Below are positions 1 through 59,212 of a DNA stretch of 59,212 nt, piece by piece. The position numbers and the translations under genes are program-made. The notes under the pieces are model-generated. The model saw only the letters and a program-made list of their open reading frames with translations, did no database searches and was not told the origin of the DNA. Each line of letters opens with the position of its first letter. Positions within the stretch are counted from its first letter, which is position 1. Origin of the DNA: Candidatus Nomurabacteria bacterium (GTDB lineage Bacteria; Patescibacteriota; Minisyncoccia; Phycocordibacterales; UBA9973); the NCBI GenBank assembly GCA_016186435.1, contig JACPLQ010000001.1:1-59212 (forward strand), in the 5' to 3' direction.

Positions 1-2455
1 GGAGAATGCTTGGGTCACCTGCCACCTCTTCACGACTCGGTATACCGAAATAGTAATTTTGTTCCATGGGTGGTAAGTCCTGCAAATCGTCTAAGTCGCC
101 TTCGACCAGTGCATCGCGTAGGTCTTCTGCGGTCAAGTCCAAAAATGGCAAAGATAGGAGATTCCTTGGTTTTTTTACCCTGTTTATATTTTCTGCTGTA
201 TGCACATCGTCAATATCAAGAAAATGAGCAGGCTGTTTCCAGAATTGTATTACAGCTTCAGTAGATATATTGGGATGAAAAGCAAGTTTTTCCACAAAAG
301 CGCGCAGGCGCGGAGAAATATCGCCTTGATTCAATTCATCCATAATTTTCGTGCGTCCCAGAAGCTGGTTAACTTCGTAAAGTTTTTTTAGGTTTTTCCA
401 ACTGAAAAATGATTGTCCACTTTCTACATCTTTTGCTAATTCCTGTAAAGTTTCTACATTGGAATATTTTTGTATCTTTTGAATAATTTCTTGCGGAGAA
501 GTTTTTTCCAGTGCAGTGCTTACCGTTGCAAAGAAATGATGGGCTGAATTGCCTTCGTAGAGTGCGCCGTCCTTAGCGACCTGAAGGAGTATGTTACTAC
601 CAAATTGCGCAGGCGTGAGTCCGCTTTGTTCTTGAAGCTTTAAAATTGTCGGTATAAAATAGAGCGCATCGTGACGGGAGAGATCCGGCCGATTCATATA
701 CTGAAGCATCGTTTCAGAGCCAAAGCGCTCGACCCCGAGTTTCAAAAAGTCTGCAATGGTATTATCTTCACCTTCGGTTCGTAGAAGTTTTTCGAGTTCT
801 TCTATAATAAGTTTTGGGCTTGCTTCCGGACCCTCAAAAGCTGGGTTAGCTAAATTTATATTCAAATATTCTTGAGGAGATAAAGGAGTATCTAAGCGTG
901 CAGTAAGAGCTTGTATAGCTAATTCATCATTATTTTTATCCTCAGATAGCAAGTAGTTATAGGCAAATTCTTTAAATTCCTTACTACTTACTATTTGCCT
1001 AGGAATTGAATCAAAATCAAGAGCATTCATTACTTCGTGTATGAATGGTGTATCGTCTAGAGTAAAATCACTCCTAGCAACAAGCCCCTCTTGATTATTA
1101 AGAGCAAAAATAGTGCCTAACTTAGCATCAAAATGTGCTTGAAATGTCTCGCTCAGTGCTAAAATTGTACCAAAATCTTTTCTTCGTACCAATAAAACTA
1201 CACCTTCCTTGATTGCAGTTTGTACTTCTGGAGATTTTTCAAATTCATCATCATAGAGATCAAATTCGTCATTAGTATATAACATTACAGCGCGACTACC
1301 GTCATGTTTTAAAATATTTATTATTGACTTTCGAGCTACTTCTTTTACTTGAGAAATATTTTGCAGATCACTACGCTCACTAAGAAACTTAAATCCTCTG
1401 ATATTATTTTCATAGTCCTCACTATTAAATAAAAACAAAAGAATTTTTTTAATAAGCGATTCATTCCTGGGAATTTGGTTTATAAATTTTAGGACTTCAT
1501 CAAAATTGCTTTTTTGTAATAAATTATCTAAATATCCTTCCAAGCCGATTTTAAAAACATTTAAGTCTTTGGCTGATGCGTGATGAGTAAATTGTCTCTG
1601 TTCGTCACCATAACCATATTGGAAACACTGTTGTGCCAAACCAATCGCTTTTTCTTTGACCTTTTCTGATTGTAACGTATCTCGTGTTAGAAAATTATGT
1701 GTAAAAAACATAACATCGTCATAAGAGCGTCCTTTTAAAAAAATAAATAATGTATGCGTAAGATTTTTTTGAATTTCAGGAGACTCAAGGAAGTCGTTTT
1801 GTAGATTGAATAATTTTAAGAGTTCTAATACTAAAGGTTTTGGTCCTAAAAAAAATTTATCAGTTACCATGGACGTAGCGATGTCAGAGATAATATTTTT
1901 AAAATCTTCTATAAATCTTTGTGAGTAAAAAAAATTTTCACAAATTTCTTTTTCTATCCATGCCTTCTCATGTGTTCTGGATTCGAAATTATGACACCAG
2001 AAGTTTGGAAATTCAAGATACGACAGCATTCTTTCTTCTGCGGCTTTCTGTAATATATCTTTCGGAAGTTGTATTTGATTTTTAAATTCAATAATTGCCT
2101 CGTGAGAGTCACATCTACGAATACCTTTTATCATTGAAACGCTAAATTTTTCATAGGATTTAATTATTTCATCAGAAATACCAAATTTATTTCTAATAGT
2201 CAACGCAGAGCCGAGCTCCCCAGAATTAACGAGATTATAGAAACCATTTATAGCGGCAATTTGAGCTTCTGGCGAACGAAGGAAATTTTCACTTAAGTGA
2301 TCAAGGGCTGAATCAGACACCTTTCCATAGTTTAATAAGTGAATGACATGAAGTTCCTCTGCTTCATTGTAATTTTTTACCCCTCTATACTTTACTATGT
2401 TCTTTATTTCTTCAGCTTCTTTCTGCGCTTGTTCTAATGAATATCGTTCTTTCAT
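1..2455 (-). CDS. large hypothetical protein (>818 aa); its C-terminal part runs off the left window edge and it is absent from the supplied ORF track
   Basis: Manual minus-strand translation from the ATG at 2455-2453 (MKERYSLEQAQKEAEEIKNIVKYRGVKNYNEAEELHVIHLL...) stays open to base 2 (...GIPSREEVAGDPSIL). No other ORF of 60 aa or more is listed between 392 and 2544. No domain recognised by eye. Confidence 0.7.
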   Translation of the reverse strand, partial: MKERYSLEQAQKEAEEIKNIVKYRGVKNYNEAEELHVIHLLNYGKVSDSALDHLSENFLRSPEAQIAAINGFYNLVNSGELGSALTIRNKFGISDEIIKSYEKFSVSMIKGIRRCDSHEAIIEFKNQIQLPKDILQKAAEERMLSYLEFPNFWCHNFESRTHEKAWIEKEICENFFYSQRFIEDFKNIISDIATSMVTDKFFLGPKPLVLELLKLFNLQNDFLESPEIQKNLTHTLFIFLKGRSYDDVMFFTHNFLTRDTLQSEKVKEKAIGLAQQCFQYGYGDEQRQFTHHASAKDLNVFKIGLEGYLDNLLQKSNFDEVLKFINQIPRNESLIKKILLFLFNSEDYENNIRGFKFLSERSDLQNISQVKEVARKSIINILKHDGSRAVMLYTNDEFDLYDDEFEKSPEVQTAIKEGVVLLVRRKDFGTILALSETFQAHFDAKLGTIFALNNQEGLVARSDFTLDDTPFIHEVMNALDFDSIPRQIVSSKEFKEFAYNYLLSEDKNNDELAIQALTARLDTPLSPQEYLNINLANPAFEGPEASPKLIIEELEKLLRTEGEDNTIADFLKLGVERFGSETMLQYMNRPDLSRHDALYFIPTILKLQEQSGLTPAQFGSNILLQVAKDGALYEGNSAHHFFATVSTALEKTSPQEIIQKIQKYSNVETLQELAKDVESGQSFFSWKNLKKLYEVNQLLGRTKIMDELNQGDISPRLRAFVEKLAFHPNISTEAVIQFWKQPAHFLDIDDVHTAENINRVKKPRNLLSLPFLDLTAEDLRDALVEGDLDDLQDLPPMEQNYYFGIPSREEVAGDPSIL

Positions 2456-2694
2456 AATAAAATTATAAGTTAAATAAATGCCTATGTCCAACCCGCCCGC
2501 ATCCCTACTACAGAATCCTTGTAAATGTGGATAACCCTTAATCCTCAACGATTTTGGCATTTGAATTTCTTGAATTTCCGTATTTTAGATATCTTTAACT
2601 TTTTCTGCATACTAATAGACACACTAAGTCTAGATAAGTGAGGTAGTAAGGACAGTCCTGCACTGTACTTGCTACAGTCCTTGCTATACATAGG

Positions 2695-2722
2695 CACTCG
2701 GGTCACCCCGATACTAAATTGT
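2695..2722. repeat. direct repeat copy A (cactcgggtcaccccgatactaaattgt), paired with 3944-3970
   Basis: Hand alignment with cactcgggtcttccgatactaaattgt at 3944-3970. Each copy lies immediately 3' (minus-strand sense) of a tRNA 3' end. Confidence 0.8.
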
Positions 2723-2724
2723 GT

Positions 2725-2748
2725 TGGCGGTGGCGGGCGGATTCGAAC
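2725..2748 (-). pseudogene. tRNA 3'-end remnant (T-loop, 3' T-stem, acceptor 3' strand and CCA only)
   Basis: The minus strand reads GTTCGAATCCGCCCGCCACCGCCA. The preceding bases (CGAGTA) cannot pair as the 5' T-stem, and no D arm or anticodon arm lies upstream. Confidence 0.6.
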
Positions 2749-2882
2749 TACTCGGGTCGCACCTCTCGGGCGTCTTCTGAAATATAGGTTTTTTGAAAGA
2801 TATTTTTTCTTTGCAATCAAAGCTTGCTTTTATTTGCTTAATCTAATATAATCTCCTATAGCTAGTGTATTAGATTAGCAAT

Positions 2883-3938
2883 ATGAATTACAATAAACAC
2901 ATACAAAATATACCACAAAATCTGTGGGCAGTCATCAATAAAATTGACGAGCTGAAGGGCCGGTGGATTGGCGGAGCAGAAATAAATCCGCAGGCGCTTG
3001 GACGATTAAAGCGTTCTGTTTTAATCACTTCCACTGGAGCCTCAACTCGCATAGAGGGAGCGAAACTTTCAGACGAAGATATTGAGAAAATGATGCACGG
3101 ACTTTCCATGCAAAAATTCGCGGATCGGGACAGGCAAGAAGTTCAAGGATATTACGAATTGCTCAACAATGTTTTTAACTCCTATGACAAAATTCCTTTT
3201 TCAGAAAGTAGTATTCAGCACCTTCATAAAGAACTTTTAAAATATGTCAAAAAAGACGAACTGCATCGGGGTGAATACAAAAAAACGGAAAACAGAGTTG
3301 AGATGATAAATGAAGTCGGTGAGTCTGTCGGAGTATTGTTTGATACCACGCCTGCCTGGCTCACACCAAAGGAAATGCAGGAGTTGATAGAATGGACCAA
3401 AGAAGCTCTTGTTCCAAAAGAAATTCATCCACTATTGGTTATTGCTAATTTTCTTGTAGAATTTTTAAACATTCATCCGTTCCAAGACGGTAATGGGCGA
3501 CTTTCTCGTGTACTCACAAATATGTTAATGTTAAAAGCTGGCTACGCATATATGCCATATGTTTCGCATGAGAAGTTGGTTGAGGATAACAAAGCCGAAT
3601 ATTATGTAGCTCTCCGAAAAAGTCAGAAAACTTTAAGAACAGAAAATCAGAATATTACTCCGTGGCTGGAATTCTTTTTCAATATTATACTTACCCAAGC
3701 AAAACAAGCGATTGAATTATTGTCAAAAGAAAATATTGAGAAACTTCTCTCACCAAAACAGCTTTTGGTCTGGCAATACCTTCAAAAAGTTACAGAAGCA
3801 ACCCCAGGAGAAATTTCAAAAGCTACCAAAGTTGCCCGTCCAACCGTATCACAAGCGCTCAATACTCTTTTGCGCTTAAAAAAGACGGAACGAATCGGAC
3901 AAGGACGAACGACGAGGTATAGAAAGAAAGAAAATTAA
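2883..3938 (+). CDS. Fic family protein (AMPylase type) with a C-terminal winged-helix domain
   Basis: Canonical Fic motif HPFQDGNGRLSR. An N-terminal inhibitory-helix-like motif STRIEG fits (S/T)xxxE(G/N). The C-terminal segment LLVWQYLQKVTEATPGEISKATKVARPTVSQALNTL looks like a wHTH. Confidence 0.9.
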   Translation: MNYNKHIQNIPQNLWAVINKIDELKGRWIGGAEINPQALGRLKRSVLITSTGASTRIEGAKLSDEDIEKMMHGLSMQKFADRDRQEVQGYYELLNNVFNSYDKIPFSESSIQHLHKELLKYVKKDELHRGEYKKTENRVEMINEVGESVGVLFDTTPAWLTPKEMQELIEWTKEALVPKEIHPLLVIANFLVEFLNIHPFQDGNGRLSRVLTNMLMLKAGYAYMPYVSHEKLVEDNKAEYYVALRKSQKTLRTENQNITPWLEFFFNIILTQAKQAIELLSKENIEKLLSPKQLLVWQYLQKVTEATPGEISKATKVARPTVSQALNTLLRLKKTERIGQGRTTRYRKKEN

Positions 3939-3943
3939 GAGAC

Positions 3944-3970
3944 CACTCGGGTCTTCCGATACTAAATTGT
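3944..3970. repeat. direct repeat copy B, paired with 2695-2722
   Basis: See 2695-2722. It also contains a short hairpin (agacc/ggtct) that could terminate both fic (+) and tRNA-Ser (-). Confidence 0.8.
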
Positions 3971-3975
3971 CTCTG

Positions 3976-4060
3976 CGGAGGGTAGGAGATTCGGACTCCT
4001 GATGGATTGCTCCATACGTCGTTTCCAACGACGCGCACTAGACCGCTATGCGAACCCTCC
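3976..4060 (-). tRNA. tRNA-Ser(GGA), class II with a long variable arm; no encoded CCA
   Basis: Hand fold: acceptor GGAGGGT/ACCCTCC, anticodon arm CGTCG-TTGGAAA-CGACG, variable arm ATGGA/TCCAT, T arm AGGAG-TCCGAAT-CTCCT. Note C at position 55. Confidence 0.8.
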
Positions 4061-4196
4061 GTACCTTAATAATCTAACCTATTTTTGCTAAAAAGAAAGC
4101 GATACGGTTCCGGTTGCCAAATTCAAACAAGGTAGTAGAATGAAAAAAAGACGAACATTTGGGCACTTTTTCATTATAAATTAACCACAAAATGCC

Positions 4197-4832
4197 ATGA
4201 AAACAAAAATTTTTAGCATTTTATTTCTCGGCGCGGTATTTTTTTGGGCTGGCGACGCCCTAGCCAACAACAGTAATTTCTATACCGGCAACGTCTGCAA
4301 TTTCACTCGCGACATGGGACCGGGCACTTGGGGTGAAGACGTTCGCTGTCTCCAGCAATATTTGAGCGCGGCCGTGTACGGCGGTTCCGGCTACTACGGT
4401 ATGCCCTACCAGAACTATCTCATTGCGGACGGCTTTTTCGGTTCCATGACCGCGCAGGCGGTCATGCAATGGCAGAGAAGTCAAAGCCTTCAGGCTTCGG
4501 GGTATTTCGATGCCGCGTCGCGAGCAAAATATTTTGAGCTGATGGGCGGCTACGGCGGGACTGGCGGCGGAGGTTTCTACGGCATAAATCCGGAAGAAGA
4601 TCGGGCCCGACAAAAGATAGACGAAGCGCTCCGGATGATGGAAGACGCGCGGGACGAGATTGACGATTCCAATCGTAACACAAGTGACGCCGAGGATAGT
4701 TTGGAAGATGCCGAGGACGACATGCTGGACGCGGTGCACGAGTTCTTCGTGAATCGGGATTTTTCGGAAGCGTATGATTTGGCGCGAGACGCGGAAGATT
4801 TGGCGCAGGATGCCATTGACGAGGTGAACTAA
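4197..4832 (+). CDS. secreted protein with a peptidoglycan-binding (PG_binding_1-like) domain and an acidic C-terminal helix
   Basis: Signal peptide MKTKIFSILFLGAVFFWAGDALA. The segment GEDVRCLQQYL...DGFFGSMTAQAVMQWQ...GYFD is typical of PG-binding repeats. It is more GC-rich than its flanks. Confidence 0.6.
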   Translation: MKTKIFSILFLGAVFFWAGDALANNSNFYTGNVCNFTRDMGPGTWGEDVRCLQQYLSAAVYGGSGYYGMPYQNYLIADGFFGSMTAQAVMQWQRSQSLQASGYFDAASRAKYFELMGGYGGTGGGGFYGINPEEDRARQKIDEALRMMEDARDEIDDSNRNTSDAEDSLEDAEDDMLDAVHEFFVNRDFSEAYDLARDAEDLAQDAIDEVN

Positions 4833-4896
4833 AGAGAAATTAAACTACATATTGTTTAGTCAGGACAAAAATCGGGAGATTTGCTAAAATATCCCA

Positions 4897-5817
4897 GTGG
4901 ACGCGCAGACGGTTTTAACTGTTTTGTTTGGAATAATTGTGACGGGATTTCTAATTTTAGATCTCGGTTTTTTCAATCGCCAGAGCCATAAAATAGAATT
5001 TAAACCCGCGCTATATCAGTCTATATTCTGGATAGCTATATCTTTGGTATTCGGATTTCTGATTTATTTATTTATCGGCAAGGTGATGGCGGTGGAGTTT
5101 TTGAGCGCTTATGTTACCGAAAAAATGCTTTCCGTGGACAACCTTTTCGTCATCATGCTTCTCTTTAGCTATTTCAAACTGGAAGAAAAATATCACCACC
5201 GAGCGCTTTTTTGGGGGATACTCGGCGCGATAGTCTTCCGCGGCGTTTTTATCGTTACCGGCTCGATTATTATTAGCCAGTTCCACTGGGTGCTTTACAT
5301 TTTTGGCGCAATACTTCTTTATACCGGCGTGAAGCTCTTGGCGGAAAAGAAAGAGGAGCATATTGATTTTCGTAAAAGCCGGGTCATCCGCCTGGCGCAT
5401 AAAATTCTGCCTTTTACCGCCAATCACCACGGCGGCAAATTTTTTCTGCGCGAGAATGGCAAATTTTTCTTCACCTCCCTTTTCTTGGTGGTGCTCATGG
5501 TAGAGGCGACCGATATAATTTTTGCAGTGGACTCCATTCCGGCGGTATTCGCCATTTCCCAAAATCTCTTCGTGGTGTTCACCTCTAATATTTTCGCAAT
5601 TCTGGGGTTGCGGGCTCTTTTCTTTCTGATCGAGAACATACTGCACCGCTTTCACCACCTGCAGAAAGGGCTGGCGATAATTCTCGTGTTTATCGGAGCC
5701 AAAATGCTATCCGATATATTCGATATCCATATTTCCTCTTTCGCGTCGTTTGGAGTGATAATGTTCGCGCTGGTCGCATCGATTATTCTTTCGATAATTT
5801 TCCCTAAAAAGATATGA
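4897..5817 (+). CDS. TerC/Alx family integral membrane protein
   Basis: Multi-pass membrane ORF with the TerC-type motif EKMLSVDNLFVIMLLF and a second repeat EATDIIFAVDSIPAVFAI. Confidence 0.8.
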   Translation: MDAQTVLTVLFGIIVTGFLILDLGFFNRQSHKIEFKPALYQSIFWIAISLVFGFLIYLFIGKVMAVEFLSAYVTEKMLSVDNLFVIMLLFSYFKLEEKYHHRALFWGILGAIVFRGVFIVTGSIIISQFHWVLYIFGAILLYTGVKLLAEKKEEHIDFRKSRVIRLAHKILPFTANHHGGKFFLRENGKFFFTSLFLVVLMVEATDIIFAVDSIPAVFAISQNLFVVFTSNIFAILGLRALFFLIENILHRFHHLQKGLAIILVFIGAKMLSDIFDIHISSFASFGVIMFALVASIILSIIFPKKI

Positions 5818-5910
5818 GGTTTGATATATAATGTGATCAATGCTTTCCAAAACTACGTTTGCGCAGGAGTATAAAAAGCTAAACAAAGCCCAAAAAGAGG
5901 CGAATAATTT
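5818..5910 (+). pseudogene. duplicated promoter plus 5' coding remnant of the helicase gene (paralogous to 9054-9145)
   Basis: ggtttgatatataatg...ATG..FAQEYKKLNKAQKEA aligns with ggtttaaggtataatg...ATG..FTEEYKKLNFAQKEA at the true helicase start. Roughly 75-80 percent nt identity by eye. Confidence 0.7.
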
Positions 5911-5944
5911 GACTTCTATTTATAAGTTGTTAATATATACATAT

Positions 5945-6136
5945 ATGACGACTATAACAATTCCCCAAAATTTAATGAACGAAAAAGATTTAATGATTGT
6001 TCCGCGCTCAAAATACGAGAGACTTTTGGCGTATTTAAAGATTATCGGAGAAGATGAAAATTTGTGGCGTAAAACCTCAAGAGATAATTTTTTAAAATCT
6101 TACAATAAGTCAGATATGGTTTATGACGAAATATAA
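5945..6136 (+). CDS. putative antitoxin of the MazF pair
   Basis: A small ORF overlaps the toxin start by 14 nt. The N-terminal motif IPQNLMNEKDLMIVPRSKYERLL is shared with the antitoxin at 15512 (IPKSLAQMGDLMLVPRAEYESFL). The track ORF starts at 5840 inside the helicase remnant; an internal ATG at 5945 is more likely. Confidence 0.6.
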   Translation: MTTITIPQNLMNEKDLMIVPRSKYERLLAYLKIIGEDENLWRKTSRDNFLKSYNKSDMVYDEI

Positions 6137-6446
6137 ATTTGGAGACGTTGTTTTGGTTATTTTTTATCAAACAGATGGCAGTCGAAAACAACGTCCAGCA
6201 TTAGTCGTTCTGGATATCGGAGACGACGATATCACCTTAGCGCCAATCACAACTACTGAAAGAAAAAGCAAGGGAGATTATAAAATAAAAAATTGGGAAC
6301 AATCGGGTTTATTGCTTAGTTCCTGGGTAAGATTGGCGAAAATCTCATGTTTGAGTAAAAATGATATTCATAAAAAACTTGGAACTTTTAGTCGGGAAGA
6401 CAAGAAAGCAGTAGTTTCTGTCTGGCGCAAATTATATAAATTTTGA
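6123..6446 (+). CDS. PemK/MazF family type II toxin
   Basis: KFGDVVLVIFYQTDGSRKQRPALVVLD...LAPITTT matches the MazF/PemK N-terminal SH3-like signature. Confidence 0.75.
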   Translation: MTKYKFGDVVLVIFYQTDGSRKQRPALVVLDIGDDDITLAPITTTERKSKGDYKIKNWEQSGLLLSSWVRLAKISCLSKNDIHKKLGTFSREDKKAVVSVWRKLYKF

Positions 6447-6456
6447 TTCATAAAAT

Positions 6457-6485
6457 TTGACAAAAATGCAGTTTGGGTGTATGAT
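6457..6485 (+). promoter_or_regulatory. sigma-70-type promoter of the DGR target gene (TTGACA, 17 nt, TATGAT)
   Basis: Perfect -35 at 6457-6462 and -10 at 6480-6485. It is followed by a structured leader of about 95 nt and the SD aaggagag. Confidence 0.5.
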
Positions 6486-6582
6486 ATATAAAGATGTGCG
6501 GGAGACACCTGCAACGTTTCCGGCGATTCCGGAATATACCTGTGAGCAACAGGTGAATGTCATTTAAAAAGGAGAGAATCCT

Positions 6583-7200
6583 ATGAACCCGTTCGAGAGG
6601 TTGTTCAAACTCTGGGCCATGATCTGTAAGATGATCATGGACGGCGTGCGCGACGCCGAAGAGGTCGCGAACATTCTGCAGGGCATCGTGGACGGCCCTG
6701 CGAATGTGGCGAAGAAGGTGGTCCGCCGCCTGCGTCTGACCCGCATGCTGTTCGGCGGTGTCGTACTCTCGGCCACGACGGGCCGAGAAGTCGAAACGGC
6801 GAAAGCCGTTTTCGACGGATACTGCGACCCCGCTTTTCTCGAGGGGGCCGAGAATGAGCAGCCGGAAGGCGAGTGCGCGCTCGACGTCGAGGAAATTATG
6901 GTAGATGGAAAGTATCGTCAGATCTTCGGCGGGTTCGGCCGCGACCTCGACGAGCTCGCGATGAGCCGGTCGCGAATCACGGCATTCTGCCGTGACCATC
7001 GCGACAAGCTCCGGGGCGGCGGCTATGGGACTTTCCTCCTCTTCAAGAGGCAGAAGTTCTTCTTCGTTGCCGGCGTGTACGTCGACGACGGCGGCCAGCT
7101 CAACGTGAGCGTCGACCCGCTCTCGCACGACGACGTCTGGTACGCCGAGTTTCAGCTACGCATCGTGGTTCCGCAGTCCCTTGGATCCCCGAGCGCGTAG
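6583..7200 (+). CDS. DGR variable (target) protein, GC-rich, with no signal peptide
   Basis: The C-terminal 39 codons are the VR copy of the downstream TR. GC content is far above its flanks. Confidence 0.85.
   Translation: MNPFERLFKLWAMICKMIMDGVRDAEEVANILQGIVDGPANVAKKVVRRLRLTRMLFGGVVLSATTGREVETAKAVFDGYCDPAFLEGAENEQPEGECALDVEEIMVDGKYRQIFGGFGRDLDELAMSRSRITAFCRDHRDKLRGGGYGTFLLFKRQKFFFVAGVYVDDGGQLNVSVDPLSHDDVWYAEFQLRIVVPQSLGSPSA
7060..7176 (+). repeat. DGR variable region (VR)
   Basis: 117 nt align with 7542-7658. There are 15 mismatches, all at template adenines. Confidence 0.9.
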
Positions 7201-7226
7201 CTCGGGTGCCGGAGGTCACCACCTCC
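7188..7226 (+). promoter_or_regulatory. two GC hairpins just 3' of VR (cccgagc/gctcggg, then GGAGGT-CACC-ACCTCC); candidate DGR target-recognition structure
   Basis: Stems read by hand at 7188-7206 and 7211-7226. The second has a 6-bp GC-rich stem and a 4-nt loop. Confidence 0.5.
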
Positions 7227-7227
7227 C

Positions 7228-7255
7228 GCTGGATGGAAACATCCAGCGTTTTTTA
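7228..7255 (+). terminator. rho-independent terminator of the target gene
   Basis: gctggatg-gaaa-catccagc followed by gttttttatttt. Confidence 0.75.
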
Positions 7256-7272
7256 TTTTGATTCTTTAATAC

Positions 7273-7485
7273 TTAGAAACTTTGTTTCTTAAATTTTTGA
7301 TATACTATATATGCAATTTGGAAATGTCTGCGGTCACGCACTTCAGGCCATGATTGCTTAAAATTTAATTCGAGAGTTTCCGTGGCCAAGGCTTCGGGAA
7401 GAGTGAATTTCTTTTTAAAACAAAAAACATAAAAGTTGGTGGGGTGAGCTCGAGGGGTTATATACCCCCGTATAAAATACAGCAC
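7273..7485 (-). CDS. hypothetical small ORF of doubtful coding status
   Basis: Known only from the ORF track. No motif recognised. Confidence 0.25.
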   Translation of the reverse strand: MLYFIRGYITPRAHPTNFYVFCFKKKFTLPEALATETLELNFKQSWPEVRDRRHFQIAYIVYQKFKKQSF

Positions 7486-7541
7486 AATCTTTCACCTAAA
7501 AAATGTCAGGCTGGCAGTGCCACAGATGGCGCACCCTACAT

Positions 7542-7658
7542 TTCTTCGTTGCCAACGTGAACGTCGACGACAACGGCCAGCTCAACGTGAACGTCAACCC
7601 GCTCTCGAACGACAACGTCTGGAACGCCAAGTATCAGCAACGCATCGTGGTTCCGAAA
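7542..7658 (+). repeat. DGR template repeat (TR), non-coding
   Basis: Adenine-rich copy of VR. In the VR frame it reads ANVNVDDNGQLNVNVNPLSNDNVWNAKYQQRIVVPK (AAC-rich). The track ORF 7517-7759 across it is in another frame and is spurious. Confidence 0.9.
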
Positions 7659-7669
7659 CTATAATGTTT

Positions 7670-7696
7670 CTCCCCGGTTTACTTCGGGGAGTTTTT
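7670..7696. terminator. bidirectional terminator after TR (+) and avd (-)
   Basis: ctccccg-gtttactt-cggggag followed by ttttt. Confidence 0.65.
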
Positions 7697-8062
7697 ATTT
7701 TCCAAATTTTTCTCTATGCCTTTCTTCCAACCGCCGAGCATTCTGCCGATTTCTTCTAATTGCTCCGAGAGAGCAATATATTTTTCATTTTTAACGCATT
7801 TGTTTTCCCAAGCAATCTGCAGGAAAAATTTTACCCCATCTAGCTTTGAAATTGATATAATCAATCTGGGTATTTTTTGGGTAGGAGGCAGATATATAGA
7901 AATGAAAATATTTTCCAATAGTCCGAGAAAATAATCTTCGATTTTTCCACCCAGGATATAGCGGTGCGCCTTCGGAAAGTCGTTGTAAATTTTAAACCAG
8001 AAAGAATAGGCAATTTTTGCTTTTAGAAGCGCCGATGGCGCTGCGGGGGGGGGTCTTAGCAA
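7679..8062 (-). CDS. avd: Avd-like four-helix-bundle DGR accessory protein
   Basis: FPKAHRYILGGKIEDYFLGLLENI...LSEQLEEIGRMLGGWKK resembles the bAvd / S23-IVS family. The start is a TTG, and a G9/C9 tract encodes its PPP at codons 4-6. Confidence 0.75.
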   Translation of the reverse strand: MLRPPPAAPSALLKAKIAYSFWFKIYNDFPKAHRYILGGKIEDYFLGLLENIFISIYLPPTQKIPRLIISISKLDGVKFFLQIAWENKCVKNEKYIALSEQLEEIGRMLGGWKKGIEKNLENKNSPK

Positions 8063-8063
8063 T

Positions 8064-9107
8064 ATGAGCCGACTGATTCATACCTATCAGAATATCATAA
8101 GTGTGGAAAATTTGCTCCTTGCCTGGCAGGAGTTTCTGCGCGGCAAGAAGGGTAAGAAAGATATAATTTTATTTCAAACCAAGCTAATGGACAACATCCT
8201 ATCCCTGCATCAGGATTTAAAAAACAAAACCTACAAACATGGCGGGTATGTAGCTTTTAACATATCCGATCCCAAACCCAGAAATATCCACAAGGCAACA
8301 GTGCGCGATAGGCTGCTTCATCATGCGATTTATAGAATTTTGTATCCATATTTCGACACAAAATTCATTCATGGTTCATATTCTTGCAGAATAGGAAAGG
8401 GCACGCATAGAGCGATCAACCGACTGCGGGAATTTCACCGAAAAGTTTCCAAGAACAACACCAAAACCTGCTATGTTCTAAAGTGCGACATCCGAAAATT
8501 CTTTGCAAATATTGACCACAGAATATTAAAAAATATTTTAGCGCAACATATCAAAGATAAAGACGTCCTATGGCTCTTGGGACAGGTGATAAATAGCTTC
8601 TCTTCACAAAAACATATTTACGCCATGGCTGATATGTATAAAGGCCTTCCGCTCGGGAACTTAACTAGCCAGCTTTTAGTAAATATTTATATGAACGAAT
8701 TTGACCAGTATATGAAAAGGGCGCTCAAGATTAAATGTTATATTAGATACGCAGATGATTTTGTAATTTTGCAAAATGACAAAATAGAACTTGAAAATCT
8801 TTTATCTAAAATCTCTAATTTTCTCTGTGAGAGTCTAAAGCTCTCATTACATCCCGACAAAGTTTATATTAAAACTATAGCTTCGGGAGTGGATTTTCTC
8901 GGGTGGGTGAATTTTCCCAAACACAGAGTTTTGAGGACGAGTACAAAAAGGCGTGCATTAAAAAATTTGTTGAATAATCCAACAAAGCCAGTAATAGTCT
9001 CCTACTTGAGCCTTTTTAAACACGGAAATATGAAGAAGATTCAAGCCGGTGCGGGTTTAAGGTATAATGGGCAGAATGGCCGAGCTTTTGTTTACAGAAG
9101 AATATAA
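8064..9107 (+). CDS. DGR reverse transcriptase
   Basis: RT motifs including IRYADDFVIL (YxDD) and the DGR-typical GLPLGNLTSQLLVNIYMNEFD. Confidence 0.9.
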   Translation: MSRLIHTYQNIISVENLLLAWQEFLRGKKGKKDIILFQTKLMDNILSLHQDLKNKTYKHGGYVAFNISDPKPRNIHKATVRDRLLHHAIYRILYPYFDTKFIHGSYSCRIGKGTHRAINRLREFHRKVSKNNTKTCYVLKCDIRKFFANIDHRILKNILAQHIKDKDVLWLLGQVINSFSSQKHIYAMADMYKGLPLGNLTSQLLVNIYMNEFDQYMKRALKIKCYIRYADDFVILQNDKIELENLLSKISNFLCESLKLSLHPDKVYIKTIASGVDFLGWVNFPKHRVLRTSTKRRALKNLLNNPTKPVIVSYLSLFKHGNMKKIQAGAGLRYNGQNGRAFVYRRI

Positions 9108-11961
9108 AAAACTAAACTTTGCCCAAAAAGAAGCAGTAGATTTGATTGACGGGCCGGTAATGGTGGTGGCGGGGCCGGGGACGGGGAAGACCCAGGTCTT
9201 GGCGCTTCGGATTGCCAATATTCTAAAAAAGACCGACGTGGGGGGCGACAGCATTCTTTGTCTCACGTTCACAAATTCCGCGGTGGGGGCCATGCGCGAA
9301 CGCTTGGTTCGCTATATCGGTGAAGCGGGGCAAAAAGTAAATATTTTTACTTTTCACAGTTTTGGCCTGGAGATTATAGAAAAATATTTTGATGTTTTGG
9401 GCTTGCGTGAGCCGCCCAAGCTCCTGGATGAATCCGAAAGCGCAGAATTCTTTGATGAAATTTTAGAAACTGGAGATTGGGAATTTTTGCGCCCACGCGG
9501 AGACAAGACCAGATATTTTGTCGACCTAAAATCGCTCTTTTCTCTTTTGAAACGCGAACGCATTACGGCGGAAGATTTTGCCGTGGCAATCGAACAGGCA
9601 ATTAAAAAGATTTCAGAAAGCGAAGACAGTATTTCAACCAGAGGCGCGAGCAAAGGCGAGCTCAAGCAGGAAGTAAAAAAAGACATTGAGAGTTTGGAGA
9701 AAAGCCGGGAAGTCGCCCGTTTTTTAGAAGTTTACGAGGTCCGCAAGAAAGAAAAAAATATGCTTGACTATGATGATGTCTTGGAAAACCTGGTCCGCAT
9801 CATGGAGACTTCCGAGGAAGCTCTGGCAGATATTCGCGAACAGTATCTCTACATTCTGGTGGACGAGCACCAGGATTCTTCCCGGGTGCAGAATGAATTT
9901 CTCTCGCGCGCTTGGGGCGAGGTGGAAGCCCCCAACATATTCGTGGTGGGCGACGACCGCCAGCTGATTTACGGCTTTGCCGGCGCGTCCATTGACCACT
10001 TCATAAGTTTCCAAAAAACTTTTCCGGGCGCCAAGCTGGTGCCATTGCTGGAAAATTATCGCTCCACTCAAGTAATCCTGGATGCGGCCCACGCGCTGCT
10101 CCCGAGTGTTTTATCTAAAGAAAAGCTCGTTAGTCAAAGTAAAGAAGCGCACCCAATCAAACTCGTAGAAGCTCAAACTCCGCGGGAGGAAATATTTGCG
10201 GCGGGGGAGGCAATAAAAAAGAAAATCGCGGAGGGCGTCAACCCCAATGCTTGCGCTCTACTTGTGCCCCAAAATATGCAAGCCCGCACGGCGCTGGAAA
10301 TATTGCACGCGATGAATCTGCCGCTCGCACTCGAGGAAGCGCTCAATCTATTTGACCAAAAAGAAGCGCACGCACTCTTGCGGATTTTAAAAATAATTTC
10401 CAAAGAAACTACAAAGAGCGATGCGCCAGCACTCGCCCTCTCTTTTTGGGATGATTTGTCCGGTATCCCGCCACTCGAAGCGCATAAGTTTTTAGCGAGT
10501 TTAAATATGCGCGAATTTTCTTTTGAGTCTTTACTCAACGCTCCCAAAACGCTATGGGGCGAAGGCGCTGTGGGAATGTGGCTTGGTAAACTTGCCAAAT
10601 GGCAGAAGGACGCAGAAGAAAATGACTTGTCCGCGCTCTTAGAAATTATTACTCGGGAAATATTTAATAAAGAAACTGCAAAAAAGAGGATTGTCCCGAT
10701 TGCAGATATCGCCGCAACCTTTCTGGCGCTTTTGGAAAAGCGTCCCGAGGCGTCCCTGCCGGAGTTCGTGGCATATCTTGATAAAGTGGTGGAATATGGC
10801 GACCCTATACCTTTAATTACCGAAAAGAAAAATGGTGTGCGGGTGCTGACTATGCACAAAGCCAAGGGCTTGGAATTTGATTTTGTCTGGATTGCGCATA
10901 TGGACGAGCGATCGCTAACCGGCGGGCGGAAATTTAATTTTGCTTTACCCGAGAGTATAAAAGAAAAAATAGAGGAGCGGGATATTGACGCGGTCAAGCG
11001 CAAACTTTTCGTGGCTATCACCCGCGCCAAGCGCTTTTGCGCCCTCTCGTATGCCTCTGCCTCGCATAAAGGGCGGGAGCAGGAACTCGCGAAAATTATC
11101 GCAGAGCTACCCGAAGAAGTTTTTTCCCGACACCCGGATAGGTCGGGATCCCGACTGCAAACGTCGGGGGAAAAACTAAAGTCGCGCGATCTCGCGGAGC
11201 TTAAAAAATTAGTCAAAGAAAAATATGCCGAGCGCTACGTTTCCGCCTCAATGCTGAATAATTTTTTTGAATGTCCTTGGAAATGGTATTTTCGGAATCT
11301 TTTGGGCATGCAGGAGCCCACAAACGAAAATTTAATTTTCGGCAGTGCGGTGCATGCGGCCCTGGAGCGGATTTTGAAACTTGGCAAGATAGTTTTGCCG
11401 GACAACGAAGAAGTCGCTCGCGTGGTCAAAGCTTGGGCCGAGAGGCGATTGCATGAGATTGAAAAGGCGCGTGAGAGCGAATATCCGCTTTCTGTAGGGG
11501 ACAAAAGATTTCCGCATCTCAAAATCTATGGCAAAATAGATTTGCTCGAGAAGCTCGGAGGGAATGAAGTGCGCGTGACAGATTTCAAGACCGGCAGCGC
11601 TCGCAAGAAAAGTGAAATTGAAAAATTGGACGATGAAGGCCGCTTGAGCGGCAATTTGCGCCAGCTTGCGATGTACGCTTATCTTATAGAGACAAGCCCC
11701 AAGTGGCGGGCGAGAGTGAGCGAATCAGCGCTTGAATTTGTGGAAGCAAAAGACAGGAAAAATGCTTTTTACCGTGCCGCGATCACACCGAACCAAATAA
11801 AACTTTTAGTAAAAGACATAAGAGATTATAATGAGCTGGTTTTAAAGGGGGAATGGGTCAATAGACCCTGCAATTACAATTCTTACGGCCACGCCAGAGG
11901 ACGGGCAGGCAATAATACTGAGTGCGAATACTGTACAATGGCAGAAATATATAAAGCCTAA
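9076..11961 (+). CDS. UvrD/PcrA-type helicase fused to a RecB-family PD-(D/E)XK nuclease with a Cas4/AddB-like Cys cluster
   Basis: Walker A AGPGTGKT, DEHQD, and VLTMHKAKGLEFDFVWI. The C-terminus has GKIDLLEK..VRVTDFKTG..QLAMYAYL plus Cys at FECPW and CNYNSY..CEYC. The track start is 9067; the ATG at 9076 sits 7 nt after the TATAAT at 9063-9068. Confidence 0.85.
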   Translation: MAELLFTEEYKKLNFAQKEAVDLIDGPVMVVAGPGTGKTQVLALRIANILKKTDVGGDSILCLTFTNSAVGAMRERLVRYIGEAGQKVNIFTFHSFGLEIIEKYFDVLGLREPPKLLDESESAEFFDEILETGDWEFLRPRGDKTRYFVDLKSLFSLLKRERITAEDFAVAIEQAIKKISESEDSISTRGASKGELKQEVKKDIESLEKSREVARFLEVYEVRKKEKNMLDYDDVLENLVRIMETSEEALADIREQYLYILVDEHQDSSRVQNEFLSRAWGEVEAPNIFVVGDDRQLIYGFAGASIDHFISFQKTFPGAKLVPLLENYRSTQVILDAAHALLPSVLSKEKLVSQSKEAHPIKLVEAQTPREEIFAAGEAIKKKIAEGVNPNACALLVPQNMQARTALEILHAMNLPLALEEALNLFDQKEAHALLRILKIISKETTKSDAPALALSFWDDLSGIPPLEAHKFLASLNMREFSFESLLNAPKTLWGEGAVGMWLGKLAKWQKDAEENDLSALLEIITREIFNKETAKKRIVPIADIAATFLALLEKRPEASLPEFVAYLDKVVEYGDPIPLITEKKNGVRVLTMHKAKGLEFDFVWIAHMDERSLTGGRKFNFALPESIKEKIEERDIDAVKRKLFVAITRAKRFCALSYASASHKGREQELAKIIAELPEEVFSRHPDRSGSRLQTSGEKLKSRDLAELKKLVKEKYAERYVSASMLNNFFECPWKWYFRNLLGMQEPTNENLIFGSAVHAALERILKLGKIVLPDNEEVARVVKAWAERRLHEIEKARESEYPLSVGDKRFPHLKIYGKIDLLEKLGGNEVRVTDFKTGSARKKSEIEKLDDEGRLSGNLRQLAMYAYLIETSPKWRARVSESALEFVEAKDRKNAFYRAAITPNQIKLLVKDIRDYNELVLKGEWVNRPCNYNSYGHARGRAGNNTECEYCTMAEIYKA

Positions 11962-12071
11962 TTAATTAGGTTTGGCCCGTTATCCAGCCAGCTCAAATAA
12001 AGGCCTATAGTAAAGAAAATAACGGCTGTAATTATCAATATAAAATAGATTTCTTTGGTTTCTCTATCCAT
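11961..12071 (-). CDS. possible 36-aa single-pass membrane peptide
   Basis: Hand translation gives MDRETKEIYFILIITAVIFFTIGLYLSWLDNGPNLIN. It is below the ORF-track length cutoff. Confidence 0.3.
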
Positions 12072-12089
12072 GGGTAGATTCTAGCAGAA

Positions 12090-15488
<3,399 letters not shown>

Positions 15489-15511
15489 ATTCCTTTTGTT
15501 ATAATACTTAT

Positions 15512-15739
15512 ATGAATACTTACAGCATAAAAATTCCAAAGAGTTTAGCTCAAATGGGGGATTTAATGCTTGTGCCAAGAGCAGAATACGAGTCTTTTTT
15601 GGAGTTCAAAAAAATAAAAGAATATACGCCGACTAAAGCAGAGAGAGCTTCTTTAAAAAGAGCTAGATTAAACCGAAAAAAGGGAAATTATTTAACTATC
15701 AGAGAACTCAAAAATGAATTGGGTTTTACAAACAGATAA
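15512..15739 (+). CDS. antitoxin of the RelE/ParE pair
   Basis: A small ORF overlapping the toxin start. It shares the LMxVPRxxYE motif with the antitoxin at 5945. TATAAT lies 6 nt upstream of the ATG. Confidence 0.6.
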   Translation: MNTYSIKIPKSLAQMGDLMLVPRAEYESFLEFKKIKEYTPTKAERASLKRARLNRKKGNYLTIRELKNELGFTNR

Positions 15740-15971
15740 TTCTATAAAAAAGTTTTGCGCAAAAATATCGAAATCTGACGCAAGACGTATTATTGAAACC
15801 ATAGAAAGTTTAGAAGACAATCCCTTTTTCGGGGATATTCAAAAAATGAAAGATGAAGAAAATTCTTGGCGCAGACGTGTAGGAAATTATAGAATTTTTT
15901 ATGAAATCATACCCAAAGAGAATTTAATTTACGTTTATGAAGTAAGACGAAGAACTTCAAATACCTATTAA
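15714..15971 (+). CDS. RelE/ParE family type II toxin
   Basis: WRRRVGNYRIFYEIIPKENLIYVYEVRRR is the RelE/ParE C-terminal signature. Confidence 0.8.
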   Translation: MNWVLQTDNSIKKFCAKISKSDARRIIETIESLEDNPFFGDIQKMKDEENSWRRRVGNYRIFYEIIPKENLIYVYEVRRRTSNTY

Positions 15972-16004
15972 ATTAGCGGAGATTGATATCTAGGGTAATT
16001 GTTA

Positions 16005-16121
16005 CCTTAATCTAAACAGTACCCAATTCAAAGGAGAAAAAGAGCTAGCCAAAGCGAAGAAAATAAAAAGGGTAAGTGTTATCAGCAAAATCCAAGTTGC
16101 TTCATTTATAAATTTTTTCAT
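16005..16121 (-). CDS. possible 38-aa membrane peptide, translationally coupled to thrS (TAATG overlap)
   Basis: Hand translation gives MKKFINEATWILLITLTLFIFFALASSFSPLNWVLFRLR. Confidence 0.3.
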
Positions 16122-17869
16122 TATATTTTATTTTTTATCTCACCCAATAATTTCCCCAAAAGTTCTTCTGGGGAAATTTGGCCGATTTGGCCGTGGTCTC
16201 TGGATTCGAGAGTAACTTTGCCCGCTTCTATTTCTTTATCGCCGATGACGAGCCAGTAGGGGATTTTGTTATTTTTTGCATCGCGGACTTTGGCCCCCAG
16301 ATTTTCGTCTTTATCGTCCAGCTCCGCGCGTATATTATTCGCTGTAAGCGTTTCAAAAATTTTCCTGGCGTATTCATTGTGGCTTGTGCGGACCGGGATA
16401 ACTTTTACCTGCACCGGCGAGAGCCAGAGAGGGAAAGCACCGGCAAAATGCTCTAATAAGAAACCAATCATTCTTTCATGTGATCCAAGTGGAGCTCGGT
16501 GTATCACGTAAGGCATTTTTTTACTACCATCCTTGGAGGTATATTCAAGATCAAAGCGTTTAGGCATATAAAGATCAAGCTGAACTGTACCAATCGCATA
16601 TTCTTTTCCGATTACGGATTTAATATATATATCTGCTTTGGGTCCATAGTGTGCTGCACCTCCTTCTTCGACTACATATTTTACCCCCACTTTATCTAAG
16701 GCTTCCTTCGTTAGTTTTTCTGCTTCATCCCACATCGCATCGTCACCATGATATTTGGATCGCAAATTGTTGGGATCTCTTACTCCAAAAACTACCCACC
16801 AATCCAAAATTCCCAAGTTTTTATAATAATATTCATGCATTTTGAACACACTTAAAAGTTCTGAAATTGCGTCTTCTGGTTTTACATAAATGTGAGCATC
16901 ATTTTGGCAAAAGCCCCTTGCACGCATAAGACCATGTAATGTACCAGATCTTTCAAATCTATATACTTGGCCATATTCCGCTAGACGTAAAGTTAAATCT
17001 CTATAACTTCGTGGTTTACTTTTATATATCATGTGAGCGAAAGGACAATTCATCGGTTTTAAATAGTATTCTTCACCCTCAATATCAATGGGAGAGTATA
17101 AATCGTCTTTGTAGTATGGCAAGTGTCCTGAAATTTCAAACAGATCCTTTTTAGTTATGTGGGGAGTGGAAATGTGTTTATACCCCCATTTTATTTCCGT
17201 TTCCTTTGCCCATTTTTCCAACTCTTGTCTTATAACTGTTCCGTTTGGTAACCATAGCGGAAGCCCCATACCTACTTCCTCAGAAAAAGTAAAAATCTCT
17301 AATTCTTTTCCCAATTTTCGATGGTCTCTTTTTTCCGCCTCTTCCCGTTGGCTCAAATATGCATCCAATTGTTCTTTTGTTTCAAAAGCCAGCCCGTAAA
17401 TGCGGGTCAGCATTTTATTTTTTTCATCTCCGCGCCAATATGCGCCTGCTACGCGGTCTAATTTGAAAGATTCAGGATCTATTTCTTTGGCAGGGTTTTT
17501 TAAGTGCCCTCCTCGGCAAAGATCGGTAAATCCTCCGCAAGTATAAGTAGTAATCTTTTCTCCGCGTTCAGCGATCTCATTTATTAGCTCCTGCTTGTAT
17601 TCATTTTTGAAAAAATTCAGAGCTTCATCTTTGGATATTTCTTTATGTTCCCAGTCTGTCCATTTAGGCAGAATCTTTTTCATCCTGTCTTCAATTTTTT
17701 TCAAATCAGCATCGCTTACTTTTTCATCCCCGAAATCAATATCGTAATAGAATCCATTATCTATCGCTGGCCCGAGGGTAAGCTTGACCTTATCAAATTT
17801 ATATATTTCTCCGACAGAGGCGGCCAAAAGGTGAGCTAAAGAATGCCTTAAGTTGTGCAATTTGTCCAT
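16121..17869 (-). CDS. thrS: threonine--tRNA ligase (short form lacking the N-terminal TGS region)
   Basis: It begins at the editing/second-additional-domain HxxxH motif (NLRHSLAHLLA). It has a class II core (YRFERSGTLHGLMRARGF) and a HisRS-like anticodon domain. Confidence 0.9.
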   Translation of the reverse strand: MDKLHNLRHSLAHLLAASVGEIYKFDKVKLTLGPAIDNGFYYDIDFGDEKVSDADLKKIEDRMKKILPKWTDWEHKEISKDEALNFFKNEYKQELINEIAERGEKITTYTCGGFTDLCRGGHLKNPAKEIDPESFKLDRVAGAYWRGDEKNKMLTRIYGLAFETKEQLDAYLSQREEAEKRDHRKLGKELEIFTFSEEVGMGLPLWLPNGTVIRQELEKWAKETEIKWGYKHISTPHITKKDLFEISGHLPYYKDDLYSPIDIEGEEYYLKPMNCPFAHMIYKSKPRSYRDLTLRLAEYGQVYRFERSGTLHGLMRARGFCQNDAHIYVKPEDAISELLSVFKMHEYYYKNLGILDWWVVFGVRDPNNLRSKYHGDDAMWDEAEKLTKEALDKVGVKYVVEEGGAAHYGPKADIYIKSVIGKEYAIGTVQLDLYMPKRFDLEYTSKDGSKKMPYVIHRAPLGSHERMIGFLLEHFAGAFPLWLSPVQVKVIPVRTSHNEYARKIFETLTANNIRAELDDKDENLGAKVRDAKNNKIPYWLVIGDKEIEAGKVTLESRDHGQIGQISPEELLGKLLGEIKNKI

Positions 17870-17931
17870 AACCCATATATTAGCACATTAAAAATTGCTT
17901 TTCATCCCTAATATGCTAGTATGTACCCATT

Positions 17932-18156
17932 ATGGTAATACGGATGAGGCATACAAAATCGCATACGAAAAATAGGCGCTCGCACCATGCTTTGATGAGC
18001 ACTAGTTTTACTAAGTGTGAAAATTGCAAGGCTCTGAAGCGACGGCATACGGTTTGCGTGGCCTGCGGGTTTTACCGAGGCAAAAAGATGCTGGATCTGA
18101 TCAAAAAGACCGAAAAGAAACAAAAGAAAGCAAAGGCAAAAGCGGCGCAGAAGTAA
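17932..18156 (+). CDS. rpmF: 50S ribosomal protein L32
   Basis: RHTKSHTKNRRSHHAL...CENC...HTVCVACGFYRGK matches the L32 zinc-ribbon pattern. The extended -10 TGCTAGTAT lies 9 nt upstream. Confidence 0.85.
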   Translation: MVIRMRHTKSHTKNRRSHHALMSTSFTKCENCKALKRRHTVCVACGFYRGKKMLDLIKKTEKKQKKAKAKAAQK

Positions 18157-18232
18157 TGTTATGGCATCCCGAACGAAGCCTTCGGCTCATACGGGATTGC
18201 TCATAAATTATATTCACTTTGTTCATTAATTT

Positions 18233-19171
18233 ATGGCAAATAGGCACCTTTCAAGATCAATAGTTCTTCAGACTCTCTTTGAACGGGATTTCACTCCTGC
18301 AGATAAAGAAGGTGAAAGCCTGAACATGGAGGAAGTGCAAGAAGCATTAAAAAGAAATTTAAAAGAATTTGCGCCCGGTTTTGAAGACGATGCTTTCGTC
18401 TTTTCGCTTGCCGACCAGGTACTAAAAAAACAGGCAGTAGTCGATGAAATTATAGAAAAAGCGGCGCCGGACTGGCCGATTGACAAAATCTCCGTGGTAG
18501 ACAGGAATATTTTGAGGATTGGACTCACAGAGCTTTTGTTCGGAGACCGCAAAGAAGTGCCTCCCAAAGTCGCAATCAACGAAGCTATAGAGCTTGCCAA
18601 AACTTTCGGCGGAGAAAATTCCGGCAAATTTGTAAACGGAGTATTGGGCGCGGTCTACAAAGAAATCGGCGAGCCGGGCAAGGAGCAGATTAGTAAAAAG
18701 AAAAATATTAACGAACCGGTGGATATTTCCAAATTGCCGGTAGATAAAAAAGGCGGAGCATTGGTATATACCAGAAAAGACAATCAGCGCGAAGGAAATA
18801 TTTTGTTTGCTCTTGTGCATGATGTTTTCGGATATTGGACAATTTCTAAAGGCACGATTGAAGAGGGGGAAAATGAACGGGAGGCGACAATACGCGAGAT
18901 CAAAGAAGAAATAGGACTAGATATTGAGATAGAAGAAAAGCTTGGAGAAAATCAATATGTGGCTTCGCATCCCGAAAAGGGAAAAAGCTTAAAAAAAGTT
19001 TCTTACTTTTTAGCAAAAAGCGAATACAAAGAGCTTGTGCTTGAGAAATCTACCGGGCTTGACGCTGCGCGCTGGTTTGAGCTTTCAGCTATTCCGGAAC
19101 TTCACATTTATAACGACATTATTCCGCTTATCAGCAAGGCTATAGAAATACTGAGTAGTAAAAAGTTATAA
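18233..19171 (+). CDS. nusB: NusB antitermination factor fused to a C-terminal Nudix hydrolase domain
   Basis: NusB signature ([14 protein letters not shown]...[26 protein letters not shown]). It is followed by the Nudix box [23 protein letters not shown]. Confidence 0.8.
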
Positions 19172-19194
19172 AGTTTATAACGTAGAAAGTAAAT

Positions 19195-19890
19195 ATGGTA
19201 AATTTTTCAGATTTTGAGAAAAAAATAAAAATAACTTTCAAAGACAAGAACTTGCTTATGCAGGCTTTTACCCACCGTTCTTATATAAACGAGAACGGGG
19301 GAACGATTCTCACTCACAACGAGCGCTTGGAATTTTTGGGAGATGCGGTATTGGAACTTATCGTTACGGATTTTCTATACAAAAAATATCCGAATTACAC
19401 CGAAGGAGAATTGACGGCGATACGTTCGGCCCTCGTGAACGCAGTTATAATTTCCGAGGTTGCGAGTGACGTGGGCATGAATGAATATCTTCTCTTATCC
19501 AAAGGCGAAGCGAAGGATCACGGCAAGGCCAGGCAGTATATTTTGGCCAATACTTATGAAGCCGTCGTCGGAGCAGTGTACATGGACCAGGGATATGAAA
19601 CAGCGGAGGCGTTTATAACTAAGACTTTACTGCAAAAAACAGACGAAATTGTAAAAAAGAAACTTTGGCGCGATGCGAAGTCACTAGTGCAGGAAAAGGC
19701 GCAGGAATTTGTGGAGGTCACTCCGATGTATAAAGTTTTGAACGAAGCAGGGCCTGATCATGACAAGCATTTTACGGTGGGAATTTATTTTGCTAAAGAT
19801 TTGATTGCCGAAGGCAAGGGCAAGAGCAAGCAGGAAGCCGAACAGAAGGCAGCAGAAGCGGCATTAAAAGTAAGAAACTGGGTAGACTAA
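19195..19890 (+). CDS. rnc: ribonuclease III
   Basis: NERLEFLGDAVLELIV catalytic signature plus a C-terminal dsRBD. Confidence 0.95.
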   Translation: MVNFSDFEKKIKITFKDKNLLMQAFTHRSYINENGGTILTHNERLEFLGDAVLELIVTDFLYKKYPNYTEGELTAIRSALVNAVIISEVASDVGMNEYLLLSKGEAKDHGKARQYILANTYEAVVGAVYMDQGYETAEAFITKTLLQKTDEIVKKKLWRDAKSLVQEKAQEFVEVTPMYKVLNEAGPDHDKHFTVGIYFAKDLIAEGKGKSKQEAEQKAAEAALKVRNWVD

Positions 19891-19896
19891 ATAAAA

Positions 19897-22065
19897 ATGA
19901 GGCTCAAAACACTTCAACTGAACGGCTTCAAATCTTTCGCGCAAAAAACTGTTTTAGAGTTTGAAAGCCCGATCGTAGCCATCGTAGGACCCAACGGTAG
20001 CGGGAAGTCGAACGTGGTGGAAGCGGTGCGTTTTGTCTTGGGCGAGCAATCCATGAAGTCCATGCGCGGCAAGGGAGGCTCCGACCTTGTTTTTAAGGGT
20101 TCAAAAAATTTATCTAAAGGCACAAAAGCTTCCGTCACCATTTATTTCAACAATACCGATAAAATTTTTAAACTCACAAACGACGGAGGAGAAAATATAA
20201 ACTTAAATTATGACATCATTTCAATCTCCCGCGAAGTTTATTCTGACGCACTCAATAAATACATTTTAAACGGTACGGAAGTCCGGCTTAAGGACATACA
20301 TCACTTGCTCTCTTATGTGAACATCGGATCTTCCGGCCACCATATAATTTCCCAGGGCGAAGCCGACAGAATATTGAATGCGAGCTCTAAAGACAGGAAA
20401 GAAATGGTGGAAGACGCGCTAGGACTCAAAATTTATCAATACAAAATAAGGGAATCCGAAAGAAAACTGGAAAAAACGAATGAGAATATGAAAGAAGTGG
20501 GCATGCTCCGCCGGGAAAATGCTCCGCACCTTAACTTTTTGAAAAAGCAGGTAGAAAAATTTGAAAAGGTCAAAGAAATGCAGTCGGAGCTTGCTACCCT
20601 TTATCGGGAATACTTAAAAAAAGAAAGTATTTACCTAGAAGAAGAAAAAGAAAGTCTGAAAAAAGAACGAGAAAAAATTTCCGTAGAATTAAAAACTGTT
20701 AATGATAAAATTTCAGCGACAGACGAAAGCAATTCGGAAGGCAACCCGCGCCAAGGCGGGGCAAGTAAAAAAATAGATGAACTGCGAATTGCCGAGCAAA
20801 AGATAAATGCTTTACGCGGGAAAAAGGGCGAGCTGGAACGCAAGCTCGGGCGCATAGAAGGCATACTGGAAGCGAGAGTTGATAAACTAAAAGTTTCCGG
20901 CAAGTGTCCGCTTTGTGGAAGCGATATAGGCGACGAAGATGCGGGGCAGTTAGAGCGGAAGCATAATGAAGAAAAAGAACTTGCTGAATTAAAAACTTCT
21001 CAAGCAGACACCCTTGCCGAAATACAAAAAATAGAGACAGAAGAGAAAGAAATTAGCGGCGCAGTAGAAAAACTTAAACAAGAAATAAACAGAGAAATGG
21101 AAGCATTGCGTGATCTAGAGCGGGAGAAATTTACTTTTAAAGTCAGACAGCAGGAACTTTCTAGCGCGCTTGAGCTCATAGTTATCAAAGAAGACAGCTT
21201 GAGAAGCAGGAGAGAATTGTTTGAGAATGAAATAAATGAAGGCACAGCCCTTGTCGGCGCTGAAATTTTGGCTTATAAGAATTATCAGGGAAGCGTGGAG
21301 GAACAAATTATTCCACAAGATGAGTTAAAGAAAAAAATAGAGCGCATAAAGATAAAACTTGAAGATGCAGGTCTTGGCAATAGCGCGGAGCTAATGCAAG
21401 AATACAATACTGTGTCAGAACGCGATCGATTTTTAGCCAAAGAGCTTGAAGACATTGAAAAAAGCATTGACTCTCTCAAAAAACTTATTGCCGACCTCAA
21501 AGAAAAAATAGACATAGAGTTTCAAGAAGGAGTAAAAAAAATAAATGTTGAATTTCAGGAATTTTTCGCGATTCTATTCGGAGGCGGACATGCGTCGCTT
21601 TCAGTAGTGATGGAGATAAAACGCAGGAGAAAGATACAAGAGGATGAAGAACCCGCCGACGCCGAAGGCTTTGGCGAGGCGAGCGAGACAGAGGAGGAGG
21701 CAGAACCGGAGCAGGGGATAGAAATAAATGTTTCTTTGCCTCACAAGAAAGTAAAAGAATTGCATGCATTTTCCGGAGGAGAACGATCGCTCACCTCTAT
21801 CGCGCTTTTGTTTGCAATGTCGCAGGTAAACCCGCCGCCATTTTTGGTGCTGGATGAGACAGATGCCGCGCTGGATGAAGCGAATTCCAGAAAATATGGA
21901 GATATGCTGGAAAAACTATCTAAAGCGTCCCAGCTTATAGTCGTCACTCACAACAGAGAGACTATGTCCCGAGCGGGAGTGCTTTACGGCGTCACTATTG
22001 GTTCCGACGGCGCGTCCAAACTCCTGTCCGTCAAATTCGACGAAGCCACCCAGATTGCGAAATAG
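19897..22065 (+). CDS. smc: SMC-family ATPase, short (722 aa), with no recognisable hinge and a CPLC motif at the coiled-coil midpoint
   Basis: SMC head motifs: LNGFKSFA, GPNGSGKSN, QGEADRIL, LSGGERSLTSIALLFA and FLVLDETDAALD. The rnc-smc synteny is conserved. Cys337-Pro-Leu-Cys340 is encoded at 20905-20916. Confidence 0.8.
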   Translation: MRLKTLQLNGFKSFAQKTVLEFESPIVAIVGPNGSGKSNVVEAVRFVLGEQSMKSMRGKGGSDLVFKGSKNLSKGTKASVTIYFNNTDKIFKLTNDGGENINLNYDIISISREVYSDALNKYILNGTEVRLKDIHHLLSYVNIGSSGHHIISQGEADRILNASSKDRKEMVEDALGLKIYQYKIRESERKLEKTNENMKEVGMLRRENAPHLNFLKKQVEKFEKVKEMQSELATLYREYLKKESIYLEEEKESLKKEREKISVELKTVNDKISATDESNSEGNPRQGGASKKIDELRIAEQKINALRGKKGELERKLGRIEGILEARVDKLKVSGKCPLCGSDIGDEDAGQLERKHNEEKELAELKTSQADTLAEIQKIETEEKEISGAVEKLKQEINREMEALRDLEREKFTFKVRQQELSSALELIVIKEDSLRSRRELFENEINEGTALVGAEILAYKNYQGSVEEQIIPQDELKKKIERIKIKLEDAGLGNSAELMQEYNTVSERDRFLAKELEDIEKSIDSLKKLIADLKEKIDIEFQEGVKKINVEFQEFFAILFGGGHASLSVVMEIKRRRKIQEDEEPADAEGFGEASETEEEAEPEQGIEINVSLPHKKVKELHAFSGGERSLTSIALLFAMSQVNPPPFLVLDETDAALDEANSRKYGDMLEKLSKASQLIVVTHNRETMSRAGVLYGVTIGSDGASKLLSVKFDEATQIAK

Positions 22066-22125
22066 TATTATCTAAGATTTCAGCATATGCGGATTTTTTA
22101 GGAACGAGAAATTTGATTTTTTTCA

Positions 22126-24030
22126 TTAGGGAGTTTTCATCTCTTGAAACTTCACTTTCTCTTCTTTTGCGGGAATTATTTTTTCTAGCTGGAACACGGA
22201 ATTTAATTGCGTATTATTTTTTCTTACAGACATTGAGCCATCCTTGCCTAATTTAATCTGAAGAAGCATGCCTTTCGTGGTTTCTTTGCTCCAAGACTGA
22301 TCAAAGACAAAATTTCCGAGCGAGTAGGCGATAAAACCATTTTTATAAACTTCAGTATCTTGGATTACATGCGGATGATGACCGATGACTATCTTAGCTC
22401 CATTGTCTACTGCTTTATGCGCTAAATATTCCTGCCGCGTATTGTGAACTGTCTTATATTCATCTCCGAAGTGAAAAGAAACTACTAGATAATCCACTTG
22501 CTTAGCCGCATTTTTTATTATTTCGTCAAAACGGGGATCGCTGGCGAGCAGTAAGCCGGCAGTTTCACTTTTTGCTTCCATCCAGTTCGGTCCAACGTCG
22601 GAGAATCCCAAGAAGCCGATTTTTAGCCCATATTTTTCAATAATAACCGGAGCTTCGGCCTCTGTTTCAGTATTTCCGCCGCCGGTATAAAGTATTTCAT
22701 TTTCTTTCAGGCGTGAGAGCGTGTCTGCATATGCGCTTCGTCCCCAGTCGCCGACATGATTGTTTGCCATTGACACGATGCTTACTCCGGCGCCCTTCAT
22801 CGCGGGAATAACGCTCGGATCCATCCTAAAAGAATATAAATTTCGCATATCTGCGCCTTTGTCGGACGCGGCGCCTTCCAGATTTACGAAAGCTATATCG
22901 GAATTTTTAAATATTTCCAGTTTTGAAAAAATTGCGGAATAATCATTGCCGAAATTTTTTACGACTGAATTTTTCACCCCGCGGGCAAGCATAATGTCGC
23001 CGCCGAAGGCGAGAGTTACAAAGTCCGGCTCGCGGATGTCCGGCACACCGACTCTTTCTTCCACCCAGTTTGTGATTGCTCCGAGCGCGCCGCCATAATA
23101 AACATTTTTCTTCAGGTAATTTACGATGCTTTCCACATCTTTCTTGCGGTCTGCGCTCTGGAGGAGAGTGATAGCAACAGGGCGTTCACTTTTTTCTGCC
23201 AATGAACCTAAGTGCAGAGAGAAAAGAGAGACGACTGTCTGCCTAGCAGCGTCTGTGTATCCGCTTTTACCCCCGATGTATCCGTCTTTCCCCAAAAATT
23301 GGCTGATGTTAGACCAATTATGTTTTTTATTTGAAAAGCTTCTGTTGGTCGTAATTCTTAGGAGTTCCGGATGTTCTTGGGCTAGATAACCGGTGAGCTT
23401 GAATATGTCTCCTGTTGTTGATTTATTATTTGGAGATAATCCGCTCGGATCTTCAAAGTGAGTGTCCTCCATTTTTAACTTTTCTGCCGTTAGGTTCATC
23501 TTTGAGATGAAGCTATCCCGGCCGAAATGTTCCGCAATTACTTCGGCTGCATCGTTGCTAGACTCCAGAAGGAGGGGATATAAAAGATCTGATATTTTTA
23601 CCTTTTCTCCCGGGCGCAATTCGCCATTTTGCCCGTACGTCGCAAGCGCCCGCTTGCTTACTGTTGCCACTTCGTCCGGCTTTGCAAGCTCGCTTGCCAC
23701 CAAAGCAGTCATTAGTTTAGAAACTGATGCTATTGGGAAAATATTCTCCTGATTTTTTGAAAGTATTACTTCGCCAGTGTGAAGGTCGCCGACAATATAT
23801 GCTTTTGCGGAAACTTTCGGGCCTCCGACAAGATCTTTATTCGTATAAAAGTATTGAGGTTTTTTTGCTTCAGACGGAATGAGCTGGACCACTCTGGCTT
23901 GAGAGTCTTTTGTGAAGAGCGTTTTTATTCCCGTATCAATGAGAGATGATAAAGAATAAGTAAAAAATATGCCGACAAGAATCGGAAATACTGACCACAA
24001 CAAGAGCTTAGTTTTATTGCGAGACCTCAT
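22126..24030 (-). CDS. fusion of a serine-type D-Ala-D-Ala carboxypeptidase (PBP5-like) and a CapA/PGA-type metallophosphatase domain
   Basis: N-terminal TM segment, SxxK (IASVSKLMT) and SSND (= SxN, in LLESSNDAAEV). The C-terminal half has FGGDIMLARGV...VSMANNHVGDWG...IVIGHHPHVIQ, typical of CapA. Confidence 0.7.
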   Translation of the reverse strand: MRSRNKTKLLLWSVFPILVGIFFTYSLSSLIDTGIKTLFTKDSQARVVQLIPSEAKKPQYFYTNKDLVGGPKVSAKAYIVGDLHTGEVILSKNQENIFPIASVSKLMTALVASELAKPDEVATVSKRALATYGQNGELRPGEKVKISDLLYPLLLESSNDAAEVIAEHFGRDSFISKMNLTAEKLKMEDTHFEDPSGLSPNNKSTTGDIFKLTGYLAQEHPELLRITTNRSFSNKKHNWSNISQFLGKDGYIGGKSGYTDAARQTVVSLFSLHLGSLAEKSERPVAITLLQSADRKKDVESIVNYLKKNVYYGGALGAITNWVEERVGVPDIREPDFVTLAFGGDIMLARGVKNSVVKNFGNDYSAIFSKLEIFKNSDIAFVNLEGAASDKGADMRNLYSFRMDPSVIPAMKGAGVSIVSMANNHVGDWGRSAYADTLSRLKENEILYTGGGNTETEAEAPVIIEKYGLKIGFLGFSDVGPNWMEAKSETAGLLLASDPRFDEIIKNAAKQVDYLVVSFHFGDEYKTVHNTRQEYLAHKAVDNGAKIVIGHHPHVIQDTEVYKNGFIAYSLGNFVFDQSWSKETTKGMLLQIKLGKDGSMSVRKNNTQLNSVFQLEKIIPAKEEKVKFQEMKTP

Positions 24031-26126
24031 ACTAACACATAATCTATTGTCTTTCGCTCCAAGTCAACCCCTTTTACTTTTATTTTTACCTTGTCGCCGA
24101 GGCGATATTTTTTTCCCTGCCTACCGGCAGGCAGGTTCTTTTTCTGCCCCATCATTTCAAGCTTCTTTTCATTGAAAACATAAAAATCATCCTGCATATC
24201 CCGCATTCGCACGAGCCCTTCGCATTTTGTTTCCACTTCTTCCACATATATGCCCCATTCGGTCATTCCGCTGATTACTCCATGGAAAGTTTCTCCTAAG
24301 CGCGCGGACATATACTCCACTTGTTTGTATTTTATAGAAGCGCGCTCGGCATCACTCGCTCGTTTTTCCTGCTCGGAAGCTATGAGCGACATTTTTTCGT
24401 ATTCAAGCAGTTTATTCCCGACGCTTGCGGTCGGGACCCCGACTTTGGTCGGGGCTTTATTCTTTGCCAAGTAGTCGCCAAGAAGCCTGTGTATTATTAT
24501 GTCGGGATAGCGCCGGATAGGGGAAGTGAAGTGCGTATAGAAATTAAAAGCAAGCCCATAGTGTCCGATATTTTTTGTGGAATAAATTGCTTTAGCCATG
24601 GAGCGAATAACTGCTCTGTGCACGGTATCCCGCATAGTTGTATTCGCATGCTTGCTATCAAAACTTTCTAAGAGCTTATTTATTTCATGGCTTGGAATTA
24701 TGCCGTCCCTCAGGCTGACCTTGTGCCCCAAGCTTCGCAGAAAAAAAGCCAAATCTGCCATTTTTTCTTTTGAAGGCAGGTCATGCACTCGGTATATTGA
24801 AACTCCTTCTTCTGCTCTGCCTTTTATTTTTTTAGGCGACAGAATTTCCGCCACTTTTTTATTCGCAAGAAGCATGAATTCTTCTATGAGCCGGTTTGAA
24901 TCTCCGCGCTCTTTTTTTATGACTTTTAATGGCGCGCCATTTTTATCCAGCACGAATTTTACTTCTTCCTGGTCAAGCGATATTGCGCCTTTGGCAAATC
25001 TTTCTTTGGTAAGTTTTTTTGCGAGATTATTTAAAACAGAAAGTTCTCTGTGAAGGGGAGCATTTGATTTTTTTATGGACTCTTCGGCTTCTTCATAAGA
25101 AAATCTTTTTCTGGAATGTATCACTGTGCGCCCGTACCATTCTGACTTCACGTTTGCATTTTTATCCAGCACAAATATGGCGCTCATTGTCAGGCGGTCT
25201 TTGTTTGGCACCAGACTGCATAAATCATTTGAAAGGACTTCAGGGAGCATGGGTATTGTCCTGTCTACCAAGTACACCGACATGCCGCGCTCTCGGGCTT
25301 CTACGTCTAAAGCGCTGTTTACTTTTACATAATGCGATACGTCGGCGATATGAATGCCTATTTCATAAAGTTCTTCCTCACCCCTTCGCCCCTCTCCATT
25401 TTTTCTTAAATGGAGAGGGGTTTGGGAGAGGTCTGCTGGCCTAAGAATTTTAAAAGATATAGCGTCGTCAAAATCTTTTGCGTCAGCCGGATCTATTGTG
25501 AATGTGAGTGTGCGCCTCATATCCCGACGGCCGTCATAATCTGCATCTTTTATTCCAGCCTGTTTTATTTTTCTCGCTTCTTCTTCAACTTTCTTGGGAA
25601 GCTCGGCATCAAAGCCTTTTTCCATGGCTATGGCGCGCATCTCTGTGTCGTTGTCTCCCGGAAGCCCTAAAATTTTTACTACTTTGCCTTCGGGCGCTTT
25701 GCGGGAATCCAGCCATGAAACTATTTCCACGAAAACTTTTTCTCCTACTTTTGCGCCGTGTACCATATTCTGGGGAATCAGTATATCCGTATACATTTTT
25801 GTATCGTCGGGCTTTAGGAAAAATAATTTACTTGCCCCGTCCTTGGCGGGGTTTTCTGTTTCTAGTATTCCGGCAAAGGCTTTTTTGGCGCGGGAAAGTA
25901 TTTTTGAAACTTCTCCGGTGGTGCGTCCGTGGCTTTTGGCGTGCAGAGTAACCTCCACCAAATCTCCGTGGAGGGCAGTGTTTAGGTGCTTGAAATCAAT
26001 TTCTATGTCGTCCTTGTGGGTAAGAGTCTTTACATAGCCGGTTCCTTTAGCCGTAATAGAGATAATGCCTTCAAGCTTATTGGAGTGCTTTTTCTGGTGT
26101 TTTTTCATCCCGTTAGAGATTTTCAT
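24027..26126 (-). CDS. rnr: ribonuclease R
   Basis: RNB domain (FTIDPADAKDFDDAISF, HIADVSHYV, HYGLAFNFYTHFTSPIRRYPD) and a C-terminal S1 domain. It carries two palindromic inserts. Confidence 0.9.
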   Translation of the reverse strand: MKISNGMKKHQKKHSNKLEGIISITAKGTGYVKTLTHKDDIEIDFKHLNTALHGDLVEVTLHAKSHGRTTGEVSKILSRAKKAFAGILETENPAKDGASKLFFLKPDDTKMYTDILIPQNMVHGAKVGEKVFVEIVSWLDSRKAPEGKVVKILGLPGDNDTEMRAIAMEKGFDAELPKKVEEEARKIKQAGIKDADYDGRRDMRRTLTFTIDPADAKDFDDAISFKILRPADLSQTPLHLRKNGEGRRGEEELYEIGIHIADVSHYVKVNSALDVEARERGMSVYLVDRTIPMLPEVLSNDLCSLVPNKDRLTMSAIFVLDKNANVKSEWYGRTVIHSRKRFSYEEAEESIKKSNAPLHRELSVLNNLAKKLTKERFAKGAISLDQEEVKFVLDKNGAPLKVIKKERGDSNRLIEEFMLLANKKVAEILSPKKIKGRAEEGVSIYRVHDLPSKEKMADLAFFLRSLGHKVSLRDGIIPSHEINKLLESFDSKHANTTMRDTVHRAVIRSMAKAIYSTKNIGHYGLAFNFYTHFTSPIRRYPDIIIHRLLGDYLAKNKAPTKVGVPTASVGNKLLEYEKMSLIASEQEKRASDAERASIKYKQVEYMSARLGETFHGVISGMTEWGIYVEEVETKCEGLVRMRDMQDDFYVFNEKKLEMMGQKKNLPAGRQGKKYRLGDKVKIKVKGVDLERKTIDYVLV
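24116..24135. repeat. near-perfect 20-nt palindrome cctgcctaccggcaggcagg inside the rnr coding sequence
   Basis: It encodes LPAGRQG. Related copies lie at 15230-15246 and 53626-53645. Confidence 0.8.
25376..25420. repeat. GC-rich palindromic element inside the rnr coding sequence
   Basis: cctcacccc...cccctctccattt-tttctt-aaatggagagggg. The 13-bp arms are identical to the trmD copy. It encodes TPLHLRKNGEGRRGEE. Confidence 0.85.
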
Positions 26127-26216
26127 AAATTAGGTCAATAACTTCTTTCATATTTTTAGCGTGTATTCCGTTATCTCTAACGGGACAGGCCCTTATATTA
26201 TAGCATAAAATAGATA

Positions 26217-26245
26217 TTGACAATAGCACCAAAGTGTGCTATACT
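26217..26245 (+). promoter_or_regulatory. consensus sigma-70 promoter (TTGACA, 17 nt, TGcTATACT) for the GC-rich lipoprotein gene
   Basis: Read directly from the sequence. The SD aaggag lies 8 nt before the ATG. Confidence 0.6.
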
Positions 26246-26270
26246 TGCATTGAAAAGGAGAAATTGACAA

Positions 26271-26738
26271 ATGAAGAATCTGTTCGCGGTTTTCGTCGCG
26301 GTTTTTGCTTTAATGGTGGTCGGTTGCGCGACGACAGTCGTCTCGTCGCCCAAGTCGACGGTGAACACCGTCGACGGCCCCCTGGAGGCGAAAGGTGACC
26401 TCAATGCCGTCGTCAAGAGGACGACGACGACCACGACAACCGACGCCAATGGCATCGTAGTCGGCACCACCACCGAAGTGGTGGAGGAACAGGCGGCCCG
26501 CAACGCCTACGATGCCGAGCACGAGCTCGACATGCGCCGCGAGGACCGCAAGGAAGCGGTCGGCGTGGCGCGGGCGCAGAACCCGGCGCCGGTAATCGTG
26601 GTTCGGGGGAGTACGTATTATCGGACGGTGGGTAGTTCGTACCACCGACCCCCGAGACGAAACTATCGGACGGGCCCTCCGCGGACTGAACGCCCTGTCG
26701 GCCGTAACACGGTCGGCGGGAGCAAGTCCAAGCGTTAG
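26271..26738 (+). CDS. GC-rich putative lipoprotein with a Thr-run and an Arg/Pro-rich tail
   Basis: Signal peptide with a lipobox-like LMVVGC. GC content is far above its flanks, and the antisense ORFs in the track are GC artefacts. Confidence 0.6.
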   Translation: MKNLFAVFVAVFALMVVGCATTVVSSPKSTVNTVDGPLEAKGDLNAVVKRTTTTTTTDANGIVVGTTTEVVEEQAARNAYDAEHELDMRREDRKEAVGVARAQNPAPVIVVRGSTYYRTVGSSYHRPPRRNYRTGPPRTERPVGRNTVGGSKSKR

Positions 26739-26785
26739 CCGCTTGGGCAAGAGGGAAGCCCTCTATAAAAATGACAATCCATCGA

Positions 26786-26823
26786 CAGCGTGTTTCTCGC
26801 AAGAGAAACACGCTGTTTCTCTT
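26786..26823 (+). terminator. rho-independent terminator of the lipoprotein cassette
   Basis: 13-bp stem cagcgtgtttctc/gagaaacacgctg with loop gcaa, followed by tttctcttt. Confidence 0.7.
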
Positions 26824-26914
26824 TATGCTCAATTTGCTTTTTTTCTTAAATTATAATAAACTCTTGCTACCTGTCCCGTACTAAATTAAGAACAGCACCA
26901 AAAGCGGAAAGTTT

Positions 26915-27136
26915 TTGGAAATCTTAGGAACGTATAATCCGAAAGCCAAAGATGATGCGCAGAAAAAAAATCTGAATGTCGACAGAATAAAATATTGGAT
27001 ATCAAAAGGCGCAAAGCCTTCGGACACGATGCACAATTTTTTGGTACACGACAAAATCATAGAAGGCAAAAAGATAAACGTCCTTCCAAAGAAAAAACCG
27101 ACAATGAAAAGAAAGGAATTGAAAGCAAAAAAGTAA
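26915..27136 (+). CDS. rpsP: 30S ribosomal protein S16, apparently 5'-truncated
   Basis: (KNSTKSGKF)LEILGTYNP...DRIKYWISKGAKPSDTMHNFL matches the S16 C-terminal two thirds. There is an in-frame TAA at 26882-26884, and no MLxIRLxRxG N-terminus is found in any frame upstream. Confidence 0.6.
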   Translation: MEILGTYNPKAKDDAQKKNLNVDRIKYWISKGAKPSDTMHNFLVHDKIIEGKKINVLPKKKPTMKRKELKAKK

Positions 27137-27235
27137 GCTTGCCCGCCTATGGAGGGTTTGATACAATTACAGTTAATGCAGTATATAAAGTCGGAACGAC
27201 TGCGCATATTATAAAAGTTAATTTTTATTAAAAAC

Positions 27236-27592
27236 ATGGAAGAAGCAGACAAGATGTTTTTGGAATATGTCGTTAAAGCTCTGGTAGATAATCCAAATGA
27301 CGTAAAGATAGAGCGAACTGTGGACGAAATGGGCGTGCTTATTACTCTCACCGTAAATCCCGCCGATATGGGGAAGATTATCGGAAGGATGGGCAATACC
27401 GCCAAGGCTATCCGCACATTGCTCCGCATCATCGGCATGAAGAACAACGCCCGCGTGAATCTGAAGATCAATGAGCCGGCCGGCAGCATGAGGCACGAAG
27501 GCGGAATGACTTCTACGGGGAGCGGCATGGGGCAAGCGCCGTCAACCCTAAAGACTGTAGACGAGGCAATGGATGAGCTCAAGGGAATATAA
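27236..27592 (+). CDS. KH-domain RNA-binding protein (YlqC/KhpA family) with a GC-rich C-terminal tail
   Basis: LVDNPNDVKIE...MGKIIGRMGNTAKAIRTLL, in the conserved rpsP-KH-trmD order. Confidence 0.8.
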   Translation: MEEADKMFLEYVVKALVDNPNDVKIERTVDEMGVLITLTVNPADMGKIIGRMGNTAKAIRTLLRIIGMKNNARVNLKINEPAGSMRHEGGMTSTGSGMGQAPSTLKTVDEAMDELKGI

Positions 27593-28316
27593 ATTGCGTT
27601 TTCATGTCATTACAATTTTTCCAGATATTTTCGATTCATATTTGAATGAATCTGTTATCGGGCGCGGGATAAAAAATAAATTGATAGACGTAAAATTTTA
27701 TAATCCCCGCGATTTTATCAAGGCCCCAAAAAATAACTATAAACCGGTAGATGACAAGCCGTATGGCGGAGGACCTGGTATGGTCATGCGCGCCGAGCCG
27801 ATTTTAAAAGCAGTAGAAGCAGCTCTTAAAGCAGCTCAAAAGCCTCACCCCCGCCCCCTCTCCATTTTGAAAAAAAATGGAGAGGGGTGGATGCGAAGCA
27901 GACGGGGTGAGGGAATTAAAATAATTCTTTTTTCTCCGTCCGGCAAGAAATTTGATACAGCCTATGCTAAAAAGTCCGCAAAAAAATATACGGACATCAT
28001 TATGATATCCGGCAGATATGAAGGCATAGATGCGCGAGTGCAAAAAATTCTAAAAGCAGAAGAAATTTCCATAGGGGATTATGTGCTTACCGGCGGCGAA
28101 CTACCAGCTATGATTTTAATAGATTCTATTTCTCGTCAAATACAGGGCATATTGGGCAAATATGAATCACTGGAAGAAGAAAGAGTTTCCAGTAGCGAAG
28201 TGTATACTCGTCCGGAAATCTTAAAATATCGCGGCAAAAATTACAGAGTTCCAAAAGTCCTGCTTTCCGGAAACCATAAAAAAATAGATGAGTGGAAAAA
28301 TCAAACTAAGAAATAA
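27573..28316 (+). CDS. trmD: tRNA (guanine37-N1)-methyltransferase
   Basis: FHVITIFPDIF, DDKPYGGGPGMVM, SGRYEGIDARV, IGDYVLTGGELPAM. Confidence 0.95.
   Translation: MSSREYKLRFHVITIFPDIFDSYLNESVIGRGIKNKLIDVKFYNPRDFIKAPKNNYKPVDDKPYGGGPGMVMRAEPILKAVEAALKAAQKPHPRPLSILKKNGEGWMRSRRGEGIKIILFSPSGKKFDTAYAKKSAKKYTDIIMISGRYEGIDARVQKILKAEEISIGDYVLTGGELPAMILIDSISRQIQGILGKYESLEEERVSSSEVYTRPEILKYRGKNYRVPKVLLSGNHKKIDEWKNQTKK
27843..27912. repeat. nested GC-rich palindromic element inserted in frame in trmD
   Basis: Outer arms cctcacccc / ggggtgagg. Inner arms cccctctccatttt-gaaaa-aaaatggagagggg. It encodes KPHPRPLSILKKNGEGWMRSRRGEG, in a loop that is short in E. coli TrmD. Confidence 0.85.
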
Positions 28317-28382
28317 CATCTATGTTATGGTGTAAATTAAACTCTCTGACTATCTTTAACATATGTAAAAGATAGTAAATAT

Positions 28383-28410
28383 TTGACAAAAAGCTGTGGA
28401 TAAGTATACT
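28383..28410 (+). promoter_or_regulatory. rpoB promoter (TTGACA, 16 nt, TATACT) with a perfect DnaA-box 9-mer (tgtggataa, 28395-28403) in the spacer
   Basis: Read directly from the sequence. Confidence 0.5.
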
Positions 28411-28493
28411 GTACTTGATTCATTGATTGAGTATCGGATGCAATCTCTTTTATTATTAAGATAAATAAGGAGTGTAGCGACTGTATTTTCTTA

Positions 28494-28544
28494 ACCCTGT
28501 TAAATAAGGCTTTTAGCCTTAGCCTACTGGCTATTTAACAGGGT
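28494..28544 (+). promoter_or_regulatory. structured rpoB leader element (13-bp closing stem with two inner hairpins)
   Basis: accctgttaaata ... tatttaacagggt encloses aaggc/gcctt and agcc/ggct. Confidence 0.45.
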
Positions 28545-28581
28545 GATAATTTTCTAATCGCTTTGCTTAAGAAAATCAATC

Positions 28582-31500
28582 ATGCCCAAAGATATCAAAG
28601 AGGCGACATCTCGCCCGAAGAAGTATTTTAGCAGGTATAAGAAACCTCTTGTAGAGTTTCCGAATCTTATTCAAGCCCAATTGAAGAGCTTCAAGTGGCT
28701 CGTGGAGACCGGCATCGCCGAAGTCTTCAAAGAGTTCACGCCGATCATAGATTACTCCGGAAAAAAGTTCCAATTGGAATTTACTTCTTTTACTTTAAGC
28801 GAATCCAATACTGACGAAAATGATTCAAAAGTAAACAAGCTCTCTTACCAGGGGTTACTCAAAGCGCGGGTAAAATTGACGAATAAAATTTTAGGCACCG
28901 TGAAAGAGCAGGAAATCTTCATGTCGGAGATGCCGCTCATGACTCCGCACGGAACTTTCATCATAAACGGCGTAGAGCGCGTCATCGTGCCGCAGCTCGC
29001 GCGAAGCTTCGGGGTCTTCTTTACTGAATCAGAGTCTAAGGGTCAGAAATATTTCGGCGCGAAGATGATCCCCGCTCGCGGAGTCTGGATAGAGATGGAA
29101 TCCGAAGCGGATGGCGTAATTTACATAAGAATAGATAAAAAGAGAAAATTTCCGGCGACAGCTCTTCTGCGAGCGCTCGGCTATGAAACGAATGAAATGA
29201 TCGCCGAAGCGTTTAAAGGCAACGCCGTTGCCGAGGAGACAATAAAAAATTCTTTAACCAAAGATGGACTGAAGAGCTTAAACGAAGCATATATTGAAAT
29301 ATACAAGCGCCTTCGCGATGGAGACATGGCCACAGCCGAGAACGCCAAAGAATTTATAAATTCTTTATTTACCGCGGAGCGCTATGATCTTTCTCCTGTT
29401 GGACGATTCAGATTCAATCAAAGGTTCGGCAAATCAATAGGCGAAGAAGAAATGACTCGCCGAACTATCTCCAAAGAAGACTTGGTAACCGTAATTTCTC
29501 ATATAATAGAATTAAATAATACTGCAGGAGCAAAAGCAGATGATATAGATCACTTAGGCCAGAGGCGAGTGCGTTTTGTCGGAGAAATTCTCCAGCAAAA
29601 AGTTCGCACCGGTATGATGCAGATCAAGAGAAACATTCAGGACAGAATGTCTATTATTGATGTGGACACCGCGATGCCGATTCAGATAATCAACCAGAGG
29701 CCGCTTCAGGCGCGCATCAAAGAATTTTTCACCACCAACCAGCTTTCACAATTCATGAACCAGGAAAATGTGCTTGCAGAAACGGAGCACATTCGTCTCT
29801 TGTCGGCGCTCGGACCCGGAGGCCTTACTCGCGAGCGCGCCGGCCTTGAAGTCCGCGACGTGCATCCTTCGCACTACGGCAGAGTCTGTCCTATTCATAC
29901 CCCTGAAGGTCCGAACATCGGGCTAATACTTCACATGTCTACTTATGCTAAAATAAATGACTTCGGAATTATTGAAACTCCTTATGCAAAAGTAAAAAAT
30001 GGAAAAATTACCGGCGAGATAGTTTACTTAAACGCGCTTGAGGAAGAAAAATACAACATCGCCCACGCCGGTACTCCATATGATGAACACGGAAAAATCA
30101 CTAAAGAAAAAGTAGAGGCTCGCATAAAGACAGAACCCGGCATGGTCAAGGCACTTGAAGTGGACTTTATTGATGTCGCGCCGAACCAAGCTTTCTCTAT
30201 CGCGACTTCCATGGTGCCGTTCTTGGAGCATAACAACGCCAATCGAGCGCTCATGGGAAGCAACATGCAGAAGCAAGCGGTGCCGTGCGTCCTTCCTGAA
30301 ATGCCGCTTGTGGCTACAGGTATAGAAGAACTTGCGTCAAAAGATTCAGGCAGACTGGTAATCGCGCAAGAAGACGGCGTTGTTAAATATTTGGATGCTA
30401 AGAAAATAGTTATTGAGGGGAAGAAAGAGCATACTTATGATCTAGTAAACTTTTTAAGGAATAACAACTTCGCAGTATTTCATCAGCGTCCGCTTGTAAA
30501 TGTGGGTGATAAAATTAAAAAAGGAGATATACTTGCAGATACATCCAGTACCGTAGGCGGGCAGATCTCTATCGGTCAGAATATATTCGTGGCCTTTTTG
30601 TCATGGTCTGGCTCTACTTACGAGGACGCCATCGTAGTCTCTGAGCGCCTTGTAAAAAAAAGCAAATTCACTTCTGTGTATGTGGAAGAATTTACCTGCA
30701 TTGTCCGCGATACCAAACTTGGACCCGAAATTACAACTCGCGATATTCCAAACGTCGGAGAATTAAAACTGAAAGATCTTGACGAAGACGGCATAGTCCG
30801 CATAGGAGCTGAAGTCAGAGAAAATGATATTCTAGTCGGTAAAATTACTCCAAAAGGGGAGACAGAACTTACTCCGGAAGAAAGATTGCTCCGCTCCATA
30901 TTTGCCGAAAAAGCCCGCGACGTGAAAGATACCAGCTTGAGAATGGAACACGGCAAGCGCGGACGTATTATCGGCGTAAAAATATTCTCCCGAGATCTAG
31001 GCCACACCTTGGAAGCAGGCATCATAAAGAAGATTGTCATAGAGGTCGCTCAGATTAGAAATATTTCTGTCGGAGACAAACTTTCAGGACGACATGGAAA
31101 CAAAGGAGTCATATCTACAATCCTTCCGGAAGAAGATATGCCATACACCGCAGACGGTACGCCTATAGACATTATACTTTCTCCGCTCGGAGTTCCTTCT
31201 CGTATGAACTTGGGACAGATATTGGAAATGCATCTTGGTATGGCGGCAAACACTCTAGGCTACCAAGCCATCGTTCCTCCTTTCCTCGGAGCCAAGCATG
31301 AAGAAATAAAAGAGGAATTGATAAAAGCCGGACTTCCGGAAAATGGAAAACTGCAGCTTTTTGACGGACGCACCGGAGAGCCTTTCCAGCAGGACGTCGC
31401 AGTCGGATACATGTACATGCTCAAACTGCACCACATGGTGGAGGACAAAATCCACATGAGGTCTATTGGTCCCTACTCGCTCATTACCCAGCAGCCTCTC

Positions 31501-31761
31501 GGCGGTAAAGCTCAGGGAGGAGGACAGAGATTCGGAGAAATGGAAGTCTGGGCGCTTGAGGGATATGGAGCTGCATACACTTTGCGCGAAATGCTGACAA
31601 TTAAATCTGACGATATTTTAGGAAGATCGGCAACATTCGATTCCATTATCAAAAATGAACCTATCAGGCCGCCAAACTCTCCCGCGTCGTTCAATGTTCT
31701 TTTGAACTACCTGAGGGGGCTAGCGCTCGATGTGGATCTTAAGAAGGCTGGAGATAAATAA
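28582..31761 (+). CDS. rpoB: DNA-directed RNA polymerase subunit beta
   Basis: Unambiguous rpoB motifs (FGEMEVWALEGYGAAYTLREMLTIKSDD, NMQKQAVP, GRHGNKGVIS). Confidence 0.97.
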   Translation: MPKDIKEATSRPKKYFSRYKKPLVEFPNLIQAQLKSFKWLVETGIAEVFKEFTPIIDYSGKKFQLEFTSFTLSESNTDENDSKVNKLSYQGLLKARVKLTNKILGTVKEQEIFMSEMPLMTPHGTFIINGVERVIVPQLARSFGVFFTESESKGQKYFGAKMIPARGVWIEMESEADGVIYIRIDKKRKFPATALLRALGYETNEMIAEAFKGNAVAEETIKNSLTKDGLKSLNEAYIEIYKRLRDGDMATAENAKEFINSLFTAERYDLSPVGRFRFNQRFGKSIGEEEMTRRTISKEDLVTVISHIIELNNTAGAKADDIDHLGQRRVRFVGEILQQKVRTGMMQIKRNIQDRMSIIDVDTAMPIQIINQRPLQARIKEFFTTNQLSQFMNQENVLAETEHIRLLSALGPGGLTRERAGLEVRDVHPSHYGRVCPIHTPEGPNIGLILHMSTYAKINDFGIIETPYAKVKNGKITGEIVYLNALEEEKYNIAHAGTPYDEHGKITKEKVEARIKTEPGMVKALEVDFIDVAPNQAFSIATSMVPFLEHNNANRALMGSNMQKQAVPCVLPEMPLVATGIEELASKDSGRLVIAQEDGVVKYLDAKKIVIEGKKEHTYDLVNFLRNNNFAVFHQRPLVNVGDKIKKGDILADTSSTVGGQISIGQNIFVAFLSWSGSTYEDAIVVSERLVKKSKFTSVYVEEFTCIVRDTKLGPEITTRDIPNVGELKLKDLDEDGIVRIGAEVRENDILVGKITPKGETELTPEERLLRSIFAEKARDVKDTSLRMEHGKRGRIIGVKIFSRDLGHTLEAGIIKKIVIEVAQIRNISVGDKLSGRHGNKGVISTILPEEDMPYTADGTPIDIILSPLGVPSRMNLGQILEMHLGMAANTLGYQAIVPPFLGAKHEEIKEELIKAGLPENGKLQLFDGRTGEPFQQDVAVGYMYMLKLHHMVEDKIHMRSIGPYSLITQQPLGGKAQGGGQRFGEMEVWALEGYGAAYTLREMLTIKSDDILGRSATFDSIIKNEPIRPPNSPASFNVLLNYLRGLALDVDLKKAGDK

Positions 31762-31767
31762 TAGATT

Positions 31768-31803
31768 AGACGTTGGACATCGGGTGCTTGATGTCCAACG
31801 TCT
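31768..31803 (+). promoter_or_regulatory. perfect 14-bp hairpin in the rpoB-rpoC spacer
   Basis: agacgttggacatc-gggtgctt-gatgtccaacgtct, with no T-run. Confidence 0.6.
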
Positions 31804-31815
31804 GAAACATAAACT

Positions 31816-34800
31816 ATGAAAACACTAAACACAACTGAATTTGATAGAATCGCTCTCCGGCTTGCAAGCCCCGAGCAGATAAAAGAGTGGTCTTTTGGAG
31901 AGGTTACCAAGCCTGAAACTATAAATTACCGCACCGGCAGAAGCGAGCGCGGCGGGCTTTTTGACGAGAAAATTTTCGGACCGGAAAAGGATTATGAGTG
32001 CTATTGCGGAAAATACCGCCGCATACGCTACAAAGACATTATCTGCGAGAAATGCGGAGTTGAAGTTACCCGCTCTATAGTGCGGCGCGAGCGCATGGGA
32101 CACATAGAGCTTTCTACGCCTGTTTCTCATATCTGGTTTTTGCGAGGCGTGCCATCTAGAATGAGCATACTTCTAAACATTTCCGTCTCAGACCTTGAGA
32201 AAGTTATTTACTTTGCGGGATATATCATCACTAAAATCCATGAAGATGAAAAAGAAACTGTTTTGTCCGGGTTGGATAAAGAATTTAAATCTAAATTTAA
32301 GAATGCAGTCGATGAAGATACTCGCGAAAAATTGAAAAATTTGCTTTCAATCACTAAAAAAGAAATCGGAGAAATTTATGAAGGAAAAGTTCTGAACGAA
32401 ATTTCTTTCCATCATTATTCTTTGAAATACGGCACCTGCTTTGAGGCGAACATAGGCGCAGAAGCTATCTACTCCATTTTCAAAAATCTTGATCTCGGCA
32501 AACTGAAAACCCTTACCGAAAAGATGCTTGAGAAGGCAAGTGCAGCCGACAAAGAAAAATTGCAGAAAAGACTGTCTCTCATACGAGCCATGACTTATGC
32601 AAACATTCGTCCGGAATGGATGTTCCTGACTGTTATTCCCGTGATTCCGCCGGTTCTTCGCCCCATGGTTGCGCTCGACGGGGGCCGACACGCGACTTCA
32701 GACCTGAACGACTTGTATCGCCGAGTTATAAACAGAAATAACCGCCTTAAGAAGCTGAAAGAAATAAATGCCCCGGATGTTATTTTAAGAAATGAAAAAA
32801 GAATTATTCAGGAGGCAGTGGATGCGCTTATAGATAATTCTATCGCCAAGCAGAATGATTCTGCGGCTATGAGCCAATCCCAAAAGCGTCCGCTCAAATC
32901 CCTTTCCGACAACTTGAAATCCAAACAAGGTCTCTTCCGCCAAAATCTGCTCGGAAAGCGCGTGGACTATTCAGGCCGTTCTGTTATTGTTGTTGGTCCT
33001 CAGCTAAAGCTTAATCAATGCGGACTTCCAAAACATATGGCTCTGGAGCTTTTCAGGCCATTCGTTATTTCCAAAATTTTGCAGGCAGAGCTTGCCTTCA
33101 ACATTCGCGGAGCGAATAAGCTCATAGAAGAAAGAACTCCTGAAGTATGGGCAATGCTGGAAGAAGTCATAGAAGGAAAATATGTCCTCTTAAACCGCGC
33201 GCCGACTTTGCACAGGCTTGGTATTCAGGCGTTCAATCCGATACTTATTGAAGGAAATGCAATCCAGGTACACCCCCTTGTGTGTCAGGCTTTCAACGCC
33301 GACTTCGACGGAGACCAGATGGCAGTATACGTGCCTCTTCTTAAAGAAGCTCAGTCTGAAGCGAAGGATTTGATGGCTTCAAATAAAAACTTGCTTAAGC
33401 CGCAAAATGGCGAACCGGTCGTTAACCCTAAAATGGATATGGTGCTTGGGGCTTATTGGATGACCAAAACTGCAGATGGTGAATTGGGTGAGGGAAAATT
33501 CTTCTCTAGTCCCAACACTGCCATTACCGCTTATGATTACGGAGTAGTTTCTCTTCGCGCCAAAATAAAAGTTTTGGCTACTGATTCACACAAATACAAA
33601 AAATTTGACGGGGAAATTTTTGAAACTTCTGTTGGAAAACTATTGTTCAATAGCGTTTTGCCTTCAGATTTTTCCTATATTGGCGATGAAATGACCCAAG
33701 ACAGATTATCTTCACTGCTGGATGAACTTATAGCTCACACTGGAGTAGACAATACCCCTGCAATCTTGGATAAGATTAAGCAATTTGGGTTCCAGTATTC
33801 CACTGTTTCTGGTACTACTTGGGGGCTAGACAATGTTTCTTTGTCTTCAGAAAAACCAGCAATTATTACAGAAGGTAAAAAACAGGAAGAACAAATTATT
33901 TCAGAATGGAGTAACGGTCTTTTGTCTGAAGAAGAAAAATATCAAAAAATTATTGAGGTTTGGACTTCTACCAAGAAAAACTTAGAAAAAGTTTTACCAA
34001 AAACTCTGGATAAAAGCGGTTCTGCTTTTGATTTATTTACTTCCAAAGCTAGAGGTAATATGAACACTTTGTCTCAAATGGTTGGGATGATTGGTCTCAT
34101 TCAAAACAACCAAGGTAAAATATTGGAATACCCGATCATTCCTTCTTACTTTGAGGGACTTTCTCCGATAGAATATTTCGTCATCACTCACGGAGCCAGA
34201 AAAGGAGCATCAGACACAGCGCTCAACACTGCAAAAGCGGGATACCTGACCCGAAGACTTGTAGATGTCGCGCACGACGTCGTCATTACCGAAGAAGATT
34301 GCGGCACAAAGGAAGGAAAGATAGTTTCCCGAGAAAATATTTCCGGAATTGAAATTCCACTTTCAAAAAACATACGCGGACGTGTCTTAGCGGCTGATCT
34401 CAAAGACCCATCCGGAAAAATTGTTTACAAAAAAGGGTTCTTGATTACTAAAGAAGAAGCTTACAATATAGAAGGGCAGGGATTTACCGAAGTGTTTGTG
34501 CGGTCTCCGCTTACCTGTAAAACAGTGCACGGTCTTTGCGTTATGTGCTATGGACTTGACCTCGGCAGGAACCACGTGGTGGAACAAGGCGAAGCCGTGG
34601 GAATCATCGCGGCTCAGGCTATCGGCGAGCCGGGAACTCAGCTTACGCTTCGCACCTTCCATGCCGGAGGTGTTGCGGGAACAGATATTACCACAGGTCT
34701 TCCTCGTGTTGAGGAAATATTTGAAAGAAGAATTCCAAAAAATCCCGCTATCATTTCCGAGACAGACGGCGAAGTATTGGAGGTAAAATCAAAAGACAAT

Positions 34801-35469
34801 AAAGAAAAAATTATAAAAGTATTGTCTGACCTGCCTCGACTTGGTGTCGAAGGCAAGGCGGGCAGCAAAGAAGACGGGAAAATTGACAACAAGAAAAATG
34901 AAATGGAATATATTGTTGCTTTCAGGCGTACTCCGATAGTCAAAGCAGGGGACAAGGTGAAAAAAGGACAGCTTTTAACTGATGGATCCGCCGATATTGC
35001 GGAGATGTTCAAATTGGGCAATAAAGAACTCGTTGAAGAATATATCATTGAAGAAATAAACAAAGTCTACGAGCTTCAGAGCGCTTCCATTTCCCGAAAA
35101 CATACCGAAATAATTATTCGCCAGATGTTCTCACGCCGAAAGATAAAAGATGCCGGCGAGACCAATTTCTCTGTTGGTGACATAGTGGAAAACACCGCAT
35201 TCATAGAAGAAAATGTCAGAATAGAAGAACTTGGAGGCAAAAAAGCTACTGCAGAAACAGTGGTACTCGGGATTACAGAGGTGTCGCTTCGCACCAAGAG
35301 CTGGCTGTCTGCGGCTTCTTTCCAAAACACAAATCGTGTGCTTATTGAAAACGCCATCAAGGGCGGAGTGGATAGTCTGCGGGGCCTAAAAGAAAATGTA
35401 ATCATCGGACGGCTAATTCCGGCGGGGACGGGATTTGAAAACAAGATTGACTTAACAAAGGAGGAATAG
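31816..35469 (+). CDS. rpoC: DNA-directed RNA polymerase subunit beta'
   Basis: NADFDGDQM catalytic motif, the zinc-binding Cys cluster CYCGKY..CEKCG, and the bridge and trigger regions. Confidence 0.97.
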
Positions 35470-35485
35470 GAAGGAGTATAATAAA

Positions 35486-35623
35486 GGTGTTTGCAAAAGG
35501 GGGAGCGGAATGAAGTATCGCACTACGAACATTCTGTGGTCTGGGTAACAGCAAAAAATAGTGTGCGTGAGGACTGACCCGTCAAAGACTAAGCAGTTTC
35601 GTCTGTTTCCCCTTTTGCAAACA
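35486..35623 (+). ncRNA. unassigned structured element closed by a perfect 17-bp inverted repeat
   Basis: ggtgtttgcaaaagggg (35486-35502) pairs with ccccttttgcaaacacc (35607-35623). The 104 nt between the arms have no plausible ORF. Confidence 0.3.
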
Positions 35624-35632
35624 CCAGTATTC

Positions 35633-36046
35633 ATGCCAAAAGATTTTGACAAGTGGAATAATCTCAAGAAAATTTTCGAGAAAGAAAGTCGGGAACTTTT
35701 TGCGCATCCGAGAGAGGTCTGGTGGTGCTCGCTCGGAGTAAATTTAGGAGCGGAAATAGACGGTAAAAACGACAGCTTTGAGCGACCTGTTTTAATTATA
35801 AAGGTTTATAGTAGAGAAACGATGTTTGTATTACCTATTACAAGTAAAGAAAAAAATGATAAGTTTCACTGTAAGATTTTTGTAAAAATAAAAAATATTA
35901 AAACCGGTGAATACGATGAAAAGGCCGTATGGGTAAAGTTAACTCAGGCGCGCGTTATTAGTAATAAAAGACTTTTAAGAAAAGTTGATTTCATAGACAT
36001 CGAAGAATTCGATAAAATTATGGCAGTTTTTAAGAATAGTGTATAA
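35633..36046 (+). CDS. solitary PemK/MazF-like toxin-fold protein
   Basis: FDKWNNLKK...REVWWCSLGVNLGAEIDGKNDSFERPVLII is typical of a MazF-like subfamily. No adjacent antitoxin ORF was found. The track ORF starts at 35561 inside the inverted repeat. Confidence 0.6.
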   Translation: MPKDFDKWNNLKKIFEKESRELFAHPREVWWCSLGVNLGAEIDGKNDSFERPVLIIKVYSRETMFVLPITSKEKNDKFHCKIFVKIKNIKTGEYDEKAVWVKLTQARVISNKRLLRKVDFIDIEEFDKIMAVFKNSV

Positions 36047-36121
36047 AATCGAAACCCCGCTTTCGCGGGATTTCTCGGAGGCCGAAGCCATAATACCTAT
36101 AATATAGCAAGTACAAAAAAT

Positions 36122-36850
36122 ATGTCAAGCAGGTTTATTAATAATCTAACCAAAAATCATATGAATCAAAAAGGTTTTGCGAATCTAGTTTTCATTGGAG
36201 GTATTATTATCCTTCTGGTATTGGGCGGCTACTTCGCTTGGTCAAAAAGACCAAATAATATTGATTCCTCCATAATTCTACAAGTTGATACTTCAAATTG
36301 GAAAACATACCAAAATCCAATTCATAGCTATTCCTTTAAATATCCAGAATTAAGTTATAGTATTGATGATTCAGATCCAAGTGGAGAAGGATACGCGCCC
36401 GCTGGTAAGTTTGGCAATTTTCTTTGGAAAAATCTTGGATTGGATGGCGCTGAGCAAGTCTTTGCAGTGAATGTGCTCAGTACTCCCGAATGGACTACAG
36501 TGGGAACTGATGCTGAGGCATTAAAAAAAGGATTTGAAGAAGGAGGAATTGAAAAGGTTGCACAATTGTCCAGAGAAGTTAACTTGCAAGATAAAGAGTT
36601 TCCAGGTAAAGAAGTAGGAGAAATAGAAATATTTTCCTTTTATAATGGAAGTGGTTATGGTTTTACGGTAACAAAAGTATTTACCTTTGGTTTTAATACT
36701 GACCAAAAAAAAGATGTAATTGGCGGAGAATTAGTTGAAGGAGAAAAAGTTATTGTTTATGTGACAAATGGAAAAGATATATATAGTATAGAATTTCCTA
36801 ATCAGGATCTAGAAAGACAAATTCTTTCCACCTTTAAATTTATAAAGTAA
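36122..36850 (+). CDS. hypothetical membrane-anchored protein
   Basis: N-terminal TM segment (FANLVFIGGIIILLVLGGYFAW). No motif recognised. Confidence 0.5.
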   Translation: MSSRFINNLTKNHMNQKGFANLVFIGGIIILLVLGGYFAWSKRPNNIDSSIILQVDTSNWKTYQNPIHSYSFKYPELSYSIDDSDPSGEGYAPAGKFGNFLWKNLGLDGAEQVFAVNVLSTPEWTTVGTDAEALKKGFEEGGIEKVAQLSREVNLQDKEFPGKEVGEIEIFSFYNGSGYGFTVTKVFTFGFNTDQKKDVIGGELVEGEKVIVYVTNGKDIYSIEFPNQDLERQILSTFKFIK

Positions 36851-36852
36851 TC

Positions 36853-38637
36853 ATGAACTCTCCCGTAGAAAAAATTAAGGAGAGGCTAGGAATCGAAGAA
36901 GTAATCTCTTCTTACATAAAATTGGAACGGGCGGGGAAAAACCTCAAGGCCCGATGCCCGTTTCATAACGAAAAGACGCCGTCTTTTTTCATTTCACCAG
37001 ACAGAGGAACATACTATTGCTTTGGTTGCGCCGCTTCTGGGGATATTTTTACTTTCGTGGAAGAATTTGAAGGGCTGGACTTCAAGGGTGCGCTAAAATT
37101 ACTCGCTGACAGGGCAGGAGTACAGCTTGAGCCTTATAGCAGACAGGCAAAAGAGAGTAAGAGTGAAAAAGAAAAGTTATATGAAGTTATGGAAGAGGCA
37201 ACAAGTTATTTTGAAAATAATTTAAAAAGTAATGAAGAGGCATTAGATTATTTAAAATCTCGCGGGCTAAATGAAAAAAGCATAAAAGATTTCAGAATTG
37301 GATACGCGATTCTTGACTGGCGATTACTCTATGATTATTTAAAGTCTAAAAATTTTACTGATAAAGAAATAGAGTTTGCGGGGCTGGCAAAAAAACCCGA
37401 AGACAAAAATAAAGCCATGTATGATAGATTCCGCGGACGTATAATGTTCCCGATTGCCGACTCTAGCGGGCGCATTGTCGCTTTTTCCGGCAGAATTTTT
37501 GTGGACGATGAAAAGTCGGCTAAGTATCTAAACAGTCCCGAGACTCCAATCTTCAGCAAGAATGCCGTGCTTTATGGTATAGATAAGGCCAAAGAATCCA
37601 TCAGAAAAAATAATTTTTCTATTCTAGTAGAAGGGCAGACGGATTTAATTTTATCTCATCAGGCTGGGTATAGAAATACTGTTGCAACATCGGGGACGGC
37701 GCTTTCAGATTCTACCATATCTAAAAAAAATGTAGTTTCTAATCTAGGGTTAGTCCGCCGTCTTTCGCCAAACATCGTGCTAGGGTTTGACGCGGATAAA
37801 GCAGGAGCAAGCGCTACAATTCGGGCGGGAAAGATTGCTCTTTCTTTAGGGATGGATGTAAAAGTGGTGAATATGCCGGAGGGGATAGATCCGGCAGATT
37901 TAATCGGGAAAAGCGGCGCAGATAAATGGAAAGAAGCTATAAAAAATTCCAAGCACATTATAGAATTTCTTTTAGTAAAAGTCCTGAAAAATGGGGAAAG
38001 TGATGAGCGAAAGGTCCGCTTAGACTCGGCGAGGCAGGCAGGAAGAGAAATAAAAGAAAAAATACTTCCATTTGTAAATGCGCTTGAAAGTTCTATAGAG
38101 AAAATGCATTTTGTAAAAAAAATAAGCGAAGAATCTGATATACCTATAAGCGCCCTGGAAGAAGATTTAAAGAAAATTGCGAAAGAGGAGCAATTTGAAA
38201 GAGAAGAAATACAGGAAGCCGAGGAGGCGCAGGTTAAAAAGCGCAGAAAAGACAATATAGAGAGTGATCTTTTTGGGATAGCCCTTTGGCAAAAGACCCT
38301 AAGAGACCCTGTAATAGACTTTAAAATAATTTTTGAAAAACTGGGGGAAGCCTCTAAAAAATATGAAAATACCAAAGAAGATTTAATTTATCAGGCCGAA
38401 ATATCTTATGAAAATGAGAATAATTTGAAAAAGAATGTTGCAGAAATGTTTTCCAGCCTTGAGGAAGAAAGAATAAACGAAGAATTGGTAAAAAAGATGG
38501 CAGAGCTACGTCATAATAAGAATAAAGAATTAGAAATAGGAATTATAAAAGAAATAGCCAGTCTGACTAAGAAAAAAGAAGATATTAAAAATGGTCGCTT
38601 TCCGCCAAAGGCGGATCAGCCTCAGGCTGAAAAGTAG
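36853..38637 (+). CDS. dnaG: DNA primase
   Basis: Zinc ribbon [21 protein letters not shown] and TOPRIM EGQTDLI...GFDADKAG. Confidence 0.93.
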
Positions 38638-38651
38638 TTAGTAAAAAATAT

Positions 38652-39872
38652 ATGAAAAAGAAAAACAAAAAAACAATCAAGAAAAAGAAAGCAGCAAAGA
38701 ATAAAAAACCGGTTAAGAAGGTGAAAAAAATTGTAAGAAAAACCAAAAAAACAGCTAAAAAGGCTGTAAAAAAAGAAAAGATAAAAAAGCTGTCCAGTAC
38801 TGAGAAAAAAGCTGAAATGATGGAAACTCTGGCGAACAATCTCATAGAAAAAGGCAGGACGCGAGGATTTATAACTTATGATGAGATACTCAAAACTTTT
38901 CCCGATATTGAAAACAATATTTTATTTTTAGATGAGCTGTATGAAAAGTTTGGCGTGGCCGGCATTGACGTCTTGGAAGGCGGAAATTTGCTTAACCTAG
39001 ATCTTGATGTGAACGACAAAGACCTAAACAAAAGCACGATGCATGATTCTATACAGATGTATTTGAAAGAAATCGGACAATATCCGCTTATTCACGCCGG
39101 TGATGAAAAGGATTTAGCTAAAAGAATTGAAAAGGGAGATTTGGAAGCCAAAAATCTTCTTGCCCGAGCAAACTTGCGCTTGGTGGTTTCTATCGCCAAG
39201 AAATACGTAGGCAGGTCTGCAAATCTGACATTGCTTGATCTTATTCAAGAAGGGAATTTGGGATTGTTTAAAGCAGTGGAAAAATTTGACTGGACCAAGG
39301 GCTACAAATTTTCCACCTACGCCACTTGGTGGATCCGCCAGTCCATAACCCGCGCGCTGGCCGACCAGTCTCGGACTATCCGCATTCCGGTGCACATGGT
39401 GGAAACTATTTCAAAATATAAGCAGACTCACAGGCGACTTTCGCAGGACCTCGGCCGAGAACCGCTTGCAGAAGAGATAGCTACAGAGATGGGTATCCCG
39501 GTGGAAAAAATTCATGTCATCGAAAATATTTCGCAGGATACCGTATCGCTTGAGCAACCAGTAGGGGACGATGACGACAAATCCACGCTTGAGAATTTTA
39601 TTCCGGACGACAAAATACTGCGCCCCGACCAAGAATCTTCTCGCCGCATCCTGTCCGACCAGATACGCGAAGTATTGGACGAGCTCAATCCCAAAGAACG
39701 CAAGATACTGGAAATGCGCTACGGCTTGCTCGATGGCATTCAGCATACTCTGGAGCGGGTAGGGGAAGAGTTCGGGGTCACTCGCGAACGTATCCGCCAA
39801 ATCGAAGCCAAAGTGCATGAAAAACTCCGCCAGCACGACAAAATTTCTCGGCTGAAAAACTATTTTGACTAA
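38652..39872 (+). CDS. rpoD: primary sigma factor with a lysine-rich N-terminal extension
   Basis: Regions 2-4 are present ([57 protein letters not shown]). The first ~45 residues are almost all K, A or V. Confidence 0.93.
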
Positions 39873-39907
39873 ACCATCAGCCTGAGCGAGGGGAGTCCTC
39901 GCTGGGA

Positions 39908-40603
39908 TCAGAGCAACGACTCTTCCAATCCGTTGTTGGAGGGGGTAACTTCAAAAACTTTGTCGGTGTACTTCCAGAAGGCGTCATTGCCGCCTTGTTC
40001 CCAGGCGCATTCGGTTGCTTCAGCTTCACGAAAAGCTTTTGGATGAAGCTGGAGAATCGGATAATGTCTGTATACCCAAGCGACATCGCCTCCGCTATCT
40101 TTCACGACTCTATGCATTGTAGTGTGAAATACTTTACAAAACGGACACTCAAGGTCGGAGTATTCCACTATGATTATTCTTGCGTTTATATCTCCAACAA
40201 TATGATCCTCTTGTGAAAGAGGCTTTATTTCTAGATTTAATGATTCTTTTTCATTCTTTTGCGCATCACTTATTTGCTCCATTACTTTTTCAAACGGTTG
40301 GGCGCCTCCGATCATGCCTACAACTGCGCCGTTTTTCACTATAAAAGAAGATGGTGTCCCATTTACGCCTGCTTTTATTCCGTCGTCAATATCCGCCTGA
40401 ACTTTATCTTTAAATTTTCCGCTTTCAAGACAAGCATTGAACTTTTTTACGTTAAGGCCAACTTGTTTTGAAATAGGAATGATCTTCGCCGGTCCCGGCG
40501 TTCCGCCCCCTCTTATCAGTACAGCTCCGGCTATCATGGCGCCCGCTAGAACGATGGCTCCCACTATCTGTTTTGTGTTGTTGTTCTCCATGTGTATATA
40601 CAA
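39908..40603 (-). CDS. DsbA-family thioredoxin-fold protein, membrane anchored
   Basis: CPFC active site within YSDLECPFCKVFH, plus an N-terminal TM segment. Confidence 0.8.
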   Translation of the reverse strand: MYIHMENNNTKQIVGAIVLAGAMIAGAVLIRGGGTPGPAKIIPISKQVGLNVKKFNACLESGKFKDKVQADIDDGIKAGVNGTPSSFIVKNGAVVGMIGGAQPFEKVMEQISDAQKNEKESLNLEIKPLSQEDHIVGDINARIIIVEYSDLECPFCKVFHTTMHRVVKDSGGDVAWVYRHYPILQLHPKAFREAEATECAWEQGGNDAFWKYTDKVFEVTPSNNGLEESLL

Positions 40604-40683
40604 ACTTATAATACGCTATTGTAGCATACTTTGCATGTTCTGTGATATAATAGAACTATTAACAATTAACCAATAAAAAATAT

Positions 40684-40968
40684 ATGTGTTGCACAGGAAA
40701 AGGTATGGGGGGCTGTGTTTGCAGTAAAATTTGTAAAATCCTATTAATAGTAGGAGGCTTGAATTGGGGATTAGTCGGAGTAGGTATGCTCATGGGTTCT
40801 GACTGGAACATCGTCAGCATGCTTCTTGGTTCTTGGCCAATAGTAGAGGCTATAGTTTACATATTAGTAGGTGTTGCGGCTGTAATGAAGATCTTTCATT
40901 GCAGATGCAGGAAATGCATGGCAGCATGCGAGGCTCATGTCTCAGGCAGCATGGATCAGAGGATGTAA
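40684..40968 (+). CDS. DUF378-family small membrane protein with Cys-rich termini
   Basis: The VGGLNWGLVG motif. Confidence 0.65.
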   Translation: MCCTGKGMGGCVCSKICKILLIVGGLNWGLVGVGMLMGSDWNIVSMLLGSWPIVEAIVYILVGVAAVMKIFHCRCRKCMAACEAHVSGSMDQRM

Positions 40969-40980
40969 TTATGTATTTAA

Positions 40981-41018
40981 GCAAATACGCCCTCCGACTT
41001 AGGTCGGAGGGCGTTTGC
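40981..41018 (+). terminator. rho-independent terminator
   Basis: acgccctccgac-ttag-gtcggagggcgt followed by ttgc. Confidence 0.6.
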
Positions 41019-41057
41019 ATTCAGCCCGCAAAATGCTATATTAAAAAAGAGCATATT

Positions 41058-42302
41058 ATGGCTTCATTTAGCGACATTACACTTTACATATTGGTCTTTT
41101 TATCTGTTTATGTGCAGGTTTTTTTCCTGATTACTTTTATTGAAAACAGAAAAAAAATTGTTACCAGAAAAGGTGGCATCAAGCTCCTAAATTATCCAGC
41201 TGTGACTATTGCCGTGCCCTCTTGGAACGAGAAAGATACAGTGGGTAAAACAGTAAACTCTGTACTAAACCTTAATTATCCTGAAGATAAAATTAAAATT
41301 TTCTTAATAGATGACGGATCTACCGATGGCACCATGGAAGAAATAAAAAAATTTGAAAAATATTCAAACGTAAAAATTTTTCAAAAGCAAAACGGCGGGA
41401 AACACACTGCTTTGAATCTGGCGCTGGAGAATCTGGAAACTGATTTCTTCGGATGTTTGGACGCAGATTCTGTGGCAGATCCTGAATCACTGGTTCGCAT
41501 CATGAGTTATTTTGAAAAAGACGCGAGTGTAATGGCGGTAGCTCCCTCTGTCACTGTATATGAGCCTAAAAACATTATTCAGTACGCCCAAAAAGCAGAA
41601 TACCATATGGGAGTTTACTTCAAAAAGATGCTTGGAATCCTGGGAGCTATCAATGTGACTCCCGGACCGCTGACTGTTTTTCGTAAAAAAGTATTTGATG
41701 ATCTCGGTCCATACAGGCATGGGCACAGCACGGAGGACATGGAAATAGCTTATAGAATGCAGAAAAATCTATATAAAATAGAGCACTGCAACGATGCTTA
41801 TGTATATACCAATACGCCGAAAACAGTGCGCAAACTCTATCGCCAGAGGCTCCGATGGATTTACGGCTTTATCAACAATACTATTGACTACCGCGATGTT
41901 TTATTTAAGAAAAAATACGGCAATTTCGCCACTTTTACATTGCCCATGGGAGTCGTTTCTATTTTCTCAGTGAGTTTTCTTTTCGGAAGGATTGCTTATA
42001 ATGCCGGTCAATTTATATATTCAAAATTCTTGCAGTTTTCAACTGTCGGTTTTGACTTTAGCGCAAGGAGCTTTAGTTTTGATCCGTTTTTTATAAACAC
42101 CAGATCTTTTGTTTTCTTAATCGTACTTATATACTTATTGGTGCTCTTCGCAATATTATTCGGTCAAAAAATGACAAAAGAAAAGAATATGTTTTCACTG
42201 CGTATATTGTATTTCTTTCCTGTGTTCGGCGTTATAGCTCCGATTTGGTTTTTGAAAGGTATTTATAATACTATTTTGGCCAGAAAGCCTTCTTGGAGAT
42301 AA
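41058..42302 (+). CDS. family 2 processive glycosyltransferase (PgaC/IcaA/cellulose-synthase-like)
   Basis: LIDDGSTDGT, DADS, and RQRLRWIYG (= QxxRW), plus N- and C-terminal TM segments. The track ORF starts at 40833, but that extension overlaps the previous gene and the terminator. Confidence 0.8.
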   Translation: MASFSDITLYILVFLSVYVQVFFLITFIENRKKIVTRKGGIKLLNYPAVTIAVPSWNEKDTVGKTVNSVLNLNYPEDKIKIFLIDDGSTDGTMEEIKKFEKYSNVKIFQKQNGGKHTALNLALENLETDFFGCLDADSVADPESLVRIMSYFEKDASVMAVAPSVTVYEPKNIIQYAQKAEYHMGVYFKKMLGILGAINVTPGPLTVFRKKVFDDLGPYRHGHSTEDMEIAYRMQKNLYKIEHCNDAYVYTNTPKTVRKLYRQRLRWIYGFINNTIDYRDVLFKKKYGNFATFTLPMGVVSIFSVSFLFGRIAYNAGQFIYSKFLQFSTVGFDFSARSFSFDPFFINTRSFVFLIVLIYLLVLFAILFGQKMTKEKNMFSLRILYFFPVFGVIAPIWFLKGIYNTILARKPSWR

Positions 42303-42334
42303 TACAATAAATTACGAATTAAGAATTACGAATT

Positions 42335-43018
42335 ATGAATTCAAATATTATAGATTGGAAAAAATACTTGGTTGTATTTTTAATAACAGTGGGCCTTTTC
42401 TTTACTGCAAGCTCCGTGAGCAATTATTTTGGAAATAAAAAAATTGATCAGCTGAAAAATATTCAGGATAAAATAGCTATTGATATCCTATCTTCTGAAA
42501 CGCAGTTCTCGCTTTTATCGGAGCTTTCCTGCAAGAATATTCCTGATTCTGTCTTTTCTCGTGAGCTTGGCGAACTGGGAAATAAATTGGAGTGGAGCCA
42601 GGATAACTTGGGCGATACAGCAGAAGTATCTTATTTAAAAAAATATTACTCGTTATTACAAATCAAAGATTATCTTTTGGCGAAAAAGATTTCTGAGCGT
42701 TGTAAAGTAAAATCCGCTTTTATACTTTATTTCTACACAACTGCCGAAAATTGCGCTCTCTGCAGAGAGGAAAGCCTGGTGCTTTCAAAACTCCGCGCTG
42801 AATACCCGGAGCTACGGGTATATTCTTTTGATTACAGCACCGATCTTTCGGCGGTAAAAGCTATGATTCAAATTTATAAAATAAAAGATACCGAGCTTCC
42901 GGCCTTGGTAATAGACGATGATGCGCTCACCGGATTCCACGACATAGAGGAACTGTCGGCTCTAGTGGAAGAGTCTTTTAAATTGAAAGTGGCAGAACCT
43001 GTAAAAGCCGATAGCTAA
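42335..43018 (+). CDS. hypothetical membrane-anchored protein with a CxxC (CALC) thioredoxin-like segment
   Basis: TM at the N-terminus. FYTTAENCALCREE. Confidence 0.45.
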   Translation: MNSNIIDWKKYLVVFLITVGLFFTASSVSNYFGNKKIDQLKNIQDKIAIDILSSETQFSLLSELSCKNIPDSVFSRELGELGNKLEWSQDNLGDTAEVSYLKKYYSLLQIKDYLLAKKISERCKVKSAFILYFYTTAENCALCREESLVLSKLRAEYPELRVYSFDYSTDLSAVKAMIQIYKIKDTELPALVIDDDALTGFHDIEELSALVEESFKLKVAEPVKADS

Positions 43019-43128
43019 AATATCTCCAAGAAAGTATAATATTGCCTGTAATGACTTCATTCTTGGGACGGCATTTGTGTCAGGTCTCATTGGTCGAATA
43101 AATTATTAGTATCTAACTATATAAATAT

Positions 43129-43380
43129 ATGGGTATCATTCTTTGGATTGTGTTTGGCGCATTGGTAGGCTGGATCGCTTCGCTTATTATGAAGACAGAT
43201 GCAGAGCAGGGAGCTATAATGAATATTGTTGTGGGCATCGTAGGAGCTGTTGTCGGGGGCTGGATTATGAGTATTTTCGGCGAAAGCGGGGTTACCGGCT
43301 TCAATATAAGCAGCTTCGTAGTCGCACTGCTCGGCGCTGTTGTGCTTATCTTCATTGTCAAAGCTCTGAGGCGCGCATAA
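43129..43380 (+). CDS. GlsB/YeaQ/YmgE family (transglycosylase-associated) membrane protein
   Basis: MGIILWIVFGALVGWIASLIM...GAVVGGWI pattern. Confidence 0.8.
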   Translation: MGIILWIVFGALVGWIASLIMKTDAEQGAIMNIVVGIVGAVVGGWIMSIFGESGVTGFNISSFVVALLGAVVLIFIVKALRRA

Positions 43381-43456
43381 TTATAAAATATGTTTTTAAC
43401 CAAAACCTAAAAAGACGGGCACTTAATTAAATGGCCGTCTTTTTGGGTTTTTCCGG

Positions 43457-43529
43457 AGCCGGCACGAGGGTTCGAACCCCGGACATCCACTTTACAAAAG
43501 TGGCGCTCTACCAACTGAGCTATGCCGGC
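43457..43529 (-). tRNA. tRNA-Thr(UGU)
   Basis: GCCGGCA acceptor, GCTC-AGTTGGTA-GAGC D arm, CCACT-TTTGTAA-AGTGG anticodon arm, CGGGG-TTCGAAC-CCTCG T arm. Confidence 0.9.
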
Positions 43530-43773
43530 AAATTATATTCTTTCTATTTCTTAAATAATTTCTCCCAAACCCTGTTTTTAATGCTTTCTCTCTTCCAACT
43601 GCTTTTTTCTTATCACAACAAGCTTCATAATACACTAATTCAAACGGACGTCTACTTTTTGTTATTTCCACCAATCCTTTGTTGTGTTCCTTTAAACGTT
43701 CTTTTAGATTAGAAGAAAACCCTATGTAAAGTTCGTTATCTTTTTTACTTTTTAAAATGTAAGTATAAAACAT
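43492..43773 (-). CDS. GIY-YIG (YhbQ/URI-like) nuclease-domain protein; the 3' end of the ORF reads through into the tRNA
   Basis: FYTYILKSKKDNELYIGFSSNLKERLKEHN...REKALK. The last ~12 codons overlap tRNA-Thr and are probably fortuitous. Confidence 0.75.
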   Translation of the reverse strand: MFYTYILKSKKDNELYIGFSSNLKERLKEHNKGLVEITKSRRPFELVYYEACCDKKKAVGREKALKTGFGRNYLRNRKNIICRHSSVGRAPLL

Positions 43774-43830
43774 AATTTTTCTCTGCCAACTCCTGCCCGC
43801 AATGCCTTCAGCATAGCTGATGCAGGCGGG

Positions 43831-43844
43831 GAGCTATGCCGGCA
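43831..43844. repeat. 14-nt duplicate of the tRNA-Thr 5' end (gagctatgccggca; original at 43517-43530)
   Basis: Exact direct repeat bracketing the GIY-YIG ORF. An inverted 8-mer gcatagct at 43811-43818 can pair with it. Confidence 0.8.
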
Positions 43845-43875
43845 CTGATAAACACTATACACTAGATTGCTGAGT

Positions 43876-44280
43876 TTACAAATTCTCTTCCTCTTTTACT
43901 TTTTCTTTTATCTTTCTGATCCTGCGCTTATATTGGCCCACCATTTTTAGAAATTTATTTGTTTCTCCTATTTCCACAATTTCTCCGTTAGCCGATTTCT
44001 TGGCGAGCATATCTTTTATTTTAACAAGCGCCTGCTGGTATACGCTTTGCATGAAGCTCGAAAATTTAACATATAATCTTATTGCTGCCACAAGGATTAT
44101 AAATCCAAGCTTTTTGATGTTTCTTACAGCAGATATTTTCAGTTCTTCAAAATAATGTTCATTCAGTACAGTATGCCTTTCTTCAAAAACATATCCGTTT
44201 CGGATTAAAACTAATTTTCTGCCGATCATAAAAATGATCCCGAGAATAGAAATAAAAAATAAAGTTAAAATAATATACAT
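43876..44280 (-). CDS. hypothetical membrane protein
   Basis: Two predicted TM helices. No motif recognised. Confidence 0.45.
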   Translation of the reverse strand: MYIILTLFFISILGIIFMIGRKLVLIRNGYVFEERHTVLNEHYFEELKISAVRNIKKLGFIILVAAIRLYVKFSSFMQSVYQQALVKIKDMLAKKSANGEIVEIGETNKFLKMVGQYKRRIRKIKEKVKEEENL

Positions 44281-44285
44281 GGCGC

Positions 44286-45074
44286 TTATATGGAATAACG
44301 TTTTACCTCTTTTATCTTAGCTCCCGAGGAATCCAAGAGCTTGCCTACTGTCATATTACCATCTTTTATGAAAGGCTGATCCGAAAGAGTTTTTTCTTTG
44401 AAATACGCCGCCATCTTGCCGTCAAGCATCTTTTTCTTTATTTCCTCCGGCTTGTTTATGCCTGCCATTTCTTTTTCAAATACTTCCCGCATGGTTTTTT
44501 TTGCATCCTCGCTTACTTCATTTGCGTAAATATATTCCGGCTTCATGGCAGCTATGTGCATGGCAATATCGCGGGCGAGTTCCGGATTTCCATCTTTCAA
44601 AGACACTATAACTCCTATTTTATTATTGTGCAGGTAGCTTTCTAAAACATCTCCAGTAACCTCATAAACCTCGCCAAGCTGGATGTTTTCTCCTGTTTTT
44701 TGAATTACCGGATCTATCATGTCTTTTGCGCCAGCTTTCATTTTTTCGATCCCATTATTAAATGCTTCTTCAGTGAGCTTGTTTAATAGATTAGTGAAAT
44801 CTTCATTTCTTGCTACGAAATCAGTCTCGCACAAGAGAGCTACTAGAACAGCCTTTTTGCCATCAGATTTGATGGCTACTCTGCCGTCTTTTACTTCTCG
44901 GTCGCCTTTTTTAAGCGCTATATCGGAACTGGTTTTCTTGAGTATAGCGAGAGCTTTTTTCATGTCGCCTTCGGCTTCTTCCAGCGCGCGCTTGCATTGC
45001 ATCACGGAAATGCCAGTGCTATCTCTTAATTCTTTAATCTGTTTGGTTGTTATTTGTGTTGACATAAGTTTCAA
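44286..45074 (-). CDS. tsf: elongation factor Ts
   Basis: UBA-like N-terminus IKELRDSTGISVMQCKRALEEAEGDMKKALAILKK, in rpsB-tsf synteny. Confidence 0.93.
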   Translation of the reverse strand: MKLMSTQITTKQIKELRDSTGISVMQCKRALEEAEGDMKKALAILKKTSSDIALKKGDREVKDGRVAIKSDGKKAVLVALLCETDFVARNEDFTNLLNKLTEEAFNNGIEKMKAGAKDMIDPVIQKTGENIQLGEVYEVTGDVLESYLHNNKIGVIVSLKDGNPELARDIAMHIAAMKPEYIYANEVSEDAKKTMREVFEKEMAGINKPEEIKKKMLDGKMAAYFKEKTLSDQPFIKDGNMTVGKLLDSSGAKIKEVKRYSI

Positions 45075-45086
45075 TTATCAATTCAA

Positions 45087-45118
45087 AATTACGAATTTCA
45101 AATTATTAATTCGTAATT
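45087..45118. repeat. AT-rich hairpin aattacgaatt-10 nt-aattcgtaatt in the rpsB-tsf spacer
   Basis: 11-bp arms. The same 12-mer aattacgaatta occurs twice in tandem at 42310-42335. Confidence 0.7.
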
Positions 45119-45126
45119 GTTAATTC

Positions 45127-45852
45127 TTAATTTTTGCCTGCTTGTCCCTCCTTGTAAGCATGAGCTACGGCCGCTGCGAAGAATTTAATTGAAGGTATGC
45201 CGGAGTCGTTTGCTATGACAGGGAAGTCAATTCCTTTTATGTTTGAATCAGAATTTACGAGAGCAATGACTGGAGTTCCGGACTTTCGGGCTTCAGTAGC
45301 CGCGATATGTTCGCTTCGGGCATCTACGATAAAGAGCGCATCCGGAGTTTTTTTTAATCCAAGGAGGCCGGTATAATATCGAGCTAATTTTTCCATCTTC
45401 TTGGCCATAACCACTCTTTCTTTTTTGGTGTATTTGTCCAGTCCGCCGGAAGCAGTGTCTTTTTGATAATTCTCTAATTCCATAATTCTTTTCTTTATTT
45501 CTGTGAAGTTTGAAAGAGTGCCGCCGATCCACCGCTCCATTACGTAAGGCATAGACAGAGATTCTGCGATATTTTTAGTTACAACCTTCGCTTCCGGCTT
45601 TGTGCCGACAAAGAGCACAGTCTTGTTCTGAGCCCCTAGGTTTTTTATAAAAAGAACGGCTTCATCTAAAAGCTTGCTTGTTTTTTCAAGATTTATTATG
45701 TCTCCTTTGTTTTTGGTAGCATAAATATATTTAGAAACAGAAGGATGCCTTCGTGTTTTTGAGTAGCCATACTGGGCCCCGGCTTGGAACATTGCCTCTA
45801 TAATTTTGTCGTTATCTGTCTTATTTACGGTTGCTGTTTTAACTTTTTGCAT
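45127..45852 (-). CDS. rpsB: 30S ribosomal protein S2
   Basis: MFQAGAQYGYSKTRRHPS..., VLFVGTK, IPVIALVNSDSN. Confidence 0.95.
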   Translation of the reverse strand: MQKVKTATVNKTDNDKIIEAMFQAGAQYGYSKTRRHPSVSKYIYATKNKGDIINLEKTSKLLDEAVLFIKNLGAQNKTVLFVGTKPEAKVVTKNIAESLSMPYVMERWIGGTLSNFTEIKKRIMELENYQKDTASGGLDKYTKKERVVMAKKMEKLARYYTGLLGLKKTPDALFIVDARSEHIAATEARKSGTPVIALVNSDSNIKGIDFPVIANDSGIPSIKFFAAAVAHAYKEGQAGKN

Positions 45853-45958
45853 AGGAACAATATATCAGAAAGCTGCATCTTTTGCAAATCTTCTGATTAT
45901 AAATTAATTCCGGATAGCTATTTCCCAATAATTACGCATATGCTAGAATATTAGATGT

Positions 45959-46558
45959 ATGTATGCGAACAAAAATAGTTACTTGAAGCAATTAAAAGAT
46001 TTCTTAAATTCCAATACGCCCAAGGCCAAAATTGCGAATATTGTTTTGTGTGCCCTAGCGGTTGCTTCAATTCCTGTGCTTGTGCTGGGGGCTGGAGCTA
46101 TGGGTAACGCAGTGCAAATTTTCAGGGGCTCCAAGAAATATTCCAAAAAACAAATTAGCAGTGCGGTTTATAGCATCAAGCGTCAAAAACTTATAGAGTA
46201 CGTCTGTGACAGCAACGGAAAAACGACAGTCAAAATTACTAAAAAGGGAGAAACAAGACTAAGAGCTTTTGCGATTGATCTGATGGAAATAAAAAAGCCA
46301 AATAAATGGGACGGCAAATGGAGGCTAGTTATGTTTGATATCCCTATGAGGTTTACAAAAGGCAGGGAAGCCCTGCGGTATCATTTAAAAGAACTAGGTT
46401 TTTATCAATTTCAAAAATCGGCTTGGATCTATCCTTATCCATGCGAGGATGAAATAATCTTTATTGCTGACTTCTTCGGAGTTGGGAAGTGCATAGAGAT
46501 TTTAACCGTAGAGAGTATTTTAAGAGATGAACATCTAAAGAAACATTTCCGCATATAA
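45959..46558 (+). CDS. PaaX-C-terminal-like (Cas2-fold-like) protein with an N-terminal TM helix
   Basis: WDGKWRLVMFDIPMRFTKGREALRYHLKELGFYQFQKSAWIYP pattern. Confidence 0.5.
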   Translation: MYANKNSYLKQLKDFLNSNTPKAKIANIVLCALAVASIPVLVLGAGAMGNAVQIFRGSKKYSKKQISSAVYSIKRQKLIEYVCDSNGKTTVKITKKGETRLRAFAIDLMEIKKPNKWDGKWRLVMFDIPMRFTKGREALRYHLKELGFYQFQKSAWIYPYPCEDEIIFIADFFGVGKCIEILTVESILRDEHLKKHFRI

Positions 46559-46686
46559 TTTTCTTAAGATTTTAGCATATGCTAGAAAACTGGGAAACTG
46601 GCTAGGAGAATTTAGATCAATAAGTCCACTATTCCGCTTTGACCAAAGCGCTTTTTTCGGGTAGTATGAGCAGTATGACTAACAGT

Positions 46687-47934
46687 ATGAGACAATCTAA
46701 ACTTTTTACTAAAACAAGAAAAGAAGCTCCTTCAGACGAGGTTTCTAAAAATGCAGAACTTCTGATAAGAGGCGGTTTTATTCATAAAGAAATGGCTGGT
46801 GTTTATTCCTATCTGCCGCTCGGGCTCAAGGTGCTCCGCAAAATCGAGAACATAGTCCGCGAAGAAATGAATAAGGCGGGCGGGCAGGAGATTCTCATGT
46901 CGGCATTTCAACCCAAAGAAAACTGGGAGAAGACCGGGCGTTGGGATGGTCTGGATGTTTTATACAAAGTTTCTGATTCTCAGGGCCGGGAAGTGGCGCT
47001 TGGTCCGACGCATGAAGAGATAGTAGTACCGATACTAAAAAATTATCTGACCTCTTACAAAGACCTGCCCAAAGCTCTCTATCAGATACAGGACAAATTT
47101 CGAATGGAACTACGCCCTAAGTCCGGTATTTTGCGGGGCAGAGAATTTCTGATGAAAGACATGTATTCTTTCCATGCCTCGCAGGAAGATTTTGAGAAAT
47201 TTTACGAACAGATGGAGGGTGTTTACAAAACCTTATTTGAGCGTGTCGGCATCGGGCATATCACTTATCTTACATTTGCTTCCGGCGGAACTTTTTCAAA
47301 ATATTCGCATGAGTTCCAAACAATAACCTCGGCCGGAGAAGATACTATATATGTGGACGAAGGAAGCGGCATTGCGATTAACAAAGAAGTCATGAGTGAC
47401 GAGGTTTTGAGTCAGCTCAATATGGTGAAAGAAAATTTGGTTGAGCGCAAGGCTATCGAGGTTGGGAATATTTTTGACTTAAAAACAAAATATTCCGCGC
47501 CTTTTGACTTGTCTTACACGGACGACAAAGGAGAAAAACATCCTGTAGTAATGGGCTGTTATGGCATAGGACTTGGGCGCCTGATGGGAACAGTTGTGGA
47601 AGCCTTGGCTGACGACAAGGGTATAGCTTGGCCCGAAACTATCGCGCCGTTTAAACTTCATTTACTTTCTTTAGGGGAAGACGCTGAAGTTTTGAAAGAA
47701 GCTGAAAAAGTTTACGAAAGCTTGGAAGAAGCGGGGATTGAAGTTTTGTTTGATGATCGCGCTGGTTTGTCCGCGGGGGAAAAGTTTTCAGATGCAGACC
47801 TGCTTGGTATGCCATACCGAGCTGTGGTATCCGCGCGAAGCATGAAAGAACACGGCATAGAATTAAAAAAACGCATTGAAGACAAAGGCAAAATTGTAAC
47901 ACTAGAAGAATTGATAAAAAAACTTGTCCCGTAG
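46687..47934 (+). CDS. proS: proline--tRNA ligase (short form without the INS editing domain)
   Basis: MRQSKLFTKTRKE..., class II motifs (FRMELRPKSGILRGREFLMKD, GCYGIGLGRLMG). The track ORF starts at 46639. Confidence 0.9.
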   Translation: MRQSKLFTKTRKEAPSDEVSKNAELLIRGGFIHKEMAGVYSYLPLGLKVLRKIENIVREEMNKAGGQEILMSAFQPKENWEKTGRWDGLDVLYKVSDSQGREVALGPTHEEIVVPILKNYLTSYKDLPKALYQIQDKFRMELRPKSGILRGREFLMKDMYSFHASQEDFEKFYEQMEGVYKTLFERVGIGHITYLTFASGGTFSKYSHEFQTITSAGEDTIYVDEGSGIAINKEVMSDEVLSQLNMVKENLVERKAIEVGNIFDLKTKYSAPFDLSYTDDKGEKHPVVMGCYGIGLGRLMGTVVEALADDKGIAWPETIAPFKLHLLSLGEDAEVLKEAEKVYESLEEAGIEVLFDDRAGLSAGEKFSDADLLGMPYRAVVSARSMKEHGIELKKRIEDKGKIVTLEELIKKLVP

Positions 47935-47994
47935 TAAATTTTTGATTACTAGGAACAACCGTTAAAGATTATTATTTAAAATTTTACTACTGGG

Positions 47995-49041
47995 ATGCTT
48001 GAAAAATTCTATAAATTAATTTCAAATGACATCGGCATAGACTTGGGCACCTCCAATACTCTGGTTTATTTAAAGGGGCATGGGATCGTCATCAACGAGC
48101 CTTCAGTCGTAGCTGTAAACACAAAGACAAGCCAAATTCTCGCTGTCGGCACGCAGGCAAAAGAAATGCTCGGGCGCACCCCGGGACACATCAAAGCTAT
48201 ACGTCCGCTTGTAGATGGTGTGATATCGGATTTTGAAGTAACCGAAGAAATGCTTTCTTACCTTATTAGCAAAACGGATAAAATTTCCAAAAAGCTTGCG
48301 CGCCCGCGCGTCGTTGTCGGTGTGCCTTCCGGCACTACGAATGTGGAGACGCGCGCTGTATACGATGCCGCTCGTTCTGCCGGAGCAAGAGAAGTTTTCC
48401 TTGTGGAAGAGCCGATGGCGGCCGCTATCGGTATACGCCTGCCTATTAAAGATCCCATCGGCTCTATGATCATAGATATCGGCGGAGGGACCACGGATAT
48501 CGCCGTAATTTCTCTCGGAGGAATTGTAAAGTCGCGAAATTTAAAGATAGCGGGAGACAGGCTCAACAACGATATCATTTCCTACATGCGCGATGAATTT
48601 AAAATTCTTATCGGAGAACGCACGGCAGAAATGGTAAAAATCGCCATTGGCTCCGCGCTTCCCGGAGAATACATGGAAACAGAGGTTCATGGGCGCGATC
48701 TTTTAACCGGATTGCCGAGAGAAGTGGTAGTCACAGATTCTGATATCAGAGAAGCTATATCCCTATCTATTAAAGGCTTGGTGGAAGGAGTTAAAGATAT
48801 GCTGGAATCTACTCCTCCGGAGATACTCTCGGATATAATGCACCGTGGAATTACTCTCTCCGGCGGGGGCGCGCTTCTCCCGGGGCTCGGAGAGCTTTTG
48901 CAAAATGTTTTAAAGATCCCCATTTATGTGGTAGAAGATCCGCTTTCGGCTGTGGCTCGCGGTACGGGAGTGATATTAGACGACATGGAATTTTATAAAG
49001 AAGTTTTGATCGGCAACCAAGATGAGCTACCTCCAAGATAA
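47995..49041 (+). CDS. mreB: rod-shape protein MreB
   Basis: IGIDLGTSNTLVY, actin-fold motifs. Confidence 0.95.
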   Translation: MLEKFYKLISNDIGIDLGTSNTLVYLKGHGIVINEPSVVAVNTKTSQILAVGTQAKEMLGRTPGHIKAIRPLVDGVISDFEVTEEMLSYLISKTDKISKKLARPRVVVGVPSGTTNVETRAVYDAARSAGAREVFLVEEPMAAAIGIRLPIKDPIGSMIIDIGGGTTDIAVISLGGIVKSRNLKIAGDRLNNDIISYMRDEFKILIGERTAEMVKIAIGSALPGEYMETEVHGRDLLTGLPREVVVTDSDIREAISLSIKGLVEGVKDMLESTPPEILSDIMHRGITLSGGGALLPGLGELLQNVLKIPIYVVEDPLSAVARGTGVILDDMEFYKEVLIGNQDELPPR

Positions 49042-49819
49042 AAGCAAGAGAAGAAAAAGGAATTGGATTGTCTTAGCTGGCGTTCTGGTTTTCATAATTT
49101 TTTTCTATTTTAGAGCTGGAATCTGGAGCGGGCTTTCTTATGCAAGCGGAGAAATTTTTCGGCCTATTTTGGCTTTAGGAAATAATGCTGGAGTAAAATT
49201 TAAAAATTTCAGCGCGTATTTTTCTTCTAAAAGATCTCTTGAAAATGAAAATGAAATTCTGCTTTCAAAGCTGGCAGACGCAGAATCCAGAATGCTTAAT
49301 TATGATTTACTTAATGCAGAAAACGAAAGTTTGAAAGAAATTTTAGGACGCCAAAAAGAGGATGCTAAAATGGTGCTAGGAGCGATTTTATCCAAGCCAA
49401 ATCAGAGCGCTTATGACACTTTGCTTATAGATGCCGGAGAAAATGAAGGAATAAAAACAGGAGATATTGTTTTTGCCCTCGGGGATATTCCCGTTGGACG
49501 GGTGGGAGCCGTCACTCCAAACTCTTCAAAAATAATTTTATTTTCAAGCGCGGGAGAAAAAACTCAGGCGCTAATTTCTGGAAATGAGATTTTTTATGAA
49601 TTAGTCGGGCGCGGCGGAGGAAATTTTGAAATGGTTTTGCCGAGAGATATTGCGCTTACCAAAGGCGACAAGGCAGTGATGCCGGGGCTTTATCCATACG
49701 TGCTTGCAGAAGTTGAAACTACAATTTCTGATCCGCGGGATCCCTTTACTAAAGCGCTTTTTGTAAGTCCGGTAAATATACAGGAGCTTAAATTTGTGGA
49801 AGTTGCGACCTCTCCCTAG
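49022..49819 (+). CDS. mreC: rod-shape protein MreC
   Basis: Position after mreB, N-terminal TM plus coiled coil, and a G..V....G.VG.V motif. Confidence 0.8.
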   Translation: MSYLQDKSKRRKRNWIVLAGVLVFIIFFYFRAGIWSGLSYASGEIFRPILALGNNAGVKFKNFSAYFSSKRSLENENEILLSKLADAESRMLNYDLLNAENESLKEILGRQKEDAKMVLGAILSKPNQSAYDTLLIDAGENEGIKTGDIVFALGDIPVGRVGAVTPNSSKIILFSSAGEKTQALISGNEIFYELVGRGGGNFEMVLPRDIALTKGDKAVMPGLYPYVLAEVETTISDPRDPFTKALFVSPVNIQELKFVEVATSP

Positions 49820-51225
<1,406 letters not shown>

Positions 51226-51280
51226 GGCCTGTCCGCCTTTGGAGGAGGATTTAGGGGTTGTATTTTTCTCGGATATTGCT

Positions 51281-51327
51281 ATACCCCCACACTTATTTTT
51301 TTTGACTTATAATAAGTGTGGGGGTAT
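51281..51327. repeat. perfect 17-bp inverted repeat between tgt and the decarboxylase gene, with -35/-10-like hexamers in its loop
   Basis: atacccccacacttatt-ttttttgacttat-aataagtgtgggggtat. Confidence 0.8.
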
Positions 51328-51343
51328 ACTGGTTTTTAATTCA

Positions 51344-52774
51344 ATGGTCAAGACAAAAGCTAAAAAATCCAGGAAATCAAAAAAGAACAACGCGAACTGG
51401 AAAAAATTTTGGAGACTCGGCCTGGATGAATTCAACACTCAGAATTTTGACGTGAATCCGAACGGAGATCTCGTGGTCAAGGAAGGCTACTACCAATACA
51501 ACATTATGGACATTGTTCGGAAATATGGCACATCCACCGAAGTTTTTTTCCCATATATACTGGAGCACCGCGTTCGTGATCTCATGGAATTTTTCAACGC
51601 GTATATAAAAATTTTAAACTACAAGGGTAAATTCTTTTACCACTACGTAATGAAGTCAAACCAGAACCGCGATTTTGTCCTGGCGGCTTTGTCTGAAGGC
51701 GCGAATATTGAAGTTTCTTCTGCCAACGAATTGTTTTTAGTGAAGAGAATGCTGGAGCAGGAAAAATTTAATCGCAAACTCCGAGTTACCTGCAACGGCC
51801 CAAAGACCGACCAGTACATAAGCCTCATAGAAGAACTCCGCGGCAAGGGGCTGATAGTCATACCTATTATTGAAAATGCCGAAGAATTAGACAGGCTTAA
51901 AAAATTTAAAGGAGAAGTAGGTGTGCGCGTGAATCTGGATGTGAAAATAGATTCGCATTGGGATAAAAAGTATAATCATTTTGGATTTGACGAGACGGAG
52001 CTCATGAAAATTGGGAAAATCCGCAACTTATCAATGCTCCATTATCACATATCCACGCAAAACGAAAAAATCGAAGGCTTTATCAAGCCGCTTAAGCGCG
52101 CTTTTCCACTGTATGCCAAGTTAAAAGAAAACAATCCCGGACTGGATACTATAAATTTTGGCGGCGGTATGGCAGTACCTTACGAAAAAAGAAAAAAAAT
52201 GATCTCGGTGAAGAACTTAGTGAATCAGATGATTAAAACTGCCAAAAAAGAGAGCGAAAGGCTCGGGATCAAGCATCCGAATCTAGTGTGCGAATGGGGC
52301 AGCTATTTTACGGCCCCTTCGCAAATCTCAATATTTAAAGTTCTGGAAGAAAAAAATATTGCAAAAAAAGCAGACACAAAATGGTATTTTATTGACGGAA
52401 GCTTCATTTGTAATCTGACGGACACATGGTCTGTCGTCCGTCGCAAGTGGCACTTTACGTCCGCTAATTATTTAAATACTAAGCGTCTACAAAAAGTCTG
52501 GCTTGCAGGATCTACCTGCGATGCGGACGACAGGTATACTGCTTCCGGTAACTACGTACTCCTGCCAAAGTTGACTGAAGACATGTCCGACCTATATGTG
52601 GTCGCGTACGATACAGGAAGCTATCAATACACTCTATCAAACAATCATTGCCTCTTGTCCAAACCTGCTATGGTCGTGTGCCAGAACGGAGAAGTAAAGC
52701 TGGCGCGCAAAAGGCAAAGCGCGGACGATCTCGGCAAGATATTCGGCTGGAACGGGGACCCTAAAAAATTATGA
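51344..52774 (+). CDS. fold-type III PLP-dependent decarboxylase, arginine decarboxylase (SpeA)-like, with a Lys-rich N-terminus
   Basis: FPYILEHRVRDLMEFFNAYIKILNYKGKFFYHYVMKSNQNRDFV resembles the SpeA N-terminal barrel. The track start at 51239 lies inside the palindrome. Confidence 0.6.
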   Translation: MVKTKAKKSRKSKKNNANWKKFWRLGLDEFNTQNFDVNPNGDLVVKEGYYQYNIMDIVRKYGTSTEVFFPYILEHRVRDLMEFFNAYIKILNYKGKFFYHYVMKSNQNRDFVLAALSEGANIEVSSANELFLVKRMLEQEKFNRKLRVTCNGPKTDQYISLIEELRGKGLIVIPIIENAEELDRLKKFKGEVGVRVNLDVKIDSHWDKKYNHFGFDETELMKIGKIRNLSMLHYHISTQNEKIEGFIKPLKRAFPLYAKLKENNPGLDTINFGGGMAVPYEKRKKMISVKNLVNQMIKTAKKESERLGIKHPNLVCEWGSYFTAPSQISIFKVLEEKNIAKKADTKWYFIDGSFICNLTDTWSVVRRKWHFTSANYLNTKRLQKVWLAGSTCDADDRYTASGNYVLLPKLTEDMSDLYVVAYDTGSYQYTLSNNHCLLSKPAMVVCQNGEVKLARKRQSADDLGKIFGWNGDPKKL

Positions 52775-53217
52775 AGAAATACTTAATTATTGCGTTACTT
52801 TGCTTGGCAGTAATTTTAGCATTATTACAGGCTGATAAAAAAAGCGCCGTGGAAATAGCGGGGAAGATGTTGCTAGTGGATGTCGCAAGAACAGACGCAG
52901 AAAAAAGCAAAGGGTTGTCCGGCAAAGATAAACTAAACGAGAACGAAGGCATGCTGTTTGTATTTGAAGAGGCCGGCAGATATCCGTTCTGGATGAAGGA
53001 TATGAAGTTCCCGATAGATATAATTTGGCTCATGCCGGCAGAAAGTGGGGATAATTCTCTTCTCACAGCAGTTTATATAGAAAGAAATGCGAAGCCTGAA
53101 TCTTATCCTAACACGTTTAATCCGAAAGTTGATTCAAAATACGTTCTTGAAGTTGTGTCAGGCTTGTCTGAAAAGAATAATTTAAAAATTGGCGATACTA
53201 TTTTTGTTGAGTATTAA
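52771..53217 (+). CDS. DUF192 family protein with a signal peptide or anchor
   Basis: GLSGKDKLNENEGMLFVFEE...FWMKDMKFPIDIIW pattern. Confidence 0.7.
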   Translation: MKKYLIIALLCLAVILALLQADKKSAVEIAGKMLLVDVARTDAEKSKGLSGKDKLNENEGMLFVFEEAGRYPFWMKDMKFPIDIIWLMPAESGDNSLLTAVYIERNAKPESYPNTFNPKVDSKYVLEVVSGLSEKNNLKIGDTIFVEY

Positions 53218-53220
53218 TAA

Positions 53221-53260
53221 CGAAAATCCCCCGCCTGAAGCAGGGGATTTTCGTTTTTTT
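53221..53260. terminator. bidirectional terminator (11-bp stem cgaaaatcccc/ggggattttcg plus a T-run)
   Basis: Read directly from the sequence. It sits between the DUF192 gene (+) and the rnpB 3' end (-). Confidence 0.7.
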
Positions 53261-53340
53261 GCAGGCGCTTGTAAGCCGAATTCTGTTTTATGATAGCAAT
53301 TTGTCTAGGTCTAAAATTACTCTTAGACTCATGCGATTCT

Positions 53341-53373
53341 CCCCCTCACCAATTTAGAAAATTGGTGAGGGGG
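53341..53373. repeat. hairpin ccccctcaccaattt-aga-aaattggtgaggggg within rnpB
   Basis: 15-bp arms, nearly identical to the second rnpB hairpin. Confidence 0.85.
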
Positions 53374-53485
53374 CACGATCTTGCACACGCGTAAGGATTT
53401 TGCCGTTTCACTCCCACTAAAGGGATTCGTCACTGTTCGCACCTCGTGGATTGCTCCAGGCGGGGGTTACCCGCTACGTTTAACC

Positions 53486-53513
53486 CCTCCCCAATTTGTA
53501 AAAATTGGGGAGG
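53486..53513. repeat. hairpin cctccccaattt-gtaa-aaattggggagg within rnpB
   Basis: 12-bp arms. Confidence 0.85.
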
Positions 53514-53625
53514 CACTGTGTGTTCGGACTTTCCTCCCTTCGACTTCGCTCAGGGCAAGCCCCAAACGAAACCAAAAAGTAGCTATCCGGCGCCTGCATC
53601 TGTATTATAGCATAAAACCTAAAAA

Positions 53626-53645
53626 CCTGCCTGCCGGCAGGTAGG
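53626..53645. repeat. palindrome cctgcctgccggcaggtagg just upstream of the rnpB promoter
   Basis: Same family as 24116-24135. On the minus strand it is followed by ttttt. Confidence 0.75.
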
Positions 53646-53681
53646 CTTGCATTATTTTTTATAATATGCTATACTTCCGGC

Positions 53682-53756
53682 GTGAGTGTGAGGTAAAACT
53701 CACTCTATACATATAACAATATATGTGCCGCAAAGGACGCCTTCGGGCGTTTTTTG
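53682..53756 (+). ncRNA. candidate small RNA of about 75 nt
   Basis: Extended -10 TGCTATACT at 53667-53675. Hairpins gtgagt/actcac and acatata/tatatgt. Terminator acgcc-ttcg-ggcgt plus ttttt. No ORF. Confidence 0.35.
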
Positions 53757-53792
53757 TTTGTGCATAGGGGAGATAGGGTATATAATATAGGC

Positions 53793-53996
53793 ATGAACGA
53801 AAAATTTAATCCAGAAGCTTCGGCTTTTGACCCCGCTCATGTAGCGGAAATTATTAAAGTGCGAGAGGAAGCTTTGGCTCGGGGGGAAGATCCCGAGAAA
53901 GCAGTTAGGGAGTTTAACGAAAAGGTAATCCATGGGGATTTTAAGGCCGGGAAAGTTCAAGAATCAGACGGAGAAGGAAAAGAAAAAATAGGGTAA
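53793..53996 (+). CDS. small hypothetical acidic protein
   Basis: An ATG lies 9 nt after TATAAT, and a terminator follows at 54002-54028. Confidence 0.45.
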   Translation: MNEKFNPEASAFDPAHVAEIIKVREEALARGEDPEKAVREFNEKVIHGDFKAGKVQESDGEGKEKIG

Positions 53997-54001
53997 AGCA
54001 A

Positions 54002-54028
54002 AAAAACCCCGCTTAAAGCGGGGTTTTT
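54002..54028 (+). terminator. rho-independent terminator
   Basis: aaaaaccccgc-ttaaa-gcggggttttt. Confidence 0.8.
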
Positions 54029-54143
54029 AGTGCCAGCAGTTATCCACAAGCTGTTTTGAAATAGTTTGTTGTATAATTATATTAAGTAATAAGGTTTTTA
54101 TATTAATTATTAACCCAGTTAGCATAATTTGTAATATAAATAT

Positions 54144-55589
54144 ATGGACAACAACCACGCGCGTTCTGTGCCCCTCAAGAATTTTTTAGAAATCCCGTAC
54201 GACACTCTGGAGGAGATGAATCTGAAAGCCAAGGACCGCGCGGAAAAGCTAACTCCCGCAATGCTGGAAAAAGAATATCGTGCGTATCTCCTAAAAGAAA
54301 AACGCATCAAGGCCGTCACTCTTTGCTTTACCGATATCGAGGGGCGGTTTCATATGCTGGACTATGACAAGAAATTTTTTCTCCATTCCGCGGACAATCT
54401 CACTTTTGACGGTTCTTCCATCCGCGGCTTTACAGAGCAGCACGAGTCCGACTTGCGCATCGCGGCGGACTGGGCGAGCATCCGCTTCCTACCGTCCGAC
54501 GTGTTTGGGCCCGGCAAGGTGGTTATGTTCGTAGATGTTTTTGGCAGGGACCGCAAGCCTTACGTCTCGGATTTCCGGGCCCAGCTCAAGCTCCACGCGG
54601 AAGCTCTTCGGAAAAAAAGCGGCATTACCGCCTTCGCCGCGGCGGAGGTAGAGGGTTTTTTGGTGGACGGCGTCAACTCCGAGCAGGAGTATGATAAAAA
54701 AGGCTTTAACCTTATTTCCACCGGCGGCTATTACCATTCTCTGCCGCTGGATCGCCTGCGCCAATTTATCGACCGCGCCGCGGAGGCAGAGCGCGCCATG
54801 GGTTTCAAGAACGAAAAGGACCATCCGGAAGTCGCGCCTTCGCAGTTTGAGATGAATTTTTCTTACGCCGATATTGTGCGCGCCGCCGACAATATACAAT
54901 TGTACAAGCTGGTCTGCCGGCAGGTGGCCAACAACTTGGGTATGACCGCGACTTTCCTGCCCAAACCGGTGGTGGGGATTAACGGCTCCGGCATGCACAC
55001 CAATTTTTCTCTTGCCAAAAACGGCAAAAATATTTTTTACAGCAAGAATGGCCAGGAGGGCCTGTCGAATATAGCATGGGATTTCATCTCCCGCATTTTG
55101 AATCATGCGCCGGAAACATGCTTGGCGTTCAACTCGAGCGTCAATGCCTATCGGCGCCTGGACCCGCATTTTGAAGCGCCCAACCAGATAAAAGTTTCGC
55201 CCATAGACCGCGGGGCGATGATTCGCATACCGGTAGGCAACGAGAAAACCACCCGCATTGAAGTGCGCTCCGTGGCGCCGGATGCCAATCCCTACCTCGT
55301 GCTCTACACCATCCTTCGGACCGGGCTCGAAGGCAAACTTTTGGTTAAGGACAAGGATAAGCGAGACCGTGTGCGAACACTGCCGGATAATATAGGCGAC
55401 GCCATAAAACTATTCAAGTCGAGCGATTTCGTGGGGAAAATCTTGGGCGCTGAAAACCAGAACAAGTATGCGGAGTTCAAGCAAATGGCCGCGGACCGGA
55501 GCCCTAAAGAGCTGGGTAAAATCATAAAACCTTCGGAAATAGTTTATCACCACGAAGTTACCAACCAGGTGCTTTGGTATAATTTCTAG
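54144..55589 (+). CDS. glnA: glutamine synthetase (type I-like)
   Basis: Beta-grasp plus catalytic domain motifs (HPEVAPSQFEMNF, GSGMHTNFSL, NAYRRL, RIEVRSVAPDANPYL). It is more GC-rich than its flanks. Confidence 0.9.
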   Translation: MDNNHARSVPLKNFLEIPYDTLEEMNLKAKDRAEKLTPAMLEKEYRAYLLKEKRIKAVTLCFTDIEGRFHMLDYDKKFFLHSADNLTFDGSSIRGFTEQHESDLRIAADWASIRFLPSDVFGPGKVVMFVDVFGRDRKPYVSDFRAQLKLHAEALRKKSGITAFAAAEVEGFLVDGVNSEQEYDKKGFNLISTGGYYHSLPLDRLRQFIDRAAEAERAMGFKNEKDHPEVAPSQFEMNFSYADIVRAADNIQLYKLVCRQVANNLGMTATFLPKPVVGINGSGMHTNFSLAKNGKNIFYSKNGQEGLSNIAWDFISRILNHAPETCLAFNSSVNAYRRLDPHFEAPNQIKVSPIDRGAMIRIPVGNEKTTRIEVRSVAPDANPYLVLYTILRTGLEGKLLVKDKDKRDRVRTLPDNIGDAIKLFKSSDFVGKILGAENQNKYAEFKQMAADRSPKELGKIIKPSEIVYHHEVTNQVLWYNF

Positions 55590-55624
55590 TGCGCCTAGCG
55601 TAGTGCGTTTATTAAACCATATCC

Positions 55625-55702
55625 GAACCTATTTTCAAAACAAATAAAGCGGACGAATTTTTGCGAAACAATGCGGACTTTTCTTTTGGGAATGGGGAAT
55701 TT
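55625..55702. repeat. left copy (78 nt) of the inverted repeat element flanking the 3-kb segment
   Basis: Its reverse complement aligns with 58720-58750 (about 29/31) and 58844-58890 (about 43/47). Confidence 0.85.
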
Positions 55703-55754
55703 TAAACCTAAAATTTTATTGCAATAAGACTAAAATAATTCTATTATAGAGAAT

Positions 55755-56051
55755 ATGAAACATGTGGGTAATAAAATTTTAGAATACAAAAAAGAGTTGG
55801 TGGAAACTTTTGCTAAAATTTTCGGAGATAAAAAGTTGATGGCCGAATTTTTGACAGACATTCTAACGCCGACAGAATTTGAGGCTCTAGCTTTAAGGTG
55901 GCAGATAGTTAAAAAACTTAAGAAAGGAGAAACCCATAGATCCATAGCGGAGGATTTGGGTCTTGGTATAAGCACAGTAACTCGAGGTTCTCGTGAACTT
56001 CGTAATAAAAATGGTGGTTTCCATTTAATGTTAAAGAAAATCGGTAAATAG
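55755..56051 (+). CDS. TrpR/YerC/YecD family helix-turn-helix protein
   Basis: LTPTEFEALALRWQIVKKLKKGETHRSIAEDLGLGISTVTRGSRELR. Confidence 0.8.
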   Translation: MKHVGNKILEYKKELVETFAKIFGDKKLMAEFLTDILTPTEFEALALRWQIVKKLKKGETHRSIAEDLGLGISTVTRGSRELRNKNGGFHLMLKKIGK

Positions 56052-56081
56052 ATAGTTAAAAAGTTATTCACAGTGCTACTC

Positions 56082-56109
56082 TTGCATTATATTTTGTATC
56101 TGCTACTAT
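56082..56109 (+). promoter_or_regulatory. promoter-like TTGCAT, 16 nt, TGcTACTAT
   Basis: Read directly from the sequence. Confidence 0.4.
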
Positions 56110-56153
56110 GTACTAGTACACGAATACAAGAGTATTTATGTATTGGATACTAT

Positions 56154-56234
56154 ATGAAAAATAATCTAAAAATGAATGTTTCAATGAAATCTTGGTGGAG
56201 CGCAAACACATATGTTTTTGCGTCTATCTTTTGA
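56154..56234 (+). CDS. candidate 26-codon leader peptide with tandem Trp codons
   Basis: Hand translation gives MKNNLKMNVSMKSWWSANTYVFASIF-stop. TGG TGG lies at 56093-56098 in a roughly 30 percent GC spacer. Confidence 0.4.
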   Translation: MKNNLKMNVSMKSWWSANTYVFASIF

Positions 56235-56272
56235 TTTCTCTTTACTGTCTAAACTAAAAAAGGAATCCAAAA

Positions 56273-56297
56273 ATCGGCGCAAGAGCGTCGATTTTTG
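56273..56297 (+). terminator. rho-independent terminator / candidate attenuator upstream of the ATP-grasp-like ORF
   Basis: atcggcgc-aaga-gcgtcgat followed by ttttt. Confidence 0.65.
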
Positions 56298-56352
56298 TTC
56301 TTTGTCATAAACAGTTATTTAACAAAACCCAGTCCTTAGGAGAGACTACAAA

Positions 56353-57636
56353 ATGAAAAATGAAGTAACCGTTAGTGCCCTTAACAGGGCACTTGAAATC
56401 CGAGACTACTGCAACAAGTTGCAGCTCGGATACGATCGGGCACCTGATTGTCATTTCTATGTCGGACCCGATTCGTTCAGACTCAGCGACAATCAGCTTG
56501 ATATTTTTGTCAATCAAGGCGAGCTGTTTCGTACATGGTTCGAGATTACACTCGAATTGTGTACTCGGGCTTACCGAGACGATAGCATGAGTTGGCTTGC
56601 TGATTTGATTGAGGGTGAATCCCCAGATCATGTCAGACAAGTTCACAGACAAGTCCATCTCTCGGGACTCCTCAACATTCCATTATTCGCTCGACCTGAT
56701 ATGTCGGCGATCGGTGCGAGTGTCGAGGTTCAAACACCTGGATCCGGATGGGGTTATCAGACCGCTATTCACAACATGGTCGGTAAATCCCGTTGGACAG
56801 GACCAATCAATGGACTCAAGCAAGCTGTAAAGGCTATGACTGGATCACACAGTACGCCATCGGCGTATGTGCTCTACAACGATCCGTTTTTCCCTGAAGT
56901 CGAGTATTTTTGTCGGCTTTGTGGAGAAGCAGGGATGCAACTTCAAATGCACTTCAAAACATTGCCGTCAGCCTCTGAGGTTAAGTTTGTTCGGCGGCCA
57001 CCTCTCGAAGACCTGCTGTCATACGAAGGTGGCTCGGAACTGGTTCAGTCTTGGTTAGACGGACAGTTGGTACTTGAACCCGGACCTAGTCTGCTGTTCG
57101 ATCAAAAGTTGGCGATTCTGTTTCCGTTTCATCCGCGTCTCAGGGAATTTTATCCTGACTCTGTCAGGCAACTTTTCCCCGAGACTTACTTGGTGGCAAG
57201 AGATAGTCGGCTAGTGTTTAACGGTAAGCCACTGAGTTTGGATGAACTGTCTAGTCTCTCGGGTTCAAAGAGACAGTTTATCCTAAAGTATGCAGGTGCT
57301 AAAAAAGGTCTGCGTGCTGGTGGCAAAGCGGTGTACAACCTTTCTGACTGCAATCATCAGAAGGTTCGGGAACTGCTCGTGATGGCTCTCGAGGACTGGG
57401 AAAAACATCGGTCGCCGTGGCTGATTCAGAAACGGGTACAGCAAAAATACCCAATCGTTTTTCTGGATCATGTTGCGGAGGAGATTCGAGAGGCGCAGTA
57501 CTATGCGCTTTTCCGACCGATGTACAGCTTTCTGCCAGACGAACCATCAGCGATCGTAGCTATGACAGCTCTCTTTCGGAAAGACTGGAAAGTGCATGGC
57601 TCAAGTGATGCCGTCACGCTGCCAGTTGAAGTTTAG
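56353..57636 (+). CDS. hypothetical protein, tentatively a glutathionylspermidine-synthase-like / circularly permuted ATP-grasp amidoligase
   Basis: LFARPDM..VEVQTPGSGWGY (pre-ATP-grasp-like), LLFDQKLAILFPFHPRLREFYP, and ILKYAGAKKGLRAGGKAV (compare VxKPxxGREG). Good SD aggaga. It is visibly higher in GC and uses different codons than its neighbours. Confidence 0.45.
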   Translation: MKNEVTVSALNRALEIRDYCNKLQLGYDRAPDCHFYVGPDSFRLSDNQLDIFVNQGELFRTWFEITLELCTRAYRDDSMSWLADLIEGESPDHVRQVHRQVHLSGLLNIPLFARPDMSAIGASVEVQTPGSGWGYQTAIHNMVGKSRWTGPINGLKQAVKAMTGSHSTPSAYVLYNDPFFPEVEYFCRLCGEAGMQLQMHFKTLPSASEVKFVRRPPLEDLLSYEGGSELVQSWLDGQLVLEPGPSLLFDQKLAILFPFHPRLREFYPDSVRQLFPETYLVARDSRLVFNGKPLSLDELSSLSGSKRQFILKYAGAKKGLRAGGKAVYNLSDCNHQKVRELLVMALEDWEKHRSPWLIQKRVQQKYPIVFLDHVAEEIREAQYYALFRPMYSFLPDEPSAIVAMTALFRKDWKVHGSSDAVTLPVEV

Positions 57637-57642
57637 TTCTTT

Positions 57643-57717
57643 GCGGGAGTAGCTTAATTCTAAAGCTAGGAGACTCCAAATCTTCTGATGAAGGTTAAAG
57701 TCCTTCCTCCCGTGCCA
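57643..57717 (+). tRNA. non-canonical tRNA-Trp(CCA) with encoded CCA
   Basis: Acceptor GCGGGAG/CTCCCGT, anticodon arm GGAGA-CTCCAAA-TCTTC, T arm GAAGG-TTAAAGT-CCTTC (no C56), D loop AATTCTA (no G18/G19). Confidence 0.6.
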
Positions 57718-57725
57718 AGTTGTTC

Positions 57726-57762
57726 AATGAGCATGTAGACTAGTTCTGCGTGCTCATTTTTT
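57726..57762 (+). terminator. rho-independent terminator closing the ATP-grasp-tRNA unit
   Basis: aatgagcatg ... cgtgctcatt followed by tttt. Confidence 0.75.
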
Positions 57763-57813
57763 CTTCCTCACCTCGATTCGTGTTATATTATAAATAATAA
57801 TTGTAAAAAATTT

Positions 57814-58704
57814 ATGAAAGTAAAACAAATTAAAATTGATAAGAAAAATAAAATACCAGTTTATTTATTCGGCACAGAACCTAAGATTTTACTAATGGCG
57901 GGAGTTCATGGAGATGAAAAAACTGGTGTGGTAATTTTGAAAAAAATAATTAAGCAATTACAAAATAGTAAAAAATCCTACCCTGTCGCAATTATTCCTT
58001 GTGTGAATATGAGAGCATATAGAGATAGCTCAAGAATCAATCCGAAAGATAAAATTGACTTCAATCGTATTTTCCCTGTAATTAAAATTAAAAGTGAGTC
58101 TTACCAGATAGGCAAAGCAATTCAAGATTTTGCGGAAAAATTTACAATGGTCATTGATATTCATGTCTTCACAGGACAACACACATTAATGTGCGGAGTT
58201 GATTTAAATATATCTAAAGGTAAGATACAAAAAAATATTAAAGATATAATGTCACAAATAGGCATGGAAGCTATATGCAGAATCGATCATGCTAGCGAAC
58301 CAAAAAAAGACGGTTCTCTTTGTGCTTACTTGCAGCATAAAAAAGTATTGGCATTCGGCATAGAATTGCCACCCTCTGAAGTATTAACTAAAAATAATTT
58401 CGATACGATAAAAAATAATTTAATTGACTTAATAAAAGGTTTTCAAAAAAGAACCAAGATGCAAAAATTAAAATCATATATCAGACTCCCTGTTCTCAGT
58501 GAATATACTGGATTTTTTTCACCGAATAAAATTCCCGGACTTGAAGTTAAAAAGTACGATACTATCGGAAATATAACAGAAAAAAATCAACAAAAGCACA
58601 ATATAAACTCTCCGTTTAATGGCAGACTTATTTCGGTGAGTTATAAAAAATCTGTGAAAAATGGTGATAAACTATTTGTAATAGGAAAAAAGGTAAAAGG
58701 TTAA
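57814..58704 (+). CDS. succinylglutamate desuccinylase/aspartoacylase (AstE/AspA, M14-like) zinc deacylase with a C-terminal hybrid-barrel domain
   Basis: AGVHGDEKTG, NMRAYRDSSRINPKDKIDFNRIFP, DIHVF. The C-terminal SPFNGRLISVSYKKSVKNGDKLFVIG is lipoyl/hybrid-barrel-like. Confidence 0.7.
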   Translation: MKVKQIKIDKKNKIPVYLFGTEPKILLMAGVHGDEKTGVVILKKIIKQLQNSKKSYPVAIIPCVNMRAYRDSSRINPKDKIDFNRIFPVIKIKSESYQIGKAIQDFAEKFTMVIDIHVFTGQHTLMCGVDLNISKGKIQKNIKDIMSQIGMEAICRIDHASEPKKDGSLCAYLQHKKVLAFGIELPPSEVLTKNNFDTIKNNLIDLIKGFQKRTKMQKLKSYIRLPVLSEYTGFFSPNKIPGLEVKKYDTIGNITEKNQQKHNINSPFNGRLISVSYKKSVKNGDKLFVIGKKVKG

Positions 58705-58719
58705 ACTATTATTTTTAAT

Positions 58720-58890
58720 AAATTCCCCATTCCCAAAAGAAAGGTCCGCGCGGATTCCCTCCCAGACCCTGCCTCCGCGCGGGGAATCCGCATTCCCGCC
58801 AAAACAAATTAGCCGAGTTTTTGCGAATCCTTTTCCCAGAAAATAGTTTCGCAAAAACTCGTCCGCTTTATTTGTTTTGAAAATAGGTTC
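58720..58890. repeat. right copy (171 nt) of the inverted repeat element, with an internal insertion of about 90 nt
   Basis: See 55625-55702. The extra segment contains gcggattcc/ggaatccgc and cgagtttttgcgaa/ttcgcaaaaactcg hairpins. Confidence 0.85.
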
Positions 58891-58915
58891 TAACTTGGTA
58901 CAATAAAGACACAAA

Positions 58916-58949
58916 GTTAAGAAATCTCAAGCAGATGAGATTTCTTAAC
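58916..58949. terminator. 14-bp hairpin acting as a bidirectional terminator
   Basis: gttaagaaatctca-agcaga-tgagatttcttaac, flanked by T/A runs. Confidence 0.7.
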
Positions 58950-58953
58950 TTTG

Positions 58954-59024
58954 TGGACTCACCGGGAATCGGACCCGGGACTCGTCATTGCGAACGACGC
59001 GTAATGCCACTTTACTATGAGCCC
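58954..59024 (-). tRNA. tRNA-Ala(CGC) with G3:U70; T loop TCCGATT (C55); no encoded CCA
   Basis: Acceptor GGGCTCA/TGAGTCC, D arm GTAA-AGTGGCA-TTAC, anticodon arm CGTCG-TTCGCAA-TGACG, T arm CCGGG-TCCGATT-CCCGG. Confidence 0.65.
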
Positions 59025-59047
59025 CTCACATGCGCGCATGTGAGGGG
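59022..59047. repeat. perfect 26-nt palindrome cccctcacatgcgcgcatgtgagggg abutting the tRNA-Ala(CGC) 5' end
   Basis: It is flanked by the direct repeat ctatgagccc (59015-59024 and 59048-59057). Confidence 0.85.
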
Positions 59048-59171
59048 CTATGAGCCCGCCACATGGCAACAGTTAGTATATTTTATTTTAAGGAGAAAGG
59101 CAAAACAAAAAACGGCCAGATTTTAGTTGCAATGTAGTTAAAATAATATAGAATATCTGAGTTCAACACTC

Positions 59172-59212
59172 GGGCCCGTAGCTTAGTTGGTAGAGCGCCT
59201 CATTTGCAATGA
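59172..59212 (+). tRNA. tRNA-Ala(UGC), 5' part only (truncated by the window end)
   Basis: GGGCCCG-TA-GCTT-AGTTGGTA-GAGC-G-CCTCA-TTTGCAA-TGA... Confidence 0.8.

What the first reader, a model, noticed from the sequence alone, without database searches (positions are those of the whole stretch)
6583..9107. Complete diversity-generating retroelement with strictly adenine-specific VR/TR differences
The last 117 nt region of the GC-rich ORF 6583-7200 (VR, 7060-7176) recurs at 7542-7658 (TR). In a base-by-base hand alignment the copies differ at 15 positions. At every one the TR base is A and VR carries G, T or C; all non-A positions are identical. In the VR frame, TR encodes an AAC-rich template (ANVNVDDNGQLNVNVNPLSNDNVWNAKYQQRIVVPK) against VR AGVYVDDGGQLNVSVDPLSHDDVWYAEFQLRIVVPQ. 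Adjacent are an Avd-like four-helix-bundle ORF (7679-8062, minus strand) and a reverse transcriptase (8064-9107) with YADD and the DGR-type LGNLTSQ motif. This is the textbook signature of mutagenic retrohoming. The layout is atypical: avd sits on the opposite strand between TR and RT, and TR is followed by its own terminator.
Basis: partly seen in the sequence, partly recalled or inferred. Interest (0 to 1): 0.85.

Follow-up and report, generated by a model that had tools for sequence, protein, structure and literature searches.

The report
Protein-diversifying retroelement with structured template RNA
This is a genuine diversity-generating retroelement of the kind already known to be common in Candidate Phyla Radiation bacteria, so it is ordinary as a DGR, but its template lies at the 3' end of a conserved, folded ~230-base RNA found in no RNA family library, and the protein domain it diversifies matches no known fold.

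Summary
VR 7060-7176 and TR 7542-7658 differ at 15 sites, and TR has A at every one (P~2e-10).

The RT (8064-9107) is closest to the Bordetella phage DGR RT. The minus-strand ORF is a bAvd protein. The source is a Candidatus Nomurabacteria (CPR) chromosome. It is a real DGR.

As an element this is a new member of a known kind.

Three further results came from comparing about 50 related loci:
- **Structured leader.** The 340-nt "spacer" between target and TR holds a promoter-like -10 box and a ~230-nt structured leader RNA. It has 41 base pairs, 32 with compensatory changes. It includes a 12-bp helix that ends 2 nt before the TR. No Rfam family matches.
- **Post-TR hairpin.** The hairpin plus U-tract is conserved with covarying stems. 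It matches the "Avd-binding stem-loop" reported for other DGRs.
- **Target domain.** It belongs to a family of at least 2,462 clusters at 50% identity, with no Pfam, PDB or fold match despite a confident model (pLDDT 94).

Activity in this genome is untested. A sister locus shows natural variation confined to the VR.

The parts
6457..6485 (+). Sigma-70-like promoter of the target gene (TTGACA-17-TATGAT)
   Evidence: Matches 11 of 12 consensus positions. The same segment is conserved in the syntenic locus L009 (window 6452-6486 = L009 1964-1998, 89% identity).
6583..7200 (+). Target gene, 205 aa. N-terminal helices followed by a ~155-aa alpha/beta domain whose last strands carry the VR.
   Evidence: ORF. 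Homologues (2,462 clusters at 50% identity). No Pfam, NCBIfam or PDB hit. AF2 domain model has pLDDT 94.3 and pTM 0.89. Foldseek best E is 0.21. GC is 61.8% against 42.2% for the window.
7060..7176 (+). Variable repeat (VR), codons 160-198 of the target
   Evidence: 15 of 15 mismatches to TR are at TR adenines. 13 are unambiguous. The last two (7174, 7176) are probably a fixed boundary difference.
7188..7206 (.). GC-rich inverted repeat CCCGAGC-gcgta-GCTCGGG, 12 nt after the VR end and spanning the target stop codon. Candidate target-site hairpin or cruciform.
   Evidence: Read directly from the sequence. Also present in L009. Not seen at this position in the other family-1 loci.
7227..7248 (+). 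Intrinsic-terminator-like hairpin plus T-run ending the target transcript
   Evidence: Analogous hairpins follow the target gene in related loci.
7298..7306 (+). Extended -10-like box TGaTATACT of the TR-RNA transcription unit
   Evidence: T12, A13 and T17 of alignment A2 (window 7301, 7302, 7306) are invariant in 37 loci. Coordinates. The transcription start itself is inferred, not shown.
7313..7541 (+). Conserved structured leader RNA, ~230 nt. Helices: 7328-7333/7341-7346; 7367-7371/7405-7409; 7377-7385/7392-7400; long-range 7439-7450/7528-7539; 7454-7458/7462-7468; 7482-7486/7512-7515.
   Evidence: nhmmer finds one hit per locus in 65 of 93 loci, always on the + strand and ending at the TR start. 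RNAalifold gives 41 pairs, 32 with compensatory changes. 95.1% of cells are paired against 70.4% in shuffles; covariation score is 0.78 against 0.28 (0/500 shuffles), and slid controls give 0.09-0.19. No conserved ORF. No Rfam family. Coordinates.
7542..7658 (+). Template repeat (TR): 32 adenines, 9 AAC codons in the VR frame
7655..7670 (+). Tentative short duplex between the TR 3' end (GAAAC, 7655-7659) and GTTTC (7666-7670), stacked under the hairpin. Candidate cis-priming duplex.
   Evidence: Predicted in the single-sequence fold. Present in 22 of 43 loci, with GAAAG/CTTTC in other TR families. Evidence is weak: A/U-rich and not universal.
7670..7701 (+). Post-TR hairpin CTCCCCGG-tttact-TCGGGGAG (7670-7691) followed by a U-tract. 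Terminator-like and Avd-binding-stem-loop-like.
   Evidence: Hairpin plus TTTTnTTTT is present 6-15 nt after TR in at least 42 of 49 loci, with 41 different stem sequences and a modal stem of 8-9 bp. Literature parallel.
7679..8062 (-). avd accessory gene, 127 aa. Its stop codon lies in the loop of the post-TR hairpin.
   Evidence: Pfam bAvd PF22296, E=1.7e-11, 45 bits against a cutoff of 40. NCBIfam DivGenRetAVD E=3e-15, below its cutoff. Same position and strand in L002 and L009.
8064..9107 (+). DGR reverse transcriptase, 347 aa, with YADD and LGNLTSQ
   Evidence: Best PDB sequence match is 8ub7_A at E=3e-38, against about 1e-22 for group II intron RTs. LGNLTSQ aligns with IGSLTSQ, residues I181-Q187 of that chain, which are the bRT residues named by Handa et al.. 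Pfam RVT_1. 434 related loci in species-representative genomes.

Best explanation
The region is a chromosomal diversity-generating retroelement of the CPR lineage (architecture B3: target - TR - avd on the reverse strand - RT) in a Candidatus Nomurabacteria genome.

Shown by the sequence and by comparison:
- A DGR-clade RT, an Avd, and a TR/VR pair that differs only at TR adenines.
- The VR encodes the last three beta-strands and a loop of a small protein.
- The TR sits in what looks like its own transcription unit. The order is a conserved -10 box, a ~230-nt leader with six covarying helices, the 117-nt TR, a conserved hairpin, and a U-tract.

Inferred by analogy with the Bordetella phage element:
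- A transcript of about 390 nt folds and binds the RT-Avd complex.
- The post-TR hairpin is the Avd-binding stem-loop and probably also the terminator.
- cDNA synthesis starts at or next to the G of the TR's terminal CCG (7655). It copies the TR with random nucleotides opposite adenines.
- The 12-bp leader helix that ends 2 nt upstream of the TR stops synthesis. This is the job done in Bordetella by a duplex between sequences upstream and downstream of the TR.
- The cDNA replaces the VR. About 10^18 protein variants are possible, spread over one face of a beta-hairpin and the following loop.

The structured RNA scaffold is therefore mostly 5' of the template here, whereas in the Bordetella element it is 3'. 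What the target protein binds is unknown.
For: **A-only mismatches.** 15 of 15, P=1.8e-10. The same pattern recurs in 49 non-redundant related loci with 5-29 mismatches each.

**RT.** Closest to Bordetella bRT, E=3e-38, with the SQ-type motif.

**Avd.** Pfam bAvd above its cutoff.

**Architecture.** Identical in L002 and L009. It is the CPR norm in Wu et al..

**Leader.** Sequence-conserved in 65 of 93 loci, always abutting the TR, even where the TR and target families are unrelated. 41 pairs, 32 with compensatory changes, and far above both controls. Helix 7439-7450/7528-7539 has 8 of 12 pairs with double changes and 98% pairing, and it ends 2 nt before the TR. The -10 positions T, A and T are invariant.

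**Post-TR hairpin.** Present in at least 42 of 49 loci with 41 distinct stems. It fits the Avd-binding stem-loops described by Handa et al..

**Boundary.** A fixed VR/TR difference lies immediately 3' of CCG in nearly all loci. This fits a cDNA start at that G.

**Natural diversification in the family.** Alleles P0006 and P0169 differ at 24 nt inside the 108-nt VR and at 1 nt in the other 475 nt. 18 of the 25 differences are at TR adenines.
Against: - No reads were available, so VR heterogeneity in this population is untested. The target's 90%-identity cluster has a single member.
- No transcript data exist. The transcription start, termination at the U-tract and the RNA's ends are inferred from consensus motifs, and CPR promoters are poorly known.
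- How RT and avd are expressed is unclear. Their start codons abut divergently (8062/8064).
- The role of the leader (RT-Avd scaffold, stop duplex) rests on position and analogy only.
- The candidate priming duplex is found in only 22 of 43 loci and is A/U-rich.
- There is no BPP-1-like 14-bp G/C-only IMH. The inverted repeat after the VR is shared only with L009.
- NCBIfam's Avd model scores below its cutoff.
Confidence: 0.85

Rival explanations
1. It is a DGR by descent but no longer active: a fossil cassette whose VR is now fixed.
For: There is no population data. The target protein's 90% cluster has one member, and exact copies are seen on only 3 contigs. Several homologues of the target sit in genomes without an adjacent RT.
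Against: There is no non-adenine difference in 117 nt of TR/VR, although the flanks are fully diverged. RT motifs are intact and the ORFs are full length. The promoter box, leader helices and hairpin all fit the clade consensus. A sister locus shows VR-only allelic variation.
Confidence: 0.1
2. The conserved leader is not part of the reverse-transcription machinery. It is a regulatory 5' UTR or small RNA that merely controls production of the TR transcript, and the post-TR hairpin is only a terminator. The RT-binding RNA elements would then lie elsewhere, for example in read-through RNA antisense to avd.
For: In the Bordetella element all known RT-binding and Avd-binding RNA lies 3' of the TR, apart from 20 nt upstream. 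The hairpin with its U-tract has the textbook form of an intrinsic terminator. No experiment links the leader to the RT.
Against: The leader co-occurs with this RT/avd lineage whatever the TR or target family. Its 3'-most helix always ends within a few nt of the TR start. Only about 45 nt separate the TR from the U-tract, too few for Bordetella-type elements. The sequence beyond is constrained as avd coding sequence on the other strand.
Confidence: 0.3
3. The repeat is an ordinary segmental duplication or gene-conversion tract next to an unrelated retroelement RT (retron, group II intron or defence RT).
For: NCBIfam's best hit for the RT is the group II intron RT/maturase model, but far below its cutoff: 153 bits against 300.
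Against: All 15 differences fall on TR adenines (P=1.8e-10). The RT matches bRT 16 orders of magnitude better than it matches group II RTs. An Avd is present. No intron RNA or retron family is found by Rfam. The same geometry recurs in about 50 loci.
Confidence: 0.01

Closest known systems
CPR/Patescibacteria DGRs: architecture B3, TR-(avd)-RT, of Wu et al. 2018 (PMC5758913); DGR clade 2 of Roux et al. 2021 (PMC8144416)
   Same: Host lineage (Nomurabacteria). Gene order and strands. A small target with no recognisable domain or transmembrane segment. VR at the C-terminus. Chromosomal location.
   Different: Nothing in the element itself differs; it is a member. The descriptions I could read do not include the structured leader 5' of the TR, or the finding that this VR family's confident model matches neither C-type lectin nor Ig folds. 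Wu et al. left such VRs as 'UVR/ungrouped', and Roux et al. guessed they would be new C-lectin variants. I could not read Paul et al. 2017, the main CPR DGR paper.
Bordetella phage BPP-1 DGR (mtd-avd-TR-brt)
   Same: RT family and SQ motif. Avd. A-to-N mutagenesis. AAC-rich TR. VR at the 3' end of the target. A stem-loop directly 3' of the TR. A duplex right at the 5' edge of the TR.
   Different: [quoted passage not shown] The ~140-nt structured spacer 3' of the TR (Rfam RT-10) is absent. Instead a ~230-nt structured RNA lies 5' of the TR, and a U-tract follows the first 3' hairpin. The duplex at the 5' edge of the TR is made with upstream sequence, not downstream. The target is not an Mtd-type C-lectin tail fibre. 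There is no 14-bp G/C IMH.
Rfam RT-10 RNA and the other 'RT-n' motifs (Weinberg et al. 2017, PMC5737381)
   Same: Structured non-coding RNAs found next to bacterial RT genes. RT-10 is the BPP-1 TR-brt spacer.
   Different: No RT-n family reaches threshold on this leader in the window or in 18 related loci. A weak RT-9 hit (22 bits against a cutoff of 46, E=0.68) does not recur in 8 other loci.
Retron ncRNA (msr-msd). This is a comparison of how it may work, not of membership.
   Same: The order along one transcript is a structured non-template RNA at the 5' side and the reverse-transcribed template at the 3' side, with the RT gene downstream and an own promoter. This rests on established knowledge of retrons, not on a test here.
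   Different: Different RT clade. No msr/msd family hit. Avd is present, mutagenesis is adenine-specific, and there is a genomic VR target.

Membership tests
Diversity-generating retroelement (DGR) | Reverse transcriptase of the DGR clade (closest to bRT; motif [ILV]GxxxSQ) | tested here: met
   Best PDB sequence hit is 8ub7_A (328 aa) at E=3e-38. The next hits, group II and retron-type RTs, are at about 1e-22. LGNLTSQ aligns to IGSLTSQ, I181-Q187. Those are the bRT residues named in Handa et al..
Diversity-generating retroelement (DGR) | TR/VR near-repeats whose differences are confined to adenines of the TR | tested here: met
   15 of 15 mismatches at TR adenines and no other mismatch in 117 nt; P=1.8e-10.
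Diversity-generating retroelement (DGR) | VR in frame at the 3' end of a protein-coding target, with TR adenines concentrated at codon positions 1 and 2 (AAC) | tested here: met
   VR covers codons 160-198 of 205. There are 9 AAC codons. Adenines by codon position are 12/18/2. Only 2 codons can mutate to a stop.
Diversity-generating retroelement (DGR) | Accessory variability determinant (Avd) or another accessory gene | tested here: met
   Pfam bAvd PF22296, E=1.7e-11, 45 bits against a cutoff of 40. NCBIfam DivGenRetAVD E=3.3e-15 but 56 bits against a cutoff of 80.
Diversity-generating retroelement (DGR) | IMH at the VR 3' end, a differing IMH* at the TR 3' end, and a GC-rich inverted repeat downstream of the VR | tested here: inconclusive
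   The flanks diverge completely after CCG. VR has GCAG/GCAA where TR has GAAA in nearly all loci. An inverted repeat at 7188-7206 lies 12 nt after the VR but is shared only with L009. There is no 14-bp G/C-only block.
Diversity-generating retroelement (DGR) | Ongoing VR diversification in the population | not testable with these tools
   No reads are available. Indirect evidence comes from sister alleles P0006 and P0169, which differ at 24 nt in the VR and 1 nt elsewhere.
CPR DGR, architecture B3 (Wu et al. 2018) | Order TR - avd (reverse strand) - RT, with the target upstream, in a CPR genome | tested here: met
   Coordinates and strands. Organism name. Definition and frequency. Same order in L002 and L009.
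C-type lectin-fold or Ig-fold DGR variable proteins (Mtd, TvpA, AvpA; Ig1/Ig2 classes) | The VR lies in a domain with a detectable C-type lectin (FGE-sulfatase/DUF1566-like) or Ig fold | tested here: not met
Bordetella-type DGR RNA (Rfam RT-10 spacer) | [quoted passage not shown] | tested here: not met
   There is no RT-10 hit at gathering threshold or at E<=10. The TR-RT interval is occupied by avd on the other strand. Only one hairpin precedes a U-tract.

The most novel reading that the evidence does not exclude
The B3-type DGRs that dominate the Candidate Phyla Radiation use a rearranged template RNA. Most of the protein-binding scaffold, and the duplex that stops reverse transcription, lie in a ~230-nt structured leader 5' of the TR. 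Only an Avd-binding hairpin that doubles as a terminator lies 3' of it. The priming solution would therefore differ from the Bordetella paradigm. One of their main target families would be a third kind of DGR variable-protein scaffold, neither C-type lectin nor Ig. It would display variability on a beta-sheet face in a probably cytoplasmic protein.
Probability: 0.4. Interest if true: 0.75.

Novelty: new member of a known kind. Interest (0 to 1): 0.5.

Why it matters
As a DGR, this adds one more CPR example to thousands.

The value lies in what the comparison shows about the whole CPR clade. That clade holds 434 loci in species-representative genomes alone.

**Template RNA.** The clade's template RNA has a large conserved structure on the opposite side of the template from the only DGR RNA understood mechanistically. 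This gives a concrete and testable RNA for asking two questions. How do Avd-dependent DGRs prime and stop cDNA synthesis when the Bordetella spacer is missing? Which RNA features are truly universal? The covariation-supported model could also be turned into an RNA family that finds CPR DGR templates directly.

**Target domain.** The domain belongs to a large family (thousands of 50%-identity clusters) with a confident model and no detectable relative of known fold. If confirmed, this widens the set of protein scaffolds that tolerate DGR hypervariation. That matters both for understanding what CPR cells diversify and for engineering binders.

Tried and rejected
1. **Rfam.** The weak RT-9 hit inside the leader (E=0.68) did not recur in 8 other loci and no related locus reached any RT-n threshold. 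I treat it as chance.
2. **Protein-coding leader.** Rejected. The longest open frames vary in strand and length, and only 17% of gap runs are multiples of 3.
3. **Leader A-run pairing with the U-tract.** The single-sequence fold suggested pairing between the leader A-run (7417-7428) and the post-hairpin U-tract. Both are invariant, so there is no covariation to support it. Not claimed.
4. **Priming duplex GAAAC/GTTTC.** Found in only 22 of 43 loci. Kept as tentative.
5. **Further VRs in the window.** None match this TR.
6. **Viral contigs.** A scan with the leader motif gave 120 pattern hits. None contains the leader by profile search, so they are chance.
7. **Second GC-rich ORF, 26271-26738.** A lipoprotein-like gene unrelated to the DGR.
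8. **Literature gaps.** Paul et al. 2017 (PMC5436926) is not held, and the Wu et al. supplements are not held. I could not check whether this VR class equals one of their UVR1-6, or whether the leader was noted there.
9. **First homology search.** The word-index search suggested a tiny family of 18 proteins. The exhaustive profile search showed that this was a sensitivity artefact.
Full report
**1. The observation**

The repeat finder reports 7060-7173 against 7542-7655. A base-by-base comparison at offset 482 extends the match to 7060-7176 / 7542-7658, with abrupt loss of similarity on both sides. There are 15 mismatches, and TR carries A at every one.

TR has 32 A in 117 nt, so the chance of this pattern is 1.8e-10. 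In the VR frame the TR has nine AAC codons, and its adenines fall 12/18/2 on codon positions 1/2/3. About 10^18 protein variants are encodable.

The ORFs, strands and motifs (YADD, LGNLTSQ) are as described. So is the hairpin with its T-run after the TR.

**2. Identity of the parts**

The RT's best match among all PDB sequences is chain 8ub7_A at E=3e-38. Group II intron and retron-type RTs follow at about 1e-22. That chain is 328 aa, and its IGSLTSQ occupies residues 181-187. These are the bRT residues named in the cryo-EM study of the Bordetella phage DGR.

The minus-strand ORF matches Pfam bAvd above its cutoff. It also matches NCBIfam's DGR-Avd model, though below that cutoff.

The target protein is annotated in NCBI as a hypothetical protein of a Candidatus Nomurabacteria bacterium. 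The window also carries tRNAs and RNase P RNA, and the cassette lies among ordinary chromosomal genes such as TerC and a UvrD-type helicase-nuclease. The cassette is therefore chromosomal, in a CPR bacterium.

**3. The layout is not atypical**

Wu et al. 2018 define architecture B3 as TR-(avd)-RT, with avd on the reverse strand. [quoted passage not shown] Roux et al. 2021 place CPR DGRs in their own clade and note that the targets usually lack recognisable domains.

Related loci confirm this. A complete Nomurabacteria genome (L002) and a syntenic metagenomic locus (L009: PG-binding, TerC, target, TR, avd, RT, helicase) have the same order and strands. Their mismatches are 15/15 and 19/19 at TR adenines.

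A scan of one genome per species found 434 loci encoding relatives of this RT, and the best 80 are 60-79% identical. Among these and the earlier loci, 49 non-redundant cassettes have a clean A-biased VR/TR pair. Their geometry is very uniform. The VR-to-TR offset is 384-515 nt in all but one, and the gap from target stop to TR is 246-394 nt in all but one.

**4. The gap between target and TR is a conserved structured RNA**

An alignment of the gap in 12 loci showed strong non-coding conservation. A profile of it finds exactly one hit per locus in 65 of 93 loci. The hit is always on the TR strand and always ends at the TR start. This holds even in cassettes whose TR and target are unrelated to ours. 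It occurs once in the window.

In a 37-sequence alignment (A2) the T, A and T of a -10-like hexamer are invariant (window TATACT 7301-7306, preceded by TG).

RNAalifold predicts 41 base pairs, and 32 of them show compensatory double changes. An independent count gives these values:

| Measure | Observed | Control |
|---|---|---|
| Cells paired | 95.1% | 70.4% in column shuffles |
| Covariation score | 0.78 | 0.28 in shuffles (0 of 500 reach it) |
| Covariation score, partners slid 1-3 columns | – | 0.09-0.19 |

The helices in window coordinates are:
- 7328-7333 / 7341-7346
- 7367-7371 / 7405-7409
- 7377-7385 / 7392-7400
- 7439-7450 / 7528-7539 (12 bp, long-range)
- 7454-7458 / 7462-7468
- 7482-7486 / 7512-7515

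The long-range helix ends 2 nt before the TR.

The region holds no conserved ORF. No Rfam 15 family matches it, either in the window or in 18 related loci. A weak RT-9 hit does not recur.

**5. The 'terminator' after the TR**

A hairpin starts 6-15 nt after the TR and is followed at once by TTTTnTTTT. It occurs in at least 42 of 49 loci, with 41 different stem sequences and a modal stem of 8-9 bp. The structure is therefore selected, not the sequence. The avd stop codon lies in its loop on the other strand.

Handa et al. examined 40 nt upstream and 100 nt downstream of the TR in 278 Avd-containing DGRs, including CPR examples. They report stem-loops 'just downstream of TR', most often 9 bp, which they interpret as Avd-binding elements by analogy with the Bordetella structure. 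Here the U-tract adds the form of an intrinsic terminator. Both roles may hold.

Only about 45 nt separate the TR from the U-tract. The 140-nt Bordetella-type spacer (Rfam RT-10) is absent.

**6. The 3' boundary**

In family-1 loci the TR ends ...CCG|AAAC, while the VR reads ...CCG|CAA or CAG. That codon is a Gln conserved across the protein family. Other TR families of the clade show the same GAAA (TR) against GCAA (VR) difference.

Information transfer probably begins at the G of CCG (7655).

The TR's GAAAC can pair with the GTTTC that immediately precedes the hairpin. Some other families have GAAAG/CTTTC. This duplex is seen in only 22 of 43 loci and is A/U-rich. I note it as a candidate cis-priming duplex and nothing more.

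**7. The target**

The first, word-indexed search found 18 relatives. The exhaustive profile search found 2,462 cluster representatives at 50% identity with E<=1e-3, and 446 with E<=1e-30. The conserved core spans about residues 46-200, and some proteins carry two or three tandem copies.

Pfam finds nothing, either in the window protein or in 132 members. A profile search against PDB sequences also finds nothing; its best E is 0.74.

AlphaFold2 gives a confident full-length model (pLDDT 85) and a very confident domain model from a 132-sequence alignment (pLDDT 94.3, pTM 0.89). Foldseek against the PDB finds no hit better than E=0.2 and TM 0.24 for either model, and no C-type lectin or Ig chain is in the top 50. 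BFVD also gives nothing significant.

The variable codons alternate along two adjacent predicted strands (residues 164/166 and 174/176/178) and continue into the next loop. This suggests one variable sheet face, but that is inferred from secondary structure and not from coordinates. Within this one RT clade the targets fall into several unrelated VR families, and ours is 12 of 49.

**8. Evidence of activity**

No reads were available for this genome. In a sister locus, two natural alleles of a family member (P0006 and P0169) are identical in protein outside the VR. They differ at 24 nucleotides within a 108-nt VR stretch and at one nucleotide in the other 475 nt. Eighteen of the 25 differences lie at adenines of the adjacent TR.

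In the window, several features argue against a long-dead element: no non-A mismatch, intact genes, and consensus RNA elements.

**9. Verdict**

As an element it is a further member of the already catalogued CPR B3 DGRs, not an unusual layout.

The points of interest are clade-wide features that I could not find described: the structured leader 5' of the TR, and a VR-bearing domain with no detectable known fold. Both rest on solid computed evidence for their existence. Their roles (RT-Avd scaffold and stop duplex; a new variable-protein scaffold) are inferred.

Noticed in passing
window 5818-6451 (ORFs 5840-6136 and 6123-6446); compare 5857-5912 with 9090-9145: Relative to the syntenic locus L009, a two-gene module is inserted between TerC and the DGR target's promoter. 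It consists of an unassigned 98-aa ORF plus a PemK/MazF-type toxin. The first ~22 codons of the 98-aa ORF are a 73%-identical copy of the 5' end of the UvrD/PD-(D/E)XK helicase gene that lies just after the DGR.
   Followed up: partly
window 6583-7200; also targets in L002, L009, L017, L022, L040 and others: The whole target gene, not only the VR, is far more GC-rich than its genome: 61.8% GC and GC3 0.82, against 42.2% for the window and 37% for the RT. All 12 family-1 targets average +14.6 points over their loci. Many other small targets of the clade show the same, but the ~630-aa targets do not. No explanation was found.
   Followed up: partly
L005-L008 (P0002, 71% identical to the window target), L001 (P0005), L012 (P0014): Homologues of the target sit in unrelated genomic contexts with no RT, avd, TR or leader within the fetched flanks. 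P0002's VR differs from the window's TR at 23 adenine sites and only 8 other sites, so it looks diversified by a related TR. These may be remote targets or orphans.
   Followed up: partly
window 8045-8066 and 9067-9107: The avd start (TTG, 8062, minus strand) and the RT start (ATG, 8064, plus strand) are back-to-back. In L002 and L009 the two ORFs overlap. Each gene's promoter and ribosome-binding site must therefore lie inside the other's coding sequence. A run of nine G (8045-8053) encodes the Pro-Pro-Pro of Avd. The RT's 3' end overlaps the helicase start by 41 nt.
   Followed up: no
window ~7262-7290; same position in 11 related loci: Conserved CTTTG(A)-type repeats, about 8 nt apart, lie just upstream of the TR-RNA -10 box. 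They may be a regulator-binding site or a promoter element.
   Followed up: no
proteins P0019, P0020, P0029: Some members of the target family contain two or three tandem copies of the ~155-aa domain. Only the last copy ends in the VVPQ-type C-terminus typical of the VR.
   Followed up: no
L093 3001-3624 and 3980-4113; L094 133-729: Two natural alleles of a family member are identical outside the VR and differ at 24 nt within it. 18 of the 25 total differences are at TR adenines. A few non-adenine differences also occur, including three adjacent ones.
   Followed up: yes
loci L029, L052, L063, L068-L073, L077, L078, L084, L089, L092: The same RT/avd/leader lineage also serves large targets of about 610-745 aa with a different VR family (C-termini like ...GLWL...W...FVFRxRK). 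The cassette has evidently been re-targeted repeatedly.
   Followed up: partly
window 26271-26738: This is the only other strongly GC-rich ORF in the window (63.5% GC). It encodes a small Thr-rich protein with a lipoprotein-like signal (…VVGC…) and is unrelated to the DGR.
   Followed up: partly

What the first reader, a model, noticed from the sequence alone, without database searches (positions are those of the whole stretch)
19897..22065. Hingeless 722-aa SMC with a Rad50-like CPLC motif at the coiled-coil apex
The head domains are typical SMC (FKSF, QGxxxxI, LSGGE, Walker A/B), and the gene keeps the conserved rnc-smc synteny. Yet the protein is about 450 residues shorter than canonical SMC. 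The heptad-rich middle contains no hinge-like globular segment. Instead a Cys-Pro-Leu-Cys motif sits at residues 337-340 of 722 (nt 20905-20916), almost exactly at the midpoint. That is the position and sequence type of the Rad50/SbcC zinc hook.
Basis: partly seen in the sequence, partly recalled or inferred. Interest (0 to 1): 0.6.

Follow-up and report, generated by a model that had tools for sequence, protein, structure and literature searches.

The report
Hinge-less bacterial SMC with zinc hook
This tiny-genome (Patescibacteria) bacterium's only chromosome-organising SMC protein has half-length arms and, where the usual hinge should be, a two-cysteine motif like the zinc hook of the repair protein Rad50; this matches a hinge-to-hook swap that the papers I could search describe only as a laboratory construct.

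Summary
ORF 19897-22065 (+) encodes a 722-aa protein with bacterial Smc heads. No hinge domain is detectable in the protein or anywhere in the 706-kb genome. CPLC sits at aa 337-340, and these are the protein's only two cysteines.

It is the genome's sole SMC-superfamily coiled-coil ATPase. ScpA, ScpB and ParB are present; SbcD and RecN were not found. RNase III lies directly upstream.

The apex matches only the P. furiosus Rad50 zinc-hook structures in the PDB (E 2e-5). It also aligns in register with Patescibacteria SbcC hooks (hhalign 95%). All 120 close homologues keep CPxC.

Hinge loss is phylum-wide: SMC_hinge was found in 7 of 301 sampled genomes. Most short SMCs carry a cysteine-free two-helix tip instead, including one in the same genus. 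On a tree built without the apex, the hook needs at least 6-7 changes, and a single hook clade is rejected (AU p 0.024).

Best reading: an Smc-ScpAB condensin whose arms are joined by a zinc hook. Zinc binding and dimerisation are inferred, not shown.

This scan reached the same reading before on other Patescibacteria and DPANN genomes. I found no paper describing it. I rate it a new variant of a known kind.

The parts
19195..19890 (+). rnc (RNase III), immediately upstream; the conserved rnc-smc neighbourhood
   Evidence: Pfam Ribonucleas_3_3 1.2e-39, Ribonuclease_3 6e-27, dsrm 3.5e-14
19897..22065 (+). smc: 722-aa hinge-less Smc with an apical CxxC (whole ORF including stop)
   Evidence: ORF list and translation. 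SMC_N 3.4e-56. TIGR02168 1.6e-147. Best PDB sequence hits are B. subtilis Smc heads 5XG3/3ZGX at about 1e-74. Best Foldseek hits are prokaryotic Smc head plus joint, 5XEI 2.8e-31.
19897..20427 (+). N-terminal half of the ATPase head (aa 1-177): FKSF, Walker A GPNGSGKSN, Q-loop Q153
   Evidence: AF2 strands and helices with pLDDT above 90; invariant columns K37 and Q153 in alignment A1
20428..20895 (+). Ascending arm helix (aa 178-333, with a break at 282-287), about 156 residues
   Evidence: AF2 secondary structure: H178-281 and H288-333
20896..20949 (+). Apex loop (aa 334-351) holding SGKCPLCGSDI; CPLC is nt 20905-20916; proposed zinc hook
   Evidence: The protein's only two Cys; invariant in 127 homologues. 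PDB 1L8D E 1.9e-5. PF04423 23.1-23.7 bits. hhalign against SbcC hooks 94.9%. Low pLDDT in the monomer model.
20950..21579 (+). Descending arm helices (aa 352-561) with a joint-like break at aa 463-473 and 492-495
   Evidence: AF2: H352-453, H455-462, H474-491, H496-561. The best fold match includes the Smc joint (5XEI).
21580..22062 (+). C-terminal half of the head (aa 562-722): signature FSGGE, Walker B LDETD, D-loop, H-loop H685. It includes a disordered acidic insert at aa 574-604 (nt 21616-21708).
   Evidence: Invariant columns S626 G627 G628 E629 D653 E654 D656 H685; AF2 pLDDT about 50 for aa 581-600

Best explanation
This gene encodes the Smc subunit of the organism's Smc-ScpAB condensin. 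Its ATPase heads, head-proximal joint and antiparallel coiled coil are of the ordinary bacterial Smc type. The arms are about half the usual length: roughly 160 residues up and 210 down, an estimated 24 nm, against about 344 residues and 47 nm in B. subtilis. The globular hinge is missing. At the arm tip a loop, SGKCPLCGSDI, offers two cysteines. Two protomers are proposed to share one Zn2+ through four cysteines, as in the Rad50/SbcC zinc hook. That would give the constitutive tip-to-tip dimer that the hinge normally provides. ScpA would close the head end and ScpB would bind ScpA. ParB would load the ring at parS, after which it would translocate or extrude loops by ATP hydrolysis. Shown here: Smc identity, absence of a hinge, conservation of CxxC, resemblance to hooks, and presence of the partner genes. 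Inferred: zinc binding, hook-mediated dimerisation, and function on the chromosome. In evolutionary terms, the hook in this lineage replaced a cysteine-free two-helix tip that most Patescibacteria short SMCs carry. The swap occurred within one genus-level group.
For: Smc identity: TIGR02168 1.6e-147 against 4e-21 for the best Rad50 model. PDB sequence hits to Bs Smc heads are about 1e-74 against about 1e-11 for Rad50. Foldseek top hits are prokaryotic Smc head plus joint. The catalytic residues are invariant.

Sole SMC: the only SMC_N hit over the cut-off in a 98.75%-complete genome. No SbcD, no RecN, no hinge anywhere.

Partners: a ScpA-ScpB operon and ParB. In 121 genomes of the class, Smc and ScpB are each found in 79, with nearly the same family pattern.

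Hook: the only two Cys, invariant in 127 homologues. The apex hits only PfRad50 hook structures. PF04423 hits 9 of 25 diverse apex segments, best 2.2e-6. hhalign to same-phylum SbcC hooks gives 94.9%, E 4.8e-8, with CxxC in register. AF2 places CPLC in the loop joining the two arm helices.

Feasibility: B. subtilis Smc with its hinge replaced by the PfRad50 zinc hook supported normal growth on rich medium (PMC5344682).
Against: No experiment and no dimer model; the AF2 monomer apex has pLDDT below 50. PF04423 stays just under its gathering score. After the CxxC comes an 11-residue acidic linker unlike the Rad50 one, and the Rad50-type 'EH' that follows the hook is not in register. The sister lineage in the same genus, and most of the phylum, manage with no cysteines at the tip, so the cysteines are not a general requirement of short Smc. 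TIGR02168 is below its curated cut-off (493 vs 567 bits).
Confidence: 0.72

Rival explanations
1. The protein is the Smc of Smc-ScpAB, but the CxxC is not an intermolecular zinc hook. Dimerisation would come from arm-arm or tip contacts, and the cysteines would serve another role, such as local structural metal binding with other ligands, redox sensing or a disulphide.
For: Relatives with a cysteine-free tip presumably dimerise without zinc. Other hook-type lineages have non-Rad50-like inner residues: CIYC, CRTC, CAAC, CGYC, CAMC. PF04423 is under its cut-off.
Against: With only two Cys per chain and no other conserved His or Cys nearby, a tetrahedral zinc site needs two chains. The His 16 residues downstream is Q or E in many clade members. 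In the hook-type proteins the two-helix tip is deleted, leaving little else at the apex to dimerise. The position at the exact hairpin tip and the shared C-x-x-C-[GAKN]-[QSNKR]-x-[ILVM] pattern match Rad50/SbcC hooks.
Confidence: 0.15
2. It is functionally a Rad50/SbcC-type DNA-repair ATPase that merely looks like Smc, rather than a condensin subunit.
For: A zinc-hook-like apex and arm lengths in the Rad50/SbcC range. The genome has no other SbcC or RecN, so a repair role could have been taken over.
Against: There is no SbcD/Mre11 nuclease partner in the genome. The heads score as Smc by more than 120 orders of magnitude over Rad50. The gene sits in the rnc-smc slot. ScpAB is present and co-distributed with this protein across the class. 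True SbcC genes of this phylum look different (N-terminus MIPxxLxLxNFMSYG, 730-900 aa) and have a 405-429-aa ORF, not identified here, close by on the same strand.
Confidence: 0.05
3. The short gene is an artefact: a truncated, misassembled or decaying smc.
For: The protein is about 460 aa shorter than canonical Smc and falls below the TIGR02168 cut-off.
Against: The frame is intact, with all catalytic motifs. There are over 120 database clusters at 73-83% identity and the same length, on contigs up to 672 kb. Thousands of 660-800-aa relatives exist. The AF2 model is confident (mean pLDDT 86).
Confidence: 0.01

Closest known systems
Bacterial Smc of the Smc-ScpAB condensin (B. subtilis type; NCBIfam TIGR02168; PDB 5XG3, 3ZGX, 5XEI)
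   Same: ATPase head motifs, a head-proximal joint, an antiparallel coiled coil, ScpA/ScpB/ParB partner genes and rnc-smc gene order.
   Different: No hinge domain. Arms are about half the length. A CxxC loop sits at the tip. The score is below the family's curated cut-off.
Rad50/SbcC zinc hook (Pfam PF04423; PDB 1L8D, 6ZFF)
   Same: CPxCG at the tip of an antiparallel coiled coil, a hydrophobic residue four positions after the second Cys, and significant sequence and profile matches.
   Different: The heads are Smc, not Rad50. There is no Mre11/SbcD partner. The score is just under the Pfam cut-off. The linker after the motif differs.
Engineered B. subtilis Smc(Zh): hinge replaced by the P. 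furiosus Rad50 zinc hook (Buermann et al. 2017, PMC5344682). See also Tatebe et al. 2020, PMC6969161, on hook/hinge interchangeability.
   Same: The same architecture: Smc heads and arms with a zinc hook at the tip. The chimera supported growth, and shortened arms worked in defined length classes.
   Different: That is a laboratory chimera with a transplanted archaeal hook. This is a natural gene, and its hook replaced a cysteine-free helical tip rather than a hinge directly.
Archaea-specific SMC-related proteins (ASRP: coalescin ClsN, Sph1/2; NF045487; PMC9389158)
   Same: Short SMC-superfamily proteins that carry a zinc-hook motif instead of a hinge; ClsN is implicated in chromosome organisation.
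   Different: A different family: 56 bits against a cut-off of 300. It is archaeal, and ScpAB partnership is not part of the family's description as I read it.
Cysteine-free short Smc of most Patescibacteria (e.g. P0121, G256)
   Same: 62-66% identical outside the apex, with the same heads, arms and length class.
   Different: The tip is a roughly 40-residue-longer two-helix hairpin without cysteines (AF2 H337-355 and H360-378).

Membership tests
Bacterial Smc (Smc-ScpAB condensin, TIGR02168) | SMC-type ABC ATPase head split between the N and C termini, with Walker A, Q-loop, signature, Walker B, D-loop and H-loop | tested here: met
   SMC_N 3.4e-56; Bs Smc head structures about 1e-74; invariant catalytic columns; Foldseek 5XEI 2.8e-31
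Bacterial Smc (Smc-ScpAB condensin, TIGR02168) | Whole-protein score above the curated equivalog cut-off | tested here: not met
   493.2 bits against a cut-off of 567.35; only the head and arm-proximal parts align (model positions 1-308 for the best stretch)
Bacterial Smc (Smc-ScpAB condensin, TIGR02168) | Globular hinge dimerisation domain (PF06470) at the coiled-coil apex | tested here: not met
   No hit at E<=10 in the protein or in the six-frame genome. AF2 shows only an 18-residue loop at the apex.
Bacterial Smc (Smc-ScpAB condensin, TIGR02168) | Long intramolecular antiparallel coiled-coil arm | tested here: met
   AF2 helices 178-333 and 352-561, about half the B. subtilis arm length of 344 aa
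Bacterial Smc (Smc-ScpAB condensin, TIGR02168) | Kleisin ScpA and kite ScpB encoded in the genome | tested here: met
   ScpA 2.9e-17 and ScpB 2.6e-37, adjacent on contig 14. Smc and ScpB co-occur in 79 of 121 class genomes each.
Bacterial Smc (Smc-ScpAB condensin, TIGR02168) | Physical binding of ScpA to the Smc neck and cap; ATP-dependent DNA entrapment | not testable with these tools
   Needs biochemistry or a multimer model
Rad50/SbcC | CxxC zinc-hook motif at the apex of the coiled coil | tested here: inconclusive
   The motif and position are met and conserved. 1L8D E 1.9e-5. hhalign 94.9%. But PF04423 gives 17.5-23.7 bits, below the 24.3 cut-off.
Rad50/SbcC | Zn2+ shared by four Cys from two chains | not testable with these tools
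   Only monomer prediction is available
Rad50/SbcC | Mre11/SbcD nuclease partner | tested here: not met
   TIGR00619 finds nothing at E<=1 in the genome
Rad50/SbcC | Rad50-type head sequence | tested here: not met
   Best Rad50 model 74.5 bits against cut-offs of 700-1087
ASRP (ClsN/Sph, NF045487) | Score above the family cut-off; archaeal distribution | tested here: not met
   56.5 bits against 300; the organism is a Patescibacteria bacterium (names)
RecN (TIGR00634) | Score above the family cut-off | tested here: not met
   44.4 bits against 407.85

The most novel reading that the evidence does not exclude
In natural Smc-ScpAB complexes the hinge is fully dispensable, and the arm tip is an evolutionary swap site. 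Patescibacteria lost the hinge almost phylum-wide in favour of a minimal two-helix tip. From that state, a Rad50-like CxxC zinc hook arose independently at least six times. One of these events lies within the window's own genus. The hooks would then be convergent inventions rather than transfers from SbcC.
Probability: 0.4. Interest if true: 0.78.

Novelty: new variant of a known kind. Interest (0 to 1): 0.62.

Why it matters
SMC complexes fold chromosomes in all domains of life, and what the hinge contributes beyond dimerisation (DNA binding, gate opening, force transmission) is debated. A laboratory chimera showed that B. subtilis Smc tolerates a Rad50 zinc hook in place of its hinge. This gene shows that the same design exists naturally, is under purifying selection in a large uncultured clade, and sits on half-length arms. 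Nearly a whole phylum does without a hinge. Hook and cysteine-free tips alternate between close relatives. Together these give a natural comparative series for asking what the arm tip must do. They also offer compact, hinge-less Smc-ScpAB complexes that may be easier to study structurally.

Tried and rejected
Both AF2 jobs were monomers, and the hook loop came out at low confidence, as expected without zinc and a partner.

I used PF04423 to count hook-SMCs across 301 genomes of the phylum. Its hits were mostly true SbcC-like proteins of 730-900 aa, plus a topoisomerase zinc finger and another ATPase. Only the window's genus was detected as hook-Smc, so this model is unsuitable for a census.

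I looked for hook-type Smc among the 29 best Smc loci of 121 class genomes. All 29 were cysteine-free. An exact frequency of the hook type therefore rests on the 50%-identity representatives, where 8 of 148 clusters carry it.

An apex-only database search for a donor SbcC found only Smc proteins of the same clade. There is thus no evidence of a recent transfer. The search is word-based and cannot exclude an old one.

Seven literature searches covered zinc hook, hinge, Patescibacteria/CPR, hingeless, Smc-ScpAB and coalescin. They found no description of a natural bacterial hook-Smc.

I considered and rejected RecN, ASRP and Rad50 membership on curated scores.

Full report
**Observation.** The window holds one long ORF at 19897-22065 (+), 722 aa. 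CPLC lies at aa 337-340 (nt 20905-20916), and these are the only two cysteines in the protein. Pfam finds SMC_N (3.4e-56, spanning aa 3-707) and no SMC_hinge even at E<=10. Rad50_zn_hook matches aa 328-362 at 17.5 bits against a cut-off of 24.3. RNase III is directly upstream, preceded by a NusB-Nudix fusion and L32.

**What the protein is.** NCBIfam ranks bacterial Smc (TIGR02168) first at 1.6e-147; the best Rad50 model reaches 4e-21. ASRP reaches 2e-15 and RecN 1e-11. The Smc score of 493 bits stays under the curated 567 because the hinge and half the arm are missing. Against PDB sequences the heads match B. subtilis Smc (5XG3 and 3ZGX, about 1e-74), far better than Rad50 (about 1e-11).

An AlphaFold2 model built on a 114-sequence alignment has mean pLDDT 86. 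It shows a well-folded head, an ascending helix (aa 178-333), an 18-residue low-confidence loop (334-351) that contains CPLC, and a descending helix set (352-561) with a joint-like break. There is no globular apex. Foldseek's best matches are prokaryotic Smc head plus coiled coil plus joint (5XEI, 2.8e-31). The arms are thus roughly 160-210 residues, about half of the 344 residues of B. subtilis Smc.

**Genome context.** The assembly is 706 kb in 29 contigs and 98.75% complete. Database names place close homologues in Patescibacteria (Paceibacteria/Nomurabacteria). This gene is the only SMC_N match above the cut-off. Six-frame searches find no SMC hinge, no SbcD and no RecN. The only Rad50-hook match in the genome is inside this gene (23.1 bits).

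ScpA (247 aa) and ScpB (189 aa) form an operon on contig 14, and ParB is present. Across 121 genomes of the class, a homologue of this protein and ScpB are each found in 79. The family-by-family pattern of presence and absence is nearly the same. That pattern is phyletic support that the short Smc works with ScpAB.

**The apex.** A 113-aa apex fragment finds only two significant PDB sequences, both the P. furiosus Rad50 zinc hook: 1L8D (E 1.9e-5) and 6ZFF (E 5.6e-5). GKCPLCGSDI aligns to GKCPVCGREL. All 120 nearest database clusters (73-83% identity, 706-735 aa) have CP[L/T/M/V]C at 0.46-0.47 of their length, and 104 of them have no other cysteine.

A profile of 25 diverse hook apexes aligns in register with a profile of nine SbcC hooks taken from Patescibacteria genomes (hhalign 94.9%, E 4.8e-8). 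Nine of the 25 apexes hit PF04423 individually, the best at 2.2e-6. With two cysteines per chain and no other conserved ligand nearby, a tetrahedral zinc site requires two chains, as in Rad50. This step is inference.

**The wider family.** An exhaustive search of 50%-identity representatives returned 29,344 hits. The best 150 are all 524-797-aa short SMCs at 42-72% identity. Of the 148 longer than 650 aa (including the query), only 8 carry an apical CxxC: the query cluster plus CIYC, CRTC, CRYC, CAAC, CGYC, CPVC and CAMC. The rest have a tip about 35-40 residues longer and without cysteines, and many have no cysteine at all. None of eight proteins tested has a Pfam hinge.

The nearest representative outside the query's cluster (P0121) is 62% identical. 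It is collinear except that a roughly 70-residue cysteine-free segment replaces the roughly 34-residue hook segment. AF2 models that segment as two short helices (337-355 and 360-378) between flexible loops.

In a 301-genome sample of the phylum, SMC_hinge is found in only 7 genomes; the six hits above the cut-off lie in two families, in ORFs of 871-1079 aa. Among the 29 best Smc loci from 121 class genomes, all are cysteine-free. Within the window's own genus-level group, G284 has the hook (78% identity) while G256 has a 739-aa cysteine-free Smc (63% identity).

**Evolution.** I built a tree of 157 proteins with the apex columns removed, rooted on five hinge-bearing Patescibacteria SMCs. The window's hook clade is sister to cysteine-free P0121 (support 100), inside a 50-row clade with 45 cysteine-free members. 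The hook state needs 7 changes, at least 6 of them forced by well-supported branches. Forcing all hook proteins into one clade costs 133.6 log-likelihood units and is rejected (AU p 0.024).

This is a quick LG+G4 tree, so the exact count is provisional. Hook segments from different lineages are only 19-35% identical to the window's. An apex-only database search found no SbcC donor. Independent origin therefore looks more likely than recent transfer, but an old transfer cannot be excluded.

**Comparison with what is known.** Buermann et al. 2017 replaced the B. subtilis hinge with the PfRad50 zinc hook and obtained normal growth on rich medium. They concluded that the fold of the dimerisation domain is irrelevant for chromosome segregation, and they found that only certain arm-length classes work. 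Archaeal ASRPs (ClsN, Sph) are SMC-related proteins with zinc hooks, but they are a different family. I found no paper describing a natural bacterial Smc with a hook, or the phylum-wide hinge loss.

Earlier entries of this scan reached the same reading on other Patescibacteria and on DPANN archaea. This window is therefore another member of a class the scan already knows.
- genus-level coexistence of the two tip types;
- the AU test against a single hook clade;
- the co-distribution of Smc and ScpB;
- the in-register match to same-phylum SbcC hooks.

**Verdict.** It is not a full member of the Smc equivalog, because the hinge and the cut-off are not met, and it is not a member of Rad50/SbcC. 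It most likely works as an Smc-ScpAB condensin closed at the tip by a zinc hook (confidence about 0.7). Zinc binding and dimerisation remain to be shown.

Noticed in passing
class-level genome sample: About one third of sampled genomes of this class (42 of 121, many 98-100% complete) show neither an Smc homologue (E<=1e-20) nor ScpB. The same families lack both, which suggests whole-system loss of Smc-ScpAB in several families.
   Followed up: partly
window 22126-24030 (-): A 634-aa ORF fuses a D-Ala-D-Ala carboxypeptidase (Peptidase_S11, 1.2e-37) to a PGA_cap/CapA-type domain (6.3e-70).
   Followed up: partly
window 18233-19171 (+): A 312-aa ORF fuses NusB (6.3e-34) to a C-terminal NUDIX hydrolase domain (1.2e-13), directly upstream of rnc-smc.
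   Followed up: no
window 21616-21708 (+), aa 574-604 of Smc: A disordered, strongly acidic insert (EDEEPADAEGFGEASETEEEAEPEQ) sits in the C-terminal head half, between two strands, with low pLDDT. It is variable in relatives.
   Followed up: no
L023-L026 (G033, G227, G250, G200): Some Patescibacteria carry unusually short SbcC/Rad50-like proteins (730-769 aa, N-terminus MIPxxLxLxNF.SYG) with CP[LT]C hooks, alongside the roughly 860-900-aa form seen in other families (L018-L022).
   Followed up: partly
L011-L015 (families f31, f104): The few Patescibacteria SMCs that keep a hinge are also shorter than canonical Smc: open frames of 872-1079 aa, in part unrefined starts.
   Followed up: no

What the first reader, a model, noticed from the sequence alone, without database searches (positions are those of the whole stretch)
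25376..27912. Family of GC-rich palindromic elements inserted IN FRAME into essential genes (Rickettsia-palindromic-element-like)
The same element core appears inside rnr (25389-25420; cccctctccattt-loop-aaatggagagggg, preceded by cctcacccc). It also appears inside trmD (27843-27912; cctcacccc...cccctctccatttt-gaaaa-aaaatggagagggg...ggggtgagg). The resulting peptides are PLHLRKNGEGRRGEE and PLSILKKNGEGWMRSRRGEG. These fall at positions where E. coli RNase R and TrmD have short loops. Related copies occur in five other places: the mreC-tgt spacer (49820-49859), inside tgt (50531-50610), inside gyrB (15197-15246), twice in RNase P RNA, and at a tRNA 5' end (59022-59047). That is six or more insertions in five essential genes within 59 kb. 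It implies a mobile or recombinogenic hairpin element whose insertions are tolerated as surface loops. Selfish palindromic DNA inside coding genes is established for Rickettsia RPEs; I do not know it as a described feature of this kind of genome.
Basis: partly seen in the sequence, partly recalled or inferred. Interest (0 to 1): 0.75.

Follow-up and report, generated by a model that had tools for sequence, protein, structure and literature searches.

The report
Triplex-type palindromes inserted inside essential genes
A tiny-genome CPR bacterium carries copies of a known pan-bacterial three-armed DNA hairpin repeat (BoxC/PIT/"TM") and of other palindromes inserted in frame into housekeeping genes and RNase P RNA, and the same repeat turns out to bracket a small DUF559 endonuclease gene across many phyla, which suggests what may move it.

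Summary
These inserts are absent from solved homologues and from the closest relatives. A third copy spans the mreC stop codon and the mreC-tgt spacer.

It is the known BoxC/PIT/"TM" intrastrand-triplex motif (CCCCTCTCC-loop-GGAGAGGGG-n-GGGGTGAGG), reported as strictly intergenic in E. coli, and it occurs in more than 15 phyla.

The copies claimed in tgt, gyrB, RNase P RNA and next to the tRNA are other palindrome families or only loosely related hairpins. They behave the same way. The TrmD, RNase R, Tgt and RNase P sites are hotspots that are empty in some close relatives and hold unrelated palindromes in others. In Paceibacteria-like contigs, TM copies sit in frame in RNase R, TrmD, TopA, PurL and MnmA, always in the same reading frame.

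One result is new. In 12 DUF559 loci chosen by protein alone, and in 14 of 15 DUF559 ORFs found in TM-selected loci, three-armed repeats lie next to the small DUF559 (Vsr-like) endonuclease gene, often on both sides. The trmD insert nearly matches one end of such a Nomurabacteria unit.

My best reading is that these are solo, non-autonomous copies surviving in permissive loops. Mobilisation by DUF559 is inferred, not shown.

The parts
24027..26126 (-). rnr (RNase R), host gene
   Evidence: Pfam RNB, CSD2, OB_RNB, S1; 1.5e-109 to B. subtilis RNase R, PDB 8cdu.
25376..25439 (-). TM/BoxC-type element, four-arm version, in frame in rnr. On the gene strand it reads CCTCTCCC-aaa-CCCCTCTCCATTT-aagaaa-AAATGGAGAGGGG-cgaa-GGGGTGAGG and encodes PADLSQTPLHLRKNGEGRRGE.
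   Evidence: Clean 63-bp insertion relative to L002 and L001. Pattern match. 21-aa gap against PDB RNase R. The same element occupies the same site in L212.
27573..28316 (+). trmD, host gene
   Evidence: Pfam tRNA_m1G_MT; 1.5e-47 to PDB 1p9p.
27843..27912 (+). TM element with both outer arms and a small spacer hairpin, in frame in trmD: CCTCACCCC-cgc-CCCCTCTCCATTTT-gaaaa-AAAATGGAGAGGGG-tggatgcgaagcagac-GGGGTGAGG. It encodes PHPRPLSILKKNGEGWMRSRRGEG.
   Evidence: The site is empty in 79 of 120 relatives. In the AlphaFold model, residues 89-114 are unstructured with pLDDT below 50. The arms and the 16-nt spacer hairpin are identical to the right end of the Nomurabacteria DUF559 unit in L248/L189.
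49809..49859 (+). TM element overlapping the mreC stop codon and filling the mreC-tgt spacer: CCTCTCCC-tag-CCCTCTCCTT-atc-AAGGAGAGGG-gaaagaaa-GGGGTGAGG.
   Evidence: The spacer is 0-8 nt, so the element is absent, in relatives L244 and L246.
50527..50613 (+). Family E compound palindrome in frame in tgt. An outer stem AATTCTCCTCTTGAGG/CCTCAAGAGGGGAAT encloses three small hairpins. It encodes [28 protein letters not shown].
   Evidence: Insert relative to PDB TGT. The site is empty in about 20 of 120 relatives and holds at least 8 other classes. It is about 75% identical in DNA to the L003 rnr insert. The same peptide class occurs at the TrmD hotspot in P0018, P0081 and P0096.
15197..15246 (+). 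Two GC-rich hairpins in gyrB: cctccccctt-agt-aagggagagg, and gcctgcc-ggac-gggcagg of the LPAGRQG type. They lie inside an insert relative to solved GyrB.
   Evidence: The same CTGCCTGCC-GGTA-GGCAGG hairpin occurs at two RNase R sites. Polymorphism in GyrB relatives was not tested.
53341..53373 (-). Perfect 15-bp-arm hairpin (CCCCCTCACCAATTT/AAATTGGTGAGGGGG) at the P15-P17 position of RNase P RNA.
   Evidence: The closest relative L244 has unrelated sequence at this position. No third arm is present.
53486..53513 (-). Perfect 12-bp-arm hairpin (CCTCCCCAATTT/AAATTGGGGAGG) inserted between P5/P7 and P8 of RNase P RNA.
   Evidence: Insertion relative to the Rfam model. L244 and L245 carry different hairpins at the same junction.
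59020..59049 (.). Perfect palindrome agcccctcacatgcg/cgcatgtgaggggct overlapping the 5' end of tRNA-Ala (58953-59024, minus strand).
   Evidence: Family membership is uncertain.
24414..24443 (-). In-frame GC-rich double hairpin in rnr (VGVPTASVGN; ...cccgaccgcaagcgtcggga).
   Evidence: Absent in L001 and L003, present in L002. A related hairpin sits at a different rnr site in L003 and matches TrmD class F.
24114..24134 (-). In-frame hairpin ctgcctgcc-ggta-ggcaggg in rnr (LPAGRQG).
   Evidence: Absent in L001. A second copy occurs at another rnr site in L002.
25833..25853 (-). In-frame GC-rich hairpin in rnr (NPAKDGA).
   Evidence: Absent in L001 and L002; GC 0.71.
20746..20766 (+). In-frame GC-rich hairpin in smc (PRQGGAS).
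   Evidence: Window-specific; absent in L001, L002 and L003; GC 0.76.
38599..38625 (+). In-frame double hairpin near the dnaG C-terminus (FPPKADQPQ).
   Evidence: Absent in L002.
51004..51039 (+). Sporadic in-frame insert in tgt ([12 protein letters not shown]).
   Evidence: Present in only 16 of 120 Tgt relatives. Falls in a strongly folding window, 50993-51052.
14017..14058 (+). Perfect 19-bp-arm hairpin in gyrB ([13 protein letters not shown]).
   Evidence: -36.5 kcal/mol. Lies in a variable loop relative to PDB GyrB. Insertion status is unproven.

Best explanation
The palindromes in rnr, in trmD and at the mreC-tgt junction are solo copies of the BoxC/PIT/"TM" element.

**Anatomy.** The element is a small structured DNA repeat made of:
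- a homopyrimidine arm (CCCCTCTCC), a loop, and a homopurine arm (GGAGAGGGG);
- a G/T-rich third arm (GGGGTGAGG) that could form purine-motif triplets with the hairpin;
- in some copies, a mirror-repeat C-rich arm (CCTCTCCCC) upstream, or a small variable hairpin in the spacer.

**Proposed origin.** In many bacteria, including Nomurabacteria and Paceibacteria, inverted copies of this repeat bracket a ~0.35-kb gene for a DUF559 (Vsr-like, PD-(D/E)XK) endonuclease, forming a unit of about 0.5 kb. I propose that the solo copies are non-autonomous derivatives of that unit. The analogy is MITEs with their IS elements, or REP/REPINs with RAYT transposases.

**Proposed dynamics.** New copies arise throughout the genome by a structure-dependent, nuclease- or replication-associated process that leaves no target-site duplication. 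In this gene-dense CPR genome the only copies that persist are those that land in:
- short spacers;
- permissive surface loops of proteins, and then only in the one frame that yields a hydrophilic Pro/Gly/Glu/Arg-rich peptide (...NGEG..RGE);
- peripheral helices of structured RNAs.

Other palindrome families follow the same lifestyle. These include family E in tgt and the small CTGCC...GGCAG and CCCGA...TCGGG hairpins. As a result, a few permissive sites become hotspots that are repeatedly filled, emptied or replaced.

**Shown:** identity with TM; insertion status; polymorphism among relatives; recurrence in different genes; constancy of the reading frame; physical association of TM with DUF559.

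**Inferred:** that DUF559 is the mobilising enzyme; the insertion chemistry; that the inserts are translated and merely tolerated.
For: **Identity with TM.**
- The same three arms and spacing as the 23 E. coli TM_ECO copies.

**Insertion and turnover.**
- The RNase R site is empty in the 90%-identical L002 but filled by the same element in the 75%-identical L212, and filled by a different palindrome in L003.
- The TrmD site is empty in 79 of 120 relatives. The 7 TM carriers fall in 5 groups on the tree, and the window's nearest neighbours carry class B, class B and no insert.
- Tgt and RNase P RNA behave the same way.

**Movement between genes.**
- The same TM subfamily sits in frame in RNase R, TrmD, TopA, PurL and MnmA. 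A copy in what looks like a Dus-type tRNA-dihydrouridine synthase is in reverse orientation.
- Family E is about 75% identical in DNA between the window's tgt and L003's rnr.

**Reading frame.** Five different host genes read the element in the same one of five stop-free frames (and direct reading of the sequence).

**DUF559 link.**
- In TM-selected loci, 12 of 13 DUF559 ORFs lie within 140 nt of a TM hairpin and at least 8 are flanked on both sides. In viral loci the figure is 2 of 2.
- In loci chosen by protein only: E. coli ycjD sits next to published TM_ECO #9; 3 of 3 CPR contexts are flanked; 8 of 8 plasmid loci carry lineage-specific three-arm repeats in their flanks.
- A sequence-agnostic detector finds 23 motifs in the flanks of these 12 genes, against 0 in shuffled flanks and a background of at most 0.084 per kb.
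- Pfam assigns PF04480 at E = 1e-27 to 1e-33.
- The Nomurabacteria unit's right end shares its arms and its 16-nt spacer hairpin exactly with the window's trmD insert.
- Whole TM-DUF559-TM units are inserted in frame in two large ORFs. By their sequences these look like a methionyl-tRNA synthetase and a restriction-modification-type enzyme.
Against: - No DUF559 gene and no transposase lies in the 59-kb window. The rest of this genome could not be read.
- There is no target-site duplication and no defined insertion footprint.
- DUF559 has no demonstrated transposase or homing activity. Holder et al. found no association of TM with transposons, phages or plasmids in E. coli, and no triplex in vivo.
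- Adjacency could instead mean that TM repeats accumulate around DUF559 genes, or that DUF559 targets TM.
- The E. coli ycjD/TM region is polymorphic, but as part of a larger island swap. It is not a clean unit gain or loss.
- Several DUF559 loci are flanked on one side only within 260 nt.
- The TrmD tree rests on about 215 aa, so the event counts are only approximate.
- No partner protein was found for family E or the small hairpins.
- Translation of the inserts is inferred from intact reading frames only.
Confidence: 0.65

Rival explanations
1. Enzyme-free spread. The hairpins are copied between sites by replication-fork template switching, or by microhomology-mediated repair at structure-prone DNA. 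They are lost by slippage. DUF559 is a passenger, or an independent selfish or repair nuclease that merely sits among or targets such repeats.
For: There is no target-site duplication, and only an AGG microhomology at the rnr junction. Holder et al. link TM to local instability and slippage-type deletions. Clean empty sites in close relatives are compatible with precise slippage loss. No DUF559 gene lies in the window.
Against: This does not explain why DUF559 genes in more than 10 lineages are bracketed by inverted three-arm repeats whose sequence changes with lineage. Nor does it explain whole TM-DUF559-TM units inserted in frame in unrelated genes.
Confidence: 0.2
2. The hairpins are selected in place for a host function. 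Candidates include mRNA stabilisers or processing sites, transcription or translation pause sites, protein-binding sites, or useful surface peptides. Their similarity would reflect functional constraint rather than selfish spread.
For: The reading frame and peptide (NGEG..RGE) are constant across five host genes. Spacer hairpins keep their pairing through compensatory changes. REP elements are known to have been co-opted for host functions (general knowledge).
Against: The patchy presence among close relatives, and the replacement by unrelated palindromes at the same site, argue against a site-specific function. The same DNA occurs in spacers, in RNA genes and on viral contigs. An earlier study found no promoter or terminator activity for PIT/TM (as cited).
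Confidence: 0.1
3. The segments are ordinary fast-evolving linker loops. Their palindromic look and shared motifs arise by chance or from compositional bias.
For: The sites lie in loops that vary in length across bacteria.
Against: The three-arm pattern occurs 4 times against 0 in 100 shuffles. The 13-14-nt arms plus the third arm are identical in unrelated genes and in a spacer. Hairpins are enriched 13-fold. Family E shows DNA-level homology between tgt and rnr.
Confidence: 0.02
4. These are classical REP/REPIN elements moved by a RAYT (IS200/IS605-like Y1 transposase), or MITEs of a conventional IS element.
For: They are small, palindromic and multi-copy, and they sometimes occur as inverted doublets.
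Against: There is no GTAG or CGTC tag. They are not extragenic. No RAYT or IS transposase lies in the window or next to the copies examined. There is no target-site duplication.
Confidence: 0.03

Closest known systems
BoxC / PIT / TM_ECO intrastrand-triplex motif (Holder et al. 2015, NAR 43:10126, PMC4666352; earlier work by Hoyne et al. and Bachellier et al. as cited there)
   Same: The three arms and their order are the same (CCCTCTCC(C)-loop-GGGAGAGGG-3 nt-GGGTGAGGG). The element is multi-copy and found in hundreds of genomes. Inverted doublets occur. It is associated with local genomic variability. No known transposase is linked to it.
   Different: - In E. coli it is 'always located intergenically'. 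Here and in related CPR genomes it is translated in frame inside housekeeping genes.
- The stems are extended by A/T pairs. Some copies have an extra mirror-repeat C-rich arm or a spacer hairpin.
- The link to DUF559 (ycjD) is not mentioned in that paper.
Rickettsia palindromic elements (RPEs; Ogata et al. 2000, 2002, as summarised in PMC10969869)
   Same: Selfish-looking palindromic repeats are inserted in frame into unrelated housekeeping genes and RNA genes of a reduced genome. They encode a conserved peptide and are tolerated at permissive sites. There are several families, and no known transposase.
   Different: RPEs are about 100-150 bp, were described from Rickettsia (and are presumably unrelated in sequence; not compared here), and have no described triplex-type third arm. 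The elements here are 21-90 bp, one family is pan-bacterial, and a candidate protein partner exists.
REP/REPIN-RAYT systems (Bertels & Rainey 2011, PMC3116915)
   Same: Short hairpin repeats are paired with a single-copy, domesticated-looking nuclease gene flanked by its own repeats. Repeat sequence co-varies with the lineage of the protein. Solo and doublet copies are dispersed around the genome.
   Different: The partner is a PD-(D/E)XK Vsr-like DUF559 protein, not an HUH Y1 transposase. The repeats have three arms and no GTAG or CGTC tag. They are not restricted to extragenic space.
MITEs and small mobile repeats that enter coding or RNA genes. Examples from memory, not checked here: cyanobacterial small dispersed repeats (Elhai et al. 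2008), yeast mitochondrial GC clusters, and 'byp' elements of Magnusiomyces mitochondria.
   Same: GC-rich hairpin elements invade genes of AT-rich compact genomes. Nesting and reuse of sites occur.
   Different: There are no terminal inverted repeats plus target-site duplication of the usual MITE kind. The inserts are always open and a multiple of 3 in length, so translation is likelier than ribosomal bypass or splicing.
Homing endonuclease genes and inteins
   Same: Whole TM-DUF559-TM units sit in frame inside large ORFs that look like MetRS and a restriction-modification-type enzyme, like a nuclease gene embedded in a host gene.
   Different: There are no splicing motifs. The nuclease belongs to a different family. 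The solo repeats lack any ORF.

Membership tests
BoxC/PIT/TM intrastrand-triplex motif | Homopyrimidine arm CCCTCTCC(C) and complementary homopurine arm (G)GGAGAGGG forming a hairpin | tested here: met
   rnr, trmD and spacer copies, compared with E. coli Table 1.
BoxC/PIT/TM intrastrand-triplex motif | G/T-rich third arm GGGGTGAGG(G) shortly 3' of the purine arm, able to form G.G, A.A and T.A triplets antiparallel to it | tested here: met
   The spacer is 4 nt in rnr and 8 nt in the mreC-tgt copy. An agnostic triplet-rule detector calls both. The trmD copy has a 16-nt spacer holding a small hairpin, a variant also seen in other phyla.
BoxC/PIT/TM intrastrand-triplex motif | Multi-copy and over-represented within a genome | tested here: inconclusive
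   There are 3 loci in 59 kb against 0 expected, but only this contig of the genome is available.
BoxC/PIT/TM intrastrand-triplex motif | Intergenic location (as reported for E. coli) | tested here: not met
   Two of the three window copies are translated inside genes. The same is true in L212, L225, L191, L161, L252 and L054. This is a described property of the E. coli copies rather than a structural definition.
BoxC/PIT/TM intrastrand-triplex motif | Forms a stable triplex as single-stranded DNA in vitro | not testable with these tools
   Needs CD or NMR spectroscopy, as in Holder et al..
Rickettsia palindromic elements | About 100-150-bp palindromic repeat homologous to one of the RPE families | tested here: not met
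   The inserts are 21-90 bp. RPE size is taken from PMC10969869. Direct sequence comparison with RPEs was not done.
Rickettsia palindromic elements | In-frame insertion into unrelated housekeeping ORFs, giving a conserved peptide | tested here: met
REP/REPIN-RAYT | 20-40-bp imperfect palindrome with a GTAG or CGTC tag, extragenic | tested here: not met
   No tag is present in the copies, and the copies are intragenic.
REP/REPIN-RAYT | Cognate RAYT gene flanked by the repeats | tested here: inconclusive
   None lies in the window or in the flanks examined. Whole genomes were not searched.
MITE | Terminal inverted repeats plus target-site duplication, with a parent IS element encoding a transposase | tested here: not met
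   No target-site duplication at the rnr or trmD junctions. The only associated gene is DUF559, which is not a known transposase.
Proposed TM-DUF559 unit (not an established family) | DUF559 ORF bracketed by three-arm repeats, inverted in most cases | tested here: met
   It is met in relatives and other phyla. No such unit lies in this window.

The most novel reading that the evidence does not exclude
BoxC/PIT/TM-type three-armed repeats may be the ends and the orphaned derivatives of a previously unrecognised class of minimal mobile or selfish elements. This class would be pan-bacterial, and its only gene would be a DUF559 (Vsr-like PD-(D/E)XK) endonuclease, with repeat and protein co-evolving as REPINs do with RAYTs. 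In CPR/Paceibacteria these and other palindromes would continually remodel surface loops of core proteins and helices of RNase P RNA. That would give a function to the DUF559 family, including E. coli YcjD, and a source for a 25-year-old orphan repeat.
Probability: 0.4. Interest if true: 0.85.

Novelty: new variant of a known kind. Interest (0 to 1): 0.75.

Why it matters
1. The finding extends the 'selfish palindromes inside protein-coding genes' phenomenon, so far a Rickettsia curiosity, to the Candidate Phyla Radiation. It shows that there are many families and that specific loops act as recurrent hotspots. This matters for annotating, aligning and building phylogenies from CPR proteins and RNAs. 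For example, RNase P RNA in close relatives falls below the Rfam threshold because of such inserts.

2. It shows that the enigmatic BoxC/PIT/TM triplex repeat can be translated.

3. It provides a concrete, testable candidate for what generates and moves that repeat, the DUF559 endonuclease. This turns two long-standing unknowns, the origin of TM/BoxC and the function of DUF559/YcjD, into one experiment that can be done in E. coli.

Tried and rejected
- **Target-site duplication.** I compared filled and empty RNase R and TrmD sites at the nucleotide level. There is none, only an AGG microhomology.
- **Mobilising gene in the window.** Pfam scans of about 30 ORFs found no transposase, RAYT or DUF559. 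They found only a DGR reverse transcriptase with Avd, which I regard as unrelated.
- **Rfam.** No family matches the elements even at E <= 1.
- **RNase P RNA in relatives.** The gathering threshold missed it, so I had to search at an E-value threshold.
- **E. coli population test of ycjD+TM mobility.** The region is polymorphic in about 38% of genomes, but as a larger island replacement, so the test is uninformative.
- **Copy number per genome.** They give taxonomic breadth but no per-genome counts.
- **Ribosomal bypass or intron-like removal.** Rejected, because every insert is open and a multiple of 3 in length within an intact gene.
- **Assembly artefact.** Rejected, because the same inserts occur in independent assemblies.
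- **DNA-uptake-sequence idea.** I considered this for the short ATTACGAAT repeat (TrmD class B) but did not pursue it.
- **Literature.** The Elhai 2008 paper on small dispersed repeats is not held. Two Pfam calls failed on wrong reading frames.

Full report
**1. What is in the sequence**

The window is an entire 59,212-bp NCBI contig of a 'Candidatus Nomurabacteria bacterium' (CPR/Patescibacteria), as shown by the TrmD and Tgt homologue searches.

At the reported coordinates rnr (24027-26126, minus strand) contains a perfect hairpin at 25389-25420 with 13-bp arms, preceded by cctcacccc. trmD (27573-28316, plus strand) contains a hairpin at 27855-27887 with 14-bp arms, nested between cctcacccc and ggggtgagg.

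Read on the gene strand, the rnr copy is CCTCTCCC-aaa-CCCCTCTCCATTT-aagaaa-AAATGGAGAGGGG-cgaa-GGGGTGAGG. The mreC-tgt spacer copy (49809-49859) has the same four arms, and the mreC stop codon lies between the first two.

The full three-arm pattern occurs 4 times in the window and 0 times in 100 shuffles. GC-rich perfect hairpins are enriched 13-fold. Strongly folding 48-nt windows are enriched 7.6-fold.

**2. These are insertions, and they turn over**

Against solved structures both peptides are ~20-aa gaps. The tgt and gyrB segments are also inserts relative to solved homologues.

Syntenic loci from three relatives give nucleotide-level comparisons.
- The rnr element is a clean 63-bp addition. 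It is absent from L002, whose RNase R is 90% identical, and from L001.
- It is present at the same site in the more distant L212 (75% identical).
- In L003 the site holds an unrelated 81-bp palindrome.

At the TrmD site 79 of 120 relatives have no insert. The rest carry at least seven unrelated peptide classes. On a TrmD tree built without the insert, at least 36 state changes are needed, and the seven TM carriers fall in five groups. The window's nearest neighbours carry class B, class B and nothing. This tree rests on about 215 aa, so the counts are approximate.

The Tgt site is empty in about 20 of 120 relatives, including the two closest, and holds at least eight classes in the others. About ten further sporadic insertion sites exist in Tgt.

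An alignment of 11 orthologous genes shows that many lineage-specific indels are 21-45-bp GC-rich stem-loops, with GC of 0.6-0.8 against a genome average of 0.42. The same hairpins recur at different sites. Examples are CTGCCTGCC-GGTA-GGCAGG and CCCGAYCGCAAGCRTCGGGA.

RNase P RNA behaves in the same way. At P3, at the P5/P7-P8 junction, at P15-17 and near the 3' end, the three related genomes carry different hairpins or none. These inserts push the relatives' RNAs below the Rfam gathering score.

An AlphaFold model of TrmD places the insert (residues 89-114) as an unstructured, low-confidence loop between helix 74-88 and strand 115-126.

**3. More than one family**

The tgt insert is a different element, which I call family E. 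It has an outer stem AATTCYCCTCTTGAGG/CCTCAAGAGGRGAATT enclosing three small hairpins. It is about 75% identical in DNA to the L003 rnr insert, and its peptide recurs at the TrmD hotspot. So family E too has moved between at least three genes.

The gyrB hairpins, the two RNase P hairpins and the tRNA-Ala leader palindrome share C-rich/G-rich arms but lack the full architecture. I treat their membership as unproven.

**4. What the rnr/trmD element is**

Even the A/T-extended hairpin subfamily occurs on metagenome contigs with GC from 0.3 to 0.7, and the motif is common on viral contigs.

A full-text search with the arm sequences found Holder et al. 2015 (PMC4666352). This is the BoxC/PIT/'TM_ECO' intrastrand-triplex motif. 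According to that paper it has 23 copies in E. coli K-12, is 'always located intergenically', occurs in more than 260 genomes, forms a purine-motif triplex as single-stranded DNA in vitro but was not detected as a triplex in vivo, is associated with local instability, and has no known mobilising agent.

The arms here obey the same triplet rules. In the rnr-type copies the extra upstream arm is an exact mirror repeat of the pyrimidine arm, so it is a potential pyrimidine-motif third strand (direct reading of the sequence).

**5. Intragenic lifestyle in CPR**

On low-GC contigs most copies are in spacers. The same subfamily also lies deep inside RNase R (L212), TrmD (L225), topoisomerase I (L191), FGAM synthase PurL (L161) and an MnmA-like tRNA thiolase (L252). 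In all five it is read in the same orientation and frame (...NGEG(K/R)..RGE...). A reverse-oriented copy lies inside what looks from its sequence like a tRNA-dihydrouridine synthase in another Nomurabacteria genome (L054).

Five of the six frames through the arms are free of stop codons. Constancy of one frame across five host genes is therefore unlikely by chance, roughly (1/5)^4. It points to selection on the encoded peptide or on orientation.

Searches of the held literature found no description of such elements in CPR bacteria.

**6. A candidate partner**

In L093 two TM copies bracket a DUF559 domain inserted in a large ORF.
- **TM-selected loci.** Testing all 247 loci fetched up to that point, 12 of 13 DUF559 ORFs lie within 140 nt of a TM hairpin and at least 8 are flanked on both sides. 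Pfam confirms PF04480.
- **Independent viral set.** Both DUF559 ORFs found are flanked on both sides.
- **Loci chosen by protein alone.**
  - E. coli ycjD has the published TM_ECO #9 about 170 nt past its stop codon, and a TM arm encodes its C-terminus.
  - Three CPR genomic contexts all show CCTCACCCC-CCCCTCTCC-loop-GGCGAGGGG upstream and the inverse downstream.
  - Eight diverse plasmid or chromid loci all carry three-arm repeats in their flanks, with arm sequences that differ by lineage.
- **Quantification.** A sequence-agnostic triplex-architecture detector finds 23 motifs in the flanks of these 12 genes. It finds 0 in shuffled flanks, and the background elsewhere is at most 0.084 per kb.

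The right end of the Nomurabacteria unit shares its arms and its 16-nt spacer hairpin exactly with the window's trmD insert.

The closest homologues of that DUF559 protein are all from Patescibacteria. Many sit on contigs of 0.5-2 kb, as expected for repeats that break assemblies.

Holder et al. do not mention DUF559 or ycjD. The 25 held papers that mention DUF559 do so only in passing. The only solved homologue is PDB 3HRL, deposited as 'Endonuclease-Like Protein'.

**7. Interpretation**

The best-supported reading is that the rnr, trmD and spacer palindromes are solo, non-autonomous copies of a TM element whose full form carries a DUF559 endonuclease gene. These and other palindrome families insert widely. 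They survive only in spacers, in permissive protein loops in one frame, and in peripheral RNA helices.

The insertion chemistry is unknown. There is no target-site duplication, no DUF559 gene in this contig, and no biochemical evidence of any kind.

The main rival is enzyme-free template switching and slippage, with DUF559 as a bystander. In-place functional selection of the hairpins may also contribute.

**8. Verdict**

I rate the novelty as a new variant of a known kind. It comes with a potentially important new lead, the TM-DUF559 association, which deserves direct testing.

Noticed in passing
window 6583-9107 (VR 7060-7173, TR 7542-7655, bAvd 7679-8062 minus strand, RT 8064-9107): A complete-looking diversity-generating retroelement. 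It has a bAvd-like gene and a reverse transcriptase, plus a 114-nt template/variable repeat pair in which all 13 differences fall at template adenines. The variable repeat lies at the 3' end of ORF 6583-7200, which has no Pfam match. A GC-rich hairpin follows at 7227-7248.
   Followed up: partly
window 53256-53598 (-); L244 17440-17782; L245 13293-13641: RNase P RNA only just passes the Rfam gathering score here (105.5 against 100). In two close relatives it falls below it (91.6 and 76.6 bits) because of lineage-specific hairpin insertions. Standard annotation would therefore miss rnpB in these genomes.
   Followed up: partly
window 45087-45118; TrmD class B in L002 10244-10290 and in P0006, P0011, P0058, P0097, P0117: A short AT-rich repeat, ATTACGAAT, occurs as an inverted pair between the EF-Ts-like and S2-like genes in the window. 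It also occurs as direct repeats translated as TNYELRITNK at the TrmD hotspot in relatives. Its nature is unknown (another mobile repeat, a protein-binding site or an uptake-type sequence).
   Followed up: no
L009 about 2100-2650; L093 about 4540-5030: Whole TM-DUF559-TM units are inserted in frame in two large ORFs: a 913-aa ORF in a betaproteobacterial MAG that looks like methionyl-tRNA synthetase, and a 1188-aa ORF in a Bacteroidota MAG that looks like a restriction-modification-type enzyme. Both host identities are read from the sequences and were not confirmed by a search. The arrangement resembles an embedded homing-endonuclease gene without splicing motifs.
   Followed up: partly
L381 (Sphingomonas parapaucimobilis plasmid NZ_CP155753.1, 112589-112999): A DUF559 gene flanked by CCCTCCCC/GGGGAGGG/GGGGTGGGG repeats sits exactly between sufB and sufC, inside an otherwise conserved operon.
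   Followed up: no
window 2883-3938, 6123-6446, 35561-36046, 9067-11961: Also present are a Fic/DOC protein, two PemK/MazF-type toxins, and a UvrD-helicase/PD-(D/E)XK nuclease fusion (AddA-like).
   Followed up: no
Spacer between the purine arm and the third arm of TM copies (window 27888-27903; L159, L171, L203, L043, L121 and others): This spacer often holds a small hairpin whose stem sequence differs between copies while pairing is kept. Examples are tggatgcgaagcagac, tggctgcccgaaggcagac, tggctcgcttgcgagac and tgtccgacaggacg. This suggests either selection on structure or nested insertion of mini-hairpins.
   Followed up: partly
L248 4258-4716: A LAGLIDADG homing-endonuclease ORF lies about 1 kb from the Nomurabacteria DUF559 unit. 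I did not check whether it sits in an rRNA intron.
   Followed up: no
L376 (Neisseria gonorrhoeae record NZ_CP119142.1, 49166-50304): Here the DUF559 gene is flanked by direct, not inverted, repeats of about 100 nt. Each contains a CTCTCTCCC/GGGAGAGAG/GAGAGAGGG three-arm motif. This arrangement differs from the other lineages.
   Followed up: no

What the first reader, a model, noticed from the sequence alone, without database searches (positions are those of the whole stretch)
53341..53513. RNase P RNA carries two nearly identical palindromic hairpins of the same family
Within rnpB (minus strand) there are two helices, CCTCCCCAATTT-TTAC-AAATTGGGGAGG (53486-53513) and CCCCCTCACCAATTT-TCT-AAATTGGTGAGGGGG (53341-53373). 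They differ by one base pair in the shared part. They also resemble the CCCCTCTCCATTT...AAATGGAGAGGGG elements in rnr and trmD. Two independent peripheral helices of a ribozyme should not share sequence unless they derive from the same inserted element. The palindromic family therefore also colonises structural RNA.
Basis: partly seen in the sequence, partly recalled or inferred. Interest (0 to 1): 0.6.

Follow-up and report, generated by a model that had tools for sequence, protein, structure and literature searches.

The report
Twin palindromic hairpins in RNase P RNA
Two outer helices of the tRNA-processing ribozyme of this tiny uncultured bacterium carry copies of one short palindromic hairpin cassette, an example of a wider habit in its genus of copying short hairpins between the outer helices of this essential RNA.

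Summary
rnpB (53256-53598, minus strand; RF00010, 105.5 bits) contains two perfect hairpins. H1 (53486-53513, 12 bp) lies between P5 and P7. H2 (53341-53373, 15 bp) is the P15/16 arm. Their arms match at 11 of 12 positions.

All 120 rnpB genes retrieved from the genus have a hairpin at both sites, but it is usually 6-7 bp and unrelated in sequence. The sister species G127 and G150 lack the cassette. Four non-sister species carry it at H2, and one of them, G092, also carries a decayed copy in P3. Only G000 has it at H1. G145 is an independent twin case built from a different palindrome.

Across P3, H1, H2 and P19, helices within one gene share sequence about three to four times more often than helices compared between genomes (p about 1e-5).

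The cassette ranks first of 432 rnpB hairpins in likeness to G000's CCCCTCTCC palindromes. Carrier genomes are rich in those palindromes. However, the cassette has only two arm blocks, no target duplication, and its exact core occurs only in rnpB.

Verdict: common origin is supported. Membership of the ORF-invading family is only partly supported. Earlier notes of this scan describe similar rnpB inserts in other CPR genomes. This is a new variant of a known kind, of moderate interest.

The parts
53256..53598 (-). rnpB, a reduced type-A RNase P RNA (343 nt). P13/P14 and P16/P17/P6 are absent and P12 is a short rump.
   Evidence: RF00010 at 105.5 bits against a gathering score of 100, covering model positions 1-367. 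The fold has z = -6.2.
53486..53513 (-). H1: a perfect 12-bp hairpin with loop UUAC, lying between P5 and P7 (the P5.1-like / J5-7 site). It is an ectopic copy of the cassette.
   Evidence: It is an insert after model position 72. P5 and P7 are 94-100% paired with compensatory changes across 120 genus rnpBs. Genus hairpins at this site have a median of 6 pairs, and G000's 13 pairs place it among the top 6 of 120. Its best match anywhere is the G053 H2 hairpin.
53341..53373 (-). H2: a perfect 15-bp hairpin with loop UCU that forms the distal P15/16 arm. This is the cassette at its usual site.
   Evidence: It aligns to model positions ~224-270. The same cassette sits at this site in G053, G092, G096 and G005. 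The genus median at this site is 7 pairs.
53518..53522 (-). P5 5' strand (CACAC). It pairs with 53384-53388 (GUGUG).
   Evidence: Covariation count; coordinates.
53474..53478 (-). P7 5' strand (CGUAG). It pairs with 53390-53394 (UUACG).
53376..53380 (-). P15 5' strand (GAUCG region). Together with 53333-53340 (AGAAUCGC) it forms the invariant flanks of the H2 cassette site.
   Evidence: The flanks GCAAGAUCG and AGAAUCGC are conserved in all genus rnpBs.
53534..53579 (-). P3, extended to a G.U-rich helix of about 20 bp. It is a third enlarged peripheral helix of a different sequence type.
   Evidence: Fold. Genus P3 segments are typically 16-20 nt.
59022..59047 (.). A sibling palindrome, CCCCTCACATGC-GC-GCATGTGAGGGG, with the same outer arm CCCTCAC. 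It sits between two copies of GGGCTCATAG, the first 10 nt of tRNA-Ala.
   Evidence: Sequence read. The same palindrome lies in rnpB P3 of G001 and in P3 and H1 of G056.

Best explanation
H1 and H2 are native peripheral helices of a streamlined type-A RNase P RNA: the hairpin between P5 and P7, and the P15/16 arm. Their distal parts have been overwritten by two copies of one short palindromic cassette, CCTC[A/C]CC-AATTT-loop-AAATT-GG[T/G]GAGG.

The cassette is a two-arm variant of the C-rich, AT-cored palindromes that are abundant in this genome. It is exchanged among rnpB genes of the genus at the H2 site, and in G000 it was copied a second time into H1. A palindrome is transcribed into a perfect hairpin in either orientation, so landing at the tip of an existing helix only lengthens that helix. 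The ribozyme core (P4, P5, P7, P8, P15 and their flanks) is untouched.

What is shown: the placement, the native but hypervariable nature of both sites, the patchy distribution of the cassette, and the general excess of hairpin sharing within one gene.

What is inferred: the copies arise at the DNA level, either by insertion or by template switching or gene conversion between hairpins; the hairpins stay in the mature RNA; and they are functionally neutral.
For: Placement:
- One search gives the covariance-model alignment.
- One search shows P5/P7 covariation in 120 genes.

Sites are native but variable:
- All 120 genus rnpBs fold a hairpin at both sites (median 6 and 7 pairs), with unrelated sequences.

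The cassette is transferable:
- It is present at H2 in G053, G092, G096 and G005, and in decayed form at P3 in G092.
- It is absent from the sister species G127 and G150 (RpoB tree support 96/93 and 100/99).
- The five carriers need five changes on the rnpB-core tree, and their monophyly is rejected (AU p = 3.8e-5).
- G000 H1 shares an identical 18-nt core, loop included, with G053 H2.

Replicates:
- G145 carries twin CCAGCNCCACTTT hairpins at H1 and H2, which its sister G050 lacks at H1.
- G056 has P3 = H1, G164 and G137 have H2 = P19, and G014 and G094 have three helices alike.
- Within-genome sharing at SW >= 14 is 14 observed against 3.4 expected (p = 1.6e-5).

Link to the genome family:
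- H2 and H1 rank 1st and 2nd-4th of 432 in similarity to G000's CCTCTCC hairpins.
- Their arms are the CCTC[ACT]CC motif shared by about 40 inverted-repeat elements in G000.
- Carrier genomes have a median of 13 CCCTCTCC..GGAGAGGG hairpins against 1 in the other genomes (p = 1.3e-5). G000 has 23, G127 has 2 and G150 has 0.

Tolerance:
- At most 9 of 41 tRNA genes encode CCA, so the L15-CCA contact of canonical type-A RNAs is probably dispensable here. That last step rests on established RNase P knowledge and is an inference.
- CPR RNase P RNAs are known to have extended or missing helices (PMC8172020).
Against: - The exact core CCAATTT..AAATTGG occurs nowhere else in G000, and in G053, G092 and G005 it occurs only in rnpB. 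No donor copy outside rnpB was found.
- There is no target-site duplication at either hairpin, unlike the sibling palindrome at tRNA-Ala.
- The hairpins have two arm blocks, not the three of TM/BoxC or the four of G000's nested elements.
- The lack of G.U pairs in 27 pairs is not significant (p = 0.10), so the data do not separate DNA-level palindromy from RNA-level pairing.
- The carrier-versus-count test and the within/between test are not corrected for relatedness.
Confidence: 0.6

Rival explanations
1. The copy was made purely inside the gene, with no mobile element. H1 was overwritten from H2, about 140 nt away in the same gene, by replication template switching or ectopic gene conversion seeded by the similar C-rich/G-rich stem bases. 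The H2 cassette itself moves between species only by homologous recombination of rnpB through its invariant flanks.
For: - The cassette core is confined to rnpB in all five species.
- There is no target duplication.
- In G014, 3 of 5 genome-wide TCCGAC..GTCGGA hairpins lie in rnpB; in G008 it is 2 of 2, and in G009 2 of 3.
- Within-gene sharing is general across all six site pairs.
- H2 has perfectly conserved flanks.
- rnpB type is discordant with the RpoB tree although synteny is kept.
Against: - The arms carry the signature motif of the genome-wide palindromes.
- Carriers are palindrome-rich genomes.
- Other hairpin types found in rnpB helices are dispersed repeats elsewhere: TCCGAC has 22 copies in G020, CGCCGATGAGGCG has 10 in G164, and CTCACATGC sits beside tRNA-Ala with a duplication in G000.
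- The discordance between rnpB and species trees is only borderline (AU p = 0.066).
Confidence: 0.27
2. The likeness is a functional convergence. The two hairpins are alike because both must bind the same partner (a lineage-specific protein, or each other) in the RNase P holoenzyme, replacing the lost P6/P16/P17 contacts.
For: - H1 and H2 occupy exactly the two regions that pair with each other as P6 in canonical type-A RNAs. This rests on established RNase P structure and is an inference.
- The one arm difference is compensated.
- A precedent, recalled from memory, is that archaeal RNase P RNAs carry several L7Ae-binding K-turns.
Against: - There is no general H1-H2 likeness in the genus: mean SW is 5.4 within genomes against 5.0 between.
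- The sister species do without the cassette.
- The loops (UUAC, UCU) are not complementary.
- The same cassette sits at P3 plus H2 in G092, and other cassettes link other site pairs, so no fixed pair of sites is involved.
Confidence: 0.08
3. The likeness is chance or compositional convergence. Stable hairpins in an AT-rich genome tend to have C-rich/G-rich bases and AT-rich tips, and the match is accidental.
For: Many genus hairpins at these sites begin with CCCC/GGGG. The G.U test is not significant.
Against: - Shuffle test: 9 of 20,000.
- Cross-genome null: 0.085%.
- The 18-nt core, loop included, is identical to that of G053 H2.
- The core is expected 0.01 times per window and observed twice.
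Confidence: 0.05

Closest known systems
STRR repeats inside rnpB of heterocyst-forming cyanobacteria (Vioque 1997, Nucleic Acids Res 25:3471; cited through the reference list of PMC2858038; the paper itself is not held)
   Same: A genome-wide short repeat family sits inside a peripheral helix of a functional bacterial type-A RNase P RNA gene and lengthens it.
   Different: STRRs are tandem heptamer arrays in one helix (P12, from memory). Here there are single palindromic hairpins in two different helices, with near-identical copies. The exact cassette is not found outside rnpB.
Rickettsia palindromic elements (RPE)
   Same: These are palindromic elements that insert in frame into protein genes and also into a stable-RNA gene: of 526 RPEs in R. 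bellii, 53 are in ORFs and 1 is in the tmRNA gene (PMC1458961). G000 likewise has palindromes both in ORFs and in rnpB.
   Different: RPEs are roughly 100-150 bp and high-copy, with recognisable families. The rnpB cassettes are 25-33 nt, have two copies, and differ in subtype from the in-ORF copies.
TM / BoxC / PIT intrastrand-triplex repeats (Holder et al. 2015, PMC4666352)
   Same: Both have homopyrimidine/homopurine arms of the form CCCTCNCCC / GGGNGAGGG. H1 and H2 arms contain CCTC[C/A]CC / GG[G/T]GAGG.
   Different: The TMECO consensus needs three blocks and loops of 3-6 nt, and the E. coli copies are always intergenic. H1 and H2 have two blocks, a 13-14-nt AT-rich palindromic interior, and lie inside a gene.
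Diverged CPR RNase P RNAs with extended or missing helices (Lui et al. 2021, PMC8172020)
   Same: That work covers CPR genomes, including class Paceibacteria. It reports missing P13/P14/P16/P17 and 'large extensions of helices', including an extended P15.
   Different: That study does not report repeated cassettes or sequence sharing between helices.
P5.1 of type-B (Bacillus-type) RNase P RNA
   Same: It is a hairpin inserted between P5 and P7, combined with a simple P15 hairpin and loss of P6/P16/P17 (from memory of Haas and Brown 1998).
   Different: The gene scores as type A. No P10.1 or P15.1 was seen. The hairpin sequence is hypervariable in the genus, so no conserved docking role is evident.

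Membership tests
Bacterial RNase P RNA class A (RF00010) | Covariance-model score at or above the gathering threshold over the full model | tested here: met
   105.5 bits against 100, model positions 1-367, E = 2.8e-31.
Bacterial RNase P RNA class A (RF00010) | Universal P4 strands (GAGGAAAGUCC and ACAGAAUUCGGCUUA) and the P5/P7 helices | tested here: met
   Both motifs are present. P5 and P7 are 94-100% paired with compensatory changes in 120 genus genes.
Bacterial RNase P RNA class A (RF00010) | P15-L15-P16-P17 arm with the P6 pseudoknot and the GGU loop that binds CCA | tested here: not met
   The arm is a single perfect hairpin flanked by GUG and A. There is no P17 or P6 partner. At most 9 of 41 tRNA genes encode CCA.
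TM / BoxC / PIT intrastrand triplex motif | Three consecutive blocks CCCTCNCCC-N3-6-GGGNGAGGG-N3-GGGNGAGGG | tested here: not met
   The consensus comes from PMC4666352. H1 and H2 have one pyrimidine and one purine block, 13-14 nt apart, with no third block in the flanks.
G000's nested CCTCNCCCC/CCCCTCTCC palindromes (the in-ORF family) | Arms of the form CCTC[A/C/T]CC / GG[T/G/A]GAGG with an AT-rich palindromic interior | tested here: met
   H2 ranks 1st and H1 2nd-4th of 432 genus rnpB hairpins.
G000's nested CCTCNCCCC/CCCCTCTCC palindromes (the in-ORF family) | A second, outer pair of arms (four-block architecture) and several copies of the same subtype | tested here: not met
   The flanks are conserved rnpB sequence. 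The CCAATTT core has no other copy in the genome.
MITE / RPE-like mobile palindromic element | Target-site duplication at the insertion | tested here: not met
   Neither hairpin is flanked by direct repeats. The sibling palindrome at tRNA-Ala does have a 10-nt duplication.
MITE / RPE-like mobile palindromic element | Presence/absence polymorphism at orthologous sites, independent of phylogeny | tested here: met
   Sister species lack the cassette. Five carriers need five changes on the rnpB-core tree, and their monophyly is rejected at p = 3.8e-5.
Intervening sequence (IVS) of stable RNA, excised by RNase III | Removal from the mature RNA; a long (about 20 bp or more) processing stem | not testable with these tools
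Type-B P5.1 helix | A hairpin between P5 and P7 | tested here: met
Type-B P5.1 helix | Co-occurrence with P10.1 and P15.1 and a conserved docking loop | tested here: inconclusive
   No such helices are evident in the alignment. The RF00011 alignment could not be viewed because overlapping matches within a clan are suppressed.

The most novel reading that the evidence does not exclude
In this genus the outer helices of RNase P RNA (P3, the P5/P7 hairpin, P15/16 and P19) behave as interchangeable cassette slots. Short hairpins are copied between helices of one gene and between species by a DNA-level, hairpin-directed process tied to the genome's palindrome families, whose abundance tracks DUF559 nuclease genes. 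An essential ribozyme is thus continually remodelled without losing function.
Probability: 0.3. Interest if true: 0.65.

Novelty: new variant of a known kind. Interest (0 to 1): 0.45.

Why it matters
The finding shows how much sequence turnover an essential ribozyme tolerates at its periphery. It also gives a natural experiment: 120 related rnpB genes with swapped helices, which show which parts of RNase P RNA are free to vary.

It explains in part why CPR RNase P RNAs score near or below Rfam thresholds. G000 scores 105.5 against a threshold of 100, and 64 of the 150 other genus genomes fall below the cut-off or are missed.

If the copy-and-paste process is hairpin-directed, rnpB would be a compact reporter locus for studying how short palindromes spread in reduced genomes.

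Tried and rejected
- **Longest common substring** as a measure of H1-H2 likeness was too crude, since a single mismatch breaks it. It was replaced by Smith-Waterman scores.
- **G.U-pair test** for DNA-level palindromy. The genus G.U frequency is 8.2%, so the probability of no G.U in 27 pairs is 0.10, which is not informative.
- **Target-site duplications** at H1 and H2: none found.
- **Kissing or complementary loops** between H1 and H2: none. There is also no genus-wide H1-H2 likeness.
- **High-copy family for the cassette core.** It is not one. CCARTTT-N-AAAYTGG has about one hit per genome in 47 of 151 genomes, and about 21 genomes hit with the backwards control pattern. At least one hit of the related pattern CCACTTT-N-AAAGTGG is the anticodon arm of tRNA-Thr (G000 43487-43503).
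- **The 115-120-nt module with CCAATTTTG/CAAAATTGG ends.** It sits at H2 in G055, G081, G093 and G110b, and at H1 in G021 and G121. It is a possible parent of the G000 hairpins, but it is single-copy per genome and the link rests on 8-9 shared bases only. It remains a lead.
- **GIY-YIG cassette at tRNA-Thr** (43531-43830): it has no CCAATTT-like wrapper.
- **C15:15321-15353 hairpin** (CCCCTCCCCACTTTT..), the nearest non-rnpB relative of H1, is intergenic and not in a known RNA.
- **Vioque 1997 full text** is not held.

Full report
**What is there.** The window carries one RNase P RNA gene on the minus strand, 53256-53598 (RF00010, 105.5 bits against a gathering score of 100, full model). It has a TGnTATAAT promoter just upstream and a hairpin terminator just downstream (sequence read).

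- H1, 53486-53513: CCUCCCCAAUUU-UUAC-AAAUUGGGGAGG, 12 bp.
- H2, 53341-53373: CCCCCUCACCAAUUU-UCU-AAAUUGGUGAGGGGG, 15 bp.

Both persist in the MFE and centroid folds of the whole 343-nt RNA. The shared 12-nt arm differs at one position, and the change is compensated on the other arm.

**Is it more than chance?** Yes.
- The core CCAATTT-N(2-6)-AAATTGG is expected 0.01 times in the window and occurs twice, both times here. It occurs nowhere else in the 706-kb genome.
- Only 9 of 20,000 shuffles of the H1 arm match H2 as well.
- With the genus as an empirical null, an H1-versus-H2 local alignment score of 18 or more occurs in 2 of 109 genomes (G000 and G145), against 10 of 11,772 cross-genome pairs.

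**Where the hairpins sit.**
- The Rfam alignment puts H1 in an insert after model position 72, between the 5' strands of P5 and P7. It puts H2 on the P16/P17 arm.
- I checked P5 (CACAC/GUGUG) and P7 (CGUAG/UUACG) in 120 rnpB genes of the genus. They are 94-100% paired, with compensatory pair types at four positions. H1 therefore lies at the J5/7 site, which type-B RNAs fill with P5.1.
- H2 is bounded by the invariant strings GCAAGAUCG and AGAAUCGC.
- The RNA lacks P13/P14 and P16/P17/P6. Lui et al. report the same for CPR RNase P RNAs, together with 'large extensions of helices' including P15 (PMC8172020).
- At most 9 of 41 tRNA genes encode CCA. I infer from this that the L15-CCA contact is dispensable and the arm is free to vary.

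**Relatives.** The genome is a 706-kb, 41% G+C CPR assembly; earlier notes of this scan call it Nomurabacteria. I retrieved rnpB from 120 species of the genus.
- Every one folds a hairpin at both sites. The median is 6 pairs at H1 and 7 at H2, and the sequences are unrelated. G000's hairpins are among the longest. The helices are therefore native and their content is not.
- The H2 cassette recurs at the H2 site in four other species:
  - G053: CCCTCACCAATTT-TTAC-AAATTGGTGAGGG
  - G092: CCATCACCAATTT-AAAA-AAATTGGTGATGG
  - G096: CCCTCACCAGTTTAA-CT-TTAAACTGGTGAGGG
  - G005: CTCTTACCAGTTTAATTAAACTGGTAAGGGG
- A decayed copy also sits in P3 of G092.
- G000's H1 matches G053's H2 (SW 26, an 18-nt core identical including the loop) better than its own H2 (SW 19). 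G000 is the only one of the 120 species with this cassette at H1.

**Phylogeny.**
- On an RpoB tree G000 is sister to G127 (support 96/93), and G150 joins next (100/99). Neither has the cassette at either site. The carriers sit elsewhere.
- On a tree of the rnpB core with H1 and H2 masked, the five carriers need five changes, and their monophyly is rejected (AU p = 3.8e-5).
- The cassette therefore moves independently of both the species and the rest of the gene.

**A general habit of the genus.**
- G145 is an independent twin: H1 is CCAGCCCCACTTT-TTAC-AAAGTGGGGCTGG and H2 is CCAGCACCACTTT-ATAAA-AAGTGGTGCTGG. Its sister G050 has the palindrome only at H2.
- G056 has the same CCCTCACATGC palindrome in P3 and H1. 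G164 and G137 have identical H2 and P19. G014 and G094 have TCCGAC-loop-GTCGGA in three helices.
- Over all six pairs of the sites P3, H1, H2 and P19, within-genome scores of 14 or more number 14 against 3.4 expected from cross-genome pairs (p = 1.6e-5). Scores of 12 or more number 28 against 9.2 (p = 4.5e-7).
- These tests are not corrected for relatedness, although relatives enter both sides of the comparison.

**Link to the genome-wide palindromes.** G000 has about 40 inverted-repeat elements with arms CCTC[A/C/T]CC / GG[T/G/A]GAGG. They include the nested CCTCNCCCC-CCCCTCTCC-AT-rich-GGAGAGGGG-GGGGNGAGG elements, several of which lie inside long ORFs.

For the link:
- H1 (CCTCCCC) and H2 (CCTCACC) use these same arms.
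- Among 432 peripheral rnpB hairpin segments of the genus, G000 H2 and H1 rank 1st and 2nd-4th in similarity to G000's 23 CCTCTCC hairpins. Their scores are 19 and 18 against a median of 6-7.
- The count of CCCTCTCC-N(4-20)-GGAGAGGG hairpins per genome ranges from 0 to 33, and 44% of genomes have none. G000 has 23, its sisters have 2 and 0, and the eleven genomes with CCA- or CAC-type cassettes in rnpB have a median of 13 against 1 for the rest (p = 1.3e-5).
- That count also tracks DUF559 gene copies (Spearman 0.54, p = 9e-13).

Against full membership:
- The TMECO consensus needs three blocks and short loops (PMC4666352). H1 and H2 have two blocks.
- Their flanks are conserved rnpB sequence, with no target duplication.
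- The exact core is rnpB-only.

Related observations:
- A sibling palindrome with the same outer arm (CCCCTCACATGC..GCATGTGAGGGG, 59022-59047) sits between two copies of the first 10 nt of tRNA-Ala. The same palindrome lies in rnpB helices of G001 and G056.
- Other hairpins seen in rnpB helices are dispersed repeats in some genomes: TCCGAC has 22 copies in G020, and CGCCGATGAGGCG has 10 in G164. In others they are concentrated in rnpB: 3 of 5 in G014 and 2 of 2 in G008.

**Mechanism.** The best reading (confidence 0.6) is that a short palindromic cassette, a two-arm variant of the genome's C-rich palindromes, overwrote the tips of two native helices. A palindrome gives a perfect hairpin in either orientation, so the helix is only lengthened and the core is spared.

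The main rival (0.27) is that no mobile element is needed. On that reading H1 was copied from H2 by template switching or gene conversion inside the gene, and H2 cassettes pass between species by recombination through the invariant flanks. The rnpB-only core, the absence of target duplication and the rnpB-concentrated hairpins favour this rival. The two are not exclusive.

A functional reading, with a common binding partner or a replacement of P6, is weak (0.08). The sister species lack the cassette, there is no genus-wide H1-H2 likeness, and other site pairs are involved elsewhere. Chance is disfavoured (0.05).

**Comparison with what is known.**
- Repeats inside rnpB are known from heterocystous cyanobacteria (STRR; Vioque 1997, cited).
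- Palindromic elements that invade both ORFs and a stable-RNA gene are known from Rickettsia (1 of 526 RPEs lies in the tmRNA gene; PMC1458961).
- Diverged CPR RNase P RNAs with extended helices are described.
- Earlier notes of this scan report similar inserts in rnpB of other CPR genomes.
- What is new here is the twin copy in two helices, its replication with a different palindrome in G145, and the statistical excess of within-gene hairpin sharing across a whole genus.
- I rate it a new variant of a known kind, interest 0.45.

**Limits.**
- Trees of a 260-column RNA are weak.
- Several tests ignore relatedness.
- The family link rests on short motifs.

Noticed in passing
window 53256-53598, compared with G127:C1 and G150:C9 (L172, L174): rnpB falls into two deep types in the genus (a 56/64 split with 99% support). 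G000 has type I while its RpoB sisters G127 and G150 have type II. Synteny is kept and the flanking DNA is about 80% identical, against 72-76% for rnpB. This suggests lateral replacement of rnpB, but the AU test is only borderline (p = 0.066).
   Followed up: partly
window 53534-53579 (-): P3 of G000 is itself enlarged to a G.U-rich helix of about 20 bp. It contains CUGAGCGAAGUCGAAGG, which resembles segments of H2 modules in other species (G055, G045).
   Followed up: no
window 59015-59057: The palindrome CCCCTCACATGC-GC-GCATGTGAGGGG is flanked by two copies of GGGCTCATAG, the first 10 nt of tRNA-Ala. This looks like an insertion with target duplication. The same palindrome occurs in only 5 of 151 genus genomes, and in two of them it lies inside rnpB.
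   Followed up: partly
H2 of G055, G081, G093 and G110b (L091, L122, L075, L078); H1 of G021 and G121 (L108, L127): A structured 115-120-nt module with ends CCAATTTTG...CAAAATTGG and internal repeats occupies H2 in some species and H1 in others. It is single-copy per genome. Its closing stem resembles the core of G000's hairpins.
   Followed up: partly
G000:C3:15301-15654; also G050:C8, G096:C27, G118:C2, G068:C11, G042:C23, G134:C84, G010:C43, G104:C14: DUF559 domains lie inside uninterrupted reading frames of roughly 1000-1150 aa, as if inserted in frame into large proteins.
   Followed up: no
window 53646-53734: The promoter-to-terminator unit next to rnpB is 77-80% identical in G127 and G150, as conserved as the neighbouring protein gene. 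This is consistent with a real small RNA.
   Followed up: no
genus survey: 29 of 150 genus genomes gave no RF00010 match at E <= 0.001, and 35 more scored below the gathering threshold. Large helix inserts may hide rnpB from the model.
   Followed up: no
whole genome G000: At most 9 of 41 tRNA genes encode the 3' CCA.
   Followed up: partly
G000:C1:11468-11519, window 51280-51328, G000:C28:3988-4030, G000:C20:14642-14670; G054 H2, G145 P3: A further palindrome family, (TATA)CCCCCACAC[C/T]TATT..., is dispersed in G000. Versions of it fill rnpB helices in G054 (H2) and G145 (P3).
   Followed up: no
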